Source: a virus
Taxonomy: Duplodnaviria; Heunggongvirae; Uroviricota; Caudoviricetes
Direction: 5' to 3' (one strand)
IMG/VR virus record: IMGVR_UViG_3300029571_000007
Span: 19,007 to 83,006 of that record
Length of the DNA: 64,000 nt
The translations under genes were made by a program, and so were the position numbers. The notes below the pieces were generated by a model. That model was not told the DNA's origin, did no database searches, and worked only from the letters and a program-made list of their open reading frames with translations. How positions within the stretch are numbered: position 1 is the first letter of the stretch; the number at the start of each line of letters is the position of its first letter. Positions 1-64,000 of the stretch are shown here, one piece after another.

Positions 1-351
1 TTCATATTCTTTTACGGTTTCAAAGTCAAATGAATCTGCTTTTACAACACCATAAGGAACACAAGCACTTTTTAAATTCCAGTCATCATCAATATAGTAA
101 TCATGACCACCCATGTACTTTTCACCAGTTGGATTTCCATCTTCATCTAATTTGTCAATTAAATGACCAACAACAGGTGCGTATGATAGAGTTGGTAAAC
201 ATCTCTGAATATTTTCTTTGCTCATATAAGAAAAATTTCTATTCTTTCCAACACCCTGTACATAACACTTGCATAATGTGAATTCATCATTTATTTTTTC
301 AATAGGCGTGACTTTTGCCTTAAATTTTAGCGAAGTATGCTTTTTATCCAT
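1..351 (-). CDS. Phage head-module protein immediately downstream of portal (5'-complete, 3' end off-window); possibly head morphogenesis/minor capsid protein
   Basis: ATG at 351-349 preceded by GGAGGAG SD on minus strand; open frame to window edge (MDKKHTSLKFKAKV...); position after terminase-portal. Confidence 0.4.
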   Translation of the reverse strand, partial: MDKKHTSLKFKAKVTPIEKINDEFTLCKCYVQGVGKNRNFSYMSKENIQRCLPTLSYAPVVGHLIDKLDEDGNPTGEKYMGGHDYYIDDDWNLKSACVPYGVVKADSFDFETVKEYE

Positions 352-599
352 GTCTCCTCCTTTTCTAAATTTTTACAAAATAAAAGTTGCCCAAAGAGGA
401 CAACTAGAATGTAAGCATATTGCTATACTTGATTTTGTTTATATCAACACCTTCTGAAAATTTTAATGTTGTATTATTCAGAAACGTGTAGATGTTTTTA
501 TTACCTGTTTTCATTTCTCTGAAACCAGATTTGCGTAAAGCAGAAGCAGTATCTTCATCTGCCGTACAAATTAGTTTTTTGTCATTCATCCTTTTCTCC

Positions 600-2153
600 T
601 TATCCATTACTCTGATCTCTCTTATCCTGCGAAGCTTCCCCATCGTCTGTAATAGAATCAGCTCCACCAATATCCTTGGTTTGACCGCCACCTTGATTAT
701 CCGAAGAAGATTGGGTGTGGCTCGACTGAAGTGGAACAAAAGAAGATGTGATGTCCAATGTATCATGCAATAAGAAATTCATACTTAGTGTCTCCAATTC
801 ATTAAATCCATTTAAATTATTTACAACTAATGCAGTAGGAAGACCATAAGTAGCATCCTCAAGCATTTCTTTTTTTAATGTACTTTTTGTATATGGGGAC
901 GTTTCTAGCATTTTAACTTTTGCTGGATTAGAAACTTGATAAGATAAAAATCTATTTAGATATGCCTGTGTTTGAGGTAGAAGAGAAGATGTTGCATATT
1001 TCTCATCGAATTTAATTGCTCCCTGCCAGGCAGTAGTTCCTGAGATAGAGCTTGAATTTAGTAACTGTGCACCACCAGAAGTATTGAATACTGTTTTTGT
1101 GGCGTTTTCAATTTTATTAACATCTGTTGCTTGATCATCACCAAATGTAAGTACATCTAATGGAATAGGCGTAATAGCAGCAGCTATATAATCAGGCAAT
1201 GAATCAACAAATTTATTATAATATTCTATAGCAGTATCTGGATCTACTAAAAATTGGTCTACACCATCTTGGTCATTTGATAATGGAATAGTAGCAGTAA
1301 CCAATTTATAAATATTAGCTTCGTCAGCTACAGCTTGAATATCTTCGAGGTCAGCAAGATTTATAAGAGAATTGAATAGATTCATATAAGGTGGAAGTGG
1401 AATTTCATAATCATCTATATTCACTTTGAAACATACACAGTATTCATCTGGCATTTGTTGCCAACGATTTTCCGTTGAATTGTTCTGATACTGACGATAC
1501 ATAGAAGTGAGTGGTTCTCCAATCCATTCAACCATATCCTCATGTCTTGAATAATACGACATATCCATTACATAAGATAAATCACCTGTCATATAAGCAC
1601 CATTTACTTTTGCATAATCTGGATCAACAGGAAGAATAAAATATCCTGTATCATCATAAAAAGCCATTCCGAAAAATACATCTTCTCGCCAAGCAATTAT
1701 ATATGCTTTGAGAAATTCAAGTGCTAAATTCATATTATTTAATACAGACAGTGTATCATAATAACTTTTTAGTACCTTTGCTTTATCTCCACCCTTATTA
1801 ATATCAATGATTGGAATTACTGCACGAGCATTTGTATCAATCATTGTTGCGTTAAACCAAACCAACCTCCTATAAACACTACTTCGATAATAAAGATATC
1901 TACTCAGATTTCGTAAGTTTTTATACTGAGCTGGTGGATTCTTCATATATGTACGAAGTTTTGTTTTATCAAAGGTTGAATAAGTTCTTGTTGTAGATTT
2001 TGTTGGATCTACCAACTGCTTCAAGGCATTTTGTGCCTTTGCAAAATTTGATATATTTTTTTCATTTTTCTCATACCACTCTTTAATTTCTGCGGCAGTA
2101 CGAGTAGGTGTGCTTGACACCTTACTTTTTGTTTGCGCCATATTTGATAGCAC
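600..2153 (-). CDS. Portal protein (putative)
   Basis: 517-aa ORF directly downstream of terminase large subunit with 10-nt gap; size and acidic C-terminus typical of portal proteins; call by synteny. Confidence 0.55.
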   Translation of the reverse strand: MLSNMAQTKSKVSSTPTRTAAEIKEWYEKNEKNISNFAKAQNALKQLVDPTKSTTRTYSTFDKTKLRTYMKNPPAQYKNLRNLSRYLYYRSSVYRRLVWFNATMIDTNARAVIPIIDINKGGDKAKVLKSYYDTLSVLNNMNLALEFLKAYIIAWREDVFFGMAFYDDTGYFILPVDPDYAKVNGAYMTGDLSYVMDMSYYSRHEDMVEWIGEPLTSMYRQYQNNSTENRWQQMPDEYCVCFKVNIDDYEIPLPPYMNLFNSLINLADLEDIQAVADEANIYKLVTATIPLSNDQDGVDQFLVDPDTAIEYYNKFVDSLPDYIAAAITPIPLDVLTFGDDQATDVNKIENATKTVFNTSGGAQLLNSSSISGTTAWQGAIKFDEKYATSSLLPQTQAYLNRFLSYQVSNPAKVKMLETSPYTKSTLKKEMLEDATYGLPTALVVNNLNGFNELETLSMNFLLHDTLDITSSFVPLQSSHTQSSSDNQGGGQTKDIGGADSITDDGEASQDKRDQSNG

Positions 2154-2162
2154 ACCTCCTTT

Positions 2163-3917
2163 TTAATTGTATAGGCTAAATCGTTTTGATTGACGGATTG
2201 GAAGCTTGTTGACTAATGATTGTGTATCTTGTGTCTTAGGTTTTAATTTTAATTCCAATTGACAAGCACACCAATAAGAATAGGCAATAGAAGAATACCT
2301 ATCTTTCCTCATACCTTCAACTTCTTTAACCTTGATATTTCCGTTTTTAACTTCATGATCCAATTTAATCAATTCGTAAACGGCAAACGTTGTTTGTATA
2401 TAAGACATTTTCAATTTTGCTTGCTCTGTTGGAGACATTTTGAAATATCCCTTATATGTTTCTTTTAATGAACTATCTGCATCCTGTTCAGGAATAAGAA
2501 AATTAATTTTTCCATTCTGTATACCATTTCTAAGTAATACGCATATCTCATTATTAAAATTAGCATTAGCTTTTACAGACCAAACAACCTTATTAGCATC
2601 ACGAACTTTGCATCGTTCAGCCATATCTTTATCATTTATACAAGTCATTGCTTGGTATCTTTTACCGTTTTCTTGGCAAATTTGTTCCTTGGTGATAAAA
2701 TCATATACTCCCAAGCCGATTCCGTTTGTATCTAAAACTAAATCTGTACATTGATACTCATAAAAATATTTCATAACAATCATTCCTAATTCATCTGTTT
2801 TCAAACCTTCAAAAGTTTCACCATATACGAAATTTGATTGATATGCAGTATCATTTACTTGAATTAAGTCGTTGATAAAAATAGCAGAGGCATCATTCTT
2901 TTTCTTTTTCGTAGATTGCATAAGAGCAACGTCAATAGATAGTATTCTTTTACCAGTAGCTGTTAATTTCGGAATTGATATTTTGTCATTGCAGAAACTC
3001 AATGGTGGAAATGCTTTGCGTAATCTTCTACGAGCGGTTAATTCATCAAATTTAAACAAACTACCATCTGTATCACCAAACCACAAACATTCCATTTCCA
3101 TCTGCTGAACAAGTTCATTGTAATCAGCTTCACTCATTTCATCTTCAAGCTGAGAACGAGAGAGTAGCCCTTCACGCACTGATACCTGATAAGGTAATCC
3201 ACATATAAAATATTTTTTTGTGTCATCAAAGAAATTAAGAGTGTAACTTTGTGCTTTTCTATAAGCCCATGAGCTTTTAAAATATGCACTGGACATATAT
3301 ATTTCTTTGTTTCTTTCCTGCATATGAGCATATTCAGGTTTTTGTAAATATTTTGGCTGTCTTGGACTTGTTAAGAATTTACGCAATACAGTATTGATAA
3401 CTGTTTCATCGACCATACGAAATTCATCCACGACTATGCAATTTGCCCTGGCTGATCTTGAATTTTCTGAACTGGTTCTTGTTTTTATCCATGAACCATT
3501 TTTGAAATAAATAGAAGCATCATTTTGACCTATATTACATTTCTCAATTTCAGAACGTAATATAGAAGATTGTTTCATAAAATCATCTTGTATTTTTAGT
3601 AAGACTTCGTTTGCCTGTTTTAAAGTTCCAGAACTTACAACGATTTTTGTTCCAGGAAATAAGATACATCTTACACAACAGAAGAGGGCAGTTAGGTATG
3701 TCTTACCTTGTCCCCTCGCTGCCAAATACATAACGAAATTATAGTGCATCATGCACCATAACAAAATTTGTTGAAACCATTTTAAAGATAGTCCCAACAC
3801 GTCAATAACATATCTATGTGGATTGCTGCGATAATATCCTGCTCTCCAAGCAACAGTTTCCATTATCTTTTGTTGTTTATCTTTTTCTATCTCAGTCTGA
3901 GTTTTTAATTGAGGCAT
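2163..3917 (-). CDS. terL: Terminase large subunit
   Basis: 584 aa; Walker A LAARGQGKTYL, Walker B CIVVDEF; C-terminal nuclease-like region; followed by portal. Confidence 0.85.
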   Translation of the reverse strand: MPQLKTQTEIEKDKQQKIMETVAWRAGYYRSNPHRYVIDVLGLSLKWFQQILLWCMMHYNFVMYLAARGQGKTYLTALFCCVRCILFPGTKIVVSSGTLKQANEVLLKIQDDFMKQSSILRSEIEKCNIGQNDASIYFKNGSWIKTRTSSENSRSARANCIVVDEFRMVDETVINTVLRKFLTSPRQPKYLQKPEYAHMQERNKEIYMSSAYFKSSWAYRKAQSYTLNFFDDTKKYFICGLPYQVSVREGLLSRSQLEDEMSEADYNELVQQMEMECLWFGDTDGSLFKFDELTARRRLRKAFPPLSFCNDKISIPKLTATGKRILSIDVALMQSTKKKKNDASAIFINDLIQVNDTAYQSNFVYGETFEGLKTDELGMIVMKYFYEYQCTDLVLDTNGIGLGVYDFITKEQICQENGKRYQAMTCINDKDMAERCKVRDANKVVWSVKANANFNNEICVLLRNGIQNGKINFLIPEQDADSSLKETYKGYFKMSPTEQAKLKMSYIQTTFAVYELIKLDHEVKNGNIKVKEVEGMRKDRYSSIAYSYWCACQLELKLKPKTQDTQSLVNKLPIRQSKRFSLYN

Positions 3918-3920
3918 AAA

Positions 3921-4997
3921 TTATACCTCCTCTTCAGCTTTCTGACCAAAGATTTTATCAAATAATGCTTCTGAATCAGTATCTTCATCATACTCAGGCT
4001 TTTTGACAGTATATTTAGAAATGAACTTCTCATAAGTAGAAGAAAATGCATTTTTCAATCCCATCATTTTAGAGAGATGCCCCTTAAAGAATACATCAAT
4101 TAAGAGTCCAATTTTATCAGGATCTTTAAATTCACCTTCTGGTTCTGGAATTGGTTTTTCTTGTTCCCATTTATCAATAAGCTGCCCAAATGTAAGATTA
4201 TCAGTTAATTCAGATGCAGTTTTCTGATTAGGTTTGATATTTAAACTTCCTAGCAGATTCTGTAAAGTAGCATCTAAATCTTTTGTATCCTTGCCATTTT
4301 TCTGAGCATTATCTATTTCAAGTTCTTTACAACATACTCGTTTAAATAAAAGTTCCTGAGATTTATTTTCACAAGGATAACGTGTCGTCCAGTCTTGGTA
4401 TTCCGTCTCAAGATACATAAGTTCTTCATTATTATAGTTATTTCCAAAACGTTTCTTAGCAGACTTGAGAGTTTTTTGAACAATTTTCGTATTTGTTTCT
4501 GGATTATTATCTATATCATCAATAGAAAATTCAGAATCTTTATAAGAAGTGTTATTGTACTGTGGAAGAGAAGCTACCATTACAATAAGATTTTGAACAG
4601 CCGTTCCACGAACTTTTTCACCAACACCTTCATTAATAGCTTGTAACTGTGCGTTATAATCACTTTCGCTAAATTTCCAATCAAGCTGTCTAAAAGTGTT
4701 AATTGTTTTTTCTCTATTGTCTGTTCTAATGCCAGTTTTAGGATCTACGTCAGTACACAAATCTAAAATACAAGCCTTACATGCAAAATGCTCAAATCCG
4801 CTTTTACTTTTGTTAGATTTATAAAAGTTTCCATTACCTTTAGTTGATTTCCATTTTCCACAATGAGGACAATAGATATAATCCAAATCTAGTAAATGGT
4901 TGTAGTCAATGGCTAAATCATGATACGCACCTTTTACATTATTTACTGTTAACTTTTTGACCTCATCATCAGTTTTGGCTTGTCTTAAATTAGCCAT
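3921..4997 (-). CDS. Zinc-ribbon protein upstream of terL (possible terminase small subunit / DNA-binding protein)
   Basis: ORF track 3921..5060; likely start MANLRQ at 4997 with AAGGTGA SD; CPHCGK..CKAC zinc ribbon; synteny with terL. Confidence 0.35.
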   Translation of the reverse strand: MANLRQAKTDDEVKKLTVNNVKGAYHDLAIDYNHLLDLDYIYCPHCGKWKSTKGNGNFYKSNKSKSGFEHFACKACILDLCTDVDPKTGIRTDNREKTINTFRQLDWKFSESDYNAQLQAINEGVGEKVRGTAVQNLIVMVASLPQYNNTSYKDSEFSIDDIDNNPETNTKIVQKTLKSAKKRFGNNYNNEELMYLETEYQDWTTRYPCENKSQELLFKRVCCKELEIDNAQKNGKDTKDLDATLQNLLGSLNIKPNQKTASELTDNLTFGQLIDKWEQEKPIPEPEGEFKDPDKIGLLIDVFFKGHLSKMMGLKNAFSSTYEKFISKYTVKKPEYDEDTDSEALFDKIFGQKAEEEV

Positions 4998-5180
4998 TGT
5001 TTCACCTTCTTTCTTTTTATTCCAATAAAAAAGAGAAGCAGTAGCAATACCACTTCTCATAAAAATTCAACTTATAAAACACTATGAAAGTGCAATTCAC
5101 TTCACTTAGCACACCCACTGCGCATCGAACACAGGTTAGAAGTTTTGGAGACTTCATTCTTGCCAAAAGATAGGTGCATA

Positions 5181-5264
5181 CGCCGTGTTAGGGATTCGAA
5201 CCCCAAAGACTTTTACATCCAGACTGTTTTCAAGACAGCACCCTCGACCAATCGGACACACGGC
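5181..5264 (-). tRNA. tRNA-Ser (anticodon TGA), type II with long variable arm
   Basis: Manual cloverleaf: acceptor GCCGTGT/ACACGGC, anticodon loop CTTGAAA, T-loop TTCGAAT, long variable arm. Confidence 0.75.
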
Positions 5265-5269
5265 ATGAG

Positions 5270-5357
5270 CGTAGTATATAGGACTTGAACCTATGCACCG
5301 AATAAACGATGACCTCTGATTAGCAATCAGGTGTAATACCAACTCTGCCAATACTAC
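5270..5357 (-). tRNA. tRNA-Ser (anticodon GCT), type II
   Basis: Acceptor GTAGTAT/ATACTAC, anticodon loop TTGCTAA, T-arm ATAGG-TTCAAGT-CCTAT, long variable arm; 5 nt from previous tRNA. Confidence 0.65.
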
Positions 5358-5446
5358 ATAATAAAAGAGTCACCTCATGAAGCGACTCTCTGTTACTATA
5401 CAAAAAATGTATAGCCTCGATGTCCATTTAAGTATCAGCTATTTAA

Positions 5447-5519
5447 TGATCTGTAGGAGATTCGGACTCCTGTTGCCGCCGTGAAAGGGCGATGTCCTAG
5501 ACCGCTAGACGAACAGACC
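5447..5519 (-). tRNA. tRNA-Glu (anticodon TTC)
   Basis: Closely resembles canonical bacterial tRNA-Glu (GTCTAGCGGTCTAGGAC..CCCTTTCACGGCGG..AGGAGTCCGAATCTCCT); acceptor GGTCTGT/ACAGATC. Confidence 0.85.
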
Positions 5520-5526
5520 TTGTAGG

Positions 5527-5554
5527 GTGGAAGAGTACCACCCATTATTTTTAC
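5527..5554 (+). terminator. Hairpin GGGTGG-AAGAGTA-CCACCC followed by ATTATTTTT (terminator-like on plus strand only)
   Basis: Seen in sequence; T-run is on plus-strand side, so it would stop antisense/rightward transcription, not the leftward genes. Confidence 0.3.
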
Positions 5555-6027
5555 AGAATAACTTCTGTTTCACCTTCAAACTTAGTATTTAAAGCACGAA
5601 TCTCAGCAAGTTTTTTACCAATTTCTTCCTGAATCTTAGTAGCGAAAAGTTCAACCTTTGCCTTACCAATCTTTTCGACACTATCAAAAGGCGCTTTAAC
5701 TTCTGATTCTGGAATCTTTGTAACATCTACAGAGAATGTAATATGAAGATTTTCATCTACAACAAATGACTGGTTAATAATATCTTTTAACTCAACAGAA
5801 ATAATAGTTGAATCATCAACTTCACTATCAGTTGTAACTGGATCTCCATTAGAATCAGCTTTCATATTAGATTTAAAGGATATCTTAGAATATTCGATTG
5901 TTCTAACAAAATTATGCAACATATCTTTTTCAGTAGCAGCATCGGTATCTGATGTACCTAATTCTGCGACAGAAATATCTACACTAATAACGTTTTCATC
6001 AATAGTTTTACTAATATTTAATTTCAT
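5551..6027 (-). CDS. Hypothetical phage protein (158 aa, acidic)
   Basis: ORF track; overlaps upstream gene by 4 nt (ATGA), translational coupling. Confidence 0.6.
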   Translation of the reverse strand: MKLNISKTIDENVISVDISVAELGTSDTDAATEKDMLHNFVRTIEYSKISFKSNMKADSNGDPVTTDSEVDDSTIISVELKDIINQSFVVDENLHITFSVDVTKIPESEVKAPFDSVEKIGKAKVELFATKIQEEIGKKLAEIRALNTKFEGETEVIL

Positions 6028-6320
6028 GAATTTGTACCCTCGCTTTCGTTTGCAATTACTTGTTTATATCCGTCTCTAATAGCCATAAATAAATCACGCA
6101 ATACTTCTTTATCAATAGAGCAATCTAAATTTGACGTATCAAACTGTGGATCACTTACTGAAAAATCTAATGTTCCGTCATTCCGTGGCACGAACAAAAT
6201 TTCCACGTTATTGTTCAAGAGTAAAGTAATAGAATCTATTTTTTCACCATTGTTGGATGTAACTTTACGAACCTGTCCAACTTTTAATGGCTCTTGCTCA
6301 ATAATCAATCTACTTGCCAT
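6024..6320 (-). CDS. Hypothetical phage protein (98 aa)
   Basis: ORF track; SD-like AAGGAG upstream of ATG at 6320. Confidence 0.55.
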   Translation of the reverse strand: MASRLIIEQEPLKVGQVRKVTSNNGEKIDSITLLLNNNVEILFVPRNDGTLDFSVSDPQFDTSNLDCSIDKEVLRDLFMAIRDGYKQVIANESEGTNS

Positions 6321-6369
6321 AATACATACTCCTTTCTTTTATTTTTCGTTTTCCTTTTAATCATTGAAT

Positions 6370-6441
6370 TGCGGAAGCAGGACTCGAACCTGCATACTCT
6401 TGGTTATGAGCCAAGTGAGCTTCCATTGCTCGTCATTCCGC
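6370..6441 (-). tRNA. tRNA with anticodon CAT (Met or lysidine-Ile), atypical
   Basis: Perfect anticodon arm CTTGG-CTCATAA-CCAAG; T-arm GCAGG-TTCGAGT-CCTGC; D-stem GAGC/GCTC; but only 6 clean acceptor bp and a 3-nt linker before the D-stem, so possibly unusual or a pseudogene. Confidence 0.55.
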
Positions 6442-7277
6442 TATGATAATCAGCATAAAGCACTAACTAGCTGATATTGGACTGTACACATCCAGTTTAT
6501 AAATTAGACACACTAGGTATCCATGCTTTTCAAAATCACTTTAATCAGATTTACTCGCTAACTAACGCACGAGAAGGAGATTACTACCTGTGTCACCCAA
6601 AATATATTGCACTTATATAGTGACACTCCATATTTATCTGTCTTTCCAGATGTCAGACCGCCCAGTAGTCATTCGCTATTGTCTATCTCAAAAATTCAGA
6701 AAAGAAACTAGCGATAATTTCATTTCATATAAAAGCCTAATAGACATTGGTTTTTAATATTTAGACCACAAGCTCGAAAGACACTGTAGTACAAACTTGA
6801 ATTTAATGGTTCTCATTAACGCAGAGAAGCACGATCACTTCTATGGTTGATATTGACCGTTTTAGGACTTACAATGCTATATGAATAGTAAATGCCAAAA
6901 TATGTTAATCGTCTACTAAGGCAAGACCTCTCCATAACACCGCCAATAAGCAGTAGCAGTGGGAAGTTTTAGACCATTCCAAAGGTCAATAATTTCGCAA
7001 ACCGACCTTTATATTTATGTCACATATCGGTCAGTGACAGCTCACTTGTAAAAATCTATCAACGGATTGATAGACCGCCCTCACTTCTTTTGGATGTGAG
7101 CAGCTTATTTAACTTATCTATGATGGGCGGTGTATCCATCATCTCAGATACTCCGAAGAGTGTGTAGAGAACCATTTTCTACCTATAGATAAGTTGTTGT
7201 ATTTATTTATTCTTTTGTTTTAAGAATGCATATTTTTGAATTTGTCAAGGGTTAGATGAAAGCTTCATCGGGATTGT

Positions 7278-8312
7278 CTACAAATCAGAGAGTGATTTTT
7301 GTTCTACTTGTTTAATTTCTCCATCTGCAAAATATTTTGCGAATTGCTCATCTGCATCAATGTCCTTGTACACTGAAACCATATCAAGGGAACTCCAACC
7401 TACTAGCATTTGAATTACATCATCAGGAAGACCACTTCGAGAACAAGAAGTTGTAAAGAAGTGACGAAGACTGTGGAAATAAAAGTCTTCTCCTAAATGT
7501 TTGGTGAATGTATCAGCCCAACTGTCAAGAGTGCTTGAATCCATAGGTTCATCTATATATTCTCCATTTACTTTCTTTGGAAATAACCATTCTGATTCAA
7601 TTCCGTGTTCTTTTCTATAATTCATCCACAAATCAAAATATGGCTTAAACGGTTTTGCAAGTGTATACACCACTAACATTTTTCCACGAGATCCTCTTCC
7701 TTTTGTTTGGATTTTTTCAGGTGTCTTATATAAAGAACCATATATAATATTTTCGTCATCAAAATAAGACACTTTGAATCGTGGTAATTCACTCTTACGT
7801 CTACCGCTAAATGCAGCTAATGCTAAAATACAAGCCTTGTCATACTTGCCTTTTTCAACCCAATAATCAAGCATTCCCTGTACTTGCTCATCAGATAATA
7901 CAGTTTTAGTAAATACTTTCTCATTTGCAGGATTTTCAATTTTGCGTATAATTGGTTTAAAATTTTCATACTCATCATCCAATATAGCTTCTACATAATT
8001 TGAAAGCGATGAGAGAGTAGATTTTACTCTACGCATTCTAGCTGGCGACCATTTATATTCAGTAAGGCAAAAACTCTGATAACGAGCAATATCCCTCTTA
8101 GATAAATCAATAAAGAATTTGTTGTCACAATGCTTAAGTAGATAAACCCAAAAAATAAAAAGGTCACGCCTATACGCATTAATTGTATTCGGAGATCTAT
8201 CCACTGAACGAAGATAATCCAAAAAGTCATTTCCTAATTCTATATTTTCTTTATTACACTGAGTCAATAACTCATCGGTAACAATATTATTGTGTTGTAT
8301 TTTTCTACCCAT
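7278..8312 (-). CDS. int: Tyrosine-type site-specific recombinase / integrase
   Basis: 344 aa; C-terminal catalytic signature HSLRHFFTT...VGWSSLDMVSVYKD (R..HxxR..Y); N-terminal SAM-like domain. Confidence 0.8.
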   Translation of the reverse strand: MGRKIQHNNIVTDELLTQCNKENIELGNDFLDYLRSVDRSPNTINAYRRDLFIFWVYLLKHCDNKFFIDLSKRDIARYQSFCLTEYKWSPARMRRVKSTLSSLSNYVEAILDDEYENFKPIIRKIENPANEKVFTKTVLSDEQVQGMLDYWVEKGKYDKACILALAAFSGRRKSELPRFKVSYFDDENIIYGSLYKTPEKIQTKGRGSRGKMLVVYTLAKPFKPYFDLWMNYRKEHGIESEWLFPKKVNGEYIDEPMDSSTLDSWADTFTKHLGEDFYFHSLRHFFTTSCSRSGLPDDVIQMLVGWSSLDMVSVYKDIDADEQFAKYFADGEIKQVEQKSLSDL

Positions 8313-8341
8313 AAAATCTCACTTCCTTTCAAACAAAAAGA

Positions 8342-8383
8342 AGCAGTAGTATCATTAACTAACCGCTTCTTGTCGCATTTTTA
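8342..8383 (-). terminator. Rho-independent terminator between tRNA-Tyr and integrase (minus strand)
   Basis: Minus-strand hairpin AAGAAGCGGT..ACTGCTTCTT followed by TTTGTTTG. Confidence 0.4.
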
Positions 8384-8477
8384 TATATTCATCATAAATC
8401 CCATAATCAGCTATGCCACTAATCATGAGAACATATATTTATTCTCTGTTTCCATTCACAGAAAACATTAAATTAGT

Positions 8478-8556
8478 GGGTAGGGTTGGACTCGAACCAA
8501 CGAAGCCGAAGCGCCTGATTTACAGTCAGGTGTAATTGCCGCTATACGACCTACCC
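8478..8556 (-). tRNA. tRNA-Tyr (anticodon GTA), long variable arm
   Basis: Acceptor GGGTAGG/CCTACCC, anticodon arm CCTGA-CTGTAAA-TCAGG, T-arm GTTGG-TTCGAGT-CCAAC; coordinates +/-2. Confidence 0.75.
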
Positions 8557-8599
8557 ATACAAAAAGAGCGTGCAACATACGCCACACACTCCAAATAAT

Positions 8600-9196
8600 C
8601 TAAAATCCAAAAGCCTTTAACATCTTCTGAATATCTTCATGACTTAACTCATTGCTAGAGTAGTAAGAATAACTCATATAAGAGTCGCCATCTGATCTAC
8701 TAGCAGTAAATCCGTGAGTATTTCCATCTTCGTCTTCAGAAGTATGTAAATAAGTTTCATCATGCGCAGGACAGTTTTCACAATCACCATCGCAATCATC
8801 ATATTCATTGCCAATTCCTACTTCATATACCTCATCAGCTTCAATCTTTGGAATAATCTTGGAATTACAATCATCAAAGATGTATACAACATCGGCTTCA
8901 ATAAAGATGTATCCATTATCTCTCTTAACTGGTTCGCACCAGATTTCATCATCTAATAAGCTAATAACGAAAGCATCGTCATACCCATCCCATTCTGGAT
9001 TACCAAACTTATCAATAAATGCAATACCGTATCCAATTCCAATAAGTTCACGAATAATCTCTTTTGCATCTTCATATTTAGCAACAACGTCTATTGAGTT
9101 GTATTTGTCATCAGATTTTATTCTGTCGTATGTATTTGAAACAACACAAGCAAAATCTTCATAGTCTTCAAAATGTAATGTTTTTATAATAATCAC
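8600..9196 (-). CDS. Hypothetical acidic protein (198 aa)
   Basis: ORF track; strand-consistent; opposite-strand ORFs 8762..8956 and 8808..9164 judged spurious. Confidence 0.6.
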   Translation of the reverse strand: MIIIKTLHFEDYEDFACVVSNTYDRIKSDDKYNSIDVVAKYEDAKEIIRELIGIGYGIAFIDKFGNPEWDGYDDAFVISLLDDEIWCEPVKRDNGYIFIEADVVYIFDDCNSKIIPKIEADEVYEVGIGNEYDDCDGDCENCPAHDETYLHTSEDEDGNTHGFTASRSDGDSYMSYSYYSSNELSHEDIQKMLKAFGF

Positions 9197-9207
9197 AACC
9201 TTTCAAA

Positions 9208-9492
9208 TTAAGCGTTCTTTACGGCATCTTTAAGTGCCTTACCTGCTTTAAACTTAGGTGCTTTTGAAGCTTCTATGTGAAGTGACTCACCTGTAAGTGG
9301 GTTTCTACCTTCTCTAGCAGCTCTTTCAACTACTTCAAATGTACCAAAACCAACTAACTGAACCTTGCCACCTGCTATAAGTTCATCAGTTATTGATTTT
9401 ATTACACCATCAACAATAGTAGTTAAATCCTTCTTTGATACATTTATATCAATATTTTCCTGTGTCTTTGCAACTAATTCTGTCTTATTCAT
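9208..9492 (-). CDS. HU/IHF-family histone-like DNA-binding protein
   Basis: 94 aa; GFGTFEVVERAAREGRNPLTGESLHIEASKAPKFKAGKALKDAV matches HU-family signature arm. Confidence 0.85.
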   Translation of the reverse strand: MNKTELVAKTQENIDINVSKKDLTTIVDGVIKSITDELIAGGKVQLVGFGTFEVVERAAREGRNPLTGESLHIEASKAPKFKAGKALKDAVKNA

Positions 9493-9600
9493 AAAAAAAA
9501 TCTCCTTTTAATCTATAATGTTTTTGCACTTTTAATATAATAAATGCTGATTTAATAAAAGAGGGTAGTAGTCAATACGATCTACTCCCTCAAAAAAATC

Positions 9601-10656
9601 TTATTCAACCCAAAGCTGAACCTTATCAATATATCTACCAAAACAACCAGCATATCCGTCCTGTCCATTTACAGTTTGATCATCTATCTGAACAGGGTAA
9701 TATTCGTCCATACCCTGTGGCGATACCTGTATATATAGACACTTGTATTCATAACCATCAGGTGTATAGAATACTGCTTTTAATGCGTCAATAGGTGTTC
9801 TACCGTTACCTGCGTAACCATTTTCGTCATCATTAATGTCATAGCCATCAACTTCTGGAAGCCAATCGCCGTTAAGTAAGTGAACCTGATATCTTACATA
9901 ACCTTCACTAACACCAATGGCAATACCTGTAATTGCCTGATCATCACTAGCACCAGCCCAATCATCTCTATCATGAACTTCATCCCACCAACGATTATTT
10001 GACTTAGCCCTATAATAAACATCAACATGACCTAAATCATTAGTTCTACCACCTGTAGTTTCATTATTATCCGAACTATCATTGTCAGAACAATCTTCAC
10101 TTGAATCTTCTGATACTACTTCGCCTGTTAAGGCTTCGACTATAGCATTCGCACAGGCTTCAGCATCCCATCTGTTAGCATCGTCTCTATCATCCACGAA
10201 GCAACATTCAATTAAGATAGCAGGGGCTTTTGTGTTTCTAAGAACATAAAGTCCTGAATTGGTTTTAAATCCTCTGTTCCTAATATTAAGTTTTTCTGAA
10301 ATTGCCTCACAAATCTTCGAACCAATTTCTTCTGTTCCAGTGTCATATCCGTAAACTTCTGTACCACCAGTAGAATCATCGCCTTCGTAATCATCTCTAC
10401 CAGAGTTAAGATGTATAGATATATCTAAATCAACATTATGTGAATTACATTTAGCAACAATCGCTGCTAAACAACCATTCTGTGACGTGTTTTCATCACA
10501 CGTACAATCATAAACTGTATGTCCAAGTGCTTCTAACTTTGCAATTACAGCATTCTTGACGATTCTGTCTTCAACAGACTCCTGTAAAATACCAACTGCA
10601 CCATAAGCACCCTGATCCTGTGGACAGTGACCTGCATGTACATTATATGTAGCCAT
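9601..10656 (-). CDS. Endolysin: N-acetylmuramoyl-L-alanine amidase (amidase_3-like) with C-terminal wall-binding region
   Basis: N-terminal HAGHCPQDQGA...SIHLNSG...LIECCFVDD resembles amidase_3; 351 aa; lysis-module position upstream of packaging genes. Confidence 0.75.
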   Translation of the reverse strand: MATYNVHAGHCPQDQGAYGAVGILQESVEDRIVKNAVIAKLEALGHTVYDCTCDENTSQNGCLAAIVAKCNSHNVDLDISIHLNSGRDDYEGDDSTGGTEVYGYDTGTEEIGSKICEAISEKLNIRNRGFKTNSGLYVLRNTKAPAILIECCFVDDRDDANRWDAEACANAIVEALTGEVVSEDSSEDCSDNDSSDNNETTGGRTNDLGHVDVYYRAKSNNRWWDEVHDRDDWAGASDDQAITGIAIGVSEGYVRYQVHLLNGDWLPEVDGYDINDDENGYAGNGRTPIDALKAVFYTPDGYEYKCLYIQVSPQGMDEYYPVQIDDQTVNGQDGYAGCFGRYIDKVQLWVE

Positions 10657-10733
10657 TTTATATTCCTCCTATACAAAATAAATAAAAATAAAAGAGGGTA
10701 GTATAAAACTATCCTCATAAGAACAAAATATAA

Positions 10734-11969
10734 TTAACTAAGCTGAATATCTTTTATCATTTCAACTTCGTTATCTTTTAAAATTGCTATTGTTTGAGAT
10801 GCTACACTACTGCAATAAAAATTTTTGGAAAAATCATTGAATCCGCTTAAGCAGCCTGTAGATATAGCATATCTACCATGATTTTCTGACTGAATGGAAA
10901 AATTGTGGAGATGTCCACTAAAGATTAAATCATAGAACTGATTATCACTAGAAATAATTTTTGCAAGATTATATCTATCATTTTTATATTTATCACCATG
11001 AATAAATTTACAAGATAAACCACAAACAGTAATATTTATCTCAGAATCATTATAATTTGTATCTAATATAGAAATGCGTTCACAGCCACTTACATCAACC
11101 AAATCTTTAATATGTTCAGTAATAAGCACATTTGCGTTGTCGCCCTCATAATTCTTTTTCTTGTCACCTGACATACGATCATGATTTCCAGCAATACCAC
11201 CAAATACAACATTGCAATCTTCAGCTAAAGCGACTAATAATCTATATATTAGTTTAGTAGCCTTATGTATCTGCATAGATTGTAAAAATTCACAATTATG
11301 TGCTTGTGTTTCTCTCATATATGAATTCTCGATCATATCACCTGTTGATATAACCAGAACCTGACGGATATTATATAATTCAATATACTTCTTACATTCA
11401 GAAATATATTTATCTATTCTTTCATTAGCAATTTCCCAATTAAAATTATTACCATTACAATTGTTAATTATATAGCCAATATGCCAATCAGTAATATGAC
11501 ATATCATAGTGTAATCAGATTCTTCTTCAACAGAAGAGTACATATATGTAGGAATTTCCATTGAGAAATTATTATCTTTCATATATTGTTTTAATTCATC
11601 AGCAACAGTAATGCAAGGAACTAAATCTCGTTTAAGTTTATTAAGTTTCAATCTATCATTATGTATTTGCTGTTTAACAATATATTGTTCACCTAGTACT
11701 TCTTTAGCATCATCAAGAGTACTACTTTTTTCTGTTATGTTTTTAGCTTTTAAATATTCTCTAACAAAATAATTGCCAAATATGGTCTGACTAGCCTTTC
11801 TAACGCTATCATAATGACATTTTATATCATATTTATCTACAATTTCTTTCCAATCTATATCTGAAATACCAGACATTTTATTCGAAATTTCTTGTAAAAC
11901 CTGTTCATAAGTTGATGGGGTTAGCCCATATTTTTTTAATTCTTCTTCGAAATTATAAATATAGTTCAC
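10734..11969 (-). CDS. Calcineurin-like metallophosphoesterase
   Basis: Motifs ITDWHIG (DxH), TGDMIEN (GD), GNHD (GNHD/E); 411 aa. Confidence 0.6.
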   Translation of the reverse strand: MNYIYNFEEELKKYGLTPSTYEQVLQEISNKMSGISDIDWKEIVDKYDIKCHYDSVRKASQTIFGNYFVREYLKAKNITEKSSTLDDAKEVLGEQYIVKQQIHNDRLKLNKLKRDLVPCITVADELKQYMKDNNFSMEIPTYMYSSVEEESDYTMICHITDWHIGYIINNCNGNNFNWEIANERIDKYISECKKYIELYNIRQVLVISTGDMIENSYMRETQAHNCEFLQSMQIHKATKLIYRLLVALAEDCNVVFGGIAGNHDRMSGDKKKNYEGDNANVLITEHIKDLVDVSGCERISILDTNYNDSEINITVCGLSCKFIHGDKYKNDRYNLAKIISSDNQFYDLIFSGHLHNFSIQSENHGRYAISTGCLSGFNDFSKNFYCSSVASQTIAILKDNEVEMIKDIQLS

Positions 11970-11976
11970 CTACTCT

Positions 11977-12183
11977 CTATTCTTCATTAGATTCAACAGG
12001 TTCATCGAGTTCACTTTCCTCTTTTACCTTCACATTTATTTCAACACTACCACCATTAAATACTGATAGAAGAGTAGCAAGTTTCTTTTCTCCACCATCT
12101 ACTTCAACAGTCATATTATCTGTGTCAATGATACCTGCAATCTTCATTGCGGTTGTCTCGGTACGTTTATAAACAAAATTCAT
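11977..12183 (-). CDS. Hypothetical protein (68 aa)
   Basis: ORF track; 4-nt overlap with upstream gene. Confidence 0.5.
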   Translation of the reverse strand: MNFVYKRTETTAMKIAGIIDTDNMTVEVDGGEKKLATLLSVFNGGSVEINVKVKEESELDEPVESNEE

Positions 12184-13100
12184 AAATTTAGCTCCTTTTT
12201 TAATATTTCTTCTATATTTTCATAATCCCAATACCAAATTTCCAACAATTGAATATTATGTTTTTTGGCATACTTACGTTTTCGCATATCATGTTCTTGT
12301 TGGATTTGATATTTCTTTTTACTTTGTATTCTTGCTTTGCCGTCATGGAATTCACCTTGATATTCAATTAAAAGATTGTATTGAGGCAAATAAAAATCAT
12401 ATGATAATAAGCCGTTATTAACACCTAACAAATTGTCATAATTCTGTTGTGGTATATAATCTATATTGTTATTATAAAGCAATTGTCTAATTTTTTGTTC
12501 GCCTTTTGATTCATTACAAAATGGGCATCTTTGACCACGCAAAAAATTATTTGCAATCATTTTAAAAGAATTATTACATTTTTTATGTAGAAATAGAATT
12601 TTATTAGAAGATTTTGTATATTCCGACAAAACTTTGTAATCTTCTCCATACGGACAAGTATTTACTTTTTCAATAAATTCTTCAGTTGTATAATGATATG
12701 TTTTTTTACATACAGGACAACCATGCCCATGTAATATACTTGAAGCGATTGGACTCCATTTATATCCACATATTCTACAATGAACATCTATTGGATTTAA
12801 CGCACCTGTATATGTGCCATCTACTATTATATCTTCGTTATCAAATTCTCTTTTAAATTGAGCATCAGTTTTTCCTCTTGCTTGTCTTATTGCACAAGGT
12901 TTATGAATGCGTCCCATTAGTAAATATGATGGAGTGGTTTCAAAAGTTTGTCCACATATTTTACACATACATAGTATTTTATTTTTTGAACCAGTATAAG
13001 ACCCTAATATTTCCACTGGCATATTTAATTTTGAATATTCTTCAATAAATTCTTCATGTGTTTTCTTTTTAGGCATTTTGTAACATCTCCTTCGTAACAT
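12180..13100 (-). CDS. Multi-zinc-ribbon protein with C-terminal endonuclease-like (DUF559/PD-(D/E)xK-like) domain; possible homing endonuclease
   Basis: Four CxxC pairs; C-terminal YDFYLPQYNLLIEYQGEFHDG resembles restriction-endonuclease-like fold proteins. Confidence 0.4.
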   Translation of the reverse strand: MLRRRCYKMPKKKTHEEFIEEYSKLNMPVEILGSYTGSKNKILCMCKICGQTFETTPSYLLMGRIHKPCAIRQARGKTDAQFKREFDNEDIIVDGTYTGALNPIDVHCRICGYKWSPIASSILHGHGCPVCKKTYHYTTEEFIEKVNTCPYGEDYKVLSEYTKSSNKILFLHKKCNNSFKMIANNFLRGQRCPFCNESKGEQKIRQLLYNNNIDYIPQQNYDNLLGVNNGLLSYDFYLPQYNLLIEYQGEFHDGKARIQSKKKYQIQQEHDMRKRKYAKKHNIQLLEIWYWDYENIEEILKKELNL

Positions 13101-13103
13101 AAT

Positions 13104-13319
13104 TTAAAAAATTAGATATGTCTCTTTATCTATCCTCCAATTTCCTAAATTTTTATTAAGCAACTCATTTTTCTCAAATAAAAATACCAAAAATCCTTTT
13201 GACTTCTGGTCTGTATCTATTCTTTTAAGTTGTGAGCCATTGTCAATAAGGTAATTTGCTAATCGTTTGCTTTTGCATACAAACAAAATATTTTCCTCCA
13301 TAAAATTAAAAATTCCCAC
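13104..13319 (-). CDS. Hypothetical protein (71 aa)
   Basis: ORF track. Confidence 0.45.
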   Translation of the reverse strand: MGIFNFMEENILFVCKSKRLANYLIDNGSQLKRIDTDQKSKGFLVFLFEKNELLNKNLGNWRIDKETYLIF

Positions 13320-13626
13320 CAGAACGCTTTCTGCCAGGATTGTAATACATTTGTTTACTTTTATTCTGCTTTACTTTAATATACTCACGAATCTTCCTAA
13401 TATAATTTTCATCATAGCTTAATCTAGCATGTGATTCTAAATAATAACACCCACAACGAGTAGGAATTTTATTTGATAATACATTGTCTATAAGCTTATA
13501 CGATGGATTAAGATTTGAAAGATGAGTATGTTTTTCTGTGTCATCTTTTCTGCATATACGATAGCCGTTTTCAGTCTTGTCAATATAAAAATCTTTATAT
13601 TCTATTCGATTTTTCATAGCCAGCAC
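13306..13626 (-). CDS. Hypothetical protein (106 aa), Cys/His-containing
   Basis: ORF track; a further ~55-aa GTG-started ORF lies at ~13628..13795 (-). Confidence 0.5.
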   Translation of the reverse strand: MLAMKNRIEYKDFYIDKTENGYRICRKDDTEKHTHLSNLNPSYKLIDNVLSNKIPTRCGCYYLESHARLSYDENYIRKIREYIKVKQNKSKQMYYNPGRKRSGGNF

Positions 13627-13827
13627 CTACTTGACGAATTTATCTTCGATGTAACGCTTTCCACTACAAGTCTTGTAATAACCTATGTGTTCGCCTCTAC
13701 GATCTACATATCCTCGTCTTGTGTTTCTGATTACACCTTCAGATAATAATTTTTCAATTTCACTTTTAGAAATCTGTTTAATAATTTTCACATCCTTTGA
13801 TTTATTTCCTACAAAGTAGGATAGTAG

Positions 13828-13902
13828 TTGGAAATGTAGGATTTGAACCTGCGACCTCTTGATCCCAAATCAAGCGTTCTAGCCAAGCTGAACTAATTCC
13901 CA
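13828..13902 (-). tRNA. tRNA-Pro (anticodon TGG)
   Basis: Full cloverleaf: U8, D-stem GTTC/GAAC, anticodon arm CTTGA-TTTGGGA-TCAAG with U33 and G37, T-loop TTCAAAT; U1-A72 first pair. Confidence 0.75.
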
Positions 13903-14791
13903 AAATAAAAAATCCCATACCGAAGTATGAGATCCTTACTTAATATGAGCTGAGATATTTGACTCAATACACTAACATCTACTGTGGTTGGACACAGTTT
14001 ATCACACAAGCGATTAACTTGTAGTTAGCAACAACACCGATTTTGACATAATCGGCAAACTCTTACCACAAAGTATTATAGATTTTCTTTCTGCACATTC
14101 TTCCTTGCGAGATTCATAGGTTGCAGCCTATTAGAGTTGTACGTACTTGTACTTTCTCATATAGTACCTTGCGAGTGCTATATGTCACCATATTACAGAT
14201 GAATAAGTTGTTTGTCTCTTTGCGGTTATACACACTTTTGCTTGTTCTTTTCTATCAGTAAATCAAATAATATTTTTATTATTAAGGAATTCTGTTCATT
14301 CACCAAAAGTATGTACTTACAAATGGACGATGAGGTGTATATTTGACCATCAGTACCTTTTGAGTACCACCCAATCATCACCATCCTGCTCGGATTGCGA
14401 TCTCCTTGCTTTTTGATTCCATCCCTGTTTTTCAACTTAAGAGATATTATCAAAATCCTATCAACAGTTATACTTGCGGTATTCCCGTCAATAGTACACA
14501 AATCATCCCCACATTTCTGTGTTAATACAGTGCCTATTTCGAGACACCCACCAAATCAATTTGTTTAAGAATCTCATGCAATGCAATTGATTACATAAAC
14601 TCATAAATAGTCATTATCAGTTGACCTCTGACCTTAGATATGGCGTAGATTTTATGTGTTTTCCGTTAAACTGTATTATACAGTCGCAGCCTTATAATAC
14701 GATAAGAACCACTTTATACGTGTCGCCACGCTTATTTTAAGATTCAACATCCTCCGATCCGAAACCGACCAGTCCTATAAAAATAGGATAA

Positions 14792-14863
14792 CTCCCACAA
14801 CAGGATTCGAACCTGTAACTTACGAATTAACAGTTCGTTGCTCTACCATTGAACTATATGGGA
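14792..14863 (-). tRNA. tRNA-Asn (anticodon GTT)
   Basis: D-arm TAGTTCAATGGTAGAGCA, anticodon arm ACGAA-CTGTTAA-TTCGT, T-arm ACAGG-TTCGAAT-CCTGT; U1-A72. Confidence 0.8.
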
Positions 14864-14992
14864 AGAGTATCAGTGATTACACGATTTTTTAAATAATGCA
14901 ACCACCGATATAAGAAAGAGAGGTTAATTTATAAAATAAACTTTTAATATTATGTAATGCCACATAGGGCAGGATATTAAGAAAAGCTGATT

Positions 14993-15220
14993 TCATTCTA
15001 AATTATTATGTAATTCTTTTACAGAATCCTTAAAATTTCTGCTAAAGTCAGCAGATAAAAATAACATATCGTGATTATTTATATAACCTTTTAAATTAGA
15101 CTGAGCTTGCTCAAATGGTATAAATCTTGAAGTTACCTTTAGTCCTGGAAATAATTTTATTTCTACATAATTATTCCTATCACCAAACTTATCCTTTACC
15201 ACACTACCCAACGAATTCAA
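14993..15220 (-). CDS. Hypothetical protein (75 aa)
   Basis: ORF track; first gene of the leftward block after the tRNA/ORF-free stretch. Confidence 0.4.
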   Translation of the reverse strand: MNSLGSVVKDKFGDRNNYVEIKLFPGLKVTSRFIPFEQAQSNLKGYINNHDMLFLSADFSRNFKDSVKELHNNLE

Positions 15221-15445
15221 AATAAGCGTAACGTCACGTATAGAGCAACCAGTTTCTTCACAAATGTTATTTATTATATCTTTTTGATTATAATATTTTT
15301 TTTCTTCTTGTATTGCAATTCCTCCTTTGCTATAATAGCAGACATAGAATTTTACAATAGAGTAGGGCAGTAATTAAAAAATAATAGATAGAAAACTACC
15401 CTCTCCTATGTAAAATAAAAATATGCAGTACAGCTAGAGCCGTAA

Positions 15446-18319
15446 TTAGCTGTCGATTTCGCATTTTGCCTGTTTTTTTGTAATTTTGAAGCCAATATCA
15501 AACAATTTAACATCAGCACCATTTTCTTCTAATTGGGAAATTTCATGTTTCGACTGGATAATAGCTTTATTGAAACTATCATTGCCACAGAGATACATAA
15601 TTTCTAATAAAAGATTTTTGATTTGAGAATTCTCTTTATCTTCAAGAGAAGAGAGCAGACGATATAATGTAGAAAATCCAATTGTTTCATCTTCAATGTC
15701 GGAAATAAGGTCTTCTCTTAATTTATTCGCTTTTTCATTTTTATCTTCTTTTGTATCTGAGTCAGAAGCGTAAATATTTTTTCTTTCATTTATATATCTT
15801 TTTAAAATACTATAAATTTTATTTATTTGTTTTTGATTTACACGATTTGTTCTAAATAAAGAGTTATCTAATATAGATACAAATGGTAGCCAATCCTTTT
15901 TATATGGATTCTTAATTTTGAATCCATTAATAATGGTCTGTAAATAGTCCATTGAAGTGTGACATTTACAATAATGTTTCTTATCAGGATTGTAATATCC
16001 TTTTTGTTTAGAGATATGAGAGAAGAAGTGTGGCATACGTTTCTTACCTCTTACTAATTCGCCTTCTTCATTCTCTTCATACTCACGCAAAAGTTCATCA
16101 TACTTTTCACGTAGTTTATCTAACTCTTTACCGTTGTTGATAATAAATTCTTTCTTTGCCTTATCAATTTCAATTCCAGACATTACATCTAATTGACATA
16201 TATCATAATATAACTCCTTAATATCATTATAAGTAGCACCATGATACATCTTATCCCAAAGTAAAGAATTTAATTCCTGAGATAGATTAACAATCTCACC
16301 GATTTTATTTACAGATGTTTTAATGTCAAGATCTGCTTGCTGTTCTGGTGTATAATATCTTTTTTTCTTTGTAGAATCAACATTCGCAGTTGGTGTTTTA
16401 AACAACTGATAATTTCTTTTAGCTGCACGAATGAGCTTTTCATTATCTGTCAACATTACTGTATCACTATCGAAGTCAGCACCCGATAACCTCTGCAATA
16501 CATTTTCTCCAATAGAATTAATACACACAATCTCATTTGTAAGATTAAGATAACAATCTATCAATTTATTCTCCGTATTATATGGAAGCCAAATGTTTCC
16601 GATTGTAACATGAGGTGAACGACTGGCAAGAAGAGTTTTATTATATTCAAAGCGTGTACTATGTATATTACCAATTCCAATTTGACTTTTTCCTTCAAAC
16701 TTACCAATTGATTGCTGTAACATCTCTATTGGATTACCAAGAAGAGTAGAGTAGTTACCATTTACATAGATATGCCCATTTTTGAGATTTTTGTAATATG
16801 ATGCCAATAAATCATGTAAAAAGTCTTGATAATATTTAGTTTTAGTAAAATTATCATTTACACACATTAAATTATAAACCACATCATTCTTGCTACTCAT
16901 AGGTTTATCCATAGGTGACATTTCATCAATATCAGGATATTTAATGTAATAACGTACAACTTCTGGTCTATCTCTAAGCATTTGTGCAAAGTCAAGCGAT
17001 TCCTGCAAAAATTCTCTTACTTCATCTTTGGACATCTGAAGGGTATTGAGCAACTGATAATGAGTCTGTACTAAGCGACCTCCAAAGAAATGAGTTTTCT
17101 TATCATGCTTTACAACACCAAAATCAGGATATAAGTGGTTAAGCCATTCATCCCATGTACTAAATTTCAAATATTTAATACTGTTAGGTGTGGTAATTAA
17201 CTTTACATCTTCAATTCGTGTAGCTCTTGTTTTACCATTAAGCTGAGACACATCCGTTATATTATTATCTTTGAACCATTGTTGGATATTACAGTTGAAA
17301 CAACAAGATTTGAACATTAGATTTCTAAGTAGAAGCATACCATATTCTGAATAATCACCAAATAGAGATATATCCATAAGAGACTGACCATCCCAAATTG
17401 TATTTGTAATTTCACAATTCTTTTCAGTAGTTTTAAGCCATCCGTCTTCATCATGAGTCTCGATTACGTCCTCATTAAACACGCTGTCATAATCATCAAT
17501 TAAAAGAATATTTTCTGGTTTAATTGGAATGGTATCAATAATGCTACTAGATGGGAGAGCAATATATCCCTCATATGCAGCTAAATCAATCGGATCTCCT
17601 TGGTTATATTTAAGACCACCTGAACTGAATTTTATAATCGGTTCATATAAATCTTCTCTGATAAAAAGACATTTACCAACTCTTGCAGAGCCAGTAGAAC
17701 GTTTCATACGACAATATTTAATACCATTACATATAAATCCATCTTTATACAACTCAGTTCTAAGTTCTGCATTTGTCTTTATAGTCTTCGGTTCACCTTT
17801 TTTATGGTATTGAGTTTGAATCTCTTTAATAACAGTTTTATCCTTTTTATCATAGATATTTACCTGCTTTTTAACAAATGGCTTTGGTATATCAGTTGGG
17901 TTTTCAATTTTTTCATTCGTCTTAATTCCAACAATTTCACCTTCGCTATTTTTAGCAATACCATCTTTAAAAGACAGATTTCTATAATCATATCCAAGCC
18001 TGACAAAAGTATTTTTGTTCATCTGATTCCATTCTTTTACAGAATACTTAAACGTGAGATTAATTACATTTACAGAATAATCATGTTTTTTAATTCTAAA
18101 TGAAAAATCATGTTTTCTGAATTTTCTATAATAAATATCCTTTAACTCTATAAGGTCTAAGCTATAATCAAGTGTATTGATAAATTTTCGTAAATTATAC
18201 TGTCCATCTTTGAGCTTTAAATTATATCCTTCTGGATTTTCCTCAATGTAATGTGCTGATAAATAAATATCTTTTGCATCAATAGAGGGAATATATATAT
18301 TATTGTTTGTCATCAGCAT
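15446..18319 (-). CDS. Large protein (957 aa) with RNAP-type metal-binding motif GADFDSD; candidate YonO-like non-canonical single-subunit RNA polymerase
   Basis: Unambiguous long ORF; motif LSGADFDSDTVML (residue ~615, nt ~16463-16477) matches the NADFDGD aspartate triad of beta-prime DPBB domains; no polB/polA motifs seen. Confidence 0.35.
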   Translation of the reverse strand: MLMTNNNIYIPSIDAKDIYLSAHYIEENPEGYNLKLKDGQYNLRKFINTLDYSLDLIELKDIYYRKFRKHDFSFRIKKHDYSVNVINLTFKYSVKEWNQMNKNTFVRLGYDYRNLSFKDGIAKNSEGEIVGIKTNEKIENPTDIPKPFVKKQVNIYDKKDKTVIKEIQTQYHKKGEPKTIKTNAELRTELYKDGFICNGIKYCRMKRSTGSARVGKCLFIREDLYEPIIKFSSGGLKYNQGDPIDLAAYEGYIALPSSSIIDTIPIKPENILLIDDYDSVFNEDVIETHDEDGWLKTTEKNCEITNTIWDGQSLMDISLFGDYSEYGMLLLRNLMFKSCCFNCNIQQWFKDNNITDVSQLNGKTRATRIEDVKLITTPNSIKYLKFSTWDEWLNHLYPDFGVVKHDKKTHFFGGRLVQTHYQLLNTLQMSKDEVREFLQESLDFAQMLRDRPEVVRYYIKYPDIDEMSPMDKPMSSKNDVVYNLMCVNDNFTKTKYYQDFLHDLLASYYKNLKNGHIYVNGNYSTLLGNPIEMLQQSIGKFEGKSQIGIGNIHSTRFEYNKTLLASRSPHVTIGNIWLPYNTENKLIDCYLNLTNEIVCINSIGENVLQRLSGADFDSDTVMLTDNEKLIRAAKRNYQLFKTPTANVDSTKKKRYYTPEQQADLDIKTSVNKIGEIVNLSQELNSLLWDKMYHGATYNDIKELYYDICQLDVMSGIEIDKAKKEFIINNGKELDKLREKYDELLREYEENEEGELVRGKKRMPHFFSHISKQKGYYNPDKKHYCKCHTSMDYLQTIINGFKIKNPYKKDWLPFVSILDNSLFRTNRVNQKQINKIYSILKRYINERKNIYASDSDTKEDKNEKANKLREDLISDIEDETIGFSTLYRLLSSLEDKENSQIKNLLLEIMYLCGNDSFNKAIIQSKHEISQLEENGADVKLFDIGFKITKKQAKCEIDS

Positions 18320-19751
18320 TTTTCTCCTTTAATTCCATTATCCTTAAATGATTATCACCAATCTTTCCTTGAACTAATAACTTATTCATTGCCTTTACAA
18401 TGCTATTAGTTATTTCAATTTCAGAAATGCTATTCAATAAATTAATATTAAATGTAAGGTGTTCAAACCAATGATTAAGAAGAGATATTTTAATATTTAA
18501 ATATGTATTTCCCTCATTAGAGTAAACATCATAAATAATTTTCCATGACGATTTTTTACTACTATGTATCTGTTTTATCATATTGTCTATACATGGAGAT
18601 AAATATTCACTTATATACTTTTCGTTTTTGTGTTCTTTTTCTTTTTTCTTCTTGATTTCCTCTCTGAGCGGTATTGTATGTTCATTATAATATTTTTCCA
18701 TTATTGGATGAAAAAAATTAAATACGTCTGTGTCTGTAATAAACTCATCTACAAGTAAGTGAGAACGATTTTCCCAATAAACAGCATCTTTAAAAATTAT
18801 ATGGTTATATTTTCTGAATAAGTATGTATCTTCTTTTTTATTGCTACTACTATAACCAAATTCTTTGTTAAGATTTTTGATGGTTAGTCCAATATGTTTT
18901 AATCGTGCATTATCATAATCATCTAAATCTATATAATTCTTCTCAAGAATATATCTTAACGATGAGTGTTTTCCATTCATTTTTTTACAAATAAATCTTT
19001 GATCTTCAGGTTCTAATAATTGAAAGGCATCAATTAAATCTGCTTGTACTGATTTATTAGTATAATATTCTTGAAGCTTTGTCCAGAACCAATCTAATCG
19101 TTCCCACTGAATTTTATACTCAATTAAGTCCGTTCTTTTCCAATAAGTTTTTCTTAAAGTAATCAAATCATCATAATCTTGTCTAACATAATGTTTTATA
19201 AAACATTCACCAGTAGAAGATGAGTAGATAAGTTTAAATTTAGGAATATCATCTGTCGTTACTTTAAGAAGCTCCCCATTTACATCTAACTCTAAAACAT
19301 CGCATCCAAGCTCATCCCATTTTTCAATATAGTCATCAGTTTTTTTGTTTGTATCTGCTATTTCAATATAAAAGCTTTTCCCTTCTGTAGTTTCTATAAA
19401 AATATCAGGACGATAATCTCCAAATTTGGTGTGAAAAGTCTTTTCAATACATGAGTTAGCAACCTCGTATATAGTTTGTCCAACTTTAAATTTACTATTT
19501 TTATCAAGCAGCCAAGTTTTATAAGCAAAATGAATCCTACTTTCTTGTGAACACATTCCATCAATATGATGAAAACATCTTTGTTTTTTGTATGTTTTAT
19601 CTGGATTTTGTCCATTCCAAAGTTTGACTCTTCCTAAACAAATAGGACAATAAAGTACATCATTGCCACTTACATTGTAAACATTCTTCCAATCAGCATA
19701 TTCACTTTTAGAATCCAATGCGTACATTAACTCTGGTTCATAATTGACCAT
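18300..19751 (-). CDS. Hypothetical protein (483 aa) with N-terminal Zn finger and possible PD-(D/E)xK nuclease core (CoiA-like?)
   Basis: CPICLGR..CFHHIDGMC; RPDIFIETTEGKSFYIEIADTNKK resembles D..ExK; 20-nt overlap with downstream gene. Confidence 0.3.
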   Translation of the reverse strand: MVNYEPELMYALDSKSEYADWKNVYNVSGNDVLYCPICLGRVKLWNGQNPDKTYKKQRCFHHIDGMCSQESRIHFAYKTWLLDKNSKFKVGQTIYEVANSCIEKTFHTKFGDYRPDIFIETTEGKSFYIEIADTNKKTDDYIEKWDELGCDVLELDVNGELLKVTTDDIPKFKLIYSSSTGECFIKHYVRQDYDDLITLRKTYWKRTDLIEYKIQWERLDWFWTKLQEYYTNKSVQADLIDAFQLLEPEDQRFICKKMNGKHSSLRYILEKNYIDLDDYDNARLKHIGLTIKNLNKEFGYSSSNKKEDTYLFRKYNHIIFKDAVYWENRSHLLVDEFITDTDVFNFFHPIMEKYYNEHTIPLREEIKKKKEKEHKNEKYISEYLSPCIDNMIKQIHSSKKSSWKIIYDVYSNEGNTYLNIKISLLNHWFEHLTFNINLLNSISEIEITNSIVKAMNKLLVQGKIGDNHLRIMELKEKNADDKQ

Positions 19752-19825
19752 ATAAAAATCCTCCTTTTATCTTTATTATTTCCCACCATTATATTCTCCA
19801 AATGAAATTTCTATTTACTTACACA

Positions 19826-20131
19826 TTATTGAAAATAAACAGGTACTTTTCCAACGCTAAATCTTTTCATAATTAGATAACTTATATACCCATCAACTAA
19901 TTCAAAATTCCTGTCAATGATAATAGGACTAAGCTCACCGTACTTAATAAAATTATTAAGTTTTCTTCTATACTTAAAATAACTAGGTGGAGTAGCAAGA
20001 AATATATTCTTAATCTTTATTTCACTAATAGGAATCCAATATTCAATACTTGTTTTATAATCAATATCAAAAAATATTCTTAATTTATTAACTATCATAA
20101 TATCCTTCCTTTCCCATTTCGTTAAAATCAT
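19826..20131 (-). CDS. Hypothetical protein (probable start at internal Met near 20098)
   Basis: ORF track. Confidence 0.45.
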   Translation of the reverse strand: MILTKWERKDIMIVNKLRIFFDIDYKTSIEYWIPISEIKIKNIFLATPPSYFKYRRKLNNFIKYGELSPIIIDRNFELVDGYISYLIMKRFSVGKVPVYFQ

Positions 20132-20336
20132 AACCTAACCAATTAACTAAAAAATCATAGCTAAATATACAATCTCGATGAAGATACTCACCTTCAGAAT
20201 TAACTATAAATTCATCTCCATTAAATATTCCCTCTTTACAATAACAACATATGTAATTACTTTTCCTATCTTCGTGTAATGGACATCTTTCGGCATGTCC
20301 AGAATCTCTTCCGCAATATTCACAAGCCATTTTCAT
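20088..20336 (-). CDS. Small zinc-binding protein (82 aa)
   Basis: CEYCGR..HAERCP..CCYCKEG..HRDC. Confidence 0.5.
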   Translation of the reverse strand: MKMACEYCGRDSGHAERCPLHEDRKSNYICCYCKEGIFNGDEFIVNSEGEYLHRDCIFSYDFLVNWLGYDFNEMGKEGYYDS

Positions 20337-20758
20337 ACCTCACATTTTATTTTCTCATAGCAAAATCCATAATCTGTAGTGTAATAGATATGCTTAATTC
20401 CTAAATCTTTAATAGCTGCCATACAACTAGAGCAAGGACGACACATGCCAAACTCTTTATCAAATCTTGTTCTGAAAATATACAATTTTACTTTGGAAAA
20501 ATTTATATTCAAATGACGAATAGAATTAAGACAATTAATTTCAGCATGTAATGTTGGTTTAATACCGTTCTTATTCCAAGACTTTCTATATCTGTTATAA
20601 TATTTCTGTATAGGATGCGTTTTAATTGTATTACAACCAATTCCTATTACATTTCCTTGATAAACGGCTATACAACCTATATGTGTTTTTCTATAATCTG
20701 ATAAATCGGCAGCCGTTTTTGCTTTCTCGTAATATTTATAATCACTTTTACTTAACAT
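20333..20758 (-). CDS. dCMP/cytidine deaminase (zinc-dependent)
   Basis: HAEINCL (HAE) and PCSSC (PCxxC) zinc-ligand motifs; 141 aa. Confidence 0.8.
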   Translation of the reverse strand: MLSKSDYKYYEKAKTAADLSDYRKTHIGCIAVYQGNVIGIGCNTIKTHPIQKYYNRYRKSWNKNGIKPTLHAEINCLNSIRHLNINFSKVKLYIFRTRFDKEFGMCRPCSSCMAAIKDLGIKHIYYTTDYGFCYEKIKCEV

Positions 20759-21077
20759 TTAACTTTTCTTTCTCATATAATGCATTTCCACGCTCAAAAC
20801 AATCAAGTTCATACTTAGTGCGATTGATATAACGTGTAAAATCAGTATTTTCAATATATCTTGTCACTTCCATACAAAGCACCTTTTTATCTGGCACATT
20901 AAATTCAATAACACAAGGCTCATCTATTAAATTAAACCCATCAACACTATTATTCTTAATAAATAGAGTAGTATCATATAAACTCTTTTCCTTATTCCAT
21001 CTGCTCATAGCAAGTATTGAATATCCATTATTCATATCAACTGTTATAGCTGTGTCAGCAATTATCTCGTATCTCAT
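20748..21077 (-). CDS. Hypothetical protein (109 aa)
   Basis: ORF track. Confidence 0.5.
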   Translation of the reverse strand: MRYEIIADTAITVDMNNGYSILAMSRWNKEKSLYDTTLFIKNNSVDGFNLIDEPCVIEFNVPDKKVLCMEVTRYIENTDFTRYINRTKYELDCFERGNALYEKEKLNVK

Positions 21078-21295
21078 TATGCAATTTCCTCGCTTTCTTT
21101 ATTGTCTCTGATAATACATTCTCTTTTTCTATCATTATCAAATTTCAAATCAGTAAAAATTCTTGCAACAATATCTAAATCAGTTCCACCAAAATCTGCT
21201 CCTGATTTTAATAACAATGGTGAGCAAATTAACTTGTTGCGAGCCTTAAGTTCCATAGTTCTTGTCATTACATGATTTTCTGTTTCCTTTGTCAT
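21077..21295 (-). CDS. Hypothetical protein (72 aa)
   Basis: ORF track; first gene after 660-bp intergenic region. Confidence 0.45.
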   Translation of the reverse strand: MTKETENHVMTRTMELKARNKLICSPLLLKSGADFGGTDLDIVARIFTDLKFDNDRKRECIIRDNKESEEIA

Positions 21296-21954
21296 TAATT
21301 TTTAGTCTCCTTGTTAATAAATTTTTTTAGCCATATCATCGCTCCTTTTAGTGTGATACGTGTTTTTGTTACATATTTATATTCTCTAAATGAGAATTGA
21401 TTTAATGTTAATTAAAGTGGGGATTTTCTAATTCACTGATATGTGATATAATCAATTTGATGTGTATACACGATTTTTAATTGTAACTCGTAAACCAAGG
21501 TCACAACTGATTTTATATCAGGTACGAAAGGCGTGATTATGCACATAAAATTGATATGTCCTATCAGAGTTTTCTTGTGTGACTGCACATGTTTTCACAG
21601 AAGGGAGGTCTGGTTAGGATAATTAATTTAATTTTGACACCTGGGATTACCATAGCTGTTATAAATCTTGTTAAGTATTGTGTTAGAAAGTTCACAGAAT
21701 ACAAAGAATTAAAACTGCTTGTAACTTCAGGCAAGAAACGTGTTACCGTTACGAAAAACGGTATTTCGTATGAGAAGTAGAATAAAATAGGTACGTGATT
21801 TACTATTTTATTCATTCTCATGCTGCAACCTTATTTAATATATTCACCAGTGAATTAGAAGCCTCACTGCAAATTGGAGCGTTTAGTGTAACACTCATTG
21901 CGCAAATTTATGGTAAAGAGATATTGTCATAGGAGATAGTATCTCTTTATGTTC

Positions 21955-22734
21955 TTACATATTAATATTCTCTAAAAGTTCTATCTGTTTTTTAATTTCC
22001 TCACATGGATCATATTTATTATCAATTCTTTGACCATGTTCATCAGTTATAAAATGTCTGTAATCAGCAAACACCTTTGGAGTAGTAGTATATTTTTCTT
22101 TGCCATCCTTAATATGTTTTTCTCTCTTCATAGGTTGACATTTTACAATTTTAAGTTCTTCCAAAATGTCAACTATACGACCAATATATCTTTCAGAAAG
22201 TCCAATGTCTTCTGAAATAGTCTTAAAATATCTATAACAGCATAATGGCTTACCATCCATTCGATTCAAATTAACACGAATATAAGAGAGTACAAGTAAA
22301 ATATAAGCTGATGATATTCTTGCAGTATCAATCTCTTTATCCTTCAATTCTTCTTTGAAATTTAATATTACATCCAACTCATCAAAATAAATAATTCCAA
22401 ATTTATCAGGTACATCAAATTTTTCTATATTAAGTTTTACTTGCTGATATTTGACCGAATTGGTCTTTTCTTTTAGACTTTTCTCAAAATCTGGACATGA
22501 TTCAAAGTATCCATAATGAGAGAGAAGTGATAGAACTTCATAATATTTCTGATTTATCTTTCCATCTCTGTAGTTAGGTTTCAATTTAGACCAGTGGCAA
22601 AGTTCTGTTGTGGAAAATGCCACTGTGTCATCAAGTGACCGCCTTGCACAAAGATATGAGAAGATTATCACACGTTTAGACGAGAGATCTTTATCATAAA
22701 TGATTTCTCGTGGAATTTTTACATAGTTTGGCAA
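21955..22734 (-). CDS. Hypothetical DNA-binding/replication-associated protein (259 aa)
   Basis: ORF track; follows the ParB-like genes in the same leftward operon; no diagnostic motif recognised. Confidence 0.5.
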   Translation of the reverse strand: MPNYVKIPREIIYDKDLSSKRVIIFSYLCARRSLDDTVAFSTTELCHWSKLKPNYRDGKINQKYYEVLSLLSHYGYFESCPDFEKSLKEKTNSVKYQQVKLNIEKFDVPDKFGIIYFDELDVILNFKEELKDKEIDTARISSAYILLVLSYIRVNLNRMDGKPLCCYRYFKTISEDIGLSERYIGRIVDILEELKIVKCQPMKREKHIKDGKEKYTTTPKVFADYRHFITDEHGQRIDNKYDPCEEIKKQIELLENINM

Positions 22735-22753
22735 GACGTATCACCTCACTATG

Positions 22754-23563
22754 CTAATCTTCAAGTTTACTCATTTTTAATCGTTTTGTTTTTGGAACTT
22801 TATAGTTATATTTAGATACAAAAATCTTTGCGTATTTTGTAGATGTTTTATCCGTATATGTATCACTATCTGCTTCTTTCTTAATTGAAAGTGGATCTGA
22901 GATAGATAACACATTTAATAAACGTTTTTTATCAAATTCCTTATTATATGTTTCATAAAAATCAAACATTCCTCTAATAAAACTCCACTGTAAAGATATT
23001 GGATTTCCACTAAAAGCAGTTTTATGAATATCCATACACTCAATAAATTTCTCTTTTTTATTTGTAGATACATATTCTTTATACAAGTTTAATAGTGAAG
23101 CAGTACAATTAATCTTATAATCGCTTCCTGATTCTTCTCCAAAAATATTTAATTTAAATCCAAGAGATTTTAAACAATTATAAAAATCTTGCTCATCTTT
23201 ATTCTTTTTATATGTACCTCTGATTTGAGCCGTTAAAATTCTTTTACTACTCTGTGGTTGTCTTTTTGTATTTTCTTGAGCAAACCAATCATTTTCTTCC
23301 TGTTCAGTTAAGCCATAACGCAATTCACATCTAATAGATTTCCATCCAACACGTCTTACGATACCTACTGTATGCTGACCATCACCCATTTTTCTAGTAC
23401 CATCATTTCTCACACTAATTTTTGGACACTCAACGGCATCTTTATCAAATACTCCTGGTTTACTGTTTTCTTCAATAAATGCATGATTTAGTGGTCTTTG
23501 GTAATCTGTCATTGACTCTAATTCATCAAGTGGAATGTTTTTATACTCTTTTTTAATTAACAT
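22754..23563 (-). CDS. ParB/DUF262-like nuclease-domain protein (GDGQHT motif)
   Basis: VRNDGTRKMGDGQHTVGIVRR resembles the DGQHR/DGQQR signature of the ParB-Srx/DUF262 fold. Confidence 0.35.
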   Translation of the reverse strand: MLIKKEYKNIPLDELESMTDYQRPLNHAFIEENSKPGVFDKDAVECPKISVRNDGTRKMGDGQHTVGIVRRVGWKSIRCELRYGLTEQEENDWFAQENTKRQPQSSKRILTAQIRGTYKKNKDEQDFYNCLKSLGFKLNIFGEESGSDYKINCTASLLNLYKEYVSTNKKEKFIECMDIHKTAFSGNPISLQWSFIRGMFDFYETYNKEFDKKRLLNVLSISDPLSIKKEADSDTYTDKTSTKYAKIFVSKYNYKVPKTKRLKMSKLED

Positions 23564-23566
23564 ACT

Positions 23567-24529
23567 TTAATCCTCCATTTTTAATTTTGTATTTTTTGCT
23601 AATTCAATAGCTGTTAATAGTTTCGTTATATTATTCTCTGCATTTGCAATACATTCATCTAATTCTGATTTGTTGACTCTATTTTCCATATCTTTAAGAA
23701 TACTAACAAATCCATCATAATACATTTGGAAATCAGCATTCATACATTCAATAATAGAAATTCTATAGTCCCAAATAGAATCAAGATATTCTTTTGACTT
23801 TTCAGTTTTAAGGTCTTCGCATATTTGTTTGACTTCATCACTGACTTGATTTTTTTGAGAATTTTGAATAGTAGGAGATGATGTAGTTAGTTGATCAATA
23901 TTATATTCTCTAGTTTGATTATCAGATGATTGTGTTTTTTTCTTTTCATTTTGTAATGCTCTATATCCAGCATTTATGCTTTTTTCGCCTGATAAAACTT
24001 CTTTTTTTAATTCCTCGTTATCAGATTCAAGAATTTTCTTACCTTTCGAATATGTATCAGTAGAAACGCCTGCTGTGTTGGCTAATTTTTTTGTTGTATT
24101 AATTGGAATAATAGGGTTTTCAGATTTCTGAAAAGGCTTTTTATTTTTACCAACGCCATAATTATTCCCAGCCTTTGCAAGATTTTCTTTCGCCTGTTTT
24201 TCATAAATAGGTCTATACTTCTCAGTTACAGCAATTCTTTGTATGGGAGACAGATTACGTCTTCCTAGCTGAATATCTAGCATCCATTGCATAACTTCTT
24301 CTTTTGTTTCATAAGCAAGCGTTCCAACTACGTATTCAATATTATGTTTCTGACACACAGAGTAACGATTATGACCATCTACAATATAACCATGCCATTC
24401 CATAATAGGAAAATTCTTGTCAAATCCATTTTCTACAATATTTTTTTCAAGTCGTTTGTACTCATCATCAGTAAGTGGTGGTAATAAATCCCTTAATTCA
24501 GGATCAATCTTTAGTTCTTTTTGTTCCAT
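23567..24529 (-). CDS. ParB-like nuclease/partition-domain protein
   Basis: PIMEWHGYIVDGHNRYSVC (ParB DGHHR-type box), LGRRNLSPIQRIA; 320 aa; first gene of leftward operon. Confidence 0.5.
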   Translation of the reverse strand: MEQKELKIDPELRDLLPPLTDDEYKRLEKNIVENGFDKNFPIMEWHGYIVDGHNRYSVCQKHNIEYVVGTLAYETKEEVMQWMLDIQLGRRNLSPIQRIAVTEKYRPIYEKQAKENLAKAGNNYGVGKNKKPFQKSENPIIPINTTKKLANTAGVSTDTYSKGKKILESDNEELKKEVLSGEKSINAGYRALQNEKKKTQSSDNQTREYNIDQLTTSSPTIQNSQKNQVSDEVKQICEDLKTEKSKEYLDSIWDYRISIIECMNADFQMYYDGFVSILKDMENRVNKSELDECIANAENNITKLLTAIELAKNTKLKMED

Positions 24530-25108
24530 TTTCTTTCCTTTCTTCTAAAACATAATTTACAGTTACAATTTGTGAGATGAGAGTGTGGTAAGTGGTTCAA
24601 TAGTATATTCTCCATTTGAATTCACAAAACATTAAAAATTGCACTTGTATGAAATTGTTAAAAATTTATTTGGGTACATACAGCATGTACCCAAAAGTGA
24701 AAATTTACTTCATTTGGGTACATCTCAGCTATCAATTTTGTGCAGTCTATATCTATATAGACTCATATTATCAAGAGAAGAATATTCCGTTTGTATTTCG
24801 TTTCACTTCATACAAACTCCATAATTTTTTGGTTAATTGTTATTGGTTATTTTAGGTACATGGTGTTTTTTAATTGATATTTTCATTTGGGTACATATAT
24901 GACGTACCTATATTATTTCTGACCTTGAAACATATTATTTATTTCTTTTAAGTGAAATAGCATATAACATATTTCTAATGTTGAAAACATATATCCAAAA
25001 TATTCAAGATTTTCTCTTATATAAGAATTTGATAACTTTCTTATAACAGATTTTCTTGTTCTTTTAAATAAAATTGGCTTTTTCATAATATCATTTTTTC
25101 CTTCTGAA

Positions 25109-25480
25109 TTATTTTTCTCTTTCTAAAACAACATAATTAGCAAATGGATCATCAATATAAAACACAGGTAACTTATTATGATATTTTTCATATATTTCTT
25201 CATCTGATATAAATACACAAAATTTACTATCACCTTGTCTTTCTTTTCTTAGTTGTTCTAGTTCAGTTTCATATTTTCCATTTTTGACTGAACCTATTTT
25301 TCCACAAATAGTACAATATCCAGTTAATCTTGTATGTCTATTTGTTTTTCCAACAAATGTCGAATTATATTGAATCAAGCATTCTTCATATTGATGTTTG
25401 TGTTTGGACTTATGATTGCTTTTTGAGATATTGCTTTTCTTAGATTTTTTATATTTGGGTATTTCATGTTCTTGTATCAT
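25109..25480 (-). CDS. Hypothetical Zn-ribbon protein (123 aa), Lys/Ser-rich N-terminus
   Basis: ORF track; CTICGK motif; outermost leftward gene next to the strand-switch region. Confidence 0.45.
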   Translation of the reverse strand: MIQEHEIPKYKKSKKSNISKSNHKSKHKHQYEECLIQYNSTFVGKTNRHTRLTGYCTICGKIGSVKNGKYETELEQLRKERQGDSKFCVFISDEEIYEKYHNKLPVFYIDDPFANYVVLEREK

Positions 25481-26898
25481 AGATTACTCCTTTGATATAT
25501 TATTCTCTCTTCAATTGTCTACCTAGAGATGTTCTTTTCCTGCTAACGCTGCGAAAAGACCGCCCTTATCAAAGGGCTACATCTTGTGCTTACGCACATA
25601 CTATATCTTTTTTGAGCTTGTATATAGTTTTCTCATACCCCTATCTGTGGGTTTAAAATGAGTTTTTGAGAGTAATTTTCAATTTTTATGTCTTAAGTGA
25701 TAACTTATAAGGGTATGAGATAAAAGTGGCTAATTTTTCTGTGAGGTGTGATTTTCTCCCTAAATAGATTAAGATGCAATTTTATCCGCTAATAAATTTA
25801 TTAATTTTTGTTTGATGAGAGTGGTGTGATGATTATTCACAATAGATTATTCTCTTATATGAATTTAAAATTATGAATTTTTAGTATTGTATGAATATGT
25901 TAATTAACAAAGAGAGTTAATGTAAAATTCTTTACATTGGATATAAGGCGAAAAATTAATGATTTAGAGTCTATTTTGGATTTTTATATGTCAGGTGGTT
26001 AGTTGTTAGGGTAGAGGATAAAAATTGAAATTTGAGCTGTGAGAGTGGATTTTTGTATAGGCGTGAGAATTGACAATATTATTTATAGTAAATGTATGTG
26101 AATGTATATAGATAGTTAATGTAATTTTGGGTGATGTAAAAAATTGACCTTGTATTTTGAGCATTTGGGTGGGAAAAAATGATTTTAGGTGTTATTGGTA
26201 GGGTAAAATGAAAACGCTGTGTATTGGCGAGATGGAGGGTTTAGATGAGAAATGAGATTCTTTAGTATTGTTATAGTGGGATTTTTTGATGGTTTGTATT
26301 ATATTTTTGGTTGTTTTTGTGATGCATATAGGCGATTTTTTGGGTTTTCTGGTGTGGTTTTTATGCACCCCCTTGTATTGTAGATGAGAGAGTTGTGATT
26401 TGTGTGATTAATTATTAATGATAGATTTTGGATTAAAAATGATTATCGGTAAAAGTACTTATAAATAAGGAAGATTTTGGATTTGTGAATGAATTTTTGA
26501 TAAGATGGAAGTTTAATTTTTGGGTTGTAAAGTGAATGAAAGTGGCTTGATTAGTGGGTTTGAGCGATATGGGGTACGATATGGGGTTGGGATGGGAAGA
26601 ATTGGGATTTTGCTTGATTTTAGTGGAGATTTTGAATATTGGGGAAGGGTTAGATTTTTGAGTTGGTGTGTAGAATAACCAGCTAAGTGGATGCTGCCAA
26701 AATGCGACTATCATTTTGGTTTTAAATACCCCCAACATATAAAAACAATGGCTAATAGATATATATTAACCATTATTTTTACTGATACTTTTGAGCAGAT
26801 TCGATGTAGTTTTTAAAACTATGTCATATGGTTTGATTTGCTATATGATATCATTTTGATATCGTTTAAAAAAGATTTAAAATATTATAAATAATCTA

Positions 26899-26927
26899 TT
26901 GACAATGACAATAAATAGTGATAACAT
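26899..26927 (+). promoter_or_regulatory. Promoter P1 with embedded imperfect palindrome
   Basis: TTGACA (26899-26904), 17-nt spacer atgacaataaatagtga, TG-extended -10 TAACAT. Confidence 0.55.
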
Positions 26928-26978
26928 ACGATACAACAACAGATAAACAATTTGATTTAAAAAAATTCAAATAATCTG

Positions 26979-27007
26979 TTGACAATCACAATTAATTGTG
27001 ATAAGAT
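26979..27007 (+). promoter_or_regulatory. Promoter P2 with perfect 16-bp palindrome TCACAATTAATTGTGA in spacer
   Basis: TTGACA, 17-nt spacer, TG-extended -10 TAAGAT; palindrome 26986-27001. Confidence 0.6.
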
Positions 27008-27076
27008 ATAGCCAAGTTAAGAAAGTACTGTAAAACGAACCTTCCTCGTAAGGTCGGGAAAACTTAACACAACATA

Positions 27077-27105
27077 TTGACAAACACAATACATTGTGAT
27101 ATACT
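27077..27105 (+). promoter_or_regulatory. Promoter P3 with CACAATACATTGTG palindrome in spacer
   Basis: TTGACA, 17-nt spacer, TG-extended -10 TATACT. Confidence 0.6.
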
Positions 27106-27987
27106 ACAATCACAATAAAACAACAGCTTGACAAGGAATAAGTCATTAAAACCAGAATAGGAGGTGCCATATTTGAAAAGTGAATAATATTCCAAAAGGG
27201 TACAGTGTACCCAATGGGTATTATGGCTATATTTCAGCCACAAAAAGTTATATGCTTTTTGCGACTGAACAAGAATATCTTGAATATATAGCCGACTAAT
27301 TACAAGTAATTGTGTAAATAGTCCCTGAACAAGTCTATTTTATCACGATTCAGTGTATTAGTAAATCCCCATAGGAAAAAACAATTTTATATTTCTTATA
27401 TAGGCACTGTATTTATTCCCTGGAATAGATACAAAAGACTATAGTAGGATATAAGATTCTAAGGTTGTATCTCAATGAGTTTAACCTTATACAAATTGAA
27501 TAATAGGTTTTATGGGTTTACTCTAAAATCCTATGAGGACGGCTCAAATTGTACTTTGAAATAGGTGCATAAGCCCGAAGATTAACAATCTTCGCATCAT
27601 ATTAAAGTGGTGTGCCTTTACCCTGCCAATAATGGGAGGAAGATGTCAGAAAAGACATAAGGCTCAAGTGCGAACCCTTCAGCTTATATTCCAGGGTGTG
27701 AGTGTTTACAAGGTAGTAGTTGACGGTCAATAAAAAATCTTAACCGATTAAATCACGGTTAAAGTTGTGAAGTCGATAACCAAGCTGATAGCAACTAAAA
27801 TATAAAAGGTTAATGATAGATATAACATAGTTTGCAGGGTAAAACCTACAAGCATTTATTTATTAGCAGGGTAATGCCTACAATAAGTATACTTATGGAG
27901 TATCTATCCTCTTAACTGGATTTAATGTTAATATGCTCATTACGCTAGTAGGTGAGGCGTTCCCTACAAAGTTTTATACATAGTTAG

Positions 27988-28024
27988 AAGGGTGGACTAT
28001 ACACAATTAGTCTACCCTTTTATA
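27988..28024 (+). terminator. Rho-independent terminator
   Basis: 10-bp stem GGGTGGACTA/TAGTCTACCC, 8-nt loop, followed by TTTTAT; closes the ORF-free transcribed stretch before gene 28106. Confidence 0.75.
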
Positions 28025-28105
28025 GTGTGCATAACACTACAATTATAAATACAATAAAAATATTATATTGCACCGATTGCGTTAAGTCGGGGAAAGAGGT
28101 ATATT

Positions 28106-28945
28106 ATGAGAACTTTGTCAATCAATTTTTACGCAGAAAAAATCACGGATGAGAAGAAGCAGGAATTAATGACAGCAGTTGAACATGAAAAGTGTGCAAT
28201 GCTCATTCAGATGGCTGAAGCTGATATTTCACGGTTAAACACTCAGATAGCAAACCTTGAGAAAAATGAGGATATGTCTGAGGATAAAAAGAAGGTTAAG
28301 CTTGATGACCTTAACCAGAAACTTGAGGATGTTAAGCAGGAAAAGTCTGACCTTGAAACATCTAAAGAAGAAACTCTTGAGGTTTACAATAAGGTATTTG
28401 CTTCATTGACCAATAAGAACAAAGACCATTTTGGCAATAATAAGGACGTAGTCCGTACAGTTCTTAGGGTGCTTGCTTCATGGGATAACTCTAAATTGGT
28501 AAAATATGCAATCATTCCTGCTTTTCAGTCACCAGAATTATATAATGCTTTAGAGGCAATTCATATTAATTCTAAGGCAGGAGAAAATGGCAATATAACA
28601 ATGTCAAATGAAGTAAAAGAAGCATACAAGAAAGCAAGTACAGAACTTGAAACAATCATTAAGACAACCTTCAGTCTGCCTTTTGAAACTCCATACACAG
28701 CAAAGACAAGAGTTAAATTAACAGCAGAGGACAAGAAACTTCTTAATGATTGCTATGTAAAGGGGTTCTCTAACAAATTTGATATTGATGATAAGAAGGA
28801 CACTATATCCTTCAAAGAGCGTCAGATTAATACATTAGTAAAGGCAAAAAAGAATCGTAAGACAGGCAAGATGGAATATGATTATTCTGGACTTGCAAGC
28901 ACTATTAGCAATATTGTAATTAAGCACTACTTTGCAGAAAAGTAA
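28106..28945 (+). CDS. Hypothetical coiled-coil protein (279 aa)
   Basis: ORF track; GGGGAAAGAGG SD; first rightward gene. Confidence 0.65.
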   Translation: MRTLSINFYAEKITDEKKQELMTAVEHEKCAMLIQMAEADISRLNTQIANLEKNEDMSEDKKKVKLDDLNQKLEDVKQEKSDLETSKEETLEVYNKVFASLTNKNKDHFGNNKDVVRTVLRVLASWDNSKLVKYAIIPAFQSPELYNALEAIHINSKAGENGNITMSNEVKEAYKKASTELETIIKTTFSLPFETPYTAKTRVKLTAEDKKLLNDCYVKGFSNKFDIDDKKDTISFKERQINTLVKAKKNRKTGKMEYDYSGLASTISNIVIKHYFAEK

Positions 28946-29073
28946 TAAAAATCTATAGTTAGAGGCGGTAAGAGAAACTTTACCGCTTTTATAGTGTGGA
29001 TTTTACACATATTGAAAATTACAAAATAATGTGATAGAATAGGAGGTGCTAATAATTGATGGAGGTATAATAT

Positions 29074-29352
29074 ATGATAGTTTTTAATAAATTAGGGCAA
29101 CTTTTAAAAATACGCAATATGACATGGAAAGACTTATGTAATGCAGGTTTGTCTCAAAATATGCCAACAAGATTTTCAAAAAACGAAAATATAAGTTCTG
29201 ATACAATAAATAAAGTATGTGAATATCTTTGTGTCCAACCATTTGAAATCATGGAATGGATTCCAGATGCGGAATGGAATGCAAAAGAAATTGAGAAACA
29301 AGCTATTGAAGCTCAAATAGCCGAGCTTCAGGCAAAATTAAATCAGATGTAA
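29074..29352 (+). CDS. HTH (XRE/Cro-like) DNA-binding protein
   Basis: 92 aa; LLKIRNMTWKDLCNAGLSQNMPTRF helix-turn-helix pattern. Confidence 0.5.
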   Translation: MIVFNKLGQLLKIRNMTWKDLCNAGLSQNMPTRFSKNENISSDTINKVCEYLCVQPFEIMEWIPDAEWNAKEIEKQAIEAQIAELQAKLNQM

Positions 29353-29720
29353 AAAGGAGGAATTATTATGCCATCAATCGAAGATATGCGTAACTCTATG
29401 CTCAAAGCAAATGTTTACACAAAAGCGGATATAGATAAGATCTGCGAACTTGAAAAGGCATATCAAGAAGAATGCCAGGAGATAGCCGAACAATGCGAAG
29501 CTGAAGGCTATCCATCGCACGGAAGTAACTATGAACTTCGTTAATATTATAATGAGCAAATTGCAGACATAGACGCAAATTATAGTTTTGAAGACTAACT
29601 GCGTCAAATATAATAGCAACATCCACTAAGTACCCAAACGCAAAGGGTGCTATTTTTGACTTGACAAATACAACAAATTTGATGTATTATAGGTGTATAA
29701 ACAAAGGAGAAAATAAAAAT

Positions 29721-30056
29721 ATGACACGAACCTTTATTGAAACACCAATTTTTACCGCTAAATGGCAAGATTTAGGATTAACTGATAAAAATTTAAAAGA
29801 CTTACAAGAAATTTTATTAGAAAATCCGAAATTAGGAGATACTATTTCTCATACAGGTGGATTAAGAAAAATCCGTATCCCAATGGAGAATAAAGGAAAA
29901 GGGAAACGAAGTGGTGCAAGAGTAATTTATGTAGATGTTGATATAAAAGAAACTGTATATCTTGTCAATGTCTACTCAAAAGATGAAAAGGCAGACTTAA
30001 CACCTGATGAAAAGAAAGCTCTAAAGGCAGTAGTAAAAATTTTAAAGGAGGAATAA
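29721..30056 (+). CDS. HigB/Gp49-like RelE-superfamily toxin (addiction-module killer)
   Basis: ORF track 29661..30056, likely start MTRTF at 29721; conserved GGLRKIRI...GKRSGARVIY...VYSKDEKADLT pattern of phage Gp49/HigB family. Confidence 0.65.
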   Translation: MTRTFIETPIFTAKWQDLGLTDKNLKDLQEILLENPKLGDTISHTGGLRKIRIPMENKGKGKRSGARVIYVDVDIKETVYLVNVYSKDEKADLTPDEKKALKAVVKILKEE

Positions 30057-30058
30057 TC

Positions 30059-30376
30059 ATGAGCAAATTTTTTGATGATACAATGCAAGGGTTATTAGAA
30101 GCTGTTGCAATCGACCAAAAGCAAATTGCAGTTCGAGAAGTAAGTGGTTTACCAGCCACTACTTTTCGTGCAGAGGATATAGAGAACAACTTAATTGATA
30201 ATGTTGTTAAATTACGGAAAGAGTCTAATATTTCTCAAAAGGAATTAGCCGATTTAACGGAAAGCAAACAGCAAAGTATCTCACGGTTTGAAAAGAAAAC
30301 ACATAGTCCATCATTAGTTTTATTTGTGAAAATTATTGATGCACTTGGTTATAAAATGGAACTTGTAAAAAAATAA
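30059..30376 (+). CDS. HigA-like antitoxin (XRE-family HTH, C-terminal)
   Basis: 2-nt gap after toxin gene; HTH at C-terminus ISQKELADLTESKQQSISRFEK; toxin-first order typical of HigBA. Confidence 0.6.
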   Translation: MSKFFDDTMQGLLEAVAIDQKQIAVREVSGLPATTFRAEDIENNLIDNVVKLRKESNISQKELADLTESKQQSISRFEKKTHSPSLVLFVKIIDALGYKMELVKK

Positions 30377-30469
30377 TCTCATAAAGTGTCATATTTATAT
30401 AGCATCTAATGGAAATGAAAATCTGTTAGGTGCTATTTTTATACCCAAAATTAAGGAGGTAAACACAAA

Positions 30470-30658
30470 ATGAAACGCAAAATAGCATATATACTCATTA
30501 CTTTAGCACTCATATTGAGTGCTTTTTTAATAGGCAAAAATATGCCTAGCAAATACGGTTACTTAAATTTAAACAAAGTAACGTCAGTAACGCAAAATGG
30601 GAATAATATAACCATCTACACAGATACAGATTGCTATGATTTCATAATAGCAAAATGA
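30470..30658 (+). CDS. Small membrane protein (62 aa)
   Basis: ORF track; hydrophobic N-terminal segment; AAGGAGG SD. Confidence 0.5.
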   Translation: MKRKIAYILITLALILSAFLIGKNMPSKYGYLNLNKVTSVTQNGNNITIYTDTDCYDFIIAK

Positions 30659-30812
30659 GAAGGGAGAATATAACTATGAGTAAAACAAAATATGATGCTA
30701 TACGCATCGCAAAGCAATTACAGTATTCAGAAGGTACATTACAGGCAATAGCCAACGCCAAAACGGAAAATGAAATCTCACGGATTATGCGTGATGCAAG
30801 ATTAAAGGAGGT

Positions 30813-31022
30813 ATGAAAATGTTACCAACAGTAACCTATATAGCAAGTAACGGAGTTTGTGTAGTAGATACACGTCCAGAGGCAGAAATTATTAAAGACG
30901 ATGAGGATTATCTTCACGAAAGAGCAATAAAAGAGAAAATGAGAAAGCTTAAAGAGAACAAAAAGATAACAGTAAGAATAGTACATTTTGCAAGGAGGAT
31001 AATACATGAAGGGATATTATAA
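30813..31022 (+). CDS. Hypothetical protein (69 aa)
   Basis: ORF track; AAGGAGG SD. Confidence 0.5.
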   Translation: MKMLPTVTYIASNGVCVVDTRPEAEIIKDDEDYLHERAIKEKMRKLKENKKITVRIVHFARRIIHEGIL

Positions 31023-31368
31023 CGGGTTTGCTTATATGGGATTTGTGCCAAGTATAGGCAAATATCAGCAGTTTGAAAGCGAAACTGCATACAGAAATTA
31101 TTTAATAGAAAGAGGTGAAATATAATGAAATATATAACATATGAAGAACCGCTAAAAGGTAAAACATTCACAGAAAAGCAGATGTATGAAGTCTACAGAG
31201 ACTTAGCAAACAAAGCAGAATATCCAGACTTTGAGTGTTGGAAATCAGATATGCTTAAGTCAGGGGTGTTTGAAAAGTTTAGTAACTAAACGGCGAACCG
31301 AAAGGCAAGCCGTTTTTTTATACACAAAATACATATTAAAAATATTAAAAGGAAAGAGGTAGTTAATT

Positions 31369-32301
31369 ATGTGCAAAATGTTTGAAGTAGTAACAGGAAG
31401 AAAATCAAAGGGAAGTGTTGACAAGTTAGAAGGTCTTACAAAGGCATACACTGATATGCATGAAGACATTGCAATTATCAGAATACCTGTTGAGTTAATG
31501 GAAGTTGATTCACGGTATCAGACAGACGAAAGAACGGAGAGAGATTTAAAATATCTCACTAATAATTGGGATGAAAGGAAACTTATGCCTTTACTTGGTG
31601 TACCACATTGGGAAGAAGGTAAAGTATATATAGTTGATGGTTATGGAAGATGGATTGCAAGTCAGATTGTTGATAAAGACAAATACAAGGATTTAAAGGT
31701 GCAGTTAATCTTAAATGCACCAACGGAAGATTCTGAAAGAGTTGCATTTGAAGCAGAGTTATATGCTTTTCAGGGAATATCAGTTCGCAAGGTAACTCCA
31801 ATACAGAGACATGGAGCAATGCTTGTATTACATGATCCAGCAACGGAAACTCTTGAGAAAATGAAGAATATATATGGTTTTGCTTACAGAGAAAAGGCAG
31901 GTAACAGAGGAATGGGCGTTCTTGGCTCATATACAGAAGCATTAAGTCTTTGTGCAATCGACAATGGAGCTTGTGCAGAATATGTATATGATATTATCCG
32001 TGATAGTGGCTTCAATAGAAAACACAGTGGATATGTAAGTTATGTTACAAGAGCATTGCGAGATATGTATAAACTATATGCACAGGATAGAAATGAAACT
32101 AAGGAATTTTTGTCAAATAATTTCAGACAGATTACACCTGAAAATCTTAAGGCAAATGCTTTAACAAAGTATCCTGTTCTCGACTTTAGAACTGCTGTAT
32201 TTCTTTATGTGGAAGATATAATTGTTGAAGGACTTGGACTTGAACAGTCAAGACAGATTGAAGGCACTAAAGTTATATTCATTAAAAAGAGAACCGCTTA
32301 A
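31369..32301 (+). CDS. ParB/Srx-like domain protein (third copy)
   Basis: GKVYIVDGYGRWIASQIV resembles the DGxxR box of the ParB/DUF262 fold; 310 aa. Confidence 0.4.
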   Translation: MCKMFEVVTGRKSKGSVDKLEGLTKAYTDMHEDIAIIRIPVELMEVDSRYQTDERTERDLKYLTNNWDERKLMPLLGVPHWEEGKVYIVDGYGRWIASQIVDKDKYKDLKVQLILNAPTEDSERVAFEAELYAFQGISVRKVTPIQRHGAMLVLHDPATETLEKMKNIYGFAYREKAGNRGMGVLGSYTEALSLCAIDNGACAEYVYDIIRDSGFNRKHSGYVSYVTRALRDMYKLYAQDRNETKEFLSNNFRQITPENLKANALTKYPVLDFRTAVFLYVEDIIVEGLGLEQSRQIEGTKVIFIKKRTA

Positions 32302-32374
32302 CGAGAATAATCATATATAAAGCTGTGATAACGGCTATACGGTCACATTATAATAAGGAAAGGATTGAATCAAT

Positions 32375-32839
32375 ATGAAATGGATAACAATTTTACGGAA
32401 TGACAAATATGCTTTGTTACAAAGCGAAAGCGATACACAGTATGCGGTTGTTAGTGGATATGATCCAACACAACCTGAAAATCAGCAATGGGCGAATGGA
32501 AATTATTTCTCTTATGGATTGTTTGGTAAAAATGTAGAATTAAAAACACTATACCTTGCAAACGCCTTAGACTGTTTTAGGCAAAAGGTAGAAGAGAATT
32601 TTATCCCACGTTGCAGGCTTGAAGAACTTGCAACATTCTTTGCGGATAGACTTATCTCTGACGACAGAGAAAGTGCAATGGAATATTTTGATGAATATTG
32701 CGAGATGTCAGAGGAAGAGAAATCTTTCTTTGGTATTGAAGAAGATTCACCTATTGCAAATACAAAATTTGAGAATCCTATGTATAACAAGGGTTACGAT
32801 GACGGATTTGCAGATGGAGCAAACAGCATAGAAGAGTAA
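32375..32839 (+). CDS. Hypothetical acidic protein (154 aa)
   Basis: ORF track. Confidence 0.55.
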   Translation: MKWITILRNDKYALLQSESDTQYAVVSGYDPTQPENQQWANGNYFSYGLFGKNVELKTLYLANALDCFRQKVEENFIPRCRLEELATFFADRLISDDRESAMEYFDEYCEMSEEEKSFFGIEEDSPIANTKFENPMYNKGYDDGFADGANSIEE

Positions 32840-33076
32840 ATGGATATTTCATAGTGAATAGGAGATGACGAGTGATATGAAAGAATGGAATATAGTTACA
32901 TTTAAAAATGGAGAACAAAAGGATCATTTCTGGACATCTAATGACGAAGCAACTTGCGAAGATGTAGCCTTGTGGTTTGATTTAAAATATAACGGAGATG
33001 AAGGTGAGGTATTAGAAATAATACCTATAGAATAGTAAATGCGTGTTTTCTTGGATTAGAAAGGTAGGTAAAAAAG

Positions 33077-33277
33077 ATGAACGGAATGCAGATATGGGAA
33101 GTAAATGGAATTGATGATTTAGAAGGCACTTGTTTTGCACAGTGTTCTACCAAAGAAAAGGCAGAAAAGGCAATGCAAATTCTTGAAGAAAACGGTTTTG
33201 AAGATATGCTTGAGGTTGAACAAAGTAATTTAAGATTAGACCAGTTATTGATTGGAGATAAATTAATTCAACTGTAA
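33077..33277 (+). CDS. Hypothetical small acidic protein
   Basis: ORF track; preceded by conserved 5'-UTR motif. Confidence 0.5.
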   Translation: MNGMQIWEVNGIDDLEGTCFAQCSTKEKAEKAMQILEENGFEDMLEVEQSNLRLDQLLIGDKLIQL

Positions 33278-33312
33278 AAAATTCGTGTTCTCTTAGAATG
33301 GAGGTAAGAGAA

Positions 33313-33534
33313 ATGATTGTAAATGCTTATTTAAAAGTAACTCAAAAACAATGGGAAGACATTAAAGAGAAATATGTAGAACCGAATATGTATCATATTG
33401 TAAGCAGTTCAAAGCGAAAGTGCAAGCGTTGTGACGGATGCAGTGCGTACAATCCTTGTACAACTTATGAAGGATATTGTGCAGAAGTAGAAGGATTAGT
33501 TGACAGAAATTCTACTTGCGAAAGTTGGCACTAA
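33313..33534 (+). CDS. Hypothetical small Cys-rich protein
   Basis: ORF track 33298..; true start likely second ATG after TGGAGGTAAGAGAA SD. Confidence 0.5.
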   Translation: MIVNAYLKVTQKQWEDIKEKYVEPNMYHIVSSSKRKCKRCDGCSAYNPCTTYEGYCAEVEGLVDRNSTCESWH

Positions 33535-33567
33535 ATATGTGTTTCTTATTGATTGGAGGTAAGAGAA

Positions 33568-33783
33568 ATGAAATATAAAAGACAGTTAAGATGTATAAAG
33601 GATTATGAAGAAGATTTAACAGGCGATGATGATTTTGCTACGGTTTGGACGGCTGGTAAAGTATATGGAGCAATTAAGCATCATGACGGAACATATACAG
33701 TTGAAACAAATATGGGTACAAAAGGAATTGTAGGTGTTGAATATTCATGTACACCAGATTATTTTGAAGAAGTAAAAGAGTAA
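33568..33783 (+). CDS. Hypothetical small protein
   Basis: ORF track 33553..; same repeated SD motif as previous gene. Confidence 0.5.
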   Translation: MKYKRQLRCIKDYEEDLTGDDDFATVWTAGKVYGAIKHHDGTYTVETNMGTKGIVGVEYSCTPDYFEEVKE

Positions 33784-33822
33784 AAGAAATTCGCATTTCT
33801 TTAGAAGATTGGAGGAAAGATT

Positions 33823-34290
33823 ATGACATTTAAAGAGATGGTTTTTAAAGGCTTATGTGATGGAACAGTAAAGATTATCAGTAATCCAAATGATGATTGT
33901 ATTGCTTGTCAGATTGGAGAATTTTGGTTTTACTTTATTGGAAGCGAAGATGAAGATTTAACACCTGATGAAGTGTATGAGTCATATACCAAAGAACAAC
34001 TTACAGAAATGATTTATTCAACATTGCAGGATATGGAAAAGAATGAATTTGATGAAGTTGAATATTATAAAGCATTTTTGGAAGAAAAATATGCATGTGA
34101 TAAAGAGAAATCAGATGATATGAATATGATTTTATGGAACGAACTAAAGAAACACAGAGGACATAAGGTGAGTATTGTATCATATGGAGATTGGGATAAT
34201 CCAGAAGATGTATGCTTAGAATGTGAGGATTGTGGAGAAGTTGTACTTGATGCAGAGATTTATACATTATGTGCAAGAGAAGATAACTGA
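33823..34290 (+). CDS. Hypothetical acidic Cys-containing protein (155 aa)
   Basis: ORF track; GGAGGAAAG SD. Confidence 0.55.
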   Translation: MTFKEMVFKGLCDGTVKIISNPNDDCIACQIGEFWFYFIGSEDEDLTPDEVYESYTKEQLTEMIYSTLQDMEKNEFDEVEYYKAFLEEKYACDKEKSDDMNMILWNELKKHRGHKVSIVSYGDWDNPEDVCLECEDCGEVVLDAEIYTLCAREDN

Positions 34291-34325
34291 TGAAACTAAG
34301 ATTTTTTAGGAAGGAGTGAAGGGAA

Positions 34326-34517
34326 ATGGCAAAATATACATGTAGCAAGACAAAGGATGAAATTCTTGAAATTATTGCAGAGGAATTTAGAAAAGTAAAT
34401 AAGGATTATGATGATGCAATGCAGAACGACAATGATAAACTCAAAGAACGGAATCAGGGTAGATATGTAGCAATGTTTGATTTGTTACATAAGTTAGAAA
34501 TTTATGAAAAGGAGTGA
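34326..34517 (+). CDS. Hypothetical small protein
   Basis: ORF track. Confidence 0.45.
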   Translation: MAKYTCSKTKDEILEIIAEEFRKVNKDYDDAMQNDNDKLKERNQGRYVAMFDLLHKLEIYEKE

Positions 34518-34523
34518 AGCGAA

Positions 34524-34739
34524 ATGACAACTATTGAAAAGTCAAAAGAGGATGCACGGAACTTAAATGAACTCACGGATCATCTGATTAAGCTGCTTGA
34601 ATCGGATGACAAGCGGTTCTCATTTGAATTTTGTGCAGGTGGCACAATGGAGATTTACGACAAAGAAAAAGAAATCGGTTATGCAGTTCACATTGCACCG
34701 ATTGAATATGATGAGAACGGAAAAGCAATAAATTTATAG
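34524..34739 (+). CDS. Hypothetical small protein
   Basis: ORF track. Confidence 0.45.
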   Translation: MTTIEKSKEDARNLNELTDHLIKLLESDDKRFSFEFCAGGTMEIYDKEKEIGYAVHIAPIEYDENGKAINL

Positions 34740-34809
34740 TAACCGCAAGGCAGTTAGGAGAATAATCTACTAGCTGCCTATTTTATTACAAGAAAGCGAG
34801 GTTGATTTT

Positions 34810-36438
34810 ATGAGTACCTATTATGAATATCAGGATGTAGGCGTAATGATGGCACATAAGCTTATGGCAATGGACGGATGGGAAGTGTTCGGATATCATG
34901 CAGACCATAGCGACATGATGACAGATTATTATGATCCTGCTTATTGGGGTGGAATTGCTACAAAGAATGGATATATATTAGTTGTAAATTGGAGCAGAGA
35001 TGCAAAGCCAGAAGAAATACGCAAATATAATTATGATGGAATACTTCAGGATAGAAGTATTTCAGAAAAGATTGCAAAGCTTGAACAGATGACAATGGAA
35101 AGAGGAGCAAGTGAACAGGAAGAAGAATCAGCAAAGAAAATGATTGAGAAGTTACGGAGTAAGGCAAACGAAACTTCTGAAAAATATATTGTAACTGGTA
35201 TTATTCCTGGACATATGGCAAACCCACCTAGAATGAATTGGCATATTGAAAAAGATGGTGTCTATGTAGCGAAAGGAAATGGAATTTTAAAGTTCGCTCA
35301 TATTGATAACTATTATAGATATGAAGGCTACATGAAAGATATGCAGAATTTCAGAACTATGAAGCGAGAAGAATATAAAAAATCTTTGATAACAACCTAT
35401 ATGGGTAGATGGAATGATGATGAAGAAAGTGCAGCACGACAGGCAGACAGTCATATTGAATCAATGGAAAAAGATAAGGCACTTATGGATCAGTTCGAGG
35501 CATTTATCAATAAAATTGATACTACTTGTGGTGGAATGCTTGGAGAAGGAGATGGAGTTGTATATGAGAAGGTAAAAGTTACTGAATATAAAAAGGAAAA
35601 CAAAGCTGTTGAAACAGAAAACGGATGTGTCAAAGATGGTCAGTGCTTTATCTTAAAAACATCATTCAATTATGGCAGAAATAAGGGATATGTTTACAGA
35701 ATTAAAGCAACTGTGTATGAGGATGGAAAAACTTCTTATCATGCATATAAACTTAATGGAAAACTTACAAAAGAATGTACAGGAAATGCAAATCAGGCTA
35801 ATCACTGGTTTATTGGTACTATGACCGATGGATTTATGAAGTGGGTAAATAAAGGTGCTATTGCATGGTGTGAAATTCAGGAAGTTAAAACACCTTATGA
35901 GGTTGAAAAGGTTGTAAAGAAAGTTATCAAGTCTAATACAAATAAGACAGAAACAAAGGCGACTGAAACTGATGTGGACGTAAATAAATATACCTACGAA
36001 GTAACAGAAGATACAGACACACGAACAGGAGAAAAGATATATCTTGCAAAGGTAATTGAGAAATTAAGCCGTGAAGAATATATCAAGGTAAATCAGTATA
36101 TCAAATCTCTTGGAGGCTATTATAGTAAGTTCAAACATGCTTTCTTATTCAAAGAGAATCCATGTGAAAAATTAAATGTAACTATTAAAGAGACAGAGAA
36201 TAATACAGTGGACGATGCAACAGAACGTACAGAAACACAAATCACATACACTGTAACAGAAGATGTACACACAAAGACAGGTGAAAAGCTATTTGTAGTA
36301 AAGCCTGATACAGAATTATCAAAATCAGACTTTGCAGATGTAAAGCGAAAGCTGGCAACATTACAGGGATTTTACAGTAGCTTTAAGAAGGGATTTATAT
36401 TCAAATATGATCCAACTGAAAAACTTAGTACAGTATAA
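34810..36438 (+). CDS. Hypothetical protein (542 aa) with tandemly duplicated ~70-aa C-terminal module
   Basis: Two similar segments YTYEVTEDTDTRTGEKIYLAKV...FKHAFLFKENPCEKLN and ITYTVTEDVHTKTGEKLFVVKP...FKKGFIFKYDPTEKLS. Confidence 0.65.
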   Translation: MSTYYEYQDVGVMMAHKLMAMDGWEVFGYHADHSDMMTDYYDPAYWGGIATKNGYILVVNWSRDAKPEEIRKYNYDGILQDRSISEKIAKLEQMTMERGASEQEEESAKKMIEKLRSKANETSEKYIVTGIIPGHMANPPRMNWHIEKDGVYVAKGNGILKFAHIDNYYRYEGYMKDMQNFRTMKREEYKKSLITTYMGRWNDDEESAARQADSHIESMEKDKALMDQFEAFINKIDTTCGGMLGEGDGVVYEKVKVTEYKKENKAVETENGCVKDGQCFILKTSFNYGRNKGYVYRIKATVYEDGKTSYHAYKLNGKLTKECTGNANQANHWFIGTMTDGFMKWVNKGAIAWCEIQEVKTPYEVEKVVKKVIKSNTNKTETKATETDVDVNKYTYEVTEDTDTRTGEKIYLAKVIEKLSREEYIKVNQYIKSLGGYYSKFKHAFLFKENPCEKLNVTIKETENNTVDDATERTETQITYTVTEDVHTKTGEKLFVVKPDTELSKSDFADVKRKLATLQGFYSSFKKGFIFKYDPTEKLSTV

Positions 36439-36481
36439 AACAAAGGTGGTTAAAATATACCACCTTTTATAGTGAAAGGAA

Positions 36482-36688
36482 ATGGTAAATATGGTAATTG
36501 GAAATTATGAATATGGAATTAGTTATCTTCCAGATAATTGTATGGCTTATAAAGATGGTTATAGATATGGTGCATATAAAGAAAATATTAATGACAAAAA
36601 TGATGCACATATAACAGAATGGTTCAAAACAAAAGATGAGATACAAAAATTCGTAAATCAACATAGAGAATATGGAAAAGAGGTATAG
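36482..36688 (+). CDS. Hypothetical small protein
   Basis: ORF track. Confidence 0.45.
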   Translation: MVNMVIGNYEYGISYLPDNCMAYKDGYRYGAYKENINDKNDAHITEWFKTKDEIQKFVNQHREYGKEV

Positions 36689-36691
36689 ATT

Positions 36692-38326
36692 ATGTTTACA
36701 GATAACAAAGATTTCTACCCAACGCCACAAAATCTTATAGATAAAATGCTTGATGGATTGGATTGGAAAATGATACATACAGTTCTTGAACCATCAGCAG
36801 GTAAGGGAAATATTGTTGAAGCATTAAAGAAAAAGGAAGATTTTAATAACAGATGGTACACAACAATCAAGTTAAATATTGACTGTATAGAGAATGACGT
36901 AAACTTACGAGCAGTATTAAAGGAAAAGAATTTCAGAGTTGTACATGATGATTTTTTGACATACGACACAATGAAGGAATATGACTTAATTATTATGAAT
37001 CCTCCGTTCTCAAATGGATGTAAACATCTGTTAAAAGCATTGGAAATGCAACAGAGAAATGGCGGTGCTGTTATTTGTCTACTTAACGCAGAGACATTAA
37101 AAAATGAATGCAACAATGAAAGAATAATGCTGAATAGAATGTTAGAAGAATACAATGCAGACATTCAGTATATTCAGGATGCTTTTATGGATGCAGAGAG
37201 AAAAACAAACGTTGAAATTGCATTGATAAAAGTAAAACTTCCAGATGTACAGAGAGATTCTTTTATCTTTGATAGCTTAGAGAAAGCCAAGGAACAGAGA
37301 GAATATACATATAACACAGAAAACACGCAGCTTGCAGAAAATGATTTTTTAAAGGCAATAGTCGAACAGTATAAAATGGAAGTTGAAGCAGGCGTGAAAC
37401 TCATTAAAGAGTATTATGCAATGTCACCACATATCCTATATCAGTTTGGAAAAGACAAGCAGACAGGACAGACAATACAGACTGGCGGTTGCGTGTTAAA
37501 TCTTAGTATTGGAAAAGATAGTGCATCAGTAAACGGATATATAAGAGAAATTCGTGGTAAATATTGGTCAGCATTATTTGATAATCCGAAGTTCATTGGT
37601 CAGCTCACAAATAATTTGCAGAGAGAATACTATAACAAGGTCGAAGAATTAAAAGACTATGAATTTTCGCTGCACAATATATACGAACTGAAAATTGATA
37701 TGAGCAAGAAAATCATAAAGGGAATTGAAGATACAATTATTTCACTCTTTGAAGAACTGAGTAATAAATATTCCTATTATGATGAATGCAGTAAGAACAT
37801 TCATTATTTTAATGGATGGAAAACAAATAAAGCATGGATTATAAATAAAAAAGTAATCATTCCATTAAGAGGATGGAGAGATTTGGAATATTCATGGGGT
37901 GGATTTAAACCAACCGATCACGATGTAGTAAGCAAATTAAGAGATATTGAAAAGTGCTTCAATTATCTTGATGGCGGCTTGACAGAAGCAGTTGATTTAT
38001 TCCAGTCACTAGAATTTGCTGAAGAATATGGAGAGTCAAAAGATATTGTATTGAAGTATTTCAATGTAACTTTTTATAAGAAGGGAACTTGCCACATTAC
38101 ATTTACAAATGAAGAGTTATTGAAAAAGTTCAATATATTTGGAGCACAACATAAAGGATGGCTGCCACCTTCATATGGAAAGAAAAAATATTCTGATATG
38201 ACATTAGAAGAAAAAGCAGTTGTAAATGACTTTGAAGGTGAAGTTGAATACAACAAGGTAATGTGCAACACAAGTTATTATCTGGCAGACACAAACAGTA
38301 TGTTGATGTTGGATATGGCAGAATAG
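36692..38326 (+). CDS. Orphan DNA N6-adenine methyltransferase (gamma-class motif order)
   Basis: Motif X FYPTPQNL near N-terminus, AdoMet motif EPSAGKGN, motif IV DLIIMNPPFSNG; no adjacent restriction gene. Confidence 0.75.
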   Translation: MFTDNKDFYPTPQNLIDKMLDGLDWKMIHTVLEPSAGKGNIVEALKKKEDFNNRWYTTIKLNIDCIENDVNLRAVLKEKNFRVVHDDFLTYDTMKEYDLIIMNPPFSNGCKHLLKALEMQQRNGGAVICLLNAETLKNECNNERIMLNRMLEEYNADIQYIQDAFMDAERKTNVEIALIKVKLPDVQRDSFIFDSLEKAKEQREYTYNTENTQLAENDFLKAIVEQYKMEVEAGVKLIKEYYAMSPHILYQFGKDKQTGQTIQTGGCVLNLSIGKDSASVNGYIREIRGKYWSALFDNPKFIGQLTNNLQREYYNKVEELKDYEFSLHNIYELKIDMSKKIIKGIEDTIISLFEELSNKYSYYDECSKNIHYFNGWKTNKAWIINKKVIIPLRGWRDLEYSWGGFKPTDHDVVSKLRDIEKCFNYLDGGLTEAVDLFQSLEFAEEYGESKDIVLKYFNVTFYKKGTCHITFTNEELLKKFNIFGAQHKGWLPPSYGKKKYSDMTLEEKAVVNDFEGEVEYNKVMCNTSYYLADTNSMLMLDMAE

Positions 38327-38335
38327 GAGGTCATA

Positions 38336-38602
38336 ATGGAAATTCACAAAACTACAGATTATTTTAACATTACGAAAGAAGAAGCAGGTAAGATTCGTAA
38401 CGGACATGATACACGAGAAGAAGCAGAAGTGTTAGATTCTGGGCTTGAGCATTATTTCTTTGAAACTTTAGAAGGTCTTACGAAGGAATATAATTCTAAA
38501 GAACGTAAGGAATATATCAAGAAAAAGGGTTATGACGTAATCTTGTTTGAATTTGTAGCAGACAATAGTAATCATAATAAATATTGCATGGTCTTTAGAT
38601 AG
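38336..38602 (+). CDS. Hypothetical small protein
   Basis: ORF track; GGAGG SD. Confidence 0.5.
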   Translation: MEIHKTTDYFNITKEEAGKIRNGHDTREEAEVLDSGLEHYFFETLEGLTKEYNSKERKEYIKKKGYDVILFEFVADNSNHNKYCMVFR

Positions 38603-38801
38603 GAGCGTGATTATATGGCATATTACAGTAGTCCACGAAAGTATGAAAACGCAACAGGTAAAAGATTTACAACAAATTGTAGTTGTATTCATGTAACAGG
38701 TAGTGTTAGAGGTATGGTAAAGTTAGGATTTTGGAGTAAATATAGCGACAAGGTAAGACATGGAAACTGGATTTATCAGCAACCATAGAAAGGATGATTA
38801 T

Positions 38802-39077
38802 ATGGCACAACAAATATATTACTTGCATAGCTGCAATGAATGGAAAGAATATTCTAGTATGAGTCTTTTATTCATTGGCACATCACAACAGAAGTTAAAG
38901 ATGAAAATCTCGAAAGAGATTGAAGAAGGCAATATGGAATATTATGATGGCGACTTATCTCAAAAAGAGCAAGCTAAAAAGTTTCGCAAAGACTGGAAAA
39001 CTGAAACAAGAGCTACAATTAATTCAAGATTAACATATGGAGATTTTGATTATACATATAATAATGAAGAAATGTAA
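38802..39077 (+). CDS. Hypothetical small protein
   Basis: ORF track 38760..; start MAQQIYY after AAAGGA SD. Confidence 0.45.
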   Translation: MAQQIYYLHSCNEWKEYSSMSLLFIGTSQQKLKMKISKEIEEGNMEYYDGDLSQKEQAKKFRKDWKTETRATINSRLTYGDFDYTYNNEEM

Positions 39078-39286
39078 TCAAAGGAAATTGTAATTTACTT
39101 AGAAAGAGTGTGATTGAAATGGAATTTAGATTGACAAGTGAAAGTATGGAGTTGCTAATTGAATCTATTGTAGATGCAGTTGAAAATACAGAAGATAGAG
39201 ATATGCAATTTGAAATGGTAAAGACAATTCTTGAAGATAATGGAATTATAGAAATCAAAGACTGAGAAAGGTAAAAGGTAAATATT

Positions 39287-39769
39287 ATGAGAACAAACGA
39301 AGTAAAAGAAACAAGAGAAGTAGTGGTAAGAACAGAGTACATTGCAGAAGATGGAACTGTATTTAGAAGTGAAGAGGAATGCAAAAAGTATGAGGAATCA
39401 GCACTGTTTGTAATCAGCAAAGAGTTGAAGAGACTTGATAATAAGAAAAATGGAGCTTCTGAATATGATATTTATGATGAATGTTCTGACGAATTTTTGG
39501 TAGAGATTTTCAATGCAGAAACAGAAAGAGATATTGAGAATATCAGAAGATATGTATATCTTAAAGCTCTTTCAAATAATTCATATGCGAGAAAGGAAGA
39601 TGTTGATTTACCTAATATCACAGCAGGGCATGAAGTAATTATTCATTGGAACTATGACGAGGATAGTTGTTGGACTATTGGAAATGGAAGTATTGATGCT
39701 TTCTGTGGCTATATTAGAGAGAATCTTATGAGTTTAATTACACCAAAGGAGGAAAATGCAGATGCTTAA
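39287..39769 (+). CDS. Hypothetical acidic protein (160 aa)
   Basis: ORF track. Confidence 0.55.
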   Translation: MRTNEVKETREVVVRTEYIAEDGTVFRSEEECKKYEESALFVISKELKRLDNKKNGASEYDIYDECSDEFLVEIFNAETERDIENIRRYVYLKALSNNSYARKEDVDLPNITAGHEVIIHWNYDEDSCWTIGNGSIDAFCGYIRENLMSLITPKEENADA

Positions 39770-39961
39770 TATAACATTCAGATACAAAGACGCAATGAGT
39801 AATTGGGAATGGAGAACGCAAAGTTGCACAGTATCATCCGTTGAAGAGTGTAAAAGAATTTATGGACTTGATAATGGAGATGTTGAGTATGAAATCCTTG
39901 AAGTAAAGAAAGTTAACGAGTAAACAAGAAATATATAAATAGAAAGGCAAAGGTAGTAATT

Positions 39962-40213
39962 ATGAAAAAATATGTAGTAATTTGTTATTCGGTTCATAAT
40001 AAAGAAATTGCAAGTCATGATGCATTCGATAATGAGGATGATGCTTATGCATTTCTCGAAAAGGATGCACAGAATACTTATGAAGAAGAAATAAATAATG
40101 CAAGCGAAGAAGATAAGGATTCGATTGATTTTACAATAAGTGATGATGGTTCAGCATATCTTTCATCTTACGATGGAGAATATGAATGGACTTGGGAAGT
40201 AATTGAAGTGTAA
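39962..40213 (+). CDS. Hypothetical small acidic protein
   Basis: ORF track. Confidence 0.5.
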   Translation: MKKYVVICYSVHNKEIASHDAFDNEDDAYAFLEKDAQNTYEEEINNASEEDKDSIDFTISDDGSAYLSSYDGEYEWTWEVIEV

Positions 40214-40285
40214 ATCAAACAGAGAATAAATAAAGGCAGATGCAAATAATTGTGTCTGCCTTTTGTAATGGAAGGAGTGAATGAA

Positions 40286-40489
40286 ATGGAGTATAACGAG
40301 CAGAACTGGAAAGAGTTATTAGAAGCACTACGTTTTACAGAATGTAGTAATGAAGCCTTTGGTGGAATGGTGATCTGTGATGATAACGGGATTCCAGTAT
40401 GGGATTATGATAATGATGAACGTAAAAAGAATTTGTTTATGTTCCTTAGCGGTGCTTTATATATGAAACAGCATTTAGGATTTCATTAA
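40286..40489 (+). CDS. Hypothetical small protein
   Basis: ORF track 40250..; start after GGAAGGAG SD. Confidence 0.45.
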   Translation: MEYNEQNWKELLEALRFTECSNEAFGGMVICDDNGIPVWDYDNDERKKNLFMFLSGALYMKQHLGFH

Positions 40490-40502
40490 GGAGGCAAGCG
40501 AA

Positions 40503-40814
40503 ATGATTGAGTTGAAAGATTTACTAGAAGAAAATGAAACAATTGTGACATTTCATCTTTGTAATGAATATTGGTCACGGAATGCAATCACAGTAAAAGG
40601 AAGTGATGATATTTCTGGTGCATTAGAAATGACATTACATAGAATACTTGAAGTTGGTGGAACAGAAAATGATGTAAAGCGAATTATGGGTGCGGAAATT
40701 CCAACAGAAGACGAACTTAAAGAACTTGAAGAGTTTGACGAATTTAGCTGGATAGACTTAGGTTATGTATTACCTGGTTTGATTGATTTATGGAAAGAAA
40801 GTGAGGTTGATTGA
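40503..40814 (+). CDS. Hypothetical acidic protein
   Basis: ORF track. Confidence 0.5.
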   Translation: MIELKDLLEENETIVTFHLCNEYWSRNAITVKGSDDISGALEMTLHRILEVGGTENDVKRIMGAEIPTEDELKELEEFDEFSWIDLGYVLPGLIDLWKESEVD

Positions 40815-40815
40815 T

Positions 40816-41883
40816 ATGAGTAGCGAATATAAATATTACAAAGAAAATGGAAAATTGATGAGATTACATATTGAACAAGATAATGATCCACTCAATCCAC
40901 GAGTAGATTTTGATTGCAATATAGGGAAAATTGTATGTTGGGGAAATAATTGGGGTTATCTTGGGGATAAACAGAATAAATGGGATGACGCAGAGGATTT
41001 CTTTAAAGAACTTTGTATGAAACATTTAACAGAAGAACAGGTTGAATCACTTGTTAATAAGCGTATGGAAATTGTTTCGATTGAATTACCTGCTGTAGAA
41101 AAACCAAATAAAGCAGAGTATGAAAAGGATATTAGAAGTACGGTCTTTAAATATAATGCTATGGCTGAAAAAGCAAAAGAGCTTGAACTGTCAGATGATG
41201 TAGCCAGATACATAAACATGGCTAATGCATATAAAAGAAATCGAGAAGATGAGTTCGAGAAAAACTTACGACTTTCCAAAGAATACAAAGTAGCAAATGA
41301 TATTGGATGGTTTCAGTATAAGGGAACAAAAGAACAGTGCGAAGATTATATCAACGGAGAATTAAGAGAGGGATTACTTGACGGAGATATTTTCTATGCT
41401 AGTGCAGGAATGTATAAAGAAGCAATGGAGATGTTAAAAGGATCAGACGTTGTAATTCTTCCAGTATTTGTATTTGAACATAGTGGAACATCAATAAGTG
41501 TATCTAAATTTGGAGACAGATGGGATTCTGGTCAAGCAGGTTGGGTTTATACAACAAAAGAAAATGTAAAAGAAACACTTATCAATTGGGGTGCAAAGTA
41601 CAAAGATAAAAACGGAAATCTTGTTGATGTAACGGAAGAAAATTGGAGAGAAGCTGCAATAGAAAATCTTAAAGGAGAGATTGAATTGTACAATATGTAT
41701 CTTCAAGACGAAGTGTATGGAATTATCACAGAAGAATATGATACAGACACTGATGACTGGGAAGAAAAAGATTCATGTTGGGGATATTTTAGTGACAAAT
41801 GGGGCGATGAGCTTGTCCAGGAAATTGCTTCTGATTTTGGCATAAGCGAAACATTATATGATGATATGAAGTCAGTAGCATAA
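40816..41883 (+). CDS. Hypothetical protein (~355 aa)
   Basis: ORF track 40783..; start MSSEYKYY after GTGAGGT SD. Confidence 0.6.
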   Translation: MSSEYKYYKENGKLMRLHIEQDNDPLNPRVDFDCNIGKIVCWGNNWGYLGDKQNKWDDAEDFFKELCMKHLTEEQVESLVNKRMEIVSIELPAVEKPNKAEYEKDIRSTVFKYNAMAEKAKELELSDDVARYINMANAYKRNREDEFEKNLRLSKEYKVANDIGWFQYKGTKEQCEDYINGELREGLLDGDIFYASAGMYKEAMEMLKGSDVVILPVFVFEHSGTSISVSKFGDRWDSGQAGWVYTTKENVKETLINWGAKYKDKNGNLVDVTEENWREAAIENLKGEIELYNMYLQDEVYGIITEEYDTDTDDWEEKDSCWGYFSDKWGDELVQEIASDFGISETLYDDMKSVA

Positions 41884-41931
41884 GGCAATGAAAGAACCGA
41901 TTCATCATATTAAGAAAGGAAGGTAAGAATT

Positions 41932-42267
41932 ATGATTGGAAACAGATATGAATTAAAAAGGAATGAAAAAGAGTTACGAGAAATTGAAAAGGACTTGGCT
42001 AAATATCTCAAAATCCCATTTGTAAGATGTAGTTATGATGATGTAAATAGTCATAAATATAAAGATAAGCATGAAGTTGAGTACAGAAAGAAAGAGGCAA
42101 AAGAATTGGGTTTGTGGGGTATATGTGACTACATTATCAACTATGAGAAGTACGAAACATTAGAAGATTACAATATGAATGACGGTGGATATGATGGAGA
42201 AGTATATGAGCTTTTATACCTCAAAGGTAATGGAAATTATATTGTAATTACAGACTGTGCAGAATAA
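41932..42267 (+). CDS. Hypothetical protein
   Basis: ORF track; SD GAAAGGAAGGTAAGAATT repeated verbatim before next gene. Confidence 0.5.
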   Translation: MIGNRYELKRNEKELREIEKDLAKYLKIPFVRCSYDDVNSHKYKDKHEVEYRKKEAKELGLWGICDYIINYEKYETLEDYNMNDGGYDGEVYELLYLKGNGNYIVITDCAE

Positions 42268-42287
42268 CGAAAAGGAAGGTAAGAATT

Positions 42288-42728
42288 ATGGCAAAGAAAA
42301 TCAAATATGTGATAGGAATTATTGGTGGCAATGAGAATGTAAATACAATTAAATATGTAACAAGTATTGATACAAATACCAATATTGCAAAGTGGGAATC
42401 AGATAAGGAAGCAAAGGTATTTGACAGTAAGTCTTATGCAGAAGATGTAGCATTTGGATTATGTGTAAATGGATATGGTGCGGTTGTAATGATTAAGCCA
42501 GATTATATTTCACTCAAAAATCCTGAAGATTATGTAAGAAAAACGACAAATGATACATGGATTAGCGGAATTCTTCAGACACATAAGAACGGAAATATAG
42601 AATATTGGGAAGGTTTTAATCTTTCAGAAGAAGAGGAAAATGCAATATGGAGCATACTTGAAAAACATGATACAGAAGGTTGTTCAAATTGTGGAAGTCG
42701 AGAAGATATTGCAAGAGATTTTGTTTAA
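42288..42728 (+). CDS. Hypothetical protein (146 aa)
   Basis: ORF track. Confidence 0.55.
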   Translation: MAKKIKYVIGIIGGNENVNTIKYVTSIDTNTNIAKWESDKEAKVFDSKSYAEDVAFGLCVNGYGAVVMIKPDYISLKNPEDYVRKTTNDTWISGILQTHKNGNIEYWEGFNLSEEEENAIWSILEKHDTEGCSNCGSREDIARDFV

Positions 42729-42743
42729 AGGAGAGTGATTAAG

Positions 42744-42938
42744 ATGTATAAATATATTATCAGTTATGACGGCGGTCAGTTAAGAGATAGCAGTGATTTT
42801 GAATGGGGATTATTTGATTCCTATGGTGAAGCAGAAGAAGCTGCCAATGATGCAAAGGAAGAATATATGAATGGTTGGGATATTGAAGGCAGTGAATATA
42901 ATCCTGATGATTTCTGTATTGAAATTGTGGAGGTGTGA
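42744..42938 (+). CDS. Hypothetical small acidic protein
   Basis: ORF track 42735.. Confidence 0.45.
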   Translation: MYKYIISYDGGQLRDSSDFEWGLFDSYGEAEEAANDAKEEYMNGWDIEGSEYNPDDFCIEIVEV

Positions 42939-42944
42939 TTAAAA

Positions 42945-43139
42945 ATGTGCAAACATAAACCGAAAAGATTACGAGAATTTGAACCAATTCTCAAGGCAAA
43001 TGGCTATCACGAAATTAGAAGTCGTGGTAGTCATTTTATTTATGGGAATGGTAAAAATCAGATTACAGTGAATAAGGATCTGAATAAGATGGTGCAGTTA
43101 CGGTTGATTAAAGAGAATAACTTAATGGAGGTGAAATGA
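42945..43139 (+). CDS. Hypothetical small basic protein
   Basis: ORF track. Confidence 0.45.
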   Translation: MCKHKPKRLREFEPILKANGYHEIRSRGSHFIYGNGKNQITVNKDLNKMVQLRLIKENNLMEVK

Positions 43140-43278
43140 TGGAATTACGGAGCGTAATTGTAGATGAATGTGGAACTATTAAGAGATATTGCAGTGATTA
43201 TTCTGATGTGGAAAATGAAAAATATTTAGAAGATCATCCTGAGTATCATGTATCTGTTATAGAAAGCGAGGTATAGGT

Positions 43279-43584
43279 ATGACAAGCACAATAACGAGAG
43301 ATTTTGTAGTTAAAAACGGAATTGCAAGTTTTCCTATGAAAGAATATCCAAATTATTGTGGAATGGAGAATATTGGATATATTTCACATGGAGAATGGGC
43401 TGATGCAGAACTTGAATACAAAGGCAAGTTGTTCAATGAAAATATTGTATCAGATACAATGTACGAAAGATTTGTTGAAGAATTTCCTGATAAAGATGGA
43501 GATTATGAAGCATTTAATCAGTATATGTATGACAATAGATATGAAGTATATGAATTATTAGAATCAGAAATGGAGAGTGATTAA
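43279..43584 (+). CDS. Hypothetical acidic protein
   Basis: ORF track. Confidence 0.5.
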   Translation: MTSTITRDFVVKNGIASFPMKEYPNYCGMENIGYISHGEWADAELEYKGKLFNENIVSDTMYERFVEEFPDKDGDYEAFNQYMYDNRYEVYELLESEMESD

Positions 43585-43585
43585 A

Positions 43586-43891
43586 ATGGTAGATAATTAT
43601 GGATGGAAAGAAGAAAAGGATTATTCTACTTACCCAAAAGAAAAATGGTGTGATATGGATTATGTTGCAACATGGATCAGAGAACAGAAATACGAGCCAA
43701 AAACATCAATGAAAAATTTAATAGAAATGATTTTTGGTTATTACTTTGAAGACGATGATGTAAAAGAAAGAGGATATTTTGCAATTAAGGATGAAAGAAA
43801 ATATCCCGATAATCTTATGATATTTGTTCCAGATGTAGCAGAATATGTATTTGCAAGTGGTGGATTAAGCGAATTTGATTATGAAGTATAG
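43586..43891 (+). CDS. Hypothetical protein
   Basis: ORF track 43577.. Confidence 0.5.
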   Translation: MVDNYGWKEEKDYSTYPKEKWCDMDYVATWIREQKYEPKTSMKNLIEMIFGYYFEDDDVKERGYFAIKDERKYPDNLMIFVPDVAEYVFASGGLSEFDYEV

Positions 43892-43906
43892 ATTGGAGTG
43901 ATGGAA

Positions 43907-44287
43907 ATGAGAAGAACAACCAAAAAAGAACGAAAAGAAAATGTAAATAGATTTTATAATATGTTTATGAATAGTAATTGCAACCAGGCAGCTATTGTAG
44001 TTGAAAGAACAGAAAGTAGTAACCCGAATATCAATAGGTGCAGATTCATAGCAGTTCCATCAACACTTGCATTTATGGAAAACCCAATAGTAATTGCAGA
44101 GTCTGTATCTGGGATTACAGGTTGTTTTATGGAACTATTAGATGATATTAAGCCAAGAAGAGGAACAGAAAAAACATATTTTGATGATGGGTTTAACGAT
44201 TGGCTTGAAGAAATGTATAAGTTCAGAATTACATATAAGGATGGACTTGTATTTATGTTGGAAAAGAATATTGAAGAAGCACAGTAA
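43907..44287 (+). CDS. Hypothetical protein
   Basis: ORF track 43898.. Confidence 0.5.
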   Translation: MRRTTKKERKENVNRFYNMFMNSNCNQAAIVVERTESSNPNINRCRFIAVPSTLAFMENPIVIAESVSGITGCFMELLDDIKPRRGTEKTYFDDGFNDWLEEMYKFRITYKDGLVFMLEKNIEEAQ

Positions 44288-44323
44288 ATAGCAATTTCAT
44301 TTTAAGATTGGAGGATAATAATT

Positions 44324-44506
44324 ATGGCAAAATTTAGAGTTATGTATAAATCAACGGATTATGTATATTTGGATGTTGAGGCTGATTCATTGGAAGAAGC
44401 AAAGGAAATTGCAGAAAATACAGACGGTGGAGAATTTATTGAAGATGGAGCTGGTGATTGGGAGTACGACTACACAGAAGATGAAAACGGAAATGTAATT
44501 GATTAA
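44324..44506 (+). CDS. Hypothetical small acidic protein
   Basis: ORF track. Confidence 0.45.
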   Translation: MAKFRVMYKSTDYVYLDVEADSLEEAKEIAENTDGGEFIEDGAGDWEYDYTEDENGNVID

Positions 44507-44519
44507 GGAGGTCAATTTT

Positions 44520-44693
44520 ATGAACATAAGATTGGAAATGGACAACTGGATTATAAATGACGAATACATTATTACTAATGGTGTAATAGGATATGAAGTT
44601 TATAAAAGCGGAACAGAAGATACAGAGGCGGAAGAAGTATATTCAAGTGAATCATTTGAGGAGTGCTTGACTTGGGTATGGAATAGCTTGTAG
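44520..44693 (+). CDS. Hypothetical small protein
   Basis: ORF track 44499.. Confidence 0.4.
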   Translation: MNIRLEMDNWIINDEYIITNGVIGYEVYKSGTEDTEAEEVYSSESFEECLTWVWNSL

Positions 44694-44710
44694 AAAGGAT
44701 AGTTGGTCTT

Positions 44711-44944
44711 ATGAGATTACATCTATTTTGGCTTGATAAGAATTGGAAGAAACGTGGTGATTGTGCCAACAATTATAACCTCGTTATTGATATGAAAAAT
44801 AAAACATATAAGGTATATACGAATGCCTTTTATGGATATTATCATCCAGACGACATTGAAGTTAAAAAGAAATCAGATATTGAAGATTATATAGAGTATT
44901 TAAAGAGAAATGGATTTATAGAAATGGAGTGCTTAAAATGTTAG
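44711..44944 (+). CDS. Hypothetical small protein
   Basis: ORF track. Confidence 0.45.
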   Translation: MRLHLFWLDKNWKKRGDCANNYNLVIDMKNKTYKVYTNAFYGYYHPDDIEVKKKSDIEDYIEYLKRNGFIEMECLKC

Positions 44945-45258
44945 ATTATACAAAAATTACATTTAATGAGTTAGACAACACAGACAAGCCATTACAGGCA
45001 TTTTATAATTATGATTTAAAAGAAAATGAAATTAATAGCTTTTTGGAAGAGTACGCAACTGTTGAAGAAGTTCCAAAAGGTGTATCTGTTCAGAAAGTAG
45101 AACTATGCTTAACGATTTACGCACAGCATGATTTTAAATTAGAAGCTTGTTGTACAGATACAAATAACGAACAGTATTGGGTTGAAATCAATGAACAGTT
45201 TACAAATGCAGATGAATTTATTCAGATGATTCCCGATTATGGAAAGATAAAGTTATAA
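44938..45258 (+). CDS. Hypothetical protein
   Basis: ORF track 44929.. Confidence 0.5.
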   Translation: MLDYTKITFNELDNTDKPLQAFYNYDLKENEINSFLEEYATVEEVPKGVSVQKVELCLTIYAQHDFKLEACCTDTNNEQYWVEINEQFTNADEFIQMIPDYGKIKL

Positions 45259-45275
45259 GAAAGGAAGTATATGAT

Positions 45276-45548
45276 ATGAATAGACCATATGGATTTATCG
45301 AAGCTGATACAGAATTCAGAAATGTAATTGATTGCTTAAATGCAAAGCAGAGTATTGATTTGTGGTTGCTTGAAAAATACACTGATACATTTGAAAGTGG
45401 AGAGAAACATAAAATTAATGTGAGACATGTGCACCAATTATATGAAGGCAGAGAAAACATTATGGATTATGTAGTTGATTATATGAGGTTTGATTACGAC
45501 AGATTATGTATTGTGATTAAACCTAATAAATGGATGAAAATGGAGTGA
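45276..45548 (+). CDS. Hypothetical protein
   Basis: ORF track. Confidence 0.5.
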   Translation: MNRPYGFIEADTEFRNVIDCLNAKQSIDLWLLEKYTDTFESGEKHKINVRHVHQLYEGRENIMDYVVDYMRFDYDRLCIVIKPNKWMKME

Positions 45549-45554
45549 TGAGAT

Positions 45555-45821
45555 ATGAAAACAGTAGATAAATTATATAAACAGATCATGGAATATTGGG
45601 AAGCATGTGCATATTGTAATTGCGAAAAAGATTTTGCAATCAATGACTTGTTGGAAAAATATGCTTTAAGTTGTGGAATTGATGAAAGAAAACTTGAAAA
45701 CAGAATTGATCTTACTATCAGATGTATGACTAATTCGCAAAAGAGAACATTATATAAGAAGATGTTAGAATCAGGAATTAGAGAATGGAGTGATAAAAAT
45801 GACAGTAAAAGAATTAAATAG
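45555..45821 (+). CDS. Hypothetical Cys-containing protein
   Basis: ORF track. Confidence 0.5.
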   Translation: MKTVDKLYKQIMEYWEACAYCNCEKDFAINDLLEKYALSCGIDERKLENRIDLTIRCMTNSQKRTLYKKMLESGIREWSDKNDSKRIK

Positions 45822-46035
45822 AGATCAGTTACACGAACTGAAACAGGCGTATTATTCAGAACTTGTAAATGAAGGAACTTTTGCAGAAGTGATGGGAGTT
45901 AATATCAATGAGCCGTCATATGAAATGATTGCAAGTATTGATGAATATGTTAGTGATGAATTTATTTATGAACACTATGATAGATATAGTTTTACAGAAG
46001 ATGATTTTTTCTGTAGTGCGGAAAGGAGTGCTTAA
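45799..46035 (+). CDS. Hypothetical small acidic protein
   Basis: ORF track 45790.. Confidence 0.45.
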   Translation: MTVKELNRDQLHELKQAYYSELVNEGTFAEVMGVNINEPSYEMIASIDEYVSDEFIYEHYDRYSFTEDDFFCSAERSA

Positions 46036-46036
46036 C

Positions 46037-46264
46037 ATGTTGGATATTACAAATTTATATGCTTACAGGATTGAAGAATTGGCTGTTGGGATAGTAAAGG
46101 CAAAATCGTATGAGGATGCAAGAGAAAAGGTGAAAGCAGCTTATTTGAAACACAATGATTGCTTTGATTCTGAAAGAGATTTTATTGAGTTAAAGGAAAT
46201 TGCAGAGGATGATTCATGGTTTAGGGATAATCCTGATGTAGTTGAAGTCGATGAATTAGTGTAG
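46037..46264 (+). CDS. Hypothetical small protein
   Basis: In-frame internal start of ORF 45929..46264 after AAAGGAG SD. Confidence 0.45.
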   Translation: MLDITNLYAYRIEELAVGIVKAKSYEDAREKVKAAYLKHNDCFDSERDFIELKEIAEDDSWFRDNPDVVEVDELV

Positions 46265-46281
46265 AAATGGAGTGATGATAT

Positions 46282-46617
46282 ATGAATTATACTTATTTTG
46301 GAAACAGAATTGAAAGAAGCCCATTAGGAAATATGGGGTTACAGTTATTAGAAGCTCAAGAGAAATTAGTTTCTCAGGAATATGAAGTTGAGAATCTTAG
46401 AATTAAAGCAGCTATGTATAAAGCATATTTCTTTCGTAATTCCATATTAGCAGAAAAATTAGAAAAACAAAGTGAAGAAAACAGAGATGCACTTATTGGA
46501 GAATTTGATGGTTTTTCATATGCAAGTTGGAGAGCTAATGCTGTATATAGAACGCTTGAAGATATGTGCTATGAAGGACTATTAACTGAAAAAGAATATA
46601 GAGAATGCAAAGTATGA
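46282..46617 (+). CDS. Hypothetical protein
   Basis: ORF track. Confidence 0.5.
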   Translation: MNYTYFGNRIERSPLGNMGLQLLEAQEKLVSQEYEVENLRIKAAMYKAYFFRNSILAEKLEKQSEENRDALIGEFDGFSYASWRANAVYRTLEDMCYEGLLTEKEYRECKV

Positions 46618-46835
46618 AACAAGAGTTTCAAGGGAAAGGCAAATATATGAAAGTAAAAGAATTTTTAGAAAATTTCACAGGAGATAATCATATTAAAATT
46701 TATGATATGCATAGCTTTGATACGCATAGATATAATAATGCAAATGAAGCTATAAGACAATTTGGTTATTATACAGTCAGAGAATGGAAAATTATTGATA
46801 ATGTCTTAAAAATAACTATTAGAACACAATTTTAA
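46605..46835 (+). CDS. Hypothetical small protein
   Basis: ORF track. Confidence 0.45.
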   Translation: MQSMKQEFQGKGKYMKVKEFLENFTGDNHIKIYDMHSFDTHRYNNANEAIRQFGYYTVREWKIIDNVLKITIRTQF

Positions 46836-46851
46836 AAATGAGGTGAATTAT

Positions 46852-47031
46852 ATGCACATAACAAAGGAAATGAATATGCATAATTGTCAATTATGTAGAA
46901 AAGAATGGCTTGGAAGATGTTTCGGAAAGAAATATGGGAAAGATGTATCTGTTGATAATGAACCATGTAAGTGTTACGAATTTGGCGGTTCAGAAGAGAG
47001 ACTAAAAGAAATTGAGAATAATATGAACTGA
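46852..47031 (+). CDS. Hypothetical small Cys-rich protein
   Basis: ORF track 46843.. Confidence 0.45.
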   Translation: MHITKEMNMHNCQLCRKEWLGRCFGKKYGKDVSVDNEPCKCYEFGGSEERLKEIENNMN

Positions 47032-47062
47032 GGATTTATTAGTAAGAACGGAGGTAGATAAA

Positions 47063-47416
47063 ATGATCAATGAATTTAAAAAATATGATAAAGAACATAC
47101 AAGATTGGTTACAATCAATGTTTCAGATTTTAATGAGCTTATAAAAGAAACAAATATCTCTATTGAGACAAAATGGGATTACGATTTAAAATCTCTTGAA
47201 TCTATTAATGATATGAATAAAAGAACTGGCGAGCCAGAGATAAACTTAAATGAGTATAGAAATATGTATTGTGGGGCTAGTATATCAATAGTGAATAACA
47301 GAAACGATAATATTCCTGCCACTATAACAATTGCTAAGTGCTTAGATTTAAAGCATATTGATATACGGTGGAATGCATTTGATGGAAATAAAGTAGATTT
47401 AGAATATAAAATCTAA
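47063..47416 (+). CDS. Hypothetical protein
   Basis: ORF track. Confidence 0.5.
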   Translation: MINEFKKYDKEHTRLVTINVSDFNELIKETNISIETKWDYDLKSLESINDMNKRTGEPEINLNEYRNMYCGASISIVNNRNDNIPATITIAKCLDLKHIDIRWNAFDGNKVDLEYKI

Positions 47417-47451
47417 TGAAACGATGATTTATTTGAAAGCGAGGAAATAAT

Positions 47452-47748
47452 ATGATAAGAAAAATTAACAATAGATTGTATAAAGTTAATACATATGCTT
47501 CTGCACACATTATTGAAGTAGATGATAATTATGATGAAGAAGTACAGAAACTAAGAAAAGAAATCCAGTTTGACAGTATTGGATACAAATTGAACTTACT
47601 TGTATATCTTGCCACATTAACGGTACAAGGATATGCAATTTTAAGCGTAACAGAATTTAACATTGATGGAAGTAAGCCTAGAGTTGCTTATGCAAGTAAT
47701 AAAGATTTTAAGAAAATTGTTAAGTATTATTTTGGAAAGAAAGCATAG
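47452..47748 (+). CDS. Hypothetical protein
   Basis: ORF track. Confidence 0.5.
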   Translation: MIRKINNRLYKVNTYASAHIIEVDDNYDEEVQKLRKEIQFDSIGYKLNLLVYLATLTVQGYAILSVTEFNIDGSKPRVAYASNKDFKKIVKYYFGKKA

Positions 47749-47779
47749 GAAACGGAAATTTCAAAAGGGGGAAGATGAA

Positions 47780-48076
47780 ATGACAATCAAGGATGTAAAA
47801 GAAGAATATAAAAATAAATATATAGAATTAGAAGTATATGAAGCAGTGAGTAATGGAAAATATTATCCTAGTAATTTTCATACGGATAATTGCAGATCAT
47901 TAGGAGAAGATTCACCATATGGAAACTATACTGAGGATATGGAAGTAGGTCTATATGAGCTGATGGATGAAGAAGAATACAATAATACTATAATGGCAAA
48001 TTGTGATATTTATGCAGATTTTGAAGATTGGTATGGTGATAAATATGCAAAAGTATTATGTGTTATGATTAAGTAA
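47780..48076 (+). CDS. Hypothetical acidic protein
   Basis: ORF track 47663..; start MTIKDVK after AAAGGGGGAAG SD. Confidence 0.5.
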   Translation: MTIKDVKEEYKNKYIELEVYEAVSNGKYYPSNFHTDNCRSLGEDSPYGNYTEDMEVGLYELMDEEEYNNTIMANCDIYADFEDWYGDKYAKVLCVMIK

Positions 48077-48096
48077 ACAATTAGATACTATTAGAA

Positions 48097-48306
48097 ATGG
48101 TGGTAAAATTTATGGATAGGAAAGAATATTTATTAAGACAGGTACTAAAGTTATTTAAGCAACAAAAAGAAAGTCGTTATGTTTTAAATATTGAAGAGAT
48201 GACTGTTATATACGATGGAACTGAATGTGATGGAAGTTGTCTTTGTGATGATATTATGGAAGAATTAGGAATTGACAGCTTAGAAGATATTGAGGATGAG
48301 AAATAA
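48097..48306 (+). CDS. Hypothetical small protein
   Basis: ORF track. Confidence 0.45.
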   Translation: MVVKFMDRKEYLLRQVLKLFKQQKESRYVLNIEEMTVIYDGTECDGSCLCDDIMEELGIDSLEDIEDEK

Positions 48307-48343
48307 AGTGTGATATAATATGTAAGAAAGAAGGTTGATGAAT

Positions 48344-48859
48344 ATGGCAGGATATAGCGGATGGTCAATGAGTAACAATGCGGTTGATGCTTATTCAAAT
48401 GGGGAGAAACCATTAAGTAAATGGACAAAGGCAGATATTTTTGATACAATAGAAGAACAGGAAATTGAATTAAAATGCTCAATGGAAAAATTTAAGAAAC
48501 TACCTGTGAAAGTTTTAAAAGAAGTTTGTTTGAGGTATTCTTCGTGGCATCATACAAGTAATCATTATAATCAGACAGATTTTTATTCTTTGGATATAAG
48601 CAGAATAGAAAATTTAACAGATGAAAAAATTGATAGATTACTTGCAGATTACAAGGCAGAGAAAAAGAATGAAGAAAAGCCTACTGAAGAGAAATGGAGA
48701 TGTGCTTTTTTAGAATGGTCTGGAACTAGAAAACATCCAGTTGCAAAAGAAATAGTCGAAGAGGGTATTGTAAAAGGCGATTGGTTCTATCGTAAAAATG
48801 GAACTAAAAAGAAAACAACAGCAAATGGGTTTGAATTTATTAAAAAATTGGAGGAATGA
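48344..48859 (+). CDS. Hypothetical protein (~170 aa)
   Basis: ORF track 48335.. Confidence 0.55.
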   Translation: MAGYSGWSMSNNAVDAYSNGEKPLSKWTKADIFDTIEEQEIELKCSMEKFKKLPVKVLKEVCLRYSSWHHTSNHYNQTDFYSLDISRIENLTDEKIDRLLADYKAEKKNEEKPTEEKWRCAFLEWSGTRKHPVAKEIVEEGIVKGDWFYRKNGTKKKTTANGFEFIKKLEE

Positions 48860-48864
48860 TAATA

Positions 48865-49137
48865 ATGGCATTTATAAACGAACAAGGAATAAAAATTAGT
48901 TTTGAATGTTCAGATTTAATCAAAGAACTTAAAGAAGATATTACTGAATTTGGTGGCGACACAGTTGTTGCTGTTTGGTGTAAGGATAATTCAGGAGTTA
49001 CATTATATGTAAATTATGATTTTATTAATGAAGAACAGCCAATAACTGAAAAAGAAGTAGACAAAGATGAATACATACAAAAAATGACAATGAGTGCATT
49101 ATTAATATTACTAGAAAAACAAAATGAAATTTTGTAA
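48865..49137 (+). CDS. Hypothetical small acidic protein
   Basis: ORF track 48856.. Confidence 0.5.
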   Translation: MAFINEQGIKISFECSDLIKELKEDITEFGGDTVVAVWCKDNSGVTLYVNYDFINEEQPITEKEVDKDEYIQKMTMSALLILLEKQNEIL

Positions 49138-49219
49138 TTAAGAATAAAATATAATATTAATTAAATTGAGACGGATAATTATATATTATCTGTCTTTTTT
49201 ATTGGATTGGAGTGATATT

Positions 49220-49423
49220 ATGAGAAGAGAATTTAAAGTAAATAAAACAAAATGTGCGATAGTAAATCGTAATACTGGCAATCTGGAAATTAACAAATAT
49301 AATCAAAAATATGAAGTTAGGTGTTTTTCACAAAAATATAATGGTTGGATTAGGTTGTGTAGTTGTGCAACTATCTCTGAAGGAAGAGAAAAGGCTGTAC
49401 AAATATTATCATTGGCGATATAA
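49220..49423 (+). CDS. Hypothetical small protein
   Basis: ORF track 49166.. Confidence 0.4.
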   Translation: MRREFKVNKTKCAIVNRNTGNLEINKYNQKYEVRCFSQKYNGWIRLCSCATISEGREKAVQILSLAI

Positions 49424-49453
49424 TATGTATATAATTATTTTTGGAGGTACAAT

Positions 49454-49702
49454 ATGACAAAATTGGGGTTATTAGAAGCGTTTCAATATGCTGTCGAAAC
49501 AGTAAATGTTACAAAATTTGAAGAAGCTTTAATAATATTTTCTGTTGAGTATGGTGTTCAGATACCAAGGGAGGCGGCAGAGTTAATTAAAGCTCAAGAT
49601 GATAATTTGTCAAAAGAAAAATTAAAGGAAATTATGCTAAAGATACAAATGCCTATCTATAATTATATTAAGACAAATGGCAATGTTAATGAATTAAAGT
49701 AA
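49454..49702 (+). CDS. Hypothetical small protein
   Basis: ORF track. Confidence 0.45.
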   Translation: MTKLGLLEAFQYAVETVNVTKFEEALIIFSVEYGVQIPREAAELIKAQDDNLSKEKLKEIMLKIQMPIYNYIKTNGNVNELK

Positions 49703-49782
49703 CAAATAGAATAATAGAGAATATAGTAAGAGACTTGTAATAAACAAGTCTCTTATTTTTATGTAAAGGAACGGTGATTACT

Positions 49783-50007
49783 ATGTTTGATTACAAAGAA
49801 TTTAAGAAGGAAATGTGTAAAAGAGGACATGAAGTACATAAACATGGAGATTATATAACTATTGAACCCAATAATAATTATGAAGGATATAACAAAGGAT
49901 TTTTATATGCATCAGATGTCATTAAAGGATTTGAGTATGAATTAAGACTTATTTATATGCATCATTTTAACACTTGGATATATAGTGCAAGATTTAAAAT
50001 TGTATGA
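49783..50007 (+). CDS. Hypothetical small protein
   Basis: ORF track 49774.. Confidence 0.45.
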   Translation: MFDYKEFKKEMCKRGHEVHKHGDYITIEPNNNYEGYNKGFLYASDVIKGFEYELRLIYMHHFNTWIYSARFKIV

Positions 50008-50232
50008 TAGAATTAGAATAGTAACAATGAGACGTGAATAGTTAAATAGGAGGATTTAATTTATGGGTACAGTTATAAGTATAATATTTTTAGTATTAAT
50101 GTTTGCATTTTGGAGAAGTGGTAAGGAAGAAGAGGCAAGAAAAAGAATAGATATGTATAACAATCTCAATAAAAAGTCTGTTGATGAAATGGATAAATGG
50201 AGAAGATAATATAAGAAAGGTGGTTGATAATT

Positions 50233-50862
50233 ATGTTCGGAGGACTATTAGCATTCTTAGGGATTTATGCAGGAAGTGCTGCGAAAGCAGCGTATGACAA
50301 TTATGATATGAAGAAGACAACTCGTACAGTTGATAAAGATGGAAATGTACATTATATGGACAGACTTTGCAATGATTACATCAATGGAGAACGAGTAAAA
50401 AGAGTTGAGACAACTGATAAAAACGGAGTCAAGTTATATTCTACAGTTGGTGTGAATAGCAGTAAAGTGTATAACACTTCTTATGGAAGGGGTACACAGC
50501 AGTTGTTTGAAATGAGTGAACATGAAAAGCAAGATGCAATTGAGCGTGGTAAATTGGCTTATATGCAGTACAATCCTTACTTCGGCAGACAAGTTACAAC
50601 GGAAATTGCCACTGGTAGAACAATTACTTGTCTATTTTCTGGTAAAGATCCAGAAACAGGAAAAATGATTTATAAGAAATGGTATTTCCGTCCAGAATGC
50701 CAGGATAAATATGATTGGAGGAATACTGCCAAGGGAGATTATGGCATTGATATCACAGAAGATGAATATAATAAGCTCAAGACGGTATTGAGCAGTTATA
50801 GTAATATTCCTAGTGATGGACAAGTGTTAAATAAATTATGGGGATATACTTGTTTTCATTAG
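50233..50862 (+). CDS. Hypothetical protein with N-terminal membrane anchor (~210 aa)
   Basis: ORF track 50224..; hydrophobic N-terminus. Confidence 0.55.
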   Translation: MFGGLLAFLGIYAGSAAKAAYDNYDMKKTTRTVDKDGNVHYMDRLCNDYINGERVKRVETTDKNGVKLYSTVGVNSSKVYNTSYGRGTQQLFEMSEHEKQDAIERGKLAYMQYNPYFGRQVTTEIATGRTITCLFSGKDPETGKMIYKKWYFRPECQDKYDWRNTAKGDYGIDITEDEYNKLKTVLSSYSNIPSDGQVLNKLWGYTCFH

Positions 50863-50877
50863 TTGGGAGGTCATAAA

Positions 50878-51126
50878 ATGAATAAGCAGAGAAGAGAAAA
50901 GATAAGGCAACTCAAAACTCAAATTGATTTGATTAAAACCGATTTGAAGAAAGCTTCAAGTGAGTTATCTTCTATATTGAATGAAGAACAGGAAGCATTT
51001 GATAATATGCCCGAAGGATTGCAGAGCAGTTATAGAGGGATGTGTTCTGAAGATGCTGTTGATAGTATGGAAGAAGCGAGTGAGAAACTTGATGAAGTGA
51101 TTGAGTTGCTAAGTGATGTTGTGTAA
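50878..51126 (+). CDS. Hypothetical coiled-coil protein
   Basis: ORF track 50863.. Confidence 0.5.
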   Translation: MNKQRREKIRQLKTQIDLIKTDLKKASSELSSILNEEQEAFDNMPEGLQSSYRGMCSEDAVDSMEEASEKLDEVIELLSDVV

Positions 51127-51231
51127 GAATAATATGAATACAAAAAGAGAATTGTATAAAATGCAATTCTCTTTTTCTTTACACAATGATATTATTGTGG
51201 TAACATCTTTATGGGAAGGAGTGTGACCACA

Positions 51232-51825
51232 ATGGCGAAAGATAATTATTTAAAGTTTCGTTGTACCGATAAAATGAAATCGACTGTTGAATCTAAAGCA
51301 AAAGAGAATAATATGAGTGTAACAGCTTATTTAGAATATTTAATAAGAAGGGATGTAGATACTATGAGAACTGTAATGAGTGATAATTTAACGGAGGATA
51401 TTGAAGTTAGGTTGAAAAAAGAAACAAGTTGCTATTTGTCAAGCAACAAAGAATGGTGGCTTTTTACTGATATGAATGTATTCAATAAAATAAGCAAAGA
51501 ATATAAATTTAATGAAGAAGCGGAAAATAGAAATAAGATTTATACTCATAATATAGAGGAATATCTACAAATAATTTGTGAAGATATGATAGAAACATTC
51601 TTTGGAAGACAAATACAATTTTCTGATTTTATAGAATCTACAATGGAAATTGTTGAAGATAATCCAGAAAAATTATATTGCAATGAATGGGATGAAATAC
51701 TTATAGATTACATAAAAGTCGGTATTATAACAAGTATCGCAAGCGATTTAGAAGATGAACTAAAAAGATTAGATAGTACCGGTTATGACATAGGAATTAT
51801 TAATCAGGCTATAGTCAATAAATAA
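51232..51825 (+). CDS. Hypothetical protein (~198 aa)
   Basis: ORF track 51211.. Confidence 0.55.
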   Translation: MAKDNYLKFRCTDKMKSTVESKAKENNMSVTAYLEYLIRRDVDTMRTVMSDNLTEDIEVRLKKETSCYLSSNKEWWLFTDMNVFNKISKEYKFNEEAENRNKIYTHNIEEYLQIICEDMIETFFGRQIQFSDFIESTMEIVEDNPEKLYCNEWDEILIDYIKVGIITSIASDLEDELKRLDSTGYDIGIINQAIVNK

Positions 51826-51857
51826 TAGTTTCATTGGAAGATGGGAGTTGAGAAATT

Positions 51858-52097
51858 ATGAGAATATCTAAAGATATACAAAGAAAAATGCATAAATTAG
51901 CACAACTGACTTCACAAGCAGCTATGCTTGATAAAGAAATCAATGATTATTTTGAAAGTAAAGGATATGATATTGATGAACTTCGTAGTGGGGACGGAAC
52001 AACGATTGACGAATTAAATTATGGCAATGATATTACAAATACTTTTGTTAATGATTTTGAAAATGGAAAGTATGAATATTGTCGGGATATAGGGTAA
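51858..52097 (+). CDS. Hypothetical small protein
   Basis: ORF track. Confidence 0.45.
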   Translation: MRISKDIQRKMHKLAQLTSQAAMLDKEINDYFESKGYDIDELRSGDGTTIDELNYGNDITNTFVNDFENGKYEYCRDIG

Positions 52098-52191
52098 CAA
52101 GAATCCAAGTTTTCATAAAACGGTAACGATGTCCGTAGGCAGAAAATCTCTGATGTGTTATAGTTAATTAAAAACACAAGGAGAATTTAGT

Positions 52192-52434
52192 ATGAAGAAT
52201 ATTGATAGAATGAAGCTGGCTCTTATAGATCAGATTACAAATATGACAACAGAACAATTTGAAAGATTAAACGATATATTGTGTGAAGAATATGACTTTA
52301 ATCATGGGTATGTTAATAAAGCTGCAATATTTACTTGTGAAGATTGTAGGAGATTATATGGAAAATGCGTTGAATCTGAACGAACAGAAGAATGCGATGA
52401 GCGATTTATAAAGTATTTAGAAAGTGAAGTGTAA
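52192..52434 (+). CDS. Hypothetical small protein
   Basis: ORF track. Confidence 0.45.
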   Translation: MKNIDRMKLALIDQITNMTTEQFERLNDILCEEYDFNHGYVNKAAIFTCEDCRRLYGKCVESERTEECDERFIKYLESEV

Positions 52435-52483
52435 TTTAAATGAAATCTAAGTTTGCTATGCGTTTAAGAATGGAGGTAATAGT

Positions 52484-52759
52484 ATGAAGATAACAAGAGA
52501 AATGGTAATAGAATTGAATAACGAATTAGCGGTTAAGGGTTGTCCATTCAGATATGAGTATGAGGGGGAAACAGAATATTCACGTATTCCACATATGGAA
52601 ATTGCATTACCAAATATGAATTGTGTTAGTAGCTACATTATTAATGTTACAAAAGACTTCCTTGAATGGCTTGACATATGGTTTAAAACAAAATATGGGA
52701 TTGAATTAACCTGCAACAATGATGGGAGTATCTTATGGGCTAAAAATTTTTGTGAGTAA
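52484..52759 (+). CDS. Hypothetical protein
   Basis: ORF track; GGAGG SD. Confidence 0.5.
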   Translation: MKITREMVIELNNELAVKGCPFRYEYEGETEYSRIPHMEIALPNMNCVSSYIINVTKDFLEWLDIWFKTKYGIELTCNNDGSILWAKNFCE

Positions 52760-52795
52760 AAGGCAAAGAAATTTAACTTTCCTTGGAGGTGAAAG

Positions 52796-53086
52796 ATGAT
52801 GGATAATTTGGTACAAAAATTAAATTGGGATATGCCATTTATAAAAAATCAGTGTATGTTTGTTTATGCAGATGCTGATTTAGATTCTAATCAAAAAATG
52901 CAAGAACCACTACAAAAACTGTATCAGTATGAAAATCAGCCTATAAAAAATGAACTAAAAGAGTATAAAAATAAAATTTTTGAAGCAATCTTGGAACATT
53001 TCGAGAACCCATATTGTGCGAGAACTGACGCTGGAGAAGTGATATATCAAAGAGAAATTATTGAACTAATAAATAGAATAGAGTGA
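52796..53086 (+). CDS. Hypothetical protein
   Basis: ORF track. Confidence 0.5.
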   Translation: MMDNLVQKLNWDMPFIKNQCMFVYADADLDSNQKMQEPLQKLYQYENQPIKNELKEYKNKIFEAILEHFENPYCARTDAGEVIYQREIIELINRIE

Positions 53087-53115
53087 AAGAGTTATTTCAA
53101 ATGGGAGGTGTAATT

Positions 53116-53337
53116 ATGGAAAGAGTATATCCTTCAGATTTTAACATGTCGGAAAATAAATCACAAGAATCCTTTGTTAGAGTGAGCGAAATAAATGATA
53201 TGATTGCATATGGTGTATTCAAATTAGATAGAAATAAATTAAAAGAATATAAGTTTGATACAATAGTAATATACAATAAGGAAAGATATACGAGAGAGGA
53301 AGCAATGAATTTGTTCGGAAGTTTGGTTGGATTATAA
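53116..53337 (+). CDS. Hypothetical small protein
   Basis: ORF track 53083.. Confidence 0.45.
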   Translation: MERVYPSDFNMSENKSQESFVRVSEINDMIAYGVFKLDRNKLKEYKFDTIVIYNKERYTREEAMNLFGSLVGL

Positions 53338-53560
53338 ACCCAAAGAAAAATTGCTTTCAATAGCAGAACGGAGGATAATAAAAATGGAAAGACAGTACAT
53401 TGTAGAAGTGACAATAACGGTTGATGACAAAGATTTGTTTCATGGACAAACAGTTGATGAATTAGTTTTTGGATAGTTTAGAAGAAGCTCCTTTCCAAGT
53501 TGATACTATAGTGGTAAAATAAAGACAGTTGAAGATTGTTTTCAAGAGGAAAGTAATTAT

Positions 53561-54175
53561 ATGGAAATAAATATAGGTGATAAATTTGGTAATTGGACTG
53601 TACTAGCTTTGTCAGATAAAACGGATTCGTCACACAATAAGTATTACACATGTCAATGTGTGTGTGGGACAATTAGAGCAATTAACAAAGGAAAATTAAT
53701 TTCAGGAAAGTCTAAGTCTTGTGGTTGTAAAAGAAAATTAGATATGACTAGGAAAATCGTAAAAGATTTATTGTTTTTAGAGCCTTTTGGCTATGAAAAT
53801 GGAAAAGTTATATGGAAATGTAAATGTCTAAAATGTGGAAGAATGTGCTACAGAACGGTATCTGAGGCAAAAAAGGTTGGTACTTGTGGAAATCATAGAG
53901 ATGGGAAAACATTAAATGAAAATAGAAAAAAGCGTACACAGGTCGATGGAACGATTGTACAAACTTTAACTCAAAAAGTTTCAAAAAATAATACTTCAGG
54001 TATAAAAGGAGTTTCTTTTGACAAAACCAGAAAATTGTGGGTTGCTCAAATTGGATTTCAAGGAAAGAATTATAGTCTCGGTAAATTTAAAAAAATTGAA
54101 GATGCAGAAAAAGCTAGAAAAGATGCAGAAGATAGATTTTTTAAACCGATTATAGATAAGTATAAAAAAGACTGA
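53561..54175 (+). CDS. HNH-type homing endonuclease-like protein with C-terminal AP2 DNA-binding domain
   Basis: N-terminal GNWTVL...YYTCQCVCG...SKSCGC pattern; C-terminal SGIKGVSFDKTRKLWVAQIGFQGKNYSLGKFKKIEDAEKARKDAE is an AP2-type domain. Confidence 0.55.
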   Translation: MEINIGDKFGNWTVLALSDKTDSSHNKYYTCQCVCGTIRAINKGKLISGKSKSCGCKRKLDMTRKIVKDLLFLEPFGYENGKVIWKCKCLKCGRMCYRTVSEAKKVGTCGNHRDGKTLNENRKKRTQVDGTIVQTLTQKVSKNNTSGIKGVSFDKTRKLWVAQIGFQGKNYSLGKFKKIEDAEKARKDAEDRFFKPIIDKYKKD

Positions 54176-54192
54176 TTTGAAAGGAAGGAAAA

Positions 54193-54528
54193 ATGCCAAG
54201 AATTAGAGATTGTGTTATTTGTGGTAAGAGGTTTACAAGTTACCATGGAATAAATGTATGTAGTGAACAATGTAAAATAGAAAAAAAGAAACGACAAGAT
54301 GAAAATTCGAATAAAAGAAGATATAGTAAGGAATCGAATACACCAATAATTAAAATCTGTCCTATTTGTGGAGAAAAGTTTGAAACACTTAGAAGAACAT
54401 ATTGTTCAGAAGAGTGTTCTGAGAAAGCACATAAAATACATGTAAAGGAAATTTCAGATCAATACTATAAAGATCATAGAGAAGAAATAATTGATAAAGT
54501 AAAAGAAAGAAAGAGTAATAAATATTAA
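54193..54528 (+). CDS. Zinc-ribbon protein (four CxxC pairs)
   Basis: CVICGK..CSEQC..CPICGE..CSEEC. Confidence 0.5.
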   Translation: MPRIRDCVICGKRFTSYHGINVCSEQCKIEKKKRQDENSNKRRYSKESNTPIIKICPICGEKFETLRRTYCSEECSEKAHKIHVKEISDQYYKDHREEIIDKVKERKSNKY

Positions 54529-54587
54529 TCATAAGGAAGCAGAAATCAACTGCTTCTTTTTTATTGCAAAAATGAGGTGAATAATGT

Positions 54588-54845
54588 TTGAGTAGATATA
54601 AGAATGGAAACCCAAAACATGCAAGTCGATTCATATGTTTAAAATGTATGAATGAAAATATGTTAGCCAGTGGAATTCAGAGACAGAGACAAAGAGAACG
54701 AAAACATATTAAGGATTTGTATTGTTTGAAGTGTGGAGAGGTAACGAAGTGCATCGAAGTAAGATTTTGTGATTCTTATGAAGAAATTTTTGAGGTTGCA
54801 AAGATAAAAAGAGAGAATTATTACATAGACAATTATGAAAGGTAG
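54588..54845 (+). CDS. Small zinc-ribbon protein
   Basis: CLKC....CLKCGE motif. Confidence 0.45.
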   Translation: MSRYKNGNPKHASRFICLKCMNENMLASGIQRQRQRERKHIKDLYCLKCGEVTKCIEVRFCDSYEEIFEVAKIKRENYYIDNYER

Positions 54846-55851
54846 GTTGATGATAATGTGTTATAAAATAGAAGTGCAGAATAAAAATGCGGAGAAGCTT
54901 AATAAAAAATTAGATGAGTTAAATGCACCACAATTTTTAAGAGATTACTTAAATGAGTTGGAAAGCAAAAACGGAGCGCTAAATTATTTAGTGGCAATTA
55001 AAGATTTTTTACAGTGGTTGATTGAAAGTAATATTATTAATAAGAAATCAATTTCTGAAATAGAAGTTTCTGATTTTAATGACCTAAGACCACAAAATAT
55101 TAGTTCATATCTTAGATATAAGGAAACAAATGGAATGTCACCAACCACAACAGAAACAAGGAAAAATATCATTAAAAGTTTTATACAGGATATTTATTCA
55201 TACAGAGAGTGTTTGTTAAGAGAAGTTTATAGTAATATAGAAGATTTTTACAAAATGATTAAATATAAGGGAATCCCATCTGGAAACAACTTAATAAAAA
55301 AACTTCCAACAGAAAAGCAGCTTAATGACATGGAAGAGAAGATAATGTGGAAAAAGGATATTGCAGTAAAAAATAGGAATATTGCTATCTTTAGGGTATT
55401 AAGGGGCACTGGTATAAGAGAGTCAGAGCTTGCTGGCTTAGATTTATCTGATTTACATTTGAAGGAAGAAATGCCATACATTACTATTCTTGGCAAAGGT
55501 GTGTACAGAGAAATGCAAAATAGAACCGTATATCTTAGCGGATCAGCCTTAAAAGCATTGAAAGAGTGGTTAGAGTATAGGTTGACATTGGATAATATTA
55601 TTGATACAGAAGCAGTTTTTATTAATAAAAACGGAACACGTACAACAGAGAAAAATATTAAGCAGATATTTGAAAATTACGGAAATGGTATTACTGCACA
55701 TATGATGAGACATTATTATGCTACTGTAATGAATCAAAATGGAAATCTTGCATTCGTACAACAGCAGCTTGGGCATAGTAGTGTAAAAACAACTGTCAAA
55801 AATTATGCAAATGGAGCAGTGGGAATGAAAAATGTACTAAATAATATGTGA
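54835..55851 (+). CDS. Tyrosine recombinase (XerC/D-like; second copy in window)
   Basis: Box I LRGTGIRESELAGL, box II HMMRHYYAT, LGHSSVKTTVKNY (R..HxxR..Y); true start probably Met at 54850/54856 after AAAGGTAGG SD. Confidence 0.8.
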   Translation: MKGRLMIMCYKIEVQNKNAEKLNKKLDELNAPQFLRDYLNELESKNGALNYLVAIKDFLQWLIESNIINKKSISEIEVSDFNDLRPQNISSYLRYKETNGMSPTTTETRKNIIKSFIQDIYSYRECLLREVYSNIEDFYKMIKYKGIPSGNNLIKKLPTEKQLNDMEEKIMWKKDIAVKNRNIAIFRVLRGTGIRESELAGLDLSDLHLKEEMPYITILGKGVYREMQNRTVYLSGSALKALKEWLEYRLTLDNIIDTEAVFINKNGTRTTEKNIKQIFENYGNGITAHMMRHYYATVMNQNGNLAFVQQQLGHSSVKTTVKNYANGAVGMKNVLNNM

Positions 55852-55871
55852 TATGTAAAGGACAATACAGA

Positions 55872-56138
55872 TTAGTTTGTGTCGTCCTTATTATTTAATT
55901 TATAAAATTCATTTGTATAAGCTAGTAATCGTTTCATTTGAGCATCATCTGTATCAAGTATTTCAATTGGTGAACAGTTTAATTCTTTGCAGATTGATTC
56001 TAAAATATCAAATTTAATCGAGGTTGATTCACCTTTATAGATTTTGTCGATTGTTGGATATGTTACTCCTATTTTTTTAGCCAGTTCATAACGTGTCATA
56101 TTTTTTTCTTTTAACTTATTTTGAATAGATAATCTCAT
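55872..56138 (-). CDS. XRE-family HTH transcriptional repressor
   Basis: ORF track 55872..56294 trimmed to MRLSIQN start with AGGAGG SD; HTH MTRYELAKKIGVTYPTIDKIYKGE; divergent from toxin gene. Confidence 0.75.
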   Translation of the reverse strand: MRLSIQNKLKEKNMTRYELAKKIGVTYPTIDKIYKGESTSIKFDILESICKELNCSPIEILDTDDAQMKRLLAYTNEFYKLNNKDDTN

Positions 56139-56214
56139 AAATGCAATCCTCCTATATACATAGAGTACCATATATAAAAGAAAAAATAAATATAAAAAAT
56201 AATTGTAATAATAC

Positions 56215-56243
56215 TTGACAATATATATAGTGAAGTATATAAT
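56215..56243 (+). promoter_or_regulatory. Consensus sigma-70-type promoter of MazF-like gene
   Basis: TTGACA-17 nt-TATAAT exact consensus; ~40-nt leader then AAAGGAGGG SD and ATG at 56287. Confidence 0.65.
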
Positions 56244-56286
56244 ACAAAATATCAAAGGAACAAACAGAGAAAGGAGGGCTAAAGCA

Positions 56287-56637
56287 ATGGACATAAAACG
56301 TGGTGAAATATACTTCGCAGATGTAGGTAGATATGATTCTCAGGGTTCTGAACAGAGTGGTAGAAGACCAGTGTTAATACTTCAGAATGACATTGGAAAT
56401 AAATTTAGCCCTACCACTATTATTGCCATTATAACTACGAAGTCTAAAAGGGAATTACCAACTCACGTTGAGTTACATAAAGATAAATTCAACGGATTAA
56501 AACACGATTCTGTTGTAGCTCTTGAACAAATTACCACAATAGATAAAGATAGACTAAAGTTTAAGATTGGTAATTTATCTAATGATGATAATGTTCGTGT
56601 TATGGAAGCGATGAAAATAAGTCTGGCTATGATATAG
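56287..56637 (+). CDS. MazF/PemK-family endoribonuclease toxin (solitary; no upstream MazE-like ORF)
   Basis: MDIKRGEIYFADVGRYDSQGSEQSGRRPVLILQNDIGN matches the PemK/MazF N-terminal signature; 116 aa. Confidence 0.8.
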   Translation: MDIKRGEIYFADVGRYDSQGSEQSGRRPVLILQNDIGNKFSPTTIIAIITTKSKRELPTHVELHKDKFNGLKHDSVVALEQITTIDKDRLKFKIGNLSNDDNVRVMEAMKISLAMI

Positions 56638-56652
56638 GAGAGAGGAGAGAAT

Positions 56653-56952
56653 ATGTTTATGAAGACAGAAGCATATGATTATTCAACAATTGATGAAGCT
56701 ATAGAAAGATTACAGAAGTTGAAAACTGAAGGTAAAAATCCTAAAAATGTAGTAATACTTACAATGGATTTTGATAATAATACTTCGTCAAAAAAAATTG
56801 CGTCACCTGATGATGGATGTCTTTTAGTAAAGAAGTCAAAGACAATTATTATGAATGAAGATGAATATATTCCACACATGCAGCTTTTTAATACAGAACA
56901 GAATATAAAGAATATCATTAGAAGAGGAATAATGCATGACATACTATTATAA
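56653..56952 (+). CDS. Hypothetical protein downstream of toxin (99 aa)
   Basis: ORF track; GAGAGGAGAG SD; could be a downstream-encoded antitoxin (unverified). Confidence 0.5.
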   Translation: MFMKTEAYDYSTIDEAIERLQKLKTEGKNPKNVVILTMDFDNNTSSKKIASPDDGCLLVKKSKTIIMNEDEYIPHMQLFNTEQNIKNIIRRGIMHDILL

Positions 56953-57407
56953 TAATTTGTCCAGATAATAGAATAGAAAATATGATAAAATATAGTATTC
57001 GTAATAATTCTGCTATATTTTATCTTTACATAATTTGAGATTTTATGCAGTGTGTATAAAATAAAATGCAAAATTGTTTCGAATATATGTTTGTGTTCTA
57101 TTGACATCGAATACATGTTCGGATTATAATATGCAATATGGAAATGGAAATAAGAAATAAAAGAGACTATACGGATGCTCGTGCGACCAAACACTTTTTG
57201 AACATCATCATATATAGCCTCTTTCTACGAAGGAGAAGAGCAACAATGTACTCTACTCACATTTATTATATGATATTTCTTTATTTTTAGTCAATGTACT
57301 TTCGTACATTTTTTCCAAAAATTACCAAATTTAATAGTGTTTTAATTTTTCTTTGGTATACCCAAAGTTTATTAAAGTACGCCAAAAGTCAGAAGGGAGT
57401 GATTTTT

Positions 57408-58001
57408 TTGGATTATGTAATAAGAAGTGGCAAAGTTTATATCCGTGTCAATAATGGGAAAACAGAAACTTGTGCAGAAAAAATGAAAGGTATATTTAGT
57501 GAAACAAAAGCAAGAAATATATTACATTCATTACCAAAAACATTAAAGAGATATGGTTTTCATATCGAAGCAATACCTGATATACCACCTAAAACCATAG
57601 AAAATAATACATATAAAATACCCGAATCCGTTTCACAATGGATTGATAAATTCGGTTCAATTGGACAGACGTTAAATGAAGCGGAAGCGAGAAGTAACAT
57701 ACTCATAGCTGAACTTAATACTTGTGATGATGAACTTATAGATATTGTTCATGATGCTGAATTAGAGAATGATATGAATATGTATAAAGGATATCTGTTA
57801 TATGTCAGACTTCGTAAGAATCGTAGAAGAAGACGTGAATTAAAGGATGAACTAATGATTATATCTGATGTATTGGATGAAATAAAGCAACCATCAAAAT
57901 TTCAAAAAGAGCGTATTCAGAAAGCTGTTGATGGATTATTACATAGAAAATATAAGTATCGTGTTACGGAAATAGAAGAAGATGAAAAAAGTGCGAAGTA
58001 A
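57408..58001 (+). CDS. Hypothetical basic protein
   Basis: ORF track 57294..; probable TTG start after GGGAGTGAT SD. Confidence 0.45.
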   Translation: MDYVIRSGKVYIRVNNGKTETCAEKMKGIFSETKARNILHSLPKTLKRYGFHIEAIPDIPPKTIENNTYKIPESVSQWIDKFGSIGQTLNEAEARSNILIAELNTCDDELIDIVHDAELENDMNMYKGYLLYVRLRKNRRRRRELKDELMIISDVLDEIKQPSKFQKERIQKAVDGLLHRKYKYRVTEIEEDEKSAK

Positions 58002-58037
58002 ATCGAGAATATATAAATGGAAAGGTAGGTAGATGGC

Positions 58038-58694
58038 ATGATTAATAAAGAAATGATGTTGGTTATTAAAAACAATCCTAAATTGTCAGAAATACTTGAT
58101 TTATATATGGCAAATGAAATGAAGAAGTTAAAAAATATTTGCTATAAAATATGGAAAGGTAAGGTTGATAATTACGAAGAAGATGAATTGCTTGACGATG
58201 CTATAGAAGTATTAATAGAATCTTTAGTTACATATGACGCTAAAAGTAAGGCAAAATTTGAAACTTACCTAACGGGTAATATTTCAAGATCGTCTTACAG
58301 TTGGTTTCGGGATAATAAATATACAGGCTGCCGAAATAATCTTGCCAGAGATGGTAATGGAAAGATTATATATGAAGATGTTAATGGCAAGAAAAGACCT
58401 ATAAGAATTGACAATGTTTCATTTGACTTGGATAGTGACGAAACACAGAATTTAAAAGAAACACTATCATCCAAGATAAACATAGAAGATATTCTCATTG
58501 CGGAGGAATATACAGATAAGGTTGAACTATATCTTAGCAATTTACCTAAAAGAGTTAGAGGCGTAGCAAAGTTATTTTCTCAAGAATACAATCGAGATGA
58601 AATTATGGAATTATTACATATAACAGAACAACAATTATTAGACTGTATGAAGATTCTAAAGTCATACGAATACATATCATTATTATTTAATTAA
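58038..58694 (+). CDS. Sigma-70-family (region 2 / region 4) sigma factor, phage-encoded
   Basis: DELLDDAIEVLIESLVTYDAKSKAKFETYLTGNISRSSYSWFRDN resembles sigma region 2; C-terminal DEIMELLHITEQQLLDCMKILK HTH resembles region 4. Confidence 0.5.
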   Translation: MINKEMMLVIKNNPKLSEILDLYMANEMKKLKNICYKIWKGKVDNYEEDELLDDAIEVLIESLVTYDAKSKAKFETYLTGNISRSSYSWFRDNKYTGCRNNLARDGNGKIIYEDVNGKKRPIRIDNVSFDLDSDETQNLKETLSSKINIEDILIAEEYTDKVELYLSNLPKRVRGVAKLFSQEYNRDEIMELLHITEQQLLDCMKILKSYEYISLLFN

Positions 58695-58712
58695 AGAAGG
58701 GAGAATATTACA

Positions 58713-60257
58713 ATGGCAGTAATGTTAGGAAGAGATAAGGTAGTAAAGACACAATTAATGTTAGGAACGGTGATTAAGCAGTTTAGAACAAATGTAATCA
58801 ATAAGAATCATCCATTACAGAGAAAACCTGATCAGTGGTCGGACGAAGCAAAATCTGGACTTGCTGCCAGTGTAATTAAACATGAAGATATTGATTCAAT
58901 TAAATTATGTGAACAGATTTACGAAAATAGTTTCACAAACTGGCTTATTGATGGATTACAGAGATTAACTGTATTGGAAGAGTTTAAAAATAATGTCTTT
59001 GCAATGGGAAAATCATTGAGAATGTCTATGATAGCTTATCAAGCTGAAGATGGAAGTGGTAATGTTGTTGAGTATGATTTAAGAGGTAAGAAATACAAAG
59101 ACCTTCCAGATGAGTTAAGAGAAGAATTTGATAATTTCCAGGTAGATATAGTTAAGCATCTTGATTGTACTAATGAAGAGATAGCTTATCATATTGATAG
59201 ATATAATAAGCAGACAAGTATGAATACAAATCAGAAAAATGTTTTGATGATGTATAAAGTGGTAGATTCACTTAAAAGGGTTACAAAGAATAGATTCTTC
59301 TTGGACTGTGGTGAATATACAGCACCTGAAAGAAAGAAAGAAGTATTAAATAGAGTAGTTGAAGAGTCATTAATGTTAATGTTCCATTCTGATTCTTGGA
59401 AGAAAAACGTAGCTATGGCTAAGTATCTTAATGAAAATGCCGCAGAAGAGGAATTCAATATATTAGAAGAGGAACTTAATAGATTACAAAAAGTAATAGA
59501 TCAAGATACTAACGGACAGTTATTTAATAGCAAGAATAGCTTTATTTGGTTGGCAGCTTTTCATAAGTTTACTTCATATAACATAGAAGATATTAAATTT
59601 GCTGATTTCTTAAATGAATTTCAGGGAATATTACATAGCAAGACATTTAAAGAATATGATAATGAATCATTTGATACATATGATAGCAACCGAAGCACAA
59701 AGGATAAAAAAGTTGTAATGGCTAAGTTAGATATGGTTACTAAGCTTATGGAAGAATATTTACATATAAATAAGGAAGAAACTCATTCAGAAATCGAAGA
59801 AGTTGTTGAAAATACAACAGAAAACACAGTACAAATTATCTCTGAAACAGAGAATAATACTATGTCTTCTAATGAAGACGATGAAACAGATAGTAATATA
59901 TCAGAACAGAATACGGGTAGTTCTGATGTATTACAGTTTGTTCAAAATAGTGTGGCAGAAGATATAGAGAATGAAGATATAAGTGAATATCAAGATTTTG
60001 TTGATGTATATATTGATATAAATTCATCGTTATATAAACAGTGTGAAGCAGCGTTAATGGCATTAACAGCTTATGCTTATAAAACTGATAAGGATGAAGA
60101 ACTTGCAACTTGGATTGAACAGTATCAGAAGAATTCAATTGATAAGACATATAGTTCTTCGCAGGAAGTAAATTATAGATATATGAAGAGAGATTTTGAT
60201 AATTACATAAATTTCTTAAATAATATGGAGAAAGGAAGAACAGCTAGTGTTAATTAA
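58713..60257 (+). CDS. DUF262 (ParB-like nuclease domain, DGLQR box) protein with acidic C-terminal extension
   Basis: TNWLIDGLQRLTVLEEF matches the DGQQR-type DUF262 signature; 514 aa; no HNH/DUF1524 half seen. Confidence 0.5.
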   Translation: MAVMLGRDKVVKTQLMLGTVIKQFRTNVINKNHPLQRKPDQWSDEAKSGLAASVIKHEDIDSIKLCEQIYENSFTNWLIDGLQRLTVLEEFKNNVFAMGKSLRMSMIAYQAEDGSGNVVEYDLRGKKYKDLPDELREEFDNFQVDIVKHLDCTNEEIAYHIDRYNKQTSMNTNQKNVLMMYKVVDSLKRVTKNRFFLDCGEYTAPERKKEVLNRVVEESLMLMFHSDSWKKNVAMAKYLNENAAEEEFNILEEELNRLQKVIDQDTNGQLFNSKNSFIWLAAFHKFTSYNIEDIKFADFLNEFQGILHSKTFKEYDNESFDTYDSNRSTKDKKVVMAKLDMVTKLMEEYLHINKEETHSEIEEVVENTTENTVQIISETENNTMSSNEDDETDSNISEQNTGSSDVLQFVQNSVAEDIENEDISEYQDFVDVYIDINSSLYKQCEAALMALTAYAYKTDKDEELATWIEQYQKNSIDKTYSSSQEVNYRYMKRDFDNYINFLNNMEKGRTASVN

Positions 60258-60441
60258 AACATTGTTAAAAAGTATTGTATTAAAAAAGAAAATGCAAATT
60301 GAAATAATGGAAACCTTGTCTGATATTTGTTTATATATGCAATTAGACGGATTCAAAAAAGATAATGGGTATGGTCAATTTATGTATACACACTATAGCA
60401 ATTTACAGGATATTTTAAAAGAGTATAAGGGAGAAAAATAA
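60247..60441 (+). CDS. Hypothetical small protein (start uncertain)
   Basis: ORF track (non-ATG start). Confidence 0.3.
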   Translation: MLIKTLLKSIVLKKKMQIEIMETLSDICLYMQLDGFKKDNGYGQFMYTHYSNLQDILKEYKGEK

Positions 60442-60443
60442 CT

Positions 60444-60644
60444 ATGCCAGATATTACAATGTGTACAAGCAAAACATGTGAAAGAAGAAAACAGTGTTAT
60501 AGAGCAATAGCAAAGCCAGATAAGATACAAAGTTATGCTGATTTTACTTCGTTATGTGCAGATAGAGATTTTAGGTGTCAATGGATTGTTACTGACAGAG
60601 AAGTACTTGCTGATGATATAAGTAGCTTGTTAGTAAGATGCTAA
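60444..60644 (+). CDS. Hypothetical small Cys-rich protein
   Basis: ORF track; AAGGGAG SD. Confidence 0.5.
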   Translation: MPDITMCTSKTCERRKQCYRAIAKPDKIQSYADFTSLCADRDFRCQWIVTDREVLADDISSLLVRC

Positions 60645-61023
60645 AATACAGGAGAATAATAAAATGGATAAAGATACAAATAAGCGAAATGAACTTAGAA
60701 AACAGTTACAAGCCTTATCAAAGGAGCGAATTATTGAATTATATATTCACTTATTCATGAATTTTGCTAATGATAAGGATGAAACCGATTGGGAAGATAT
60801 TAAATAGAAGAGAACAGATTGCACAAGTTTACCGACCTAAACAATCTGCTCAGAGAATAAAATATAGGATAAACTATATATGTTCTATTATAACAAATCT
60901 ATTTGGCTAATTCAAGCCAGTTTATCCTATAACAATTAGTCTTTTGACTACGGGCTATTTTGAGTCCGAATAGTGAGGATTATATCACTCACTGAAAAGT
61001 ATGTAATTTATATGTAATTTGAA

Positions 61024-61186
61024 GTTTTGGAAGTATATGAAATTACATACTAACAAAATATCTGGCAACAGAGAGGAGATGTTTCAGTTGTTTTGGAAGT
61101 ATAGTTACATACTAGCAAAATTACATAATATGTATCGACACAAGTTATAAATTTTTAGAAGTATATAAAATTACATCTCATTAAAA
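61024..61186 (+). CRISPR. Mini array C: 3 repeats (36, 32, 36 nt; degenerate) with 30- and 29-nt spacers, preceded by leader with anti-repeat
   Basis: R1 GTTTTGGAAGTATATGAAATTACATACTAACAAAAT 61024-61059; S1 61060-61089; R2 61090-61121 (4-nt deletion); S2 61122-61150; R3 ATTTTTAGAAGTATATAAAATTACATCTCATTAAAA 61151-61186. Confidence 0.55.
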
Positions 61187-61286
61187 GAATATATAAATGA
61201 AATTAAAATCAATTCTATTGCGGTAGATTTTACTGCCGAATCGTGAGTGCAATGCAACTCATGAAAATCTATGTAATAAGTTTGAG

Positions 61287-61454
61287 GTTTTAGATACATA
61301 TAAAATTACATAGGTATAAAACAAACCTGTTGAAATTGTTGAAGATATAGAAGTTTTAGATACATATAAAATTACATAGGTATAAAACACTTGCGTTGTT
61401 GTACTTGTAAGCTGTTTAATTTTAGAGATATTTAAAATTACAAAAAATATAAAA
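61287..61454 (+). CRISPR. Mini array A: 3 repeats of 36 nt (third degenerate, overlapping nuclease SD) with two 30-nt spacers
   Basis: R1 GTTTTAGATACATATAAAATTACATAGGTATAAAAC 61287-61322; S1 61323-61352; R2 identical 61353-61388; S2 61389-61418; R3 ATTTTAGAGATATTTAAAATTACAAAAAATATAAAA 61419-61454. Confidence 0.75.
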
Positions 61455-61469
61455 GGAGATTTACAAATT

Positions 61470-62858
61470 ATGGGAAACAATAGAATGACAATTTGTAGAA
61501 AAATTAAATTATTTCCAGTAGGAGATAAGGATGAAATCAATAGAGTATATAACTTTATTAGAAATGGTCAGTATGCTCAATATCAGGCTTGTAACCTGCT
61601 TATGGGACAGCTTATGAGTGAATATTACAAATATAATCGTGATATTAAGAATGAAGAATTTAAGGCAAGACAGAAAGAAATAATGACAAACTCTAATATC
61701 ATATTAAAAGATATTGATTTTGCAACTGGTGTAGACACTCCATCAGCCGTTACTCAGAAAGTCAAGCAGGATTTCAGCACAGCTTTAAAGAATGGATTGG
61801 CTAAAGGTGAACGAACTGTAACAAATTATAAGAGAACTAATCCACTTATTACAAGAGGCAGAAACTTAACTTTTTATCATGAGTATGAAACATATCATGA
61901 TTTTTTAGACAAGATTAATGATTCTGATTTGGCGGTATATGTCAAGTGGGTTAATAAAATTGTATTTAAGGTTGTGTTTGGCAATCCGCATAGGTCATTA
62001 GAGTTAAGATCTGTTATTCAGAATATATTAGAAGAGAATTATAAAGTGCAAGGAAGTAGCATTGAAATTGATGGTAAGTCAATCATTTTAAATCTCTCAA
62101 TATCTATTCCAAAACAACTTAGAGAGCTGGATGAAAATATAGTAGTAGGTGTTGATTTAGGCATTGCAGTTCCTGCTATGTGTGCTTTAAACAATAATCT
62201 TTACGAGAGATTGGCAATTGGAAATGCAGATGATTTTCTAAGAATAAGAACTAAAATGCAAGCTCAGAGAAAAAGATTACAGAAGTCATTACGAAATACT
62301 TCTGGTGGTCATGGTAGAGCAAAGAAACTGAAAGCATTAGAAAGATTGCAGAAAGCAGAAGTACATTTTGTTGAAACATATTGTCATATGATAAGTAAAA
62401 GAGTCGTTGATTTTGCTTTAAAACATAATGCTAAATACATAAATATTGAGAATTTAACAGGATATGATACAAGTGATTTTATCCTGAGAAATTGGAGTTA
62501 TTATAAACTTCAAGATTATATTACATATAAAGCAGCTAAATACGGAATAGAAGTAAGAAAAATCAATCCTTGTTATACATCACAGATTTGTAGTGTATGT
62601 GGTAATTGGGAGTTTGGTCAGAGAAAGTCACAGTCAGTATTTGAATGTGCAAATGAGAATTGTGATAGTCATAAAAAATATGAAAAAACTGGTTTTAATG
62701 CAGACTTCAATGCTGCCAGAAACATTGCAATGTCAACTCTTTGGATGGGAAGTGGACAAGTTACTGAAAAGAGTAAACAGGAAGCAAGAGAATATTATGA
62801 TATCTCTGAAAAATATGAACAAAGTAAGAATGGTTCAGAGAATAATAAAGTAGCTTAA
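61470..62858 (+). CDS. TnpB/Cas12-like RNA-guided nuclease candidate (462 aa), RuvC D-E-D plus zinc finger; compact type V-like effector
   Basis: N-terminal RKIKLFPVGDKDEINRVYNF (TnpB-like WED start); RuvC-I VVGVDLGIAVPAM; RuvC-II KYINIENL; zinc finger CYTSQICSVCGN...FECANENCDSH; RuvC-III FNADFNAARNIA. Confidence 0.8.
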   Translation: MGNNRMTICRKIKLFPVGDKDEINRVYNFIRNGQYAQYQACNLLMGQLMSEYYKYNRDIKNEEFKARQKEIMTNSNIILKDIDFATGVDTPSAVTQKVKQDFSTALKNGLAKGERTVTNYKRTNPLITRGRNLTFYHEYETYHDFLDKINDSDLAVYVKWVNKIVFKVVFGNPHRSLELRSVIQNILEENYKVQGSSIEIDGKSIILNLSISIPKQLRELDENIVVGVDLGIAVPAMCALNNNLYERLAIGNADDFLRIRTKMQAQRKRLQKSLRNTSGGHGRAKKLKALERLQKAEVHFVETYCHMISKRVVDFALKHNAKYINIENLTGYDTSDFILRNWSYYKLQDYITYKAAKYGIEVRKINPCYTSQICSVCGNWEFGQRKSQSVFECANENCDSHKKYEKTGFNADFNAARNIAMSTLWMGSGQVTEKSKQEAREYYDISEKYEQSKNGSENNKVA

Positions 62859-62968
62859 GTGCTACTTAATCAATCGTAAGATTGCAGGTGATTTTGCACC
62901 TGAATGGCGAGGTTGTTAATTAATGGCACTCGTTAGAATCTATGTTAATAGTATCTGTGTGATTTGAG

Positions 62969-63070
62969 GTTTTAGATATGTTTAATTTAACATAGATACA
63001 AAACTACTTTAACCAACAATATACTATGTTCTTTGTTTTAGATATGTTTAATTTAACATAGATACAAAAC
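62969..63070 (+). CRISPR. Mini array B: 2 identical 36-nt repeats with one 30-nt spacer, downstream of nuclease gene, preceded by homologous leader
   Basis: R1 GTTTTAGATATGTTTAATTTAACATAGATACAAAAC 62969-63004; S1 63005-63034; R2 identical 63035-63070. Confidence 0.7.
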
Positions 63071-63342
63071 ACGGTTAAGACAACATTTTACTCAGTAAAA
63101 TGATTATTCAATATATACTACAGAAATGTTGAGATTATCAAGCTAATGGAAGAAAAATATAATACGAAAAGGAGAATAGTTAAATGTCAGTATTTTTTAT
63201 ATTAGTTTTAATAGGATTAATAATTTTATGGTTTCTACTGTCACCTTTATTTGAAAAAATTGGTAAGTTTGTTATCAATGTTATAAATAAAGTATTTTCG
63301 ACAGATGAAATAAATAATAACGAAGAAAAGGAGACAAAAGAA

Positions 63343-64000
63343 TGAAGAAAACAATCGGAGGAGTAGTAACAGTAGTAGTAATTGTTGTTGTAGCAATATT
63401 ATTATTTATGTCAAGTGTGCGTGTACCTGCTGGCTATATTGCCGTACAGTACAGTATGTCGGGTGGAGTAAAAGGCGATATTCTTACACAAGGATGGCAT
63501 TTAAAGTCACCAACTGTAAAAACGACACTTTACTCGGTGAGTCTTGAACAGAGTTATTTAACATCTGGTAAGGACGGAGACTCTAAAGATGATGACAGCT
63601 TTTCAGCGAGTTCATCTGAGGGTAAGGCTATGCAGATAGATCTTACATTTACATATCAGTATAGTCCTGATAAGGTAGCTGATCTATTTACAAGATTTAG
63701 AGGACAATCTGGAAAGGAAGTAAGAGACAGTTTTATTAAACCTAACATTATTTCTTGGACTAAAGAAATTGTTGCTAACTATAAGGTGTCAGATATTCTT
63801 GGTTCTGAAAGAGCAAATGTAAATACAGCATTAACTGATTATCTTAATAAGAAGTTTGAACCATATGGTATAGCGATTAGTAATGTATCATTGATTAATA
63901 TTTCCGTTGATACAAAGACACAGGAAGCTATTAATGCAAAGATTACAGCACAGCAGGCAGCCGAAACTCAGGAAATTAATAATCAGACAGCTATTAATAA
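63343..64000 (+). CDS. SPFH/band-7 (prohibitin/HflC-like) membrane protein, partial (3' end off-window)
   Basis: N-terminal TM segment then VRVPAGYIAVQYSMSGGVKGDILTQGWHLKSP...ISNVSLINISVD typical of SPFH domain; AAGGAGAC SD. Confidence 0.65.

What the first reader, a model, noticed from the sequence alone, without database searches (positions are those of the whole stretch)
25620..26700. ~1.1-kb cytosine-depleted, G-tract-rich island at the strand-switch point
Between the outermost leftward gene (25480) and the rightward promoters, the plus strand drops to roughly 2-5% C per 60-nt line while G stays above 25%. Expected C for this genome is about 15%.

The region has no credible ORF; the only listed one, 26433..26738(-), is a low-complexity artefact. 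It is studded with G-runs such as GGGGTACGATATGGGGTTGGGATGGG at 26573-26598, and GGGTGGG, GGTAGGG and GGGGAAGGG elsewhere, which are G-quadruplex-capable.

Such extreme strand asymmetry localised to 1 kb suggests a specialised element. Candidates are a replication origin or strand-biased initiation zone, a transcribed G-less/C-less RNA, or a G4-structured regulatory DNA between divergent early and late gene blocks.
Basis: seen in the sequence. Interest (0 to 1): 0.6.

Follow-up and report, generated by a model that had tools for sequence, protein, structure and literature searches.

The report
One-strand C-poor spacer beside phage packaging hub
The C-poor kilobase is real: it is a non-coding spacer whose base composition, not its sequence, is conserved, it sits where related SPbeta-type phages start DNA packaging and switch gene direction, and relatives use it as a landing pad for defence genes; its mechanism is still inferred.

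Summary
Window 25640-26690 has 5.1% C on the plus strand (G 25%, T 40%). It is the lowest-C kilobase of the 64 kb and the only long non-coding stretch with GC skew above 0.6.

The G-quadruplex and origin readings do not hold. G-runs are no commoner than the composition predicts, the single G4 motif is lost in relatives, and there is no DnaA-box cluster or iteron array.

The phage is an SPbeta-like temperate phage of gut Clostridia, with a YonO-type RNA polymerase and a terminase 46% identical to SPbeta's. The island lies at its divergent gene switch. In Bacillus SPbeta-like phages the experimentally mapped packaging start lies in that same intergenic region. There it is flanked by the two most skewed stretches of the genome, with the same polarity: C-rich and G-poor on the strand read away from the centre.

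Unrelated island sequences in relatives share one composition (A .40, C .25, G .05, T .30). Neutral sites have about 8% C, so the composition is selected.

Read leftward from a consensus promoter at its right edge, the RNA is nearly structure-free, lacks usable start codons and is C>G. My best but inferred reading is a Rho-type terminator or insulator spacer. A DNA-level role in packaging is the main rival.

Relatives carry defence-gene cassettes inserted into the island.

The parts
25790..26700 (-). Core compositional island ('late-arm flank'). On the leftward (minus) strand it is A .40, C .26, G .045, T .30. It is non-coding and unstructured as leftward RNA.
   Evidence: Composition and skew. 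No codon periodicity. RNA MFE is -2.8 kcal per 100 nt against -14.9 +/- 3.7 for leftward mRNAs. Fold z-scores are -0.29 (minus sense) and +0.61 (plus sense). It is 87-92% identical in relatives whose flanking gene block is 83-84% identical. Non-homologous islands share the same composition.
25620..25789 (-). It belongs to a conserved block and contains the 17-nt-arm hairpin 25628-25644 / 25707-25723.
   Evidence: C is 4-8 per 60 nt here. Inverted repeat I3. The block 25485-25745 is 91-95% identical in 13 distinct relatives.
25485..25745 (-). Conserved leader block between the island and the first leftward gene (start 25480). It has several hairpins, including a terminator-like hairpin at 25577-25562 (GCCCTTTGATAAGGGC followed by GGTCTTTTCG).
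   Evidence: Terminator-like hit on the minus strand; the same hit in L011. Conservation. Sequence.
26700..26892 (.). Central conserved block at the island's right edge. It contains the palindrome TAGTTTTTAAAACTA (26807-26821) and GATATC-N5-GATATC (26847-26863), and has more self-structure than the island. It is the positional analogue of the ~250-bp SPbeta pac block, with no sequence similarity to it.
   Evidence: The block aligns in L018, L023, L026 and L034, and homology breaks at 26,824-26,939 in different relatives. ssDNA MFE is -9.1 and -10.5 per 100 nt, against -3.0 and -2.2 for the island. SPbeta pac block.
26884..26911 (-). Leftward sigma-A-type promoter P_L (TTGTCA, 16-nt spacer, TATAAT). 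It sits back-to-back with the first rightward promoter and reads into the central block and the island.
   Evidence: 11 of 12 consensus matches. A promoter-like -35/-10 pair sits at the same position relative to the conserved block in relatives with a different upstream sequence. This is a consensus match only; transcription was not shown.
26874..27106 (+). Three tandem rightward promoters, each with a palindromic operator (CACAAT..ATTGTG) between -35 and -10. They form the neighbouring right half of the switch and are not part of the island.
   Evidence: Direct-repeat family D1. Promoter hits at 26899-26927, 26979-27007 and 27077-27105, all with TG-extended -10 elements.
26583..26606 (+). The only canonical G-quadruplex motif (GGGGTTGGGATGGGAAGAATTGGG). 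It is not conserved.
   Evidence: Regex and G4Hunter (maximum 1.88 against shuffles 1.34 +/- 0.22). The G-tracts are broken in the L011, L016, L018 and L034 lineages.

Best explanation
What it is (well supported). The island is the late-arm flank of the divergent switch and packaging-start region of an SPbeta-like temperate phage of gut Clostridia. It is non-coding DNA in which selection keeps a strand-specific composition rather than a sequence. On the strand read away from the centre of the switch it is C-rich (about 25%), G-poor (about 5%) and A>T. Relatives have inserted defence-type gene cassettes into it, so this window carries the 'empty' version.

How it most likely works (inferred). 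The leftward promoter P_L (-10 at 26884-26889) transcribes the central block and then the island. The resulting RNA cannot fold, has almost no start codons and no ribosome-binding sites, and is strongly C>G. Those are the descriptors of Rho-utilisation (rut) RNA in Firmicutes. On this reading the island is a long Rho-loading, terminating spacer. It would let the switch promoters fire without reading into the leftward operon, which leads on to the YonO-type polymerase and the late genes. It would also give a benign, transcribed, recombination-tolerant site for cassettes.

Shown: the composition, its conservation, the synteny, the cassette insertions and the RNA properties.
Inferred: leftward transcription in this phage, and any dependence on Rho.
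For: Composition is selected, not mutational.
- Four-fold sites of this phage's genes are A .45, T .42, C .08, G .06. Non-coding segments next to the inserted cassette genes (in relatives) have C .03-.18 and G .08-.16. The island has 25% C and 5% G on the leftward strand and 30% G+C.
- Sequence-unrelated islands (window, L035 right, L035 left, L022, L027b) all have A .38-.46, C .19-.26, G .05-.07, T .25-.38.
- L035 and L036 keep the composition at 72% identity.
- Substitutions are mostly pyrimidine exchanges on the leftward strand: 93 A/G columns against 25 C/T columns on the plus strand. Against L034 the counts are 45 and 13 inside the island, but 17 and 20 in the neighbouring non-coding kilobase.

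Polarity follows the outward direction.
- The window has a single arm.
- L035 and L036 have two opposed arms around a centre.
- MT835469.1 has arms at 171.5-172.7 kb and 173.2-174.2 kb.
- Bacillus phage Goe12 has arms with skew +0.58 and -0.78. They contain the most extreme 200-nt skew windows in the 90 kb scanned (peaks +0.71 and -0.77), and they flank the mapped pac block (preprint 10.1101/2021.11.22.469490).

RNA properties.
- Leftward RNA MFE is -2.8 kcal per 100 nt, against -14.9 +/- 3.7 for mRNAs of the same strand.
- 28 of the 40 highest C/(G+1) 78-nt windows of the whole minus strand lie in the island.
- UC and CC dinucleotides are favoured over AC (1.19 and 1.05 against 0.79).
- There are only 9 ATG/GTG/TTG in 911 nt, against 55 in a coding control, and none has an SD-like motif upstream.
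- B. subtilis Rut sites are described as pyrimidine-rich, G-poor, unstructured, C>G, and enriched in prophages (PMC12350095).

Transcription direction.
- P_L matches the consensus at 11 of 12 positions and is positionally conserved.
- All five inserted cassettes are in the leftward orientation.
- In SPbeta the 183-nt transcript ncr1052/ncr44 lies on the yonP strand. By my coordinate mapping it starts in the pac block and ends 30-105 nt into the C-rich arm, where no hairpin terminator is possible (PMC2965217).
- A terminator-like or pause hairpin closes the island at 25577-25562.
Against: - Rut sites are about 50-100 nt long; this island is about 900 nt, and that length is unexplained.
- The same paper states that these descriptors cannot reliably identify Rut sites.
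- No transcript data exist for this phage, and P_L is only a consensus match.
- In Goe12 and TR-TP1 the arms lie upstream of the strong outward gene promoters. They would be transcribed only from weaker promoters inside the centre. What the family shares is position relative to the centre, not position relative to a known promoter.
- The inserted cassettes end in strong intrinsic terminators. Island pieces downstream of them would rarely be transcribed from P_L, yet they keep their composition.
- The island is missing in some close relatives (L021, L031), so it is dispensable.
- T-tracts show helical phasing (10.6 bp, p about 0.003), which points to a DNA-level property.
- The ncr1052 read count was very low (2), and my mapping carries about +/-40 nt of uncertainty.
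Confidence: 0.35

Rival explanations
1. DNA-level packaging element. The island is a flank of the pac site or genome opening point, and the terminase or DNA-end machinery acts on it. It might be a wrapping or loading arm for the small terminase subunit, a polar guide for a strand-tracking translocase, or the first kilobase packaged, which lies in the terminal redundancy and must anneal or recombine quickly after injection.
For: - In SPbeta-like phages the opening point was mapped between yonP and yonR, with packaging running towards yonP.
- In Goe12 the mapped ~250-bp block is exactly the segment between the two skewed arms.
- The BUCT082 and BUCT083 records start at the two edges of that block.
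- The window phage is syntenic: it has a YonO-type RNAP and a related terminase, and the island lies on the YonO/terminase side, as the stronger SPbeta arm does.
- The arms are arranged with dyad symmetry about a more structured centre.
- T-tracts are phased at 10.6-11.2 bp in three arms (p <= 0.003), and CAAAAT/AAAATC-type A-tract motifs are enriched.
- As single-stranded DNA, both strands of the arms fold weakly (-2 to -3 against -6.2 +/- 2.4).
- From my own memory: the SPP1 and P1 pac sites also have binding arms on both sides of the cut.
Against: - What is conserved is single-strand composition, not a repeated motif, which is unusual for a duplex-binding protein.
- Arm length varies from about 215 to 1200 bp. 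One arm is absent in the window and weak in SPBc2.
- Arms tolerate 0.6-1.5-kb cassette insertions at four or more positions, and are absent in L021 and L031.
- No phage end was mapped in this lineage. Contig ends were uninformative because the long contigs are prophage-form.
- The ssDNA structure deficit is only about 1.4 sd.
Confidence: 0.25
2. Recombination landing pad only. The island is a tolerated spacer whose conserved pieces serve as homologous flanks for exchanging moron or defence cassettes between related prophages. It has no transcriptional or packaging role of its own.
For: - Cassettes made of an SD, a gene and an intrinsic terminator (DUF3825, RelA_SpoT/PDC-S33, and 255-aa and 146-aa proteins) sit at four or more different points.
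- They are flanked by island pieces that are collinear with the window's uninterrupted island.
- The island pieces are more conserved (87-92%) than the neighbouring gene block (83-84%).
- The island is dispensable in some relatives.
Against: - This does not explain why the composition is strand-specific, above neutral G+C, and identical in unrelated sequences and in Bacillus phages.
- It does not explain why the polarity follows the outward direction.
Confidence: 0.12
3. Replication origin or R-loop zone. Rightward transcription would give G-rich RNA that forms a stable R-loop or D-loop and primes replication, or the island marks a strand-biased initiation zone.
For: - The island is at the cumulative GC-skew minimum.
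- The plus strand is G+T-rich, as expected for a displaced or leading strand.
- A gene with a weak, sub-threshold HTH_36 match (E 0.0019, bits below Pfam's cut-off) and ParB-like genes lie 1-3.5 kb to the left.
- The replication origin of SPbeta-like phages was not located in anything I read.
Against: - No DnaA-box cluster: 1 box in the island and 25 in 64 kb. No iterons or long repeats.
- No convincing rightward promoter at the left edge.
- The two-arm polarity in L035, Goe12 and MT835469 is the reverse of the skew expected around a bidirectional origin.
- The skew minimum is explained by the switch in gene orientation.
- G+C above the neutral level argues against a deamination footprint of persistent single-strandedness.
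Confidence: 0.07
4. G-quadruplex regulatory DNA or RNA formed by the plus-strand G-tracts.
For: One canonical motif at 26583-26606. The G4Hunter maximum is 1.88, about 2.5 sd above shuffles.
Against: - G-runs are not enriched over composition (z = 1.1; GGGG is below expectation).
- The motif is broken in most relatives.
- Other arms with the same composition were not found to share G-tract motifs.
Confidence: 0.03
5. Mutational by-product. Strand-biased deamination or repair in a heavily transcribed or single-stranded region produced the skew, and it has no function.
For: The plus strand is C-poor and T-rich, the direction expected from C-to-T deamination of an exposed strand. Purine transitions dominate.
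Against: - Deamination lowers G+C, but the island's 30% G+C is far above the neutral ~14% at four-fold sites. It is also above most non-coding segments next to the inserted cassette genes, which have G+C .13-.26.
- The boundaries are sharp: 200-nt windows jump from -0.78 to about 0 at cassette edges.
- Four-fold sites of adjacent and inserted genes show no such skew.
- Composition is held at 28% divergence.
Confidence: 0.05

Closest known systems
SPbeta-type genome opening point / pac region between yonP and yonR (Kohm et al., preprint 10.1101/2021.11.22.469490; Fink & Zahler 1982 as cited there)
   Same: - Same genomic position: the divergent intergenic region on the YonO/terminase side of an SPbeta-like phage.
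- In Goe12 and SPBc2 the mapped ~250-bp block is bordered by a G-rich(+)/C-poor arm of the same style and polarity as the window's island.
- Homology between relatives breaks close to the block in both systems.
   Different: - No sequence similarity.
- The Bacillus arms are 215-350 bp; here the arm is about 900 bp and single.
- The preprint passages I read do not mention the skewed arms.
- No terminus has been mapped in the Clostridia lineage.
Rho-utilisation (rut) regions / Rho-dependent terminators, as mapped in Bacillus subtilis (PMC12350095)
   Same: Pyrimidine-rich, G-poor, C>G, unstructured and untranslated RNA. Rut peaks are reported to be enriched in prophages. The island's leftward RNA meets every one of these descriptors, and to an extreme degree.
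   Different: Known Rut peaks are about 50-100 nt, and most lie antisense to genes. This would be a 0.9-kb sense-oriented spacer. Rho dependence is untested, and the descriptors are admitted to be non-diagnostic.
pac sites with protein-binding arms on both sides of the cut (SPP1 pacL/pacC/pacR; P1 pac with hexamer arrays). Recalled from memory, not checked here.
   Same: A central cleavage region flanked by two arms. Bent, A-tract-containing DNA in the arms (for phasing here).
   Different: Those arms are defined by repeated sequence motifs within about 100-270 bp. Here the conserved property is strand composition over 0.2-1.2 kb, and no strong repeated motif was found.
Accessory or defence-gene hotspots of phages (moron insertion sites; P2/P4-type hotspots; T4 hyperplastic regions with PeSL linkers). 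Recalled from memory.
   Same: Variable cargo between conserved flanks. The cargo units consist of an SD, a gene and a terminator, all in one orientation. They include a PADLOC defence candidate (PDC-S33, RelA_SpoT) and DUF3825.
   Different: The flanks here are a compositionally constrained non-coding spacer rather than conserved genes or promoter-stem-loop linkers.
Polar G-rich guide sequences for DNA translocases (KOPS GGGNAGGG for FtsK; SRS GAGAAGGG for SpoIIIE). An analogy only, recalled from memory.
   Same: The G-rich strand points 5'->3' towards a specific site from both sides. GGGAAGGG occurs in the window's GGGGAAGGG run at about 26,641-26,649, and GAGAAGGG occurs in the Goe12 arm.
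   Different: These are single occurrences. No enriched G-rich octamer was found across arms. Terminases are not known to read such signals.

Membership tests
Rho-dependent terminator / rut region | C>G, G-poor, pyrimidine-rich RNA segment | tested here: met
   The leftward strand has C .26, G .045 and Y .555. 28 of the top 40 C/(G+1) windows of the minus strand lie here. Descriptors are taken from PMC12350095.
Rho-dependent terminator / rut region | Little RNA secondary structure | tested here: met
   -2.8 kcal per 100 nt against -14.9 +/- 3.7. Whole-island MFE is -47.6 kcal for 911 nt.
Rho-dependent terminator / rut region | Untranslated RNA | tested here: met
   9 start codons in 911 nt, none preceded by an SD-like motif. 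No codon periodicity in substitutions.
Rho-dependent terminator / rut region | Transcribed in the C-rich sense | tested here: inconclusive
   An 11/12 consensus promoter reads into it. The SPbeta analogue has the reported transcript ncr1052 on that strand. There are no RNA data for this phage.
Rho-dependent terminator / rut region | Typical length about 50-100 nt | tested here: not met
   The island is about 900 nt; Rut peaks average about 100 nt.
Rho-dependent terminator / rut region | Termination depends on Rho | not testable with these tools
   Needs a rho mutant or inhibitor together with 3'-end mapping.
SPbeta-type pac / genome-opening region | Lies in the divergent intergenic region next to the yonP-yonO arm of an SPbeta-like phage | tested here: met
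   YonO-type RNAP: phrog_8308, E 2.7e-94 for the window protein and E 0 for Goe12 YonO. terL is 45.6% identical. The island is at the divergent switch on the YonO/terminase side.
SPbeta-type pac / genome-opening region | Virion DNA ends or packaging start map there | not testable with these tools
   Only prophage-form or metagenome contigs were available. The MT835469.1 record end lies 2 kb away from its centre.
SPbeta-type pac / genome-opening region | ~250-bp conserved block with inverted repeats at the opening point | tested here: inconclusive
   A conserved ~190-bp block (26700-26892) with palindromes and higher self-structure exists. It has no sequence similarity to the SPbeta block.
SPbeta-type pac / genome-opening region | Block flanked by strongly skewed arms, C-rich on the outward strand (a feature I observed, not one stated in the literature) | tested here: met
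   Goe12 arms +0.58 and -0.78. SPBc2. L035/L036. MT835469.1. The window has one arm.
G-quadruplex element | Four or more G3+ tracts with short loops, conserved and enriched over composition | tested here: not met
   One motif only. G-runs are at expectation. The motif is broken in relatives.
Replication origin (DnaA- or iteron-type) | Clustered DnaA boxes or iterons next to an AT-rich unwinding element | tested here: not met
   One DnaA-like box in the island, none clustered. No repeat family longer than chance apart from the promoter repeats.
Structured non-coding RNA (Rfam family or novel) | Covariance-model match, or folding energy beyond composition | tested here: not met
   No Rfam hit at gathering score or at E<=5, other than noise. 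Fold z-scores are -0.29 and +0.61.
Protein-coding gene (including low-complexity ORFs) | Codon periodicity, and an ORF conserved in relatives | tested here: not met
   Variable columns fall 53/53/53. The 101-aa ORF is absent in L011. A 1-nt indel in L034 lies inside it.

The most novel reading that the evidence does not exclude
SPbeta-like (YonO-encoding) phages, from Bacillus to gut Clostridia, may share an undescribed element made of strand composition rather than sequence. It consists of arms of 0.2-1.2 kb, C-rich and G-poor on the outward strand, on one or both sides of the packaging-start and early-switch hub. Something that handles single strands would read these arms. One possibility is 'sterile' outward transcription that Rho terminates and that the hub needs to function, for example to keep the late RNA-polymerase operon silent in lysogens or to open the pac site or origin. 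Another is the packaging or end-processing machinery itself. The same arms would act as the family's preferred insertion site for defence genes.
Probability: 0.2. Interest if true: 0.7.

Novelty: new variant of a known kind. Interest (0 to 1): 0.5.

Why it matters
- Selection on the base composition of one strand, kept across unrelated sequences and across phages of Bacillus and Clostridia, is uncommon in non-coding DNA. It points to a process that reads single-stranded RNA or DNA rather than a motif.
- The island flanks the only mapped packaging start of the SPbeta family. SPbeta can be manipulated genetically in B. subtilis, and a rho deletion strain exists there. The question 'what do the arms do?' can therefore be tested directly in a model system.
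- If the arms are Rho-type insulators, they would show how a large temperate phage keeps its own late RNA polymerase silent.
- If the arms are packaging elements, they would add a composition-based component to pac-site recognition.
- In either case the island marks a defence-gene hotspot in abundant human-gut prophages. That is useful for finding new defence or anti-defence genes.

Tried and rejected
- **DNA similarity.** No match for the region in the INPHARED phages or in PLSDB plasmids.
- **Rfam.** No family for the island, at gathering score or at E<=5.
- **Coding.** No codon periodicity and the ORFs are not conserved. The long minus-strand ORFs arise because TAA is the only stop codon possible without G.
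- **G4.** Rejected.
- **DnaA boxes and iterons.** None found.
- **Structured RNA.** Fold z-scores are near 0 in both senses.
- **SD-like or CsrA-type GGA motifs on the plus strand.** Slightly depleted, not enriched.
- **Motif discovery across unrelated arms.** Only A-tract-type hexamers (CAAAAT, AAAATC) come out about 2-fold enriched. No long shared motif and no KOPS/SRS-like octamer.
- **Mutational (deamination) origin.** Rejected on G+C and four-fold-site composition.
- **Contig ends as a proxy for phage termini.** Uninformative. The ~155-kb IMG/VR contigs carry the island 55-65 kb from an end, in prophage form, and the larger contigs of 200-590 kb that carry the phage probably include host chromosome. 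A motif scan gave 14 loci with no clustering of ends.
- **Covariation in the conserved leader 25485-25745.** Too little variation, at 91-95% identity.
- **Rut-site supplement of PMC12350095 and the delta-rho paper.** No usable entry for the yonP-yonR region. Rasmussen 2009 does not mention ncr44 in the text held.
- **A sigma-A promoter for the 123-aa gene inside 25485-25900.** No convincing match found by eye or by scan.
Full report
**1. The observation**

The core 25640-26690 has 54 C in 1051 nt. The plus strand of the window has 13.8% C overall, 10.8% in the rightward arm and 18.5% in the leftward arm. Binomial p is 4e-20 and 6e-11 against the first two of these.

- The lowest-C 900-nt window of the 64 kb is here (4.6%); the next lowest elsewhere is 7.1%, in coding sequence.
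- It is the only stretch of 900 nt or more with GC skew >=0.6 (25791-26760).
- It holds five of the eight C-free runs of 60 nt or more.
- Other non-coding gaps have skews of -0.26 to +0.35. Two short A-rich gaps are exceptions, but they have the polarity of coding sequence.

G is above 25% only on average. The left 170 nt is weakly skewed and belongs to another block. The gene-free gap is really 25481-28105.

**2. What it is not**

- *Not coding.* Among 14 distinct homologues, the 159 variable columns fall 53/53/53 over the three phases. The 101-aa ORF is not kept in L011, and L034 has a 1-nt indel inside it. Long minus-strand ORFs are expected because TAA is the only stop codon without G.
- *Not a known RNA family*. 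It also folds no better than shuffles in either sense: z = -0.29 and +0.61.
- *Not G-tract-enriched.* GGG occurs 20 times against 16.9 +/- 2.9, and GGGG 3 times against 4.3. The one canonical G4 motif (26583-26606) is broken in most relatives.
- *No DnaA-box cluster, iterons or long repeats*.

**3. The host element**

The window encodes a portal, a large terminase, eight tRNAs, a skipping-rope RNA, integrases, ParB-like proteins and methyltransferases.

- Its terminase is 45.6% identical to those of Bacillus SPbeta-like phages.
- Its 957-aa ORF (15446-18319, minus strand) belongs to the same PHROG as the SPbeta RNA polymerase YonO. The E-value is 2.7e-94 for the window protein and 0 for Goe12 YonO.
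- The element is common in human-gut assemblies. It sits inside 200-590-kb contigs, and in ~155-kb IMG/VR contigs at 55-65 kb from one end, as an SPbeta-type prophage would.
- Metagenome-assembled genomes carrying relatives are labelled Clostridia or Lachnospiraceae.

So this is an SPbeta-like temperate phage of gut Clostridia. The island sits at the switch between the leftward arm (replication and partition genes, then YonO, then late genes) and the rightward early arm.

**4. Composition, not sequence, is conserved**

Homologous islands in relatives are 87-92% identical, whereas the adjacent block dominated by the 123-aa gene is 83-84% identical.

Several relatives carry islands that do not align with the window's or with each other, yet have the same composition on the outward strand. 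The window has A .40, C .26, G .05, T .30. L035 right, L035 left, L022 and L027b are similar. L035 and L036 are only 72% identical in one arm and still keep the composition.

Four-fold degenerate sites of the phage's genes are A .45, T .42, C .08, G .06. Non-coding segments next to the inserted cassette genes in relatives have C .03-.18 and G .08-.16. The island's 30% G+C, carried almost wholly by one base per strand, is therefore well above the neutral level at four-fold sites. The stronger departure is the excess of G on the plus strand (C on the minus strand), not only the lack of C.

Substitutions are mostly pyrimidine exchanges on the minus strand. There are 93 A/G columns against 25 C/T columns on the plus strand. 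Against L034 the counts are 45 and 13 inside the island, but 17 and 20 in the next non-coding kilobase. This is the pattern expected if C density is held by selection while individual sites turn over.

Deamination of an exposed strand would lower G+C and cannot give this result. Four-fold sites of neighbouring and inserted genes show no such skew.

**5. A landing pad**

In relatives the island is interrupted, at four or more different points, by cassettes made of a strong Shine-Dalgarno site, one gene and a strong intrinsic terminator. All are in the leftward orientation.

- DUF3825 proteins, between window positions 25883 and 25920.
- RelA_SpoT proteins that match the PADLOC defence candidate PDC-S33 at E about 1e-120, replacing 26306-26521 or 26059-26417.
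- A 255-aa protein, at 26391/26407.
- A 146-aa protein, at 25754/25794.

The island pieces between cassettes are collinear with the window's uninterrupted island. The window therefore carries the empty form of an accessory-gene hotspot. Some relatives (L021, L031) lack the island altogether.

**6. The SPbeta connection**

Kohm et al. (preprint 10.1101/2021.11.22.469490) report that the genome opening point and packaging start of SPbeta-like phages lies between yonP and yonR. They describe a precise ~250-bp block, with packaging running towards yonP, and their supplement gives the block sequences.

In phage Goe12 that block is record positions 54,728-54,979.

- Immediately to its left is a 349-nt stretch with C .07 and G .27 (skew +0.58).
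- Immediately to its right is a 216-nt stretch with C .30 and G .04 (skew -0.78).
- These two stretches contain the most extreme 200-nt skew windows in the 90 kb of the genome I scanned (peaks +0.71 and -0.77; mean .06, sd .19).
- The BUCT082 and BUCT083 records start exactly at the two edges of the block.
- In SPBc2 the left arm, on the yonP/YonO side, is strong and the right arm is weak.

The same layout of arm, structured centre and opposed arm occurs in L035 and L036 and in MT835469.1, whose YonO is 80% identical to the window's. Thomasclavelia phage TR-TP1 has a weaker C>G stretch upstream of its YonO-side promoter.

In every case the strand read away from the centre is C-rich and G-poor. 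The window has only the arm on the YonO/terminase side. At its right edge is a conserved ~190-bp block (26700-26892) with palindromes and more self-structure. Homology between relatives breaks just beyond that block.

I did not see the skewed arms mentioned in the passages of the preprint that I read.

**7. Mechanism**

A property of single-strand composition is most naturally read by something that handles single strands: RNA, resected or unwound DNA, or a strand-tracking motor.

*For the RNA reading:*
- A promoter matching the consensus at 11 of 12 positions (TTGTCA, 16 nt, TATAAT; 26911-26884, minus strand) points into the block and the island. A promoter-like pair holds the same position in relatives with different upstream DNA.
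- The leftward RNA is nearly structure-free: -2.8 kcal per 100 nt, against -14.9 +/- 3.7 for mRNAs of that strand. The plus-sense RNA is ordinary at -13.6.
- It has 9 start codons in 911 nt, and none has a ribosome-binding motif upstream.
- 28 of the 40 most C>G windows of the whole minus strand lie in it, and UC and CC dinucleotides are favoured over AC.
- These are the descriptors reported for Rho-utilisation sites in B. subtilis: pyrimidine-rich, G-poor, unstructured, C>G and enriched in prophages. The authors stress that the descriptors are not diagnostic (PMC12350095).
- In SPbeta lysogens a 183-nt transcript, ncr1052/ncr44, was reported on the yonP strand between yonR and yonP (PMC2965217). 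I anchored chromosome coordinates to the SPBc2 record with three other intergenic sRNAs. By that mapping it starts inside the pac block and ends 30-105 nt into the C-rich arm, where no hairpin terminator can form.
- A terminator-like hairpin closes the window's island at 25577-25562.

My best reading is therefore a long Rho-type terminating or insulating spacer. It would let the switch promoters fire without reading into the operon that leads to the YonO polymerase and the late genes. It would also tolerate cassette insertion.

*Against the RNA reading:*
- The length is 900 nt, against about 100 nt for known Rut sites.
- There are no RNA data for this phage.
- In Goe12 and TR-TP1 the arms lie upstream of the strong outward promoters.
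- Island pieces downstream of cassette terminators still keep their composition.
- T-tracts show helical phasing and A-tract motifs are enriched.

*The main rival* is a DNA-level role next to the pac site: terminase loading or wrapping, polar guidance, or rapid annealing of the first-packaged, terminally redundant DNA. Its support is the mapped SPbeta pac block lying exactly between the arms, the dyad symmetry, the A-tract phasing, and the weak self-structure of both DNA strands (-2 to -3 against -6.2 +/- 2.4). It is weakened by the absence of any shared motif, by the variable length, by the tolerance to insertions, and by the loss of one or both arms in some phages.

Confidence is about 0.35 for the RNA/Rho reading and about 0.25 for the DNA-level reading. 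The descriptive identification, as a compositional arm of the SPbeta-type switch hub and an insertion hotspot, I hold at about 0.8.

**8. Novelty and verdict**

The pac location in SPbeta and the general properties of rut sites are known. The following were, as far as I could find, not described:
- the strongly skewed, composition-conserved arms around the SPbeta-family switch and packaging hub;
- their presence in gut Clostridia phages;
- their use as a defence-gene landing pad.

I class the finding as a new variant of a known kind, with moderate interest (0.5). It is real, selected, conserved across genera and directly testable in SPbeta. Its mechanism remains an inference.

Noticed in passing
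window 27300-28100 (+): About 800 nt of non-coding sequence downstream of the three tandem promoters folds far better than shuffles (MFE -215 against -172.9 +/- 8.1 kcal/mol, z = -5.2) and has no Rfam match. It may be a large structured RNA or leader of the early rightward arm. It is conserved at 92-97% in L001-L005 and L034.
   Followed up: partly
window 26874-27106 (+): Three tandem sigma-A-type promoters (TTGACA, 17 nt, TAACAT / TAAGAT / TATACT, all with TG-extended -10). Each carries a palindromic operator (CACAAT..ATTGTG) in its spacer, as a 55-nt repeat spaced 80 and 98 nt apart. This looks like a repressor-controlled early promoter array.
   Followed up: partly
window 27180-27299 (+): A 39-aa ORF (MNNIPKGYSVPNGYYGYISATKSYMLFATEQEYLEYIAD) lies just after an AGGAGG. 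It is not called in the metagenome annotations and may be the first early gene. A 4-codon mini-ORF (TTG at 27173) sits at the better spacing from the AGGAGG.
   Followed up: no
window 15446-18319 (-): A 957-aa protein of the YonO family (single-chain, two-barrel-type phage RNA polymerase; phrog_8308). It is only about 22% identical to Bacillus YonO in pairwise BLAST but gives a full-length profile match. Relatives occur in Enterocloster and Thomasclavelia phages.
   Followed up: partly
window 7114-7192 (-), and 5109-14864 (-): A skipping-rope RNA (RF02924, 67 bits) and eight tRNA genes (Trp, Ser x2, Glu, Met, Tyr, Pro, Asn) are scattered through the leftward arm.
   Followed up: no
window 25485-25745 (-): A highly conserved (91-95%) leader block lies upstream of the first leftward gene. 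It contains a long hairpin (25628-25644 / 25707-25723), a UGUGC-GUAA-GCACA hairpin and a terminator-like hairpin (25577-25562). It could be a regulatory leader or attenuator. There is too little variation to test covariation.
   Followed up: partly
L026:3728-4900, L024:4793-5911, L011:5458-6432, L022:5583-6647, L038:4651-5676: Cargo genes inserted in the island of relatives. The RelA_SpoT-domain proteins match the PADLOC candidate defence protein PDC-S33 (E about 1e-120). The DUF3825 proteins (E about 1e-63 to 1e-66) have no entry in the literature library searched.
   Followed up: partly
L058 (Goe12, MT601273.1) 341-2030, i.e. record 49,340-51,029: A 1.7-kb gene-free gap lies between yonK and yonN in SPbeta-like phages. 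It has 42% G+C and no skew. Forrest et al. place the YonO-dependent late transcription start, together with an unannotated non-coding RNA, upstream of yonK.
   Followed up: no
window 39078-39286 and 50008-50223 (+): Two ~210-nt gaps without ORFs of 55 aa or more have strong G>C skew (+0.59 and +0.70), but are A-rich, like the coding strand. They may hold small genes or purine-rich leaders.
   Followed up: no
window 25790-26700; L035:3800-4780; L036:3800-4820: T-tracts (A-tracts on the other strand) recur with a 10.6-11.2-bp period (p <= 0.003 against mononucleotide shuffles). This suggests intrinsically curved DNA in three arms. It was not significant in L035 right or L022.
   Followed up: partly
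L023:5124-6769: Two ORFs (227 and 321 aa) that I took by eye to be IS-type transposase genes (not checked against any family library) are inserted between the DUF3825 cassette and the 123-aa-type gene in one relative. This is another sign that the region tolerates insertions.
   Followed up: no
window 21955-22734 (-), 22754-23563 (-), 23567-24529 (-): The first leftward operon encodes a ParB-like nuclease-domain protein, a DUF6551 protein, and a 259-aa protein with a weak HTH_36 match. The N-terminus of the last resembles plasmid or phage replication-initiator proteins, but that resemblance is from memory only. It may be a replication and partition module.
   Followed up: no

What the first reader, a model, noticed from the sequence alone, without database searches (positions are those of the whole stretch)
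26890..27110. Three tandem near-consensus promoters, each with a CACAAT-N4-ATTGTG palindromic operator in the spacer
P1, P2 and P3 are ~80 bp apart and nearly identical: aatct(a/g)TTGACA - 17 nt - gTGaTA(a/t)(c/g/a)(a/c)T. The 17-nt spacer contains an inverted repeat: a perfect 16-bp palindrome TCACAATTAATTGTGA in P2, and near-perfect versions in P1 and P3. The palindrome overlaps the -35/-10 interval, the classic position for a repressor that occludes RNAP.

A triplicated, strong, operator-bearing promoter at the start of the rightward block looks like a tightly controlled early or immediate-early switch. Candidate regulators in the window are the XRE proteins at 29074 and 55872.
Basis: seen in the sequence. 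Interest (0 to 1): 0.55.

Follow-up and report, generated by a model that had tools for sequence, protein, structure and literature searches.

The report
Repressor-gated tandem phage promoters driving RNA
Three strong back-to-back promoters of a gut-bacterial phage each carry a binding site for a small phage repressor encoded 2 kb downstream. What they transcribe first is a tiny gene followed by a large, conserved, folded RNA that matches no catalogued RNA family.

Summary
The three promoters are real: TTGACA, a 17-nt spacer, a TG-extended -10, at 26899, 26979 and 27077. Each spacer holds an inverted repeat, but the spacing is CACAAT-N2-ATTGTG (equally CACAA-N4-TTGTG), not the N4 written. A fourth family member (29012-29040) drives the XRE gene at 29074.

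In about 80 related phage loci the layout recurs: 2-5 tandem promoters with palindromic spacers. The half-site changes with the recognition helix of the syntenic XRE protein, and the same palindrome sits in that protein's own promoter. Phages whose intervening gene is 93-99% identical carry different XRE/operator pairs.

So the operator reading is supported by comparison, with XRE92 (29074) as the cognate, autoregulated repressor. The XRE at 55872 is not supported.

The promoters lead to a 39-codon ORF and then a roughly 720-nt ORF-free stretch (27300-28023) that ends in a terminator before the next gene. Sequence islands and helices with compensatory changes are conserved across all lineages, and Rfam 15 has no match.

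Relatives add LexA boxes upstream of the array. An integrase in the window and a hit inside a Lachnospiraceae MAG contig suggest a temperate phage. No transcription or binding data exist.

The parts
26899..26927 (+). Promoter P1: TTGACA, 17 nt, TAACAT, with TG at 26919-26920. The degenerate operator O1 is GACAATAAATAGTG at 26907-26920 (2 mismatches).
   Evidence: Relatives have better versions of the same site: GACAATAGATTGTG and CACAATAAATAGTG.
26979..27007 (+). Promoter P2: TTGACA, 17 nt, TAAGAT. Operator O2 is the perfect 16-bp palindrome TCACAATTAATTGTGA at 26986-27001.
27077..27105 (+). Promoter P3: TTGACA, 17 nt, TATACT (11 of 12 consensus matches, TG-extended). Operator O3 is CACAATACATTGTG at 27085-27098.
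27159..27299 (+). Ribosome-binding site AGGAGGTG (27159-27166) and a small ORF (27180-27299, GTG start, 39 codons: MNNIPKGYSVPNGYYGYISATKSYMLFATEQEYLEYIAD).
   Evidence: Close relatives have an ATG start and an in-frame 3-nt indel. Related small peptides occupy the same position in distant lineages. No Pfam or PHROG family matches.
27300..28023 (+). Roughly 720-nt ORF-free conserved structured RNA candidate. Features:
- first hairpin 27300-27317 (GUAA loop);
- covariance-model core 27615-27711;
- invariant island TATATTCCAGG at 27685-27695;
- two GUAA-loop hairpins at 27831-27851 and 27863-27883;
- intrinsic-terminator-like hairpin 27990-28017 followed by TTTTAT.
   Evidence: Conserved islands. 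Helices with compensatory changes and controls. One covariance-model hit in each of 65 of the 82 sources searched, all on the + strand, none on the - strand. MFE z-score -6.3 on + against -2.7 on -. No Rfam match.
28106..28945 (+). gp279, a conserved protein of unknown function lying between the RNA and the XRE gene. It was used as the anchor for finding related loci.
28965..28990 (+). Second terminator-like hairpin (GCGGTAA/TTACCGC) plus a T-run. It has the same conserved flanks as the RNA terminator (ATAGTTAGA upstream, TTTTATAGTGTG downstream).
29012..29040 (+). Promoter P4: TTGAAA, 17 nt, TAGAAT (TG-extended). The degenerate operator O4 is TACAAAATAATGTG at 29020-29033.
   Evidence: The equivalent site is a perfect palindrome in other lineages: L087 TCACAAAATATTGTGA, L095 TCACAAAACATTGTGA, L110 TCACAATTTATTGTGA.
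29074..29352 (+). XRE92, a 92-aa Cro/C1-type HTH protein. The predicted recognition helix is SQNMPTRFSKN (about residues 27-38) and there is a long C-terminal helix (65-90). It is the proposed operator-binding repressor.
   Evidence: Pfam HTH_26, 39.9 bits against a cut-off of 22. PDB 3tyr, E = 1e-4. Secondary structure from a low-confidence model. Covariation with the operators.

Best explanation
P1, P2 and P3 are strong host-RNA-polymerase (sigma-A type) promoters at the head of the rightward early region of a roughly 150-kb, probably temperate, Lachnospiraceae phage.

Each spacer holds a dyad operator: half-sites CACAA and TTGTG, centres about one helical turn apart, spanning roughly -30 to -15. 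The 92-aa phage protein XRE92 (29074-29352) is inferred to bind it as a dimer and so exclude RNA polymerase. XRE92 has an HTH_26 domain plus a C-terminal helix that I infer mediates dimerisation.

XRE92 lies downstream of two terminators and has its own weaker promoter, P4, which carries a related operator. It would therefore limit its own synthesis. It would either shut off the early promoters after infection or hold them silent in a lysogen.

With no repressor bound, the array first transcribes a 39-codon ORF and a roughly 720-nt highly structured RNA that ends at an intrinsic terminator. Read-through would reach gp279, XRE92 and the rest of the block.

What is shown here: the sequence features, their conservation, the operator/helix covariation, and the RNA covariation. 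What is inferred: binding, repression, timing, read-through, and any function of the RNA.
For: Promoter features and excess over chance.

Family-wide architecture: 81 loci, 72 with at least 2 tandem promoters; TTGACA in 171 of 203 promoters; TG-extended in 160 of 203; palindromic spacers in 53% against 5% of shuffles.

Half-sites track the XRE recognition helix:
- NMP(T/Q)RF goes with CACAA;
- NMPAKF goes with CACAC;
- AANTPQKF goes with CAC(T/C)TT;
- SP(T/S)TMANF goes with CTACAA;
- SPTLIAKF goes with CTACAC;
- GGSTLDHL goes with AACCC;
- GGATIDNL goes with AACCAG.

In most lineages the palindrome lies only in the tandem promoters and the XRE gene's own promoter, apart from isolated extra matches. 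Own-promoter against tandem-promoter spacer identity exceeds every one of 20000 class permutations.

Module swaps: gp279 is 99% identical while XRE is 42% identical and the operators are CACAA against CTACAC (L095/L098). gp279 is 99% and XRE 84% identical with AACCCC against AACCAG (L079/L085).

XRE92 is an HTH_26 protein with a predicted long C-terminal helix.

RNA: 40 pairs in 7 helices are 95.9% paired, against 79% for shuffles and 34-46% for slid partners. 26 pairs have compensatory changes against 4-9 in the slid controls. The 5' half adds 19 of 30 pairs with compensatory changes. The covariance model hits once in each of 65 of the 82 sources searched, all on the + strand, and after realignment all 12 pairs of helices 1 and 2 covary.

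Temperate lifestyle: integrase; a homologous locus inside a 378-kb Lachnospiraceae MAG contig; LexA boxes upstream of the array in 31 relatives.
Against: - There are no transcription or binding data of any kind.
- The right arm (TTGTGA) overlaps the Gram-positive TRTG/TGn extended -10 element, so part of its conservation may be due to the promoter itself.
- O1 and O4 are degenerate in this window.
- Some lineages show no clear palindrome in the XRE gene's own promoter (CTACAA class) or no clear dyad at all (SPSMTAKFTKN class).
- A repressor gene that is co-directional and 2 kb downstream of its target promoters is not the usual immunity layout.
- XRE92 has no autocleavage domain, so the route to induction is unknown.
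- The structure model of XRE92 has low confidence (pLDDT 61).
- The helix/operator correlation comes from related genomes, so shared ancestry is reduced by the module-swap analysis but not removed.
Confidence: 0.72

Rival explanations
1. The palindromes are by-products with no repressor. A strong promoter was duplicated, and the right arm is simply the TRTG/TGn extended -10 element.
For: TGTGATA coincides with the extended -10 element, and TG is present in 160 of 203 family promoters. P1 and P2 are clear duplicates (84% over 55 nt).
Against: The left arm has no known promoter role. Other lineages have unrelated dyads in the same place, including ones without TG (CTACAA-N4-TTGTAG directly abutting the -10; AACCAGCAAACTGGTT). 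The dyad recurs in the separate XRE promoter about 2.3 kb away and changes together with the XRE helix.
Confidence: 0.08
2. The dyads are operators, but for a different protein. Candidates are the XRE at 55872, the HigA-like HTH at 30059, or a host factor.
For: The window encodes other HTH proteins. Lambda-type switches use two proteins on the same operators.
Against: The 55872 protein is an 88-aa XRE divergent from a MazF-like gene. Its helix (VTYPTIDKIYKG) is unlike XRE92's, with 30% identity overall. The RelE/HTH pair is absent from most relatives, while XRE92 is syntenic in every locus searched except two (L062, which ends just after gp279, and L106). A host factor could not explain lineage-specific half-sites that co-vary with a phage protein.
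Confidence: 0.1
3. XRE92 binds the dyads but activates or remodels the promoters (MerR-like spacer binding) rather than repressing them.
For: MerR-family activators bind dyads inside promoter spacers (established knowledge).
Against: The spacers are the optimal 17 bp, not the 19-20 bp of MerR-type promoters. The hexamers are already near consensus. XRE92 is HTH_26, not MerR.
Confidence: 0.04
4. The conserved 720-nt stretch downstream is a DNA element (replication origin or partition site) rather than an RNA. The promoters would serve it by transcriptional activation, or simply read through it.
For: It lies in a 2.6-kb gap next to leftward ParB-like and replication-initiator-like genes. In lactococcal phage c2 an early-promoter transcript primes replication at the origin (recalled from memory, not checked here).
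Against: Helices keep pairing through compensatory changes and G-U pairs. The + strand folds 34 kcal/mol better than the - strand. The element is bracketed by promoters and an intrinsic terminator on the same strand. An RNA that acts at an origin is not excluded.
Confidence: 0.12

Closest known systems
Lambdoid immunity operators, in particular phage 434 (operator ACAA-N6-TTGT; recalled from memory)
   Same: A dyad operator overlaps the -35/-10 of strong early promoters. It is recognised by a small Cro/C1-type HTH dimer. The half-site contains ACAA. There are several operators of graded quality, and the regulator controls its own synthesis.
   Different: The spacing is 2 bp shorter (ACAA-N4-TTGT). 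The operators sit one per promoter in a tandem array, not as a tripartite OR between divergent PR and PRM. The repressor gene is co-directional and 2 kb downstream. No second antagonistic repressor was identified. There is no S24 cleavage domain.
Heteroimmune P2 / P2 Hy dis / W-phi phages (PMC1904268)
   Same: Near-identical phages carry diverged repressors (43-63% identity) with matching diverged operators at the early promoter. Here gp279 is 93-99% identical while XRE is 40-84% identical.
   Different: The P2-type operators are direct repeats bound by the C repressor at convergent Pe/Pc promoters. Here they are inverted repeats inside the spacers of 2-5 tandem promoters, with at least ten specificities visible.
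Tandem early promoters of lytic and temperate phages: T7 A1/A2/A3 (textbook) and GIL01 P1-P2 with LexA dinBoxes (PMC4551915)
   Same: Several strong host-polymerase promoters stand in tandem at the head of the early region. In GIL01 host LexA binds boxes at P1. Relatives of this phage carry LexA boxes in an upstream promoter of the array.
   Different: The T7 A promoters carry no operator. GIL01 relies on LexA plus gp7. This window has lost the LexA boxes at the array and relies on phage-specific dyads.
Large phage-associated ornate RNAs GOLLD and ROOL (PMC12286853)
   Same: A large (several hundred nt), highly structured, phage or prophage-borne RNA of Firmicutes with no known function.
   Different: No covariance-model match to any of 4227 Rfam 15 families, for the window or for 8 divergent relatives. 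It is not next to the tRNA cluster. It is expressed from repressor-gated tandem promoters behind a small ORF.

Membership tests
Sigma-70/sigma-A housekeeping promoter | -35 TTGACA and a -10 of the form TAnnnT, separated by 17 +/- 1 bp | tested here: met
   P1-P3 have a perfect TTGACA and a 17-nt spacer, scoring 10-11 of 12. This is conserved in relatives: TTGACA in 171 of 203 promoters.
Sigma-70/sigma-A housekeeping promoter | Extended -10 (TGn, or TRTG in Firmicutes) | tested here: met
   TG is present before the -10 in P1-P4 and in 160 of 203 family promoters.
Sigma-70/sigma-A housekeeping promoter | Transcription starts about 7 nt downstream of the -10 | not testable with these tools
   No transcript data are available.
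XRE / Cro-C1-type HTH regulator (Pfam HTH_26) | Domain match above the curated threshold | tested here: met
   PF13443, 39.9 bits against a cut-off of 22, residues 6-65. PDB 3tyr, a transcriptional regulator, E = 1e-4.
XRE / Cro-C1-type HTH regulator (Pfam HTH_26) | Dimer that binds a dyad-symmetric operator | tested here: inconclusive
   A C-terminal helix at 65-90 is predicted, but the model has low confidence (pLDDT 61). Support is indirect, from helix/half-site covariation.
Lambda-type CI/Cro bistable switch | Divergent promoters sharing a tripartite operator, with the repressor gene adjacent and divergent | tested here: not met
   The XRE92 gene is co-directional, 2 kb downstream, behind two terminators, and has its own promoter.
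Lambda-type CI/Cro bistable switch | RecA-sensitive C-terminal S24 peptidase domain in the maintenance repressor | tested here: not met
   The protein is 92 aa and only HTH_26 was found.
Heteroimmunity module (repressor and operator diverge together) | Operator sequence changes with repressor specificity, independently of the phage backbone | tested here: met
Firmicutes LexA (SOS) box, CGAAC-N4-GTTCG | Box within the promoters of the finding | tested here: not met
   No match with up to 2 mismatches in 25400-27200. Boxes are present just upstream of the array in 31 of 81 relatives, and in another promoter of the window at 57101-57130.
MerR-type spacer-binding activation | Over-long 19-20 bp spacer and a MerR-family regulator | tested here: not met
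   The spacers are 17 bp, and the regulator candidate is HTH_26.
Any Rfam 15 RNA family (including GOLLD and ROOL) | Covariance-model match | tested here: not met
   No hit at gathering threshold or at E up to 10 over 27100-28060. No hit in 8 divergent relatives.

The most novel reading that the evidence does not exclude
The promoter array is the expression platform of a previously unclassified, roughly 0.7-kb, multi-helix RNA. This RNA is the first and probably most abundant early product of a whole family of roughly 150-kb Lachnospiraceae (pro)phages. Its synthesis is gated by a fast-diversifying set of at least ten XRE repressor/operator specificities, plus host LexA in many relatives. On this reading the RNA, not a protein, is the thing the 'switch' chiefly controls.
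Probability: 0.5. Interest if true: 0.7.

Novelty: new variant of a known kind. Interest (0 to 1): 0.55.

Why it matters
1. The family offers a natural series of orthogonal repressor/operator pairs on one constant, near-consensus Firmicutes promoter scaffold. That is a readable specificity code for a small HTH protein. It is also a ready parts list for gene control in Clostridia, where few tools exist.

2. It gives a testable immunity (superinfection-exclusion) map for an abundant group of large Lachnospiraceae phages known so far only from metagenome assemblies.

3. It places a large structured RNA without a family at a defined, strongly promoted, repressor-controlled position in a phage early region. 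That makes its expression and function directly approachable. The functions of other large phage-borne RNAs such as GOLLD and ROOL are still open.

Tried and rejected
- The literal motif CACAAT-N4-ATTGTG finds none of the three sites. It was replaced by the N2 spacing.
- My first promoter pattern was mis-registered and found nothing useful.
- A 'fifth operator' at 27301-27314 (TACAAGTAATTGTG) was rejected. It is 100% conserved in close relatives, but other lineages have an unrelated covarying hairpin at the same position (CTAGAT...ATCTAG), so it is the first hairpin of the RNA, with a GUAA loop.
- The XRE at 55872 as regulator was rejected.
- DNA search of 25400-29400 against INPHARED phages: no match. 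The portal protein reaches only 24.5-29% identity in the listed matches (all below 60%), mostly large Bacillus and Brevibacillus siphoviruses.
- Rfam at four settings: nothing.
- L001/L030 were assumed identical to the window. They are identical only over about 26600-29600.
- A leftward promoter overlapping P1 (26911-26884, 11 of 12 matches) is conserved only in the closest relatives, so it was not built into the model.
- The viral-contig scan for the double GGGTAA hairpin motif returned mostly chance hits. 27 of 119 also carry the invariant island; several are contigs already fetched, and the rest were not examined for gp279, so they show nothing about the RNA outside this phage family.
- The single-sequence AlphaFold model of XRE92 was too weak (pLDDT 61) for a fold search.
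- The supplement of PMC10690425, a catalogue of viral structured-RNA candidates, is not held. I could not check whether fragments of this RNA are listed there.
- The small ORF has no Pfam or PHROG family.
Full report
**Observation.** The sequence at 26890-27110 contains three + strand promoters with a perfect TTGACA, a 17-nt spacer and a TG-extended -10:
- P1: -35 26899-26904, -10 TAACAT 26922-26927.
- P2: -35 26979-26984, -10 TAAGAT 27002-27007.
- P3: -35 27077-27082, -10 TATACT 27100-27105.

A 25-nt consensus of the family matches four times in the 64-kb window against 0.01 expected. The fourth match (29012-29040, TTGAAA-17-TAGAAT) lies directly upstream of the XRE ORF at 29074.

The palindrome is real but was miscounted. 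CACAAT-N4-ATTGTG finds none of the sites. CACAAT-N2-ATTGTG is perfect in P2 and P3 and has two mismatches in P1. Written as CACAA-N4-TTGTG with up to 1 mismatch, it occurs three times in the window, all between 26987 and 27314. P1 and P2 are duplicates (84% over 55 nt, 80 bp apart). P3, 98 bp further on, shares only the core.

**Context.** The window is phage DNA: portal, large terminase, 8 tRNAs and a skipping-rope RNA on the - strand.
- Leftward genes end at 25480 and include two ParB-like proteins and a DnaD/replication-initiator-like protein.
- Rightward genes start at 28106.
- The promoters sit inside the 2.6-kb gap between these two blocks.
- Further right are a tyrosine integrase, an 88-aa XRE divergent from a MazF-like gene, and a RelE/HTH pair.
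- There is no DNA match to cultured phages. The portal protein is 24.5-29% identical in the listed matches (all below 60%), mostly large Bacillus and Brevibacillus siphoviruses.
- A homologous locus lies inside a 378-kb Lachnospiraceae MAG contig.

Together with the integrase, this points to a temperate phage of Lachnospiraceae. That is an inference.

**The architecture is family-wide.** gp279 (28106-28945) recovered 29 and then 80 loci from viral contigs of roughly 80-220 kb. In 81 loci that carry the downstream RNA island:
- 72 have 2-5 tandem promoters;
- TTGACA is present in 171 of 203 promoters, and TG in 160 of 203;
- spacings cluster at 79-81, 89-92, 97-100 and 105-109 bp;
- of 88 unique spacers, 53% contain a perfect inverted repeat with arms of at least 5 nt, against 5% of shuffled spacers.

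The dyads differ between lineages, for example TCACAC-N4-GTGTGA, TCACTTT-N2-AAGGTGA, CTACAA-N4-TTGTAG, CTACAC-N4-GTGTAG, AACCAGCAAACTGGTT, AACCC-N-GGGTT and ATCA-N7-TGAT. Some of these lack the TG element. The conserved property is therefore the dyad in the spacer, not an extended -10.

**The cognate protein.** An XRE92 homolog is syntenic, downstream of gp279, in every locus searched except two (L062, which ends just after gp279, and L106). Its predicted recognition helix sorts with the half-site:

| Recognition helix | Half-site |
|---|---|
| S(Q/V/T)NMP(T/Q)RFS(K/Q)N | CACAA |
| SVNMPAKFSKN | CACAC |
| AANTPQKFSQN | CAC(T/C)TT |
| SP(T/S)TMANFGKN | CTACAA |
| SPTLIAKFQKN | CTACAC |
| GGSTLDHLRKN | AACCC |
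| GGATIDNLRIN | AACCAG |

The CACAA class holds even where overall XRE identity is only 53% and gp279 identity 65%.

- In most lineages the dyad is found in only two places, the tandem promoters and the spacer of the XRE gene's own promoter about 2.3 kb away, apart from isolated extra matches (L088 4231, L078 6243); the CTACAA, CTACAC, CACT and ATCA classes show it only in the tandem promoters.
- Own-promoter and tandem spacers match better within a helix class (12.1 of 17) than between classes (9.6). None of 20000 permutations reached the observed value.
- The link does not depend on the backbone. L095 and L098 have 99% identical gp279 but 42% identical XRE, with CACAA against CTACAC. L079 and L085 have 99% gp279 and 84% XRE, with AACCCC against AACCAG. 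Four specificities occur among phages with at least 93% identical gp279.

XRE92 is an HTH_26 protein (39.9 bits against a cut-off of 22) with a distant solved relative (3tyr). A single-sequence model gives four short helices plus a long C-terminal helix at 65-90. Its confidence is low, so it was used only for secondary structure.

The other XRE, at 55872, is unrelated in its helix, belongs to a MazF-like module and is not syntenic.

**What the promoters transcribe.** Downstream of P3 come, in order:
- a strong ribosome-binding site (27159);
- a 39-codon ORF (27180-27299). In relatives it has an ATG start and an in-frame 3-nt indel. In other lineages related or different small peptides take its place;
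- about 720 nt with no conserved ORF (27300-28023);
- a 9-bp hairpin followed by TTTTAT (27990-28023);
- gp279, 83 nt further on.

The ORF-free stretch has sequence islands conserved across all lineages. TATWTTCYAGG occurs exactly once in each of 30 non-redundant representatives. Many local helices keep pairing through compensatory changes:

| Region and alignment | Result |
|---|---|
| 3' core, 14 sequences | 40 pairs in 7 helices; 95.9% paired (shuffles 79%, slid partners 34-46%); 26 pairs with double changes (slid 4-9); covariation score 0.51 (slid 0.04-0.10) |
| 5' half | 19 of 30 pairs with compensatory changes |
| 92-position covariance model, 82 sources, 677 kb, both strands | one hit in each of 65 sources, all on the + strand, including sub-families not used to build it |
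| Realigned set, 34 distinct sequences | all 12 pairs of helices 1 and 2 covary |

The + strand folds to -200.6 kcal/mol (z = -6.3) against -166.5 (z = -2.7) for the - strand. No Rfam 15 family matches, in the window or in eight divergent relatives. Where another gene is inserted before gp279, the tandem promoters stay with the RNA.

The apparent fifth operator at 27301-27314 is the first hairpin of this RNA (UACAA-GUAA-UUGUG). Other lineages have a different covarying hairpin at that position.

**Mechanism proposed.**
- Shown: near-consensus promoters; dyads occupying about -30 to -15; a syntenic HTH protein whose helix co-varies with the dyads and whose own promoter carries the dyad; terminators between the RNA and gp279 and between gp279 and P4.
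- Inferred: an XRE92 dimer occludes RNA polymerase at P1-P3 and, more weakly in this clade, at P4. On infection or induction the unrepressed array fires, making the small peptide and large amounts of the RNA, and by read-through gp279 and XRE92. XRE92 then closes the array (Cro-like feedback). Alternatively, expressed from autoregulated P4 in a lysogen, it keeps the array closed (CI-like maintenance).

I cannot tell the last two apart.

In 31 of 81 relatives, 1-3 LexA-box-like motifs (GAAC-N4-GTTY) cluster just upstream of the array. Some lie inside the spacer of an extra TTGATA-17-TAAAAT promoter. Only 5 such motifs lie elsewhere in all 81 loci. This argues for SOS input and hence lysogeny in the family.

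This window has only a decayed remnant of those boxes at the array. It does have a TTGACA-18-TATAAT promoter with CGAATACATGTTCG in its spacer at 57101-57130.

**Rivals.**
- A by-product of duplication plus the TRTG element does not explain the left arms, the lineage-specific dyads, or the distant matching site.
- Another binding protein is unlikely, for the synteny and helix reasons given above.
- MerR-like activation is contradicted by the 17-bp spacers.
- A pure DNA element (origin) in place of the RNA is contradicted by the covariation and the strand asymmetry. An RNA that acts at an origin remains possible.

**Comparison with known systems.** The logic is that of lambdoid operators. The phage 434 operator, ACAA-N6-TTGT, is the nearest in sequence (from memory). 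Here the spacing is 2 bp shorter, the operators are arranged one per tandem promoter, and the repressor gene is co-directional and distal. Repressor and operator co-divergence between near-identical phages is known from P2, P2 Hy dis and W-phi (PMC1904268). Tandem early promoters are known from T7 (textbook) and from GIL01, where host LexA binds boxes at P1 (PMC4551915). Large phage-borne structured RNAs of unknown function are known (GOLLD, ROOL; PMC12286853), but this one matches none of them.

**Verdict.** The promoter/operator part is a new variant of a familiar design. The structured RNA it controls appears to be undescribed and is the most interesting element. Everything functional remains to be tested.

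Noticed in passing
window 27300-28023 (+): A roughly 720-nt ORF-free, conserved, covariation-supported structured RNA candidate lies between the small ORF and gp279. It has no Rfam family. In relatives some of its hairpins have GAAAA loops that recall lambda boxB.
   Followed up: yes
window 25700-26750: About 1 kb of non-coding sequence is almost free of C on the + strand (GC skew +0.6 to +0.8). It is 70-80% conserved in close relatives. The skew upstream of the array ranges from -0.4 to +0.6 across the family. It might be a C-rich/G-poor leader of the leftward operon or an origin region.
   Followed up: partly
window 27981-28040 and 28953-29005 (+): Both early terminators share conserved flanks: ATAGTTAGA(A/G)G before the hairpin and TTTTATAGTGTG after it, followed by a small GUGU/ACAC hairpin. 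TTTATAGTGTG occurs only at these two places in 64 kb and is nearly invariant across the family. Its meaning is unknown (processing site, antitermination signal or phage-specific promoter).
   Followed up: partly
related loci, e.g. L040 2153, 2205, 2256; L110 2567: In 31 of 81 relatives, 1-3 Firmicutes LexA-box-like motifs (GAAC-N4-GTTY) cluster just upstream of the XRE-operator promoters. Some lie in the spacer of a TTGATA-17-TAAAAT promoter. The window keeps only a decayed remnant near 26795-26816.
   Followed up: partly
window 57080-57130 (+): A TTGACA-18-TATAAT promoter has a near-consensus LexA box (CGAATACATGTTCG, 57108-57121) in its spacer and a second box at 57080-57093. It lies upstream of ORFs 57294-58001 (no family) and 58038-58694 (weak sigma-factor-like PHROG hit, E = 0.006). 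This may be an SOS-induced function such as an antirepressor.
   Followed up: partly
window 54835-56637: A tyrosine integrase (+), an 88-aa XRE (55875-56138, -) and a MazF-like toxin gene (56287-56637, +) with its own TTGACA-17-TATAAT promoter at 56216.
   Followed up: partly
window 29661-30376 (+): A RelE-like toxin paired with an HTH_3 antitoxin-like protein (HigBA-type pair). It is present in only some close relatives.
   Followed up: no
window 26884-26911 (-): A leftward promoter-like site, TTGTCA-16-TATAAT (11 of 12 matches), whose -35 overlaps P1 and O1. It is conserved only in the closest relatives.
   Followed up: partly
window 27180-27299 (+); L018, L027, L022 equivalents: A small-peptide family (motif YG.MG(F/Y)(I/V)P...LF..E..Y.E(Y/F)) occupies the first position after the promoters. 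In L019 and L011 it is replaced by a roughly 30-aa hydrophobic peptide resembling type I toxins.
   Followed up: partly
window 5109-14864 (-) and 7114-7192 (-): Eight tRNA genes and a skipping-rope RNA (67 bits) lie among the structural genes.
   Followed up: no
L097 5558-5626 (+): A near-threshold match to the F. prausnitzii HDV-like ribozyme family (42.1 bits against a gathering score of 44).
   Followed up: no
window 61470-62858 (+): A transposase-like ORF (PHROG transposase, E = 7e-35) sits inside the phage.
   Followed up: no
window 11676-11689: A perfect 14-bp palindrome, AACAATATATTGTT, resembles the operator core but lies inside a coding region. It is probably chance.
   Followed up: no

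Follow-up and report, generated by a model that had tools for sequence, protein, structure and literature searches.

We believe it very probable that the DNA studied here carries a functional type V-F1 CRISPR-Cas12f1 locus, one nuclease served by three cassettes of tracrRNA and CRISPR array, and, as part of the same judgement, that its carrier is a large SPbeta-like phage of human-gut Firmicutes. All coordinates refer to the window, the whole stretch of 64,000 nt that was analysed. The locus consists of the following features:

60948..61023, + strand: tracrRNA of cassette C (covariance model R1, 123 bits; cis fold z -4.3)
61024..61187, + strand: mini-array C, decayed (repeats 61024-61059, 61090-61121 with a 4-nt deletion, and 61152-61187)
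61216..61286, + strand: tracrRNA of cassette A (R1, 117 bits; cis fold z -3.2)
61287..61454, + strand: mini-array A (identical repeats 61287-61322 and 61353-61388, degenerate repeat 61419-61454)
61470..62858, + strand: cas12f1, type V-F1, 462 aa (open reading frame, motifs, profile and structure-database matches)
62880..62968, + strand: tracrRNA of cassette B (R1, 101 bits; cis fold z -2.2)
62969..63070, + strand: mini-array B (identical repeats 62969-63004 and 63035-63070)
63071..63110, + strand: conserved trailer of array B, holding no spacer (identical in the relatives L007, L008, L017, L018, L020 and L022)

By its sequence the protein clearly belongs to the V-F1 (formerly V-U3) Cas12f1 group. 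It matches the structures of CnCas12f1 from Clostridium novyi (PDB 8hr5, E 7.8e-88) and RhCas12f1 from Ruminiclostridium herbifermentans (9nzp, E 1.8e-81), the two entries being assigned to these proteins via PMC13186708. Identity to RhCas12f1 is 40%, and PADLOC gives 369 bits for Cas12u3 and 368 bits for Cas12f, each over the full profile. The length falls in the 400-550 aa size range of Cas12f1. The preliminary description had read a TnpB/Cas12 set of RuvC motifs in this open reading frame, and the set is indeed present: GVDLG at residue 227, NIENL at 325 and NADFNAARN at 410 supply D229, E327 and D412, so that the D-E-D triad is intact. D229 and D412 align with D210 and D388, the residues that were mutated in RhCas12f1. 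The zinc finger had been given as CxxC..CxxC; the first half is correct (C374-x2-C377), while the second is C393-x4-C398, and the domain matches PF07282 with 57 bits. Membership in Cas12j (CasPhi) or Cas12p was rejected, as the PADLOC Cas12j model gives E 2e-5 with no significant stretch and the Cas12p structure 9jfs gives E 0.0024.

We disagree with the earlier suggestion that this is a candidate new type V subtype or a CRISPR-associated TnpB. The match to CnCas12f1 at 8e-88, the full-length PADLOC hits and a homologous tracrRNA identify a known V-F1 Cas12f1; it is a new variant within that system and no new CRISPR type. Nor is a phage-encoded module a novelty, given that Al-Shayeb et al. 2020 (PMC7162821) already described phage-encoded Cas14/V-F and V-U systems with compact arrays and without Cas1/2/4.

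The three mini-arrays had also been recognised before, and shuffled sequences exclude chance as their origin. Their period is 66 nt and their repeats measure 36 nt, which leaves spacers of 30 nt. The terminal repeat of array A was said to reach the Shine-Dalgarno sequence of the nuclease gene; it stops right at the GGAG preceding the ATG, and cas12f1 starts only 15 nt past it. Array B, with its two identical repeats, begins 110 nt after the cas12f1 stop codon, and array C has three decayed repeats, of which the middle one carries the deletion; on both points our reading agrees with the earlier one. The trailer of array B contains an 8-bp hairpin, CATTTTAC-TCA-GTAAAATG, at 63084-63102, as read from the letters. 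Across the 64 kb, repeat-like 36-mers (at most 10 mismatches) are confined to 61024-63070, against 1 match over 20 shuffles, and none of 100 shuffles yields even one copy of repeat A. Both the repeat scan and the covariance model find cassettes and repeats nowhere else in the window.

What the preliminary description overlooked is that every array has its own compact tracrRNA (~65-90 nt) immediately upstream. In cassette A the anti-repeat ATCTATGTAAT pairs with ATTACATAGGT in the repeat and the junction to the array reads GTTTGAG. In cassette B, where the tracrRNA begins 22 nt past the cas12f1 stop codon, ATCTATGTTAA pairs with TTAACATAGAT and the junction is ATTTGAG. The tracrRNA of cassette C has stems 1 and 2, the anti-repeat AGTATGTAAT and a further copy resembling an anti-repeat; its junction is mutated to TTTGAA. 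The three modules are homologous to the published, validated tracrRNAs of the Rh and Cn systems, cassette C to their 5' half. When 24 distinct cassettes were aligned (alignment A1), 96.9% of cells were paired and 17 of 30 pairs showed compensatory changes; this level was reached by 0 of 500 shuffles, and slid controls gave 30-48%. The covarying helices are the stems, the anti-repeat:repeat duplex and the pseudoknot, and anti-repeat and repeat covary also among the three cassettes of the window. Cis folds return the stems, together with the anti-repeat:repeat hairpin in cassettes B and C. Rfam returns nothing at the locus and only tRNAs and a skipping-rope RNA in the rest of the window. Sigma-70 promoter-like sites at the locus are no commoner than in shuffles, which lends no support to individual cassette promoters; the phage's own polymerase may transcribe the locus.

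The phage context proposed earlier holds. The locus sits in a large phage from the human gut, with portal and terminase genes in the window, the terminase being 45% identical to those of SPbeta-like phages in protein comparison, and 100%-identical Cas12f is found also on IMG/VR viral contigs. The size of the phage is put at about 75-186 kb; in IMG/VR the protein is 95-100% conserved over at least 18 viral contigs, and the cassette is carried by at least 40. Locus DNA has no match among GenBank phages, where the protein search returns only TnpB-like 'transposases' of 28-38% identity, and a scan of GTDB representative genomes, reaching close relatives only, found none. It had been stated that cas1, cas2 and cas4 are lacking in the 64 kb, and indeed Pfam and PADLOC detect no Cas1, Cas2 or Cas4 family among the 82 window open reading frames of at least 90 aa.

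The spacers differ in age. Those of array C (61060-61089 and 61122-61151) are old and conserved in L007, L008, L017 and L019-L023, and spacer A2 (61389-61418) is common to L007, L008 and L024. Spacers A1 (61323-61352) and B1 (63005-63034) occur in this phage only, among the relatives compared. More generally, in phages with 95-100% identical Cas12f the tracr-proximal spacers differ and the distal spacers are common. Such turnover in near-identical phages indicates, as far as comparison of arrays can tell, ongoing acquisition at the tracr-proximal end, although the differences could partly reflect recombination or deletion instead.

In five human-gut contigs spacer B1 has a 30/30 match, with 5'-TCCA adjoining the protospacer TACTTTAACCAACAATATACTATGTTCTTT. 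These contigs encode a Rep_3 initiator, and one of them (L046, 2.6 kb) has a terminal overlap of 77 nt, which indicates a circle; the target is a small Rep_3 plasmid of ~2.5 kb. Two sister-phage spacers match, again 30/30, opposite strands of one integrase gene with the flanks TCCA and ACCA, and this gene belongs to a temperate element. A fourth CCA flank (ACCA) was inferred from overlapping spacers. CCA lies on the spacer strand at the 5' side, and the protospacers share no consistent 3' motif. Three direct protospacers and the one inferred point to 5'-CCA as the C-rich PAM that this Cas12f clade uses. The preliminary description had thought of use against competing mobile elements, and the matches to a Rep_3 plasmid and to a temperate-element integrase support that idea.

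Among GenBank phages and PLSDB plasmids the six spacers of the window gave a single match, A1 with 27/30 in MT835469.1, which we treat as chance because it has no CCA flank. Exact 20- and 24-mers of A1 found no match in IMG/VR and the JGI metagenomes, and these searches together yielded no target for A1. A 20-mer of B1 found one 20/30 match in IMG/VR (L031), rejected as chance since the other 10 nt are mismatched, and B1 has no match in GTDB genomes. Comparing relatives' spacers with the window gave no sign that the phages target themselves or their siblings.

We propose that the system works as follows. A single, catalytically intact Cas12f1 of 462 aa would be served by cassettes C and A upstream of its gene and B downstream, each presumably producing a compact tracrRNA followed, on the same strand, by an array of 1-2 spacers. 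Each tracrRNA is predicted to form two stems and to pair through its anti-repeat with the repeat of its own array, in the 3' half, while the loop of stem 1 would make a pseudoknot with the final bases of the repeat. Since no gap separates a tracrRNA from the repeat that follows it, transcription through both could yield, for the leading spacer of every cassette, a natural single-guide RNA. The guides would lead Cas12f1, which probably acts as a dimer, to protospacers adjoining a 5'-CCA PAM, where it would cut double-stranded DNA; in an infected or lysogenised cell, competing mobile DNA would thereby be removed or shut out. New spacers would go in at the tracr-proximal end; as the phage is without cas1 and cas2, acquisition presumably has to come in trans. 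The earlier idea of a minimal phage RNA-guided DNA-targeting module is supported, in the form of a module without adaptation.

It can be asked whether the gene is rather an ordinary insertion sequence of the IS200/IS605 type, with a TnpB whose flanking repeats are transposon-end or omega-RNA sequences. In our opinion this is refuted in practice and deserves next to no credence. It is true that the PHROGs family label is 'transposase', that relatives go by 'IS605 OrfB transposase' in public sources, and that NCBIfam 'guided_TnpB' scores 161 bits; Pfam OrfB_IS605 also matches weakly, at 25.5 bits, under its cut-off. Yet the NCBIfam models for the transposon proteins proper are far from their thresholds (IS200_TnpB, NF038281, 45.6 bits against a cut-off of 425; IS607_TnpB, NF038280, 25.3 against 350), and structures of ISDra2 TnpB match at E 0.002 only. 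The units that flank the gene recur with 36/30 periodicity, and their spacers vary between otherwise identical phages and match foreign DNA beside a PAM; the scaffold RNA, a tracrRNA with anti-repeat, is found upstream of the guides. The preliminary description itself had named a nearby tnpA, LE/RE ends or scattered repeats as signs of a common TnpB element; the 82 window open reading frames include no TnpA (Y1) family, there are no LE/RE ends and the repeats stay within the locus, hence this is no ordinary IS200/605 TnpB. A decaying relic, or a regulator that does not cut (for example a dCas-like repressor) and gives no DNA interference, we consider improbable, if somewhat less so than the insertion sequence. 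D229, E327, D412 and the zinc finger are intact, the protein shows the conservation given above across viral contigs, all RNA helices are kept paired by compensatory changes, and recently gained spacers match their targets 30/30 with the correct PAM. These facts have to be set against arrays that are tiny, the degeneration of array C with an indel in one repeat, the several relatives in which only a tracr remnant is left downstream of the gene, and the phage 'dCas14' for which a repressor role was proposed in PMC7162821.

Another reading assigns the arrays to a host effector: they would be type II-A-like arrays for host Cas9, and Cas12f a mere neighbour. The covarying anti-repeat and pseudoknot pairs, which bind each array to a Cas12f-type tracrRNA, make this highly improbable. 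The cassettes accompany cas12f in the relatives, close and more distant, whose loci were inspected, even if some IMG/VR cassettes are without cas12f within the stretch examined, and 5'-CCA on the spacer strand, with no consistent 3' motif, is what Rh and Cn Cas12f1 would lead one to expect. What speaks for host Cas9 is that phages borrowing host Cas proteins are discussed in PMC7162821 and that the arrays do look like type II-A, whose leader-repeat junction is ATTTGAG/GTTT, with 36-bp repeats and 30-bp spacers (PMC5382924, PMC6895254). This likeness bears also on the functional V-F1 locus as we understand it, namely on how its spacers might be acquired. The tracr/array junction ATTTGAG/GTTT, with the 36/30 geometry, equals a type II-A integration site. 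Among 39 distinct arrays, 22 have ATTTGAG before the first repeat and 11 NTTTGAG; the period is 66 in 33 and 65 in 6. PADLOC and Pfam find no cas9-cas1-cas2-csn2 genes in the window.

The resemblance hints, by analogy, that host enzymes load spacers into the phage arrays. It is conceivable, though we hold it only tentatively, that the arrays are decoys for host type II-A adaptation and that a V-F effector is fed by host Cas1-Cas2(-Csn2). New spacers would then join exactly at the ATTTGAG/GTTT junction, which has the leader-anchoring motif of type II-A; the lengths of 36 and 30 nt are those of type II-A, unlike those of the bacterial Cas12f1 relatives. The choice of a 5'-CCA PAM would come from selection or from Cas12f itself, and in the fused tracr-repeat-spacer transcripts nature itself would have supplied single-guide RNAs with one of the shortest Cas12f scaffolds. 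If true, this would be a cross-type hijack of CRISPR memory formation. In type II-A arrays the PAM-adjacent end of a spacer is expected distal to the leader. In the phage arrays it is leader-proximal, and because this orientation relative to the PAM is opposite to that of type II-A, we do not take canonical type II-A loading as the main explanation.

Taken as a functional V-F1 locus, the system would be a natural and well-populated example of a phage CRISPR weapon that is kept current without adaptation genes of its own, and the resemblance of its integration site to the type II-A leader-repeat junction offers a concrete, testable candidate for the loading route. The spacers tie phage Cas12f to a target class that comprises small Rep_3 plasmids and temperate elements from gut Clostridia, and this opens phage-versus-plasmid conflict in the gut to direct testing. 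In practical terms the clade may supply Cas12f1 nucleases with a C-rich (CCA) PAM and naturally minimised tracrRNAs, and three mutually distinct tracr/repeat pairs per protein could be useful for compact guide design and multiplexing.

How does the locus relate to known systems? With TnpB and the omega-RNA of IS200/IS605 it shares the ancestral RuvC and zinc-finger fold, and a scaffold RNA contiguous with the guide, as in the proposed cis tracr-repeat-spacer transcript. It differs in having no transposon context, in guides that are exchangeable array spacers, in a scaffold that pairs with the repeat according to tracr/crRNA logic, and in leaving the thresholds of the curated TnpB models unmet. 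Cas12p, the 'hacker' (bioRxiv 2025.01.20.633832), is likewise a miniature Cas12 carried by phages and working with a tracrRNA, but it is a different family of 500-700 aa, with a GTN PAM and dependence on thioredoxin. The huge-phage Cas14/V-F systems are similar in their miniature type V effector and in spacers against other mobile elements; PMC7162821 covers the phenomenon across clades, whereas the multi-cassette tracr-array layout and the type II-A-like junction were not found there.

The closest systems are those of RhCas12f1 and CnCas12f1, with full-length homology, the same triad and zinc finger, and membership in a V-F1 clade with C-rich PAM: the 5' PAM is CCA here, CCCA/TCCA in Rh and ACCT in Cn. 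Their tracrRNAs likewise have a 5' stem 1 with U-rich loop, a stem 2 of the form GAA-N-GUGAG...CUCA, an anti-repeat, and a pseudoknot formed with the repeat's 3' end. Unlike them, the present locus is phage-borne; its tracrRNAs measure about 65-90 nt instead of about 95-124 nt because the third Rh/Cn hairpin is missing, and each directly abuts the first repeat. Its repeats are 36 nt long (29-30 nt in Rh and Cn), its 30-nt spacers follow a type II-A-style leader junction, and one nuclease is provided with three cassettes whose tracr/repeat pairs covary with one another.

By its sequence, the nuclease of the window belongs to the Cas12f1 proteins of subtype V-F1 (formerly V-U3). Among solved structures it comes closest to 8hr5 (E 7.8e-88) and 9nzp (E 1.8e-81); 9nzo/9nzr, 8j3r/7wju and Un1Cas12f1 come next. 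8HR5 is CnCas12f1 of Clostridium novyi, 9NZP is RhCas12f1 of Ruminiclostridium herbifermentans, 9NZO/9NZR are Al3Cas12f and 9NZQ is OsCas12f (PMC13186708). End-to-end PADLOC matches are to Cas12u3 (369 bits) and Cas12f (368 bits). The protein scores far under the threshold of curated TnpB family models, and in the search of structure entries ISDra2 TnpB and the phage 'Cas12 hacker' (Cas12p) reached only E ~0.002. Thus the proposal of the preliminary description, a new type V subtype or a CRISPR-associated TnpB, is unsupported. RhCas12f1 is 40% identical over the whole length, and its D210 and D388, mutation of which inactivates that enzyme, align with two RuvC aspartates of the window protein. 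A motif search of the 462-aa protein gives D229 (GVDLG, from residue 227), E327 (NIENL, from 325) and D412 (NADFNAARN, from 410). The RuvC-I, -II and -III motifs and the first CxxC (C374xxC377) are as originally quoted; the other zinc-finger half reads C393x4C398 and not CxxC.

The observation of three mini-arrays around this gene is confirmed: when the region was read directly, the repeat clusters lay at the reported coordinates. What had been overlooked is a predicted tracrRNA before every array, upstream of it and on the same strand. The locus reads as follows.

60948-61023, + strand: tracrRNA module C
61024, 61090 (4-nt deletion) and 61152: repeats of array C
61216-61286, + strand: tracrRNA module A
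61287 and 61353: identical 36-mers of array A; degenerate copy at 61419-61454
61470-62858, + strand: cas12f1, 462 aa
62880-62968, + strand: tracrRNA module B
62969 and 63035: identical 36-mers of array B

The repeat period is 66 nt. Repeat A has two copies in the window, and none of 100 shuffles contained any. Because 36-mers resembling the repeat (at most 10 mismatches) are confined to 61024-63070, these are not common intergenic repeats scattered over the window. Among the 82 window ORFs of at least 90 aa none matches the Cas1, Cas2 or Cas4 families, in agreement with the preliminary description.

Every module has the order stem 1 (loop AUUUUR), GAA, stem 2 (GUGAG...CUCA), GAAAA and anti-repeat, and then a linker of 0-25 nt, UUUGAG and the first repeat. 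In their 5' half the modules show clear homology to the tracrRNAs of RhCas12f1 (ACGGTTGATTTAGCAACCGAAGTCTGAGG...CCACTCGGAAAGG...) and CnCas12f1 (ACAGGGCGATTTAACGTCCTAAGGCTGAGAG...CTACTCGGCAAGG...; both PMC10090079 Supplementary Data 1), which have been used experimentally (PMC10090079) and which carry a third hairpin that the window modules lack. Across the three cassettes the anti-repeat covaries with the repeat:

Anti-repeats and the repeat segments facing them
Cassette C: anti-repeat AGTATGTAAT, repeat segment ATTACATACT
Cassette A: anti-repeat ATCTATGTAAT, repeat segment ATTACATAGGT
Cassette B: anti-repeat ATCTATGTTAA, repeat segment TTAACATAGAT

Twenty-four distinct cassettes, those of the window and of related loci, were aligned (A1) and scored for stem 1, stem 2, the anti-repeat:repeat duplex and a pseudoknot of the stem-1 loop with the last repeat bases. 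In this alignment 96.9% of cells are paired and 17 of 30 pairs show changes on both sides, values that 0 of 500 shuffles reached; controls in which the partner was shifted by 1-3 columns leave 30-48% of cells paired and at most 4 pairs compensatory. The pseudoknot covaries as UUUUG/CAAAA, UUUUA/UAAAA, UUUGA/UCAAA and UUUCG/CGAAA, its counterpart in the Rh guide being AUUUA/UAAAU. A covariance model built from A1, with the window cassettes in its seed, finds only three sites in the 64 kb (123, 117 and 101 bits); the next match, an internal repeat, has 21 bits. When tracrRNA, first repeat and first spacer of each cassette are folded as one RNA, both stems are recovered in all three (z-scores -3.2 for A, -2.2 for B and -4.3 for C), and in B and C also the anti-repeat:repeat hairpin with a single-stranded spacer. 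Given these folds, the co-transcript would be a natural single-guide RNA for the first spacer.

Between array A, whose degenerate repeat stops at the ribosome-binding GGAG, and the start codon of cas12f1 there are only 15 nt, and cassette B begins 22 nt past the stop codon; because of these gaps, guides and nuclease are likely made as one transcript. A sigma-70 promoter scan of the locus gave no promoter-like sites above shuffled expectation. A 957-aa ORF at 15446-18319 (-) matches phrog_8308 (E 3e-94) and, weakly, a PHROG labelled RNA-dependent RNA polymerase; in an SPbeta-like phage it may be a YonO-type single-subunit RNA polymerase, which, if so, would explain why such scans are uninformative. 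Just upstream of cassette C, at 60869-60929 (+), there is a hairpin-flanked element (GGATAAACT...AGTTTATCC) that encloses a terminator-like stem (60903-60920). Its outer stem covaries by eye in two related loci (GGATAA/TTATCC in L001, GGAATAAT/ATTATTCC in L005), and the element might terminate the upstream operon or extend the first tracrRNA at its 5' end.

The phage context holds as well. The window encodes a portal and a terminase (45% identical to SPbeta-like phages), and Cas12f copies occur on IMG/VR contigs, 100% identical on viral contigs of 76 and 110 kb and 95-97% identical on contigs up to 186 kb. At 5109-14864 (-) phage genes alternate with eight tRNA genes (Trp, Ser x2, Glu, Met, Tyr, Pro, Asn), and among these tRNA genes, at 7114-7192 (-), lies an Rfam skipping-rope RNA (RF02924; 67 bits, gathering score 36.7). 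Pfam finds two Phage_integrase proteins, PemK/MazF and RelE toxins, an HU-like protein, a dCMP deaminase and an amidase among all window ORFs; this set suggests a temperate lifestyle with toxin-antitoxin cargo.

Databases hold 1,684 protein relatives at E <=1e-10. Those of 48-64% identity come from human and mouse gut and likewise lie in phage DNA; proteins encoded nearby include scaffold and minor-capsid proteins, YopX, and YorF and YorH of SPbeta. The tracr-TTGAG-36/30 layout persists in the human-gut relatives; the mouse-gut loci keep the tracrRNA, with no clear array. Mouse-gut phages with a 64%-identical Cas12f also encode two Tad2-like proteins a few kb downstream (L049, 9554-9811 and 11116-11625); Tad2 is an anti-defence family. 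A gapped cassette pattern matches 50 stretches on ~40 IMG/VR contigs. Some cassettes lie kilobases from cas12f: a Hadza-gut phage contig (L002) has extra tracr-type modules at 3003-3163 and 8542-8635, the one 1 kb before cas12f and the other 3 kb after it, both with a large insertion in the stem-2 loop, so cassettes can be dispersed in a genome. Solo cassettes of a tracrRNA and a single repeat (GTTTGACAGACCTATGAATTTACATGGGTACAAAAC) occur in IMG/VR loci L061, L063, L065, L081, L088, L090 and L091, in stretches of 2.8 to 14 kb where neither a second repeat nor cas12f was found; they may be fixed single-guide units, or orphans acting with a distant cas12f.

Eighteen IMG/VR loci with 95-100% identical Cas12f share the C-A-gene-B layout and differ in spacers. 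Those adjoining the degenerate or trailer end (window A2, C1 and C2) are common to relatives, as is the array B trailer (63071-63100), which contains a hairpin and is not itself a spacer; the tracr-proximal A1 and B1 occur, among the loci compared, in the window only. Nested series exist in array A (L019 R-GAAAGTCGG.. vs L020 R-TCAGCTTTC..-R-GAAAGTCGG...) and in array C, where L019 and L023 have different spacers ahead of the common GTACCTCAAC.. one. Such polarity is what leader-end acquisition would be expected to leave. Two more findings fit with this: different lineages carry overlapping spacers against both strands of one target, and one 30-mer is in array A of one phage and array B of another: GTAAAAGGAAAGTGGTCTGATGCTGATCTT, duplicated in L008 array A (2187-2420) and present in L024 array B (4000-4101), between different repeat types, with no protospacer found in IMG/VR. 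Recombination or deletion could contribute; in our opinion the arrays appear live, the pattern being hard to explain without repeated acquisition.

How spacers might enter is suggested by the junction. In 39 distinct arrays detected by periodicity alone (period 66 nt in 33, 65 nt in 6), the 7-nt stretch ahead of the first repeat reads ATTTGAG in 22, NTTTGAG in 11 and AATTGAG in one, with TTTGGG in four and TTTGAA in one. Group-1 type II-A loci have ATTTGAG/GTTT as their conserved leader-repeat junction, which is essential for adaptation (PMC5382924), and S. thermophilus Cas1-Cas2 recognises <=10 bp of leader and 5 bp of the 36-bp repeat and integrates 30-bp prespacers (PMC6895254). Given this junction and the 36/30 geometry, unlike the 29-30-nt repeats of bacterial Cn and Rh, the phage arrays look like type II-A integration substrates. 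However, the PAM-adjacent end of their spacers faces the leader, as in type I and type V arrays. Type II-A arrays have this end away from the leader, which disfavours a simple hijack, and we consider it rather unlikely that a host type II-A module loads the phage arrays in trans.

The proposed use against competing mobile elements gains support from the targets. Spacer B1 (63005-63034) matches 30/30 in five human-gut metagenome contigs (flank ...TATTCCA|) that encode a Rep_3 replication initiator (PF01051, PF21205). One of 2,610 nt has ends overlapping by 77 nt and is therefore a circular plasmid of ~2.5 kb; part of it resembles plasmids of Waltera, Mediterraneibacter, Clostridium and Butyricicoccus, which suggests a clostridial or Lachnospiraceae host. 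In L045 (OGYL01004054.1, 1-9156) an AT-rich Rep_3 plasmid segment with the B1 protospacer is joined to GH66 and GH31 glycoside-hydrolase genes; the contig is a chimeric assembly, or else the plasmid copy in it is integrated or cointegrated. Spacers of L015 and of L011-L014 match 30/30 on opposite strands of one tyrosine-integrase gene (flanks TTCCA| and TACCA|); the viral contig with this gene is 28.6 kb long and has a gene for a CI-like repressor as well. A fourth case would be the L016 spacer, which starts directly after ACCA as read within the overlapping L007 spacer. All four protospacers thus have 5'-CCA (three direct, one inferred). No spacer matches the window itself, and for A1 no target was found in GenBank phages, PLSDB plasmids, IMG/VR or JGI metagenomes. 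These matches support the system as a putative phage weapon against other mobile DNA.

The CCA motif is C-rich like those of RhCas12f1 (CCCA/TCCA) and CnCas12f1 (ACCT). In the literature we found no description of an architecture of three cassettes in which covarying, naturally minimal tracrRNAs are fused to their arrays, nor of the type II-A-like junction. Phage-borne Cas14/V-F systems with compact arrays and without adaptation genes have already been reported (PMC7162821; see also PMC12297358).
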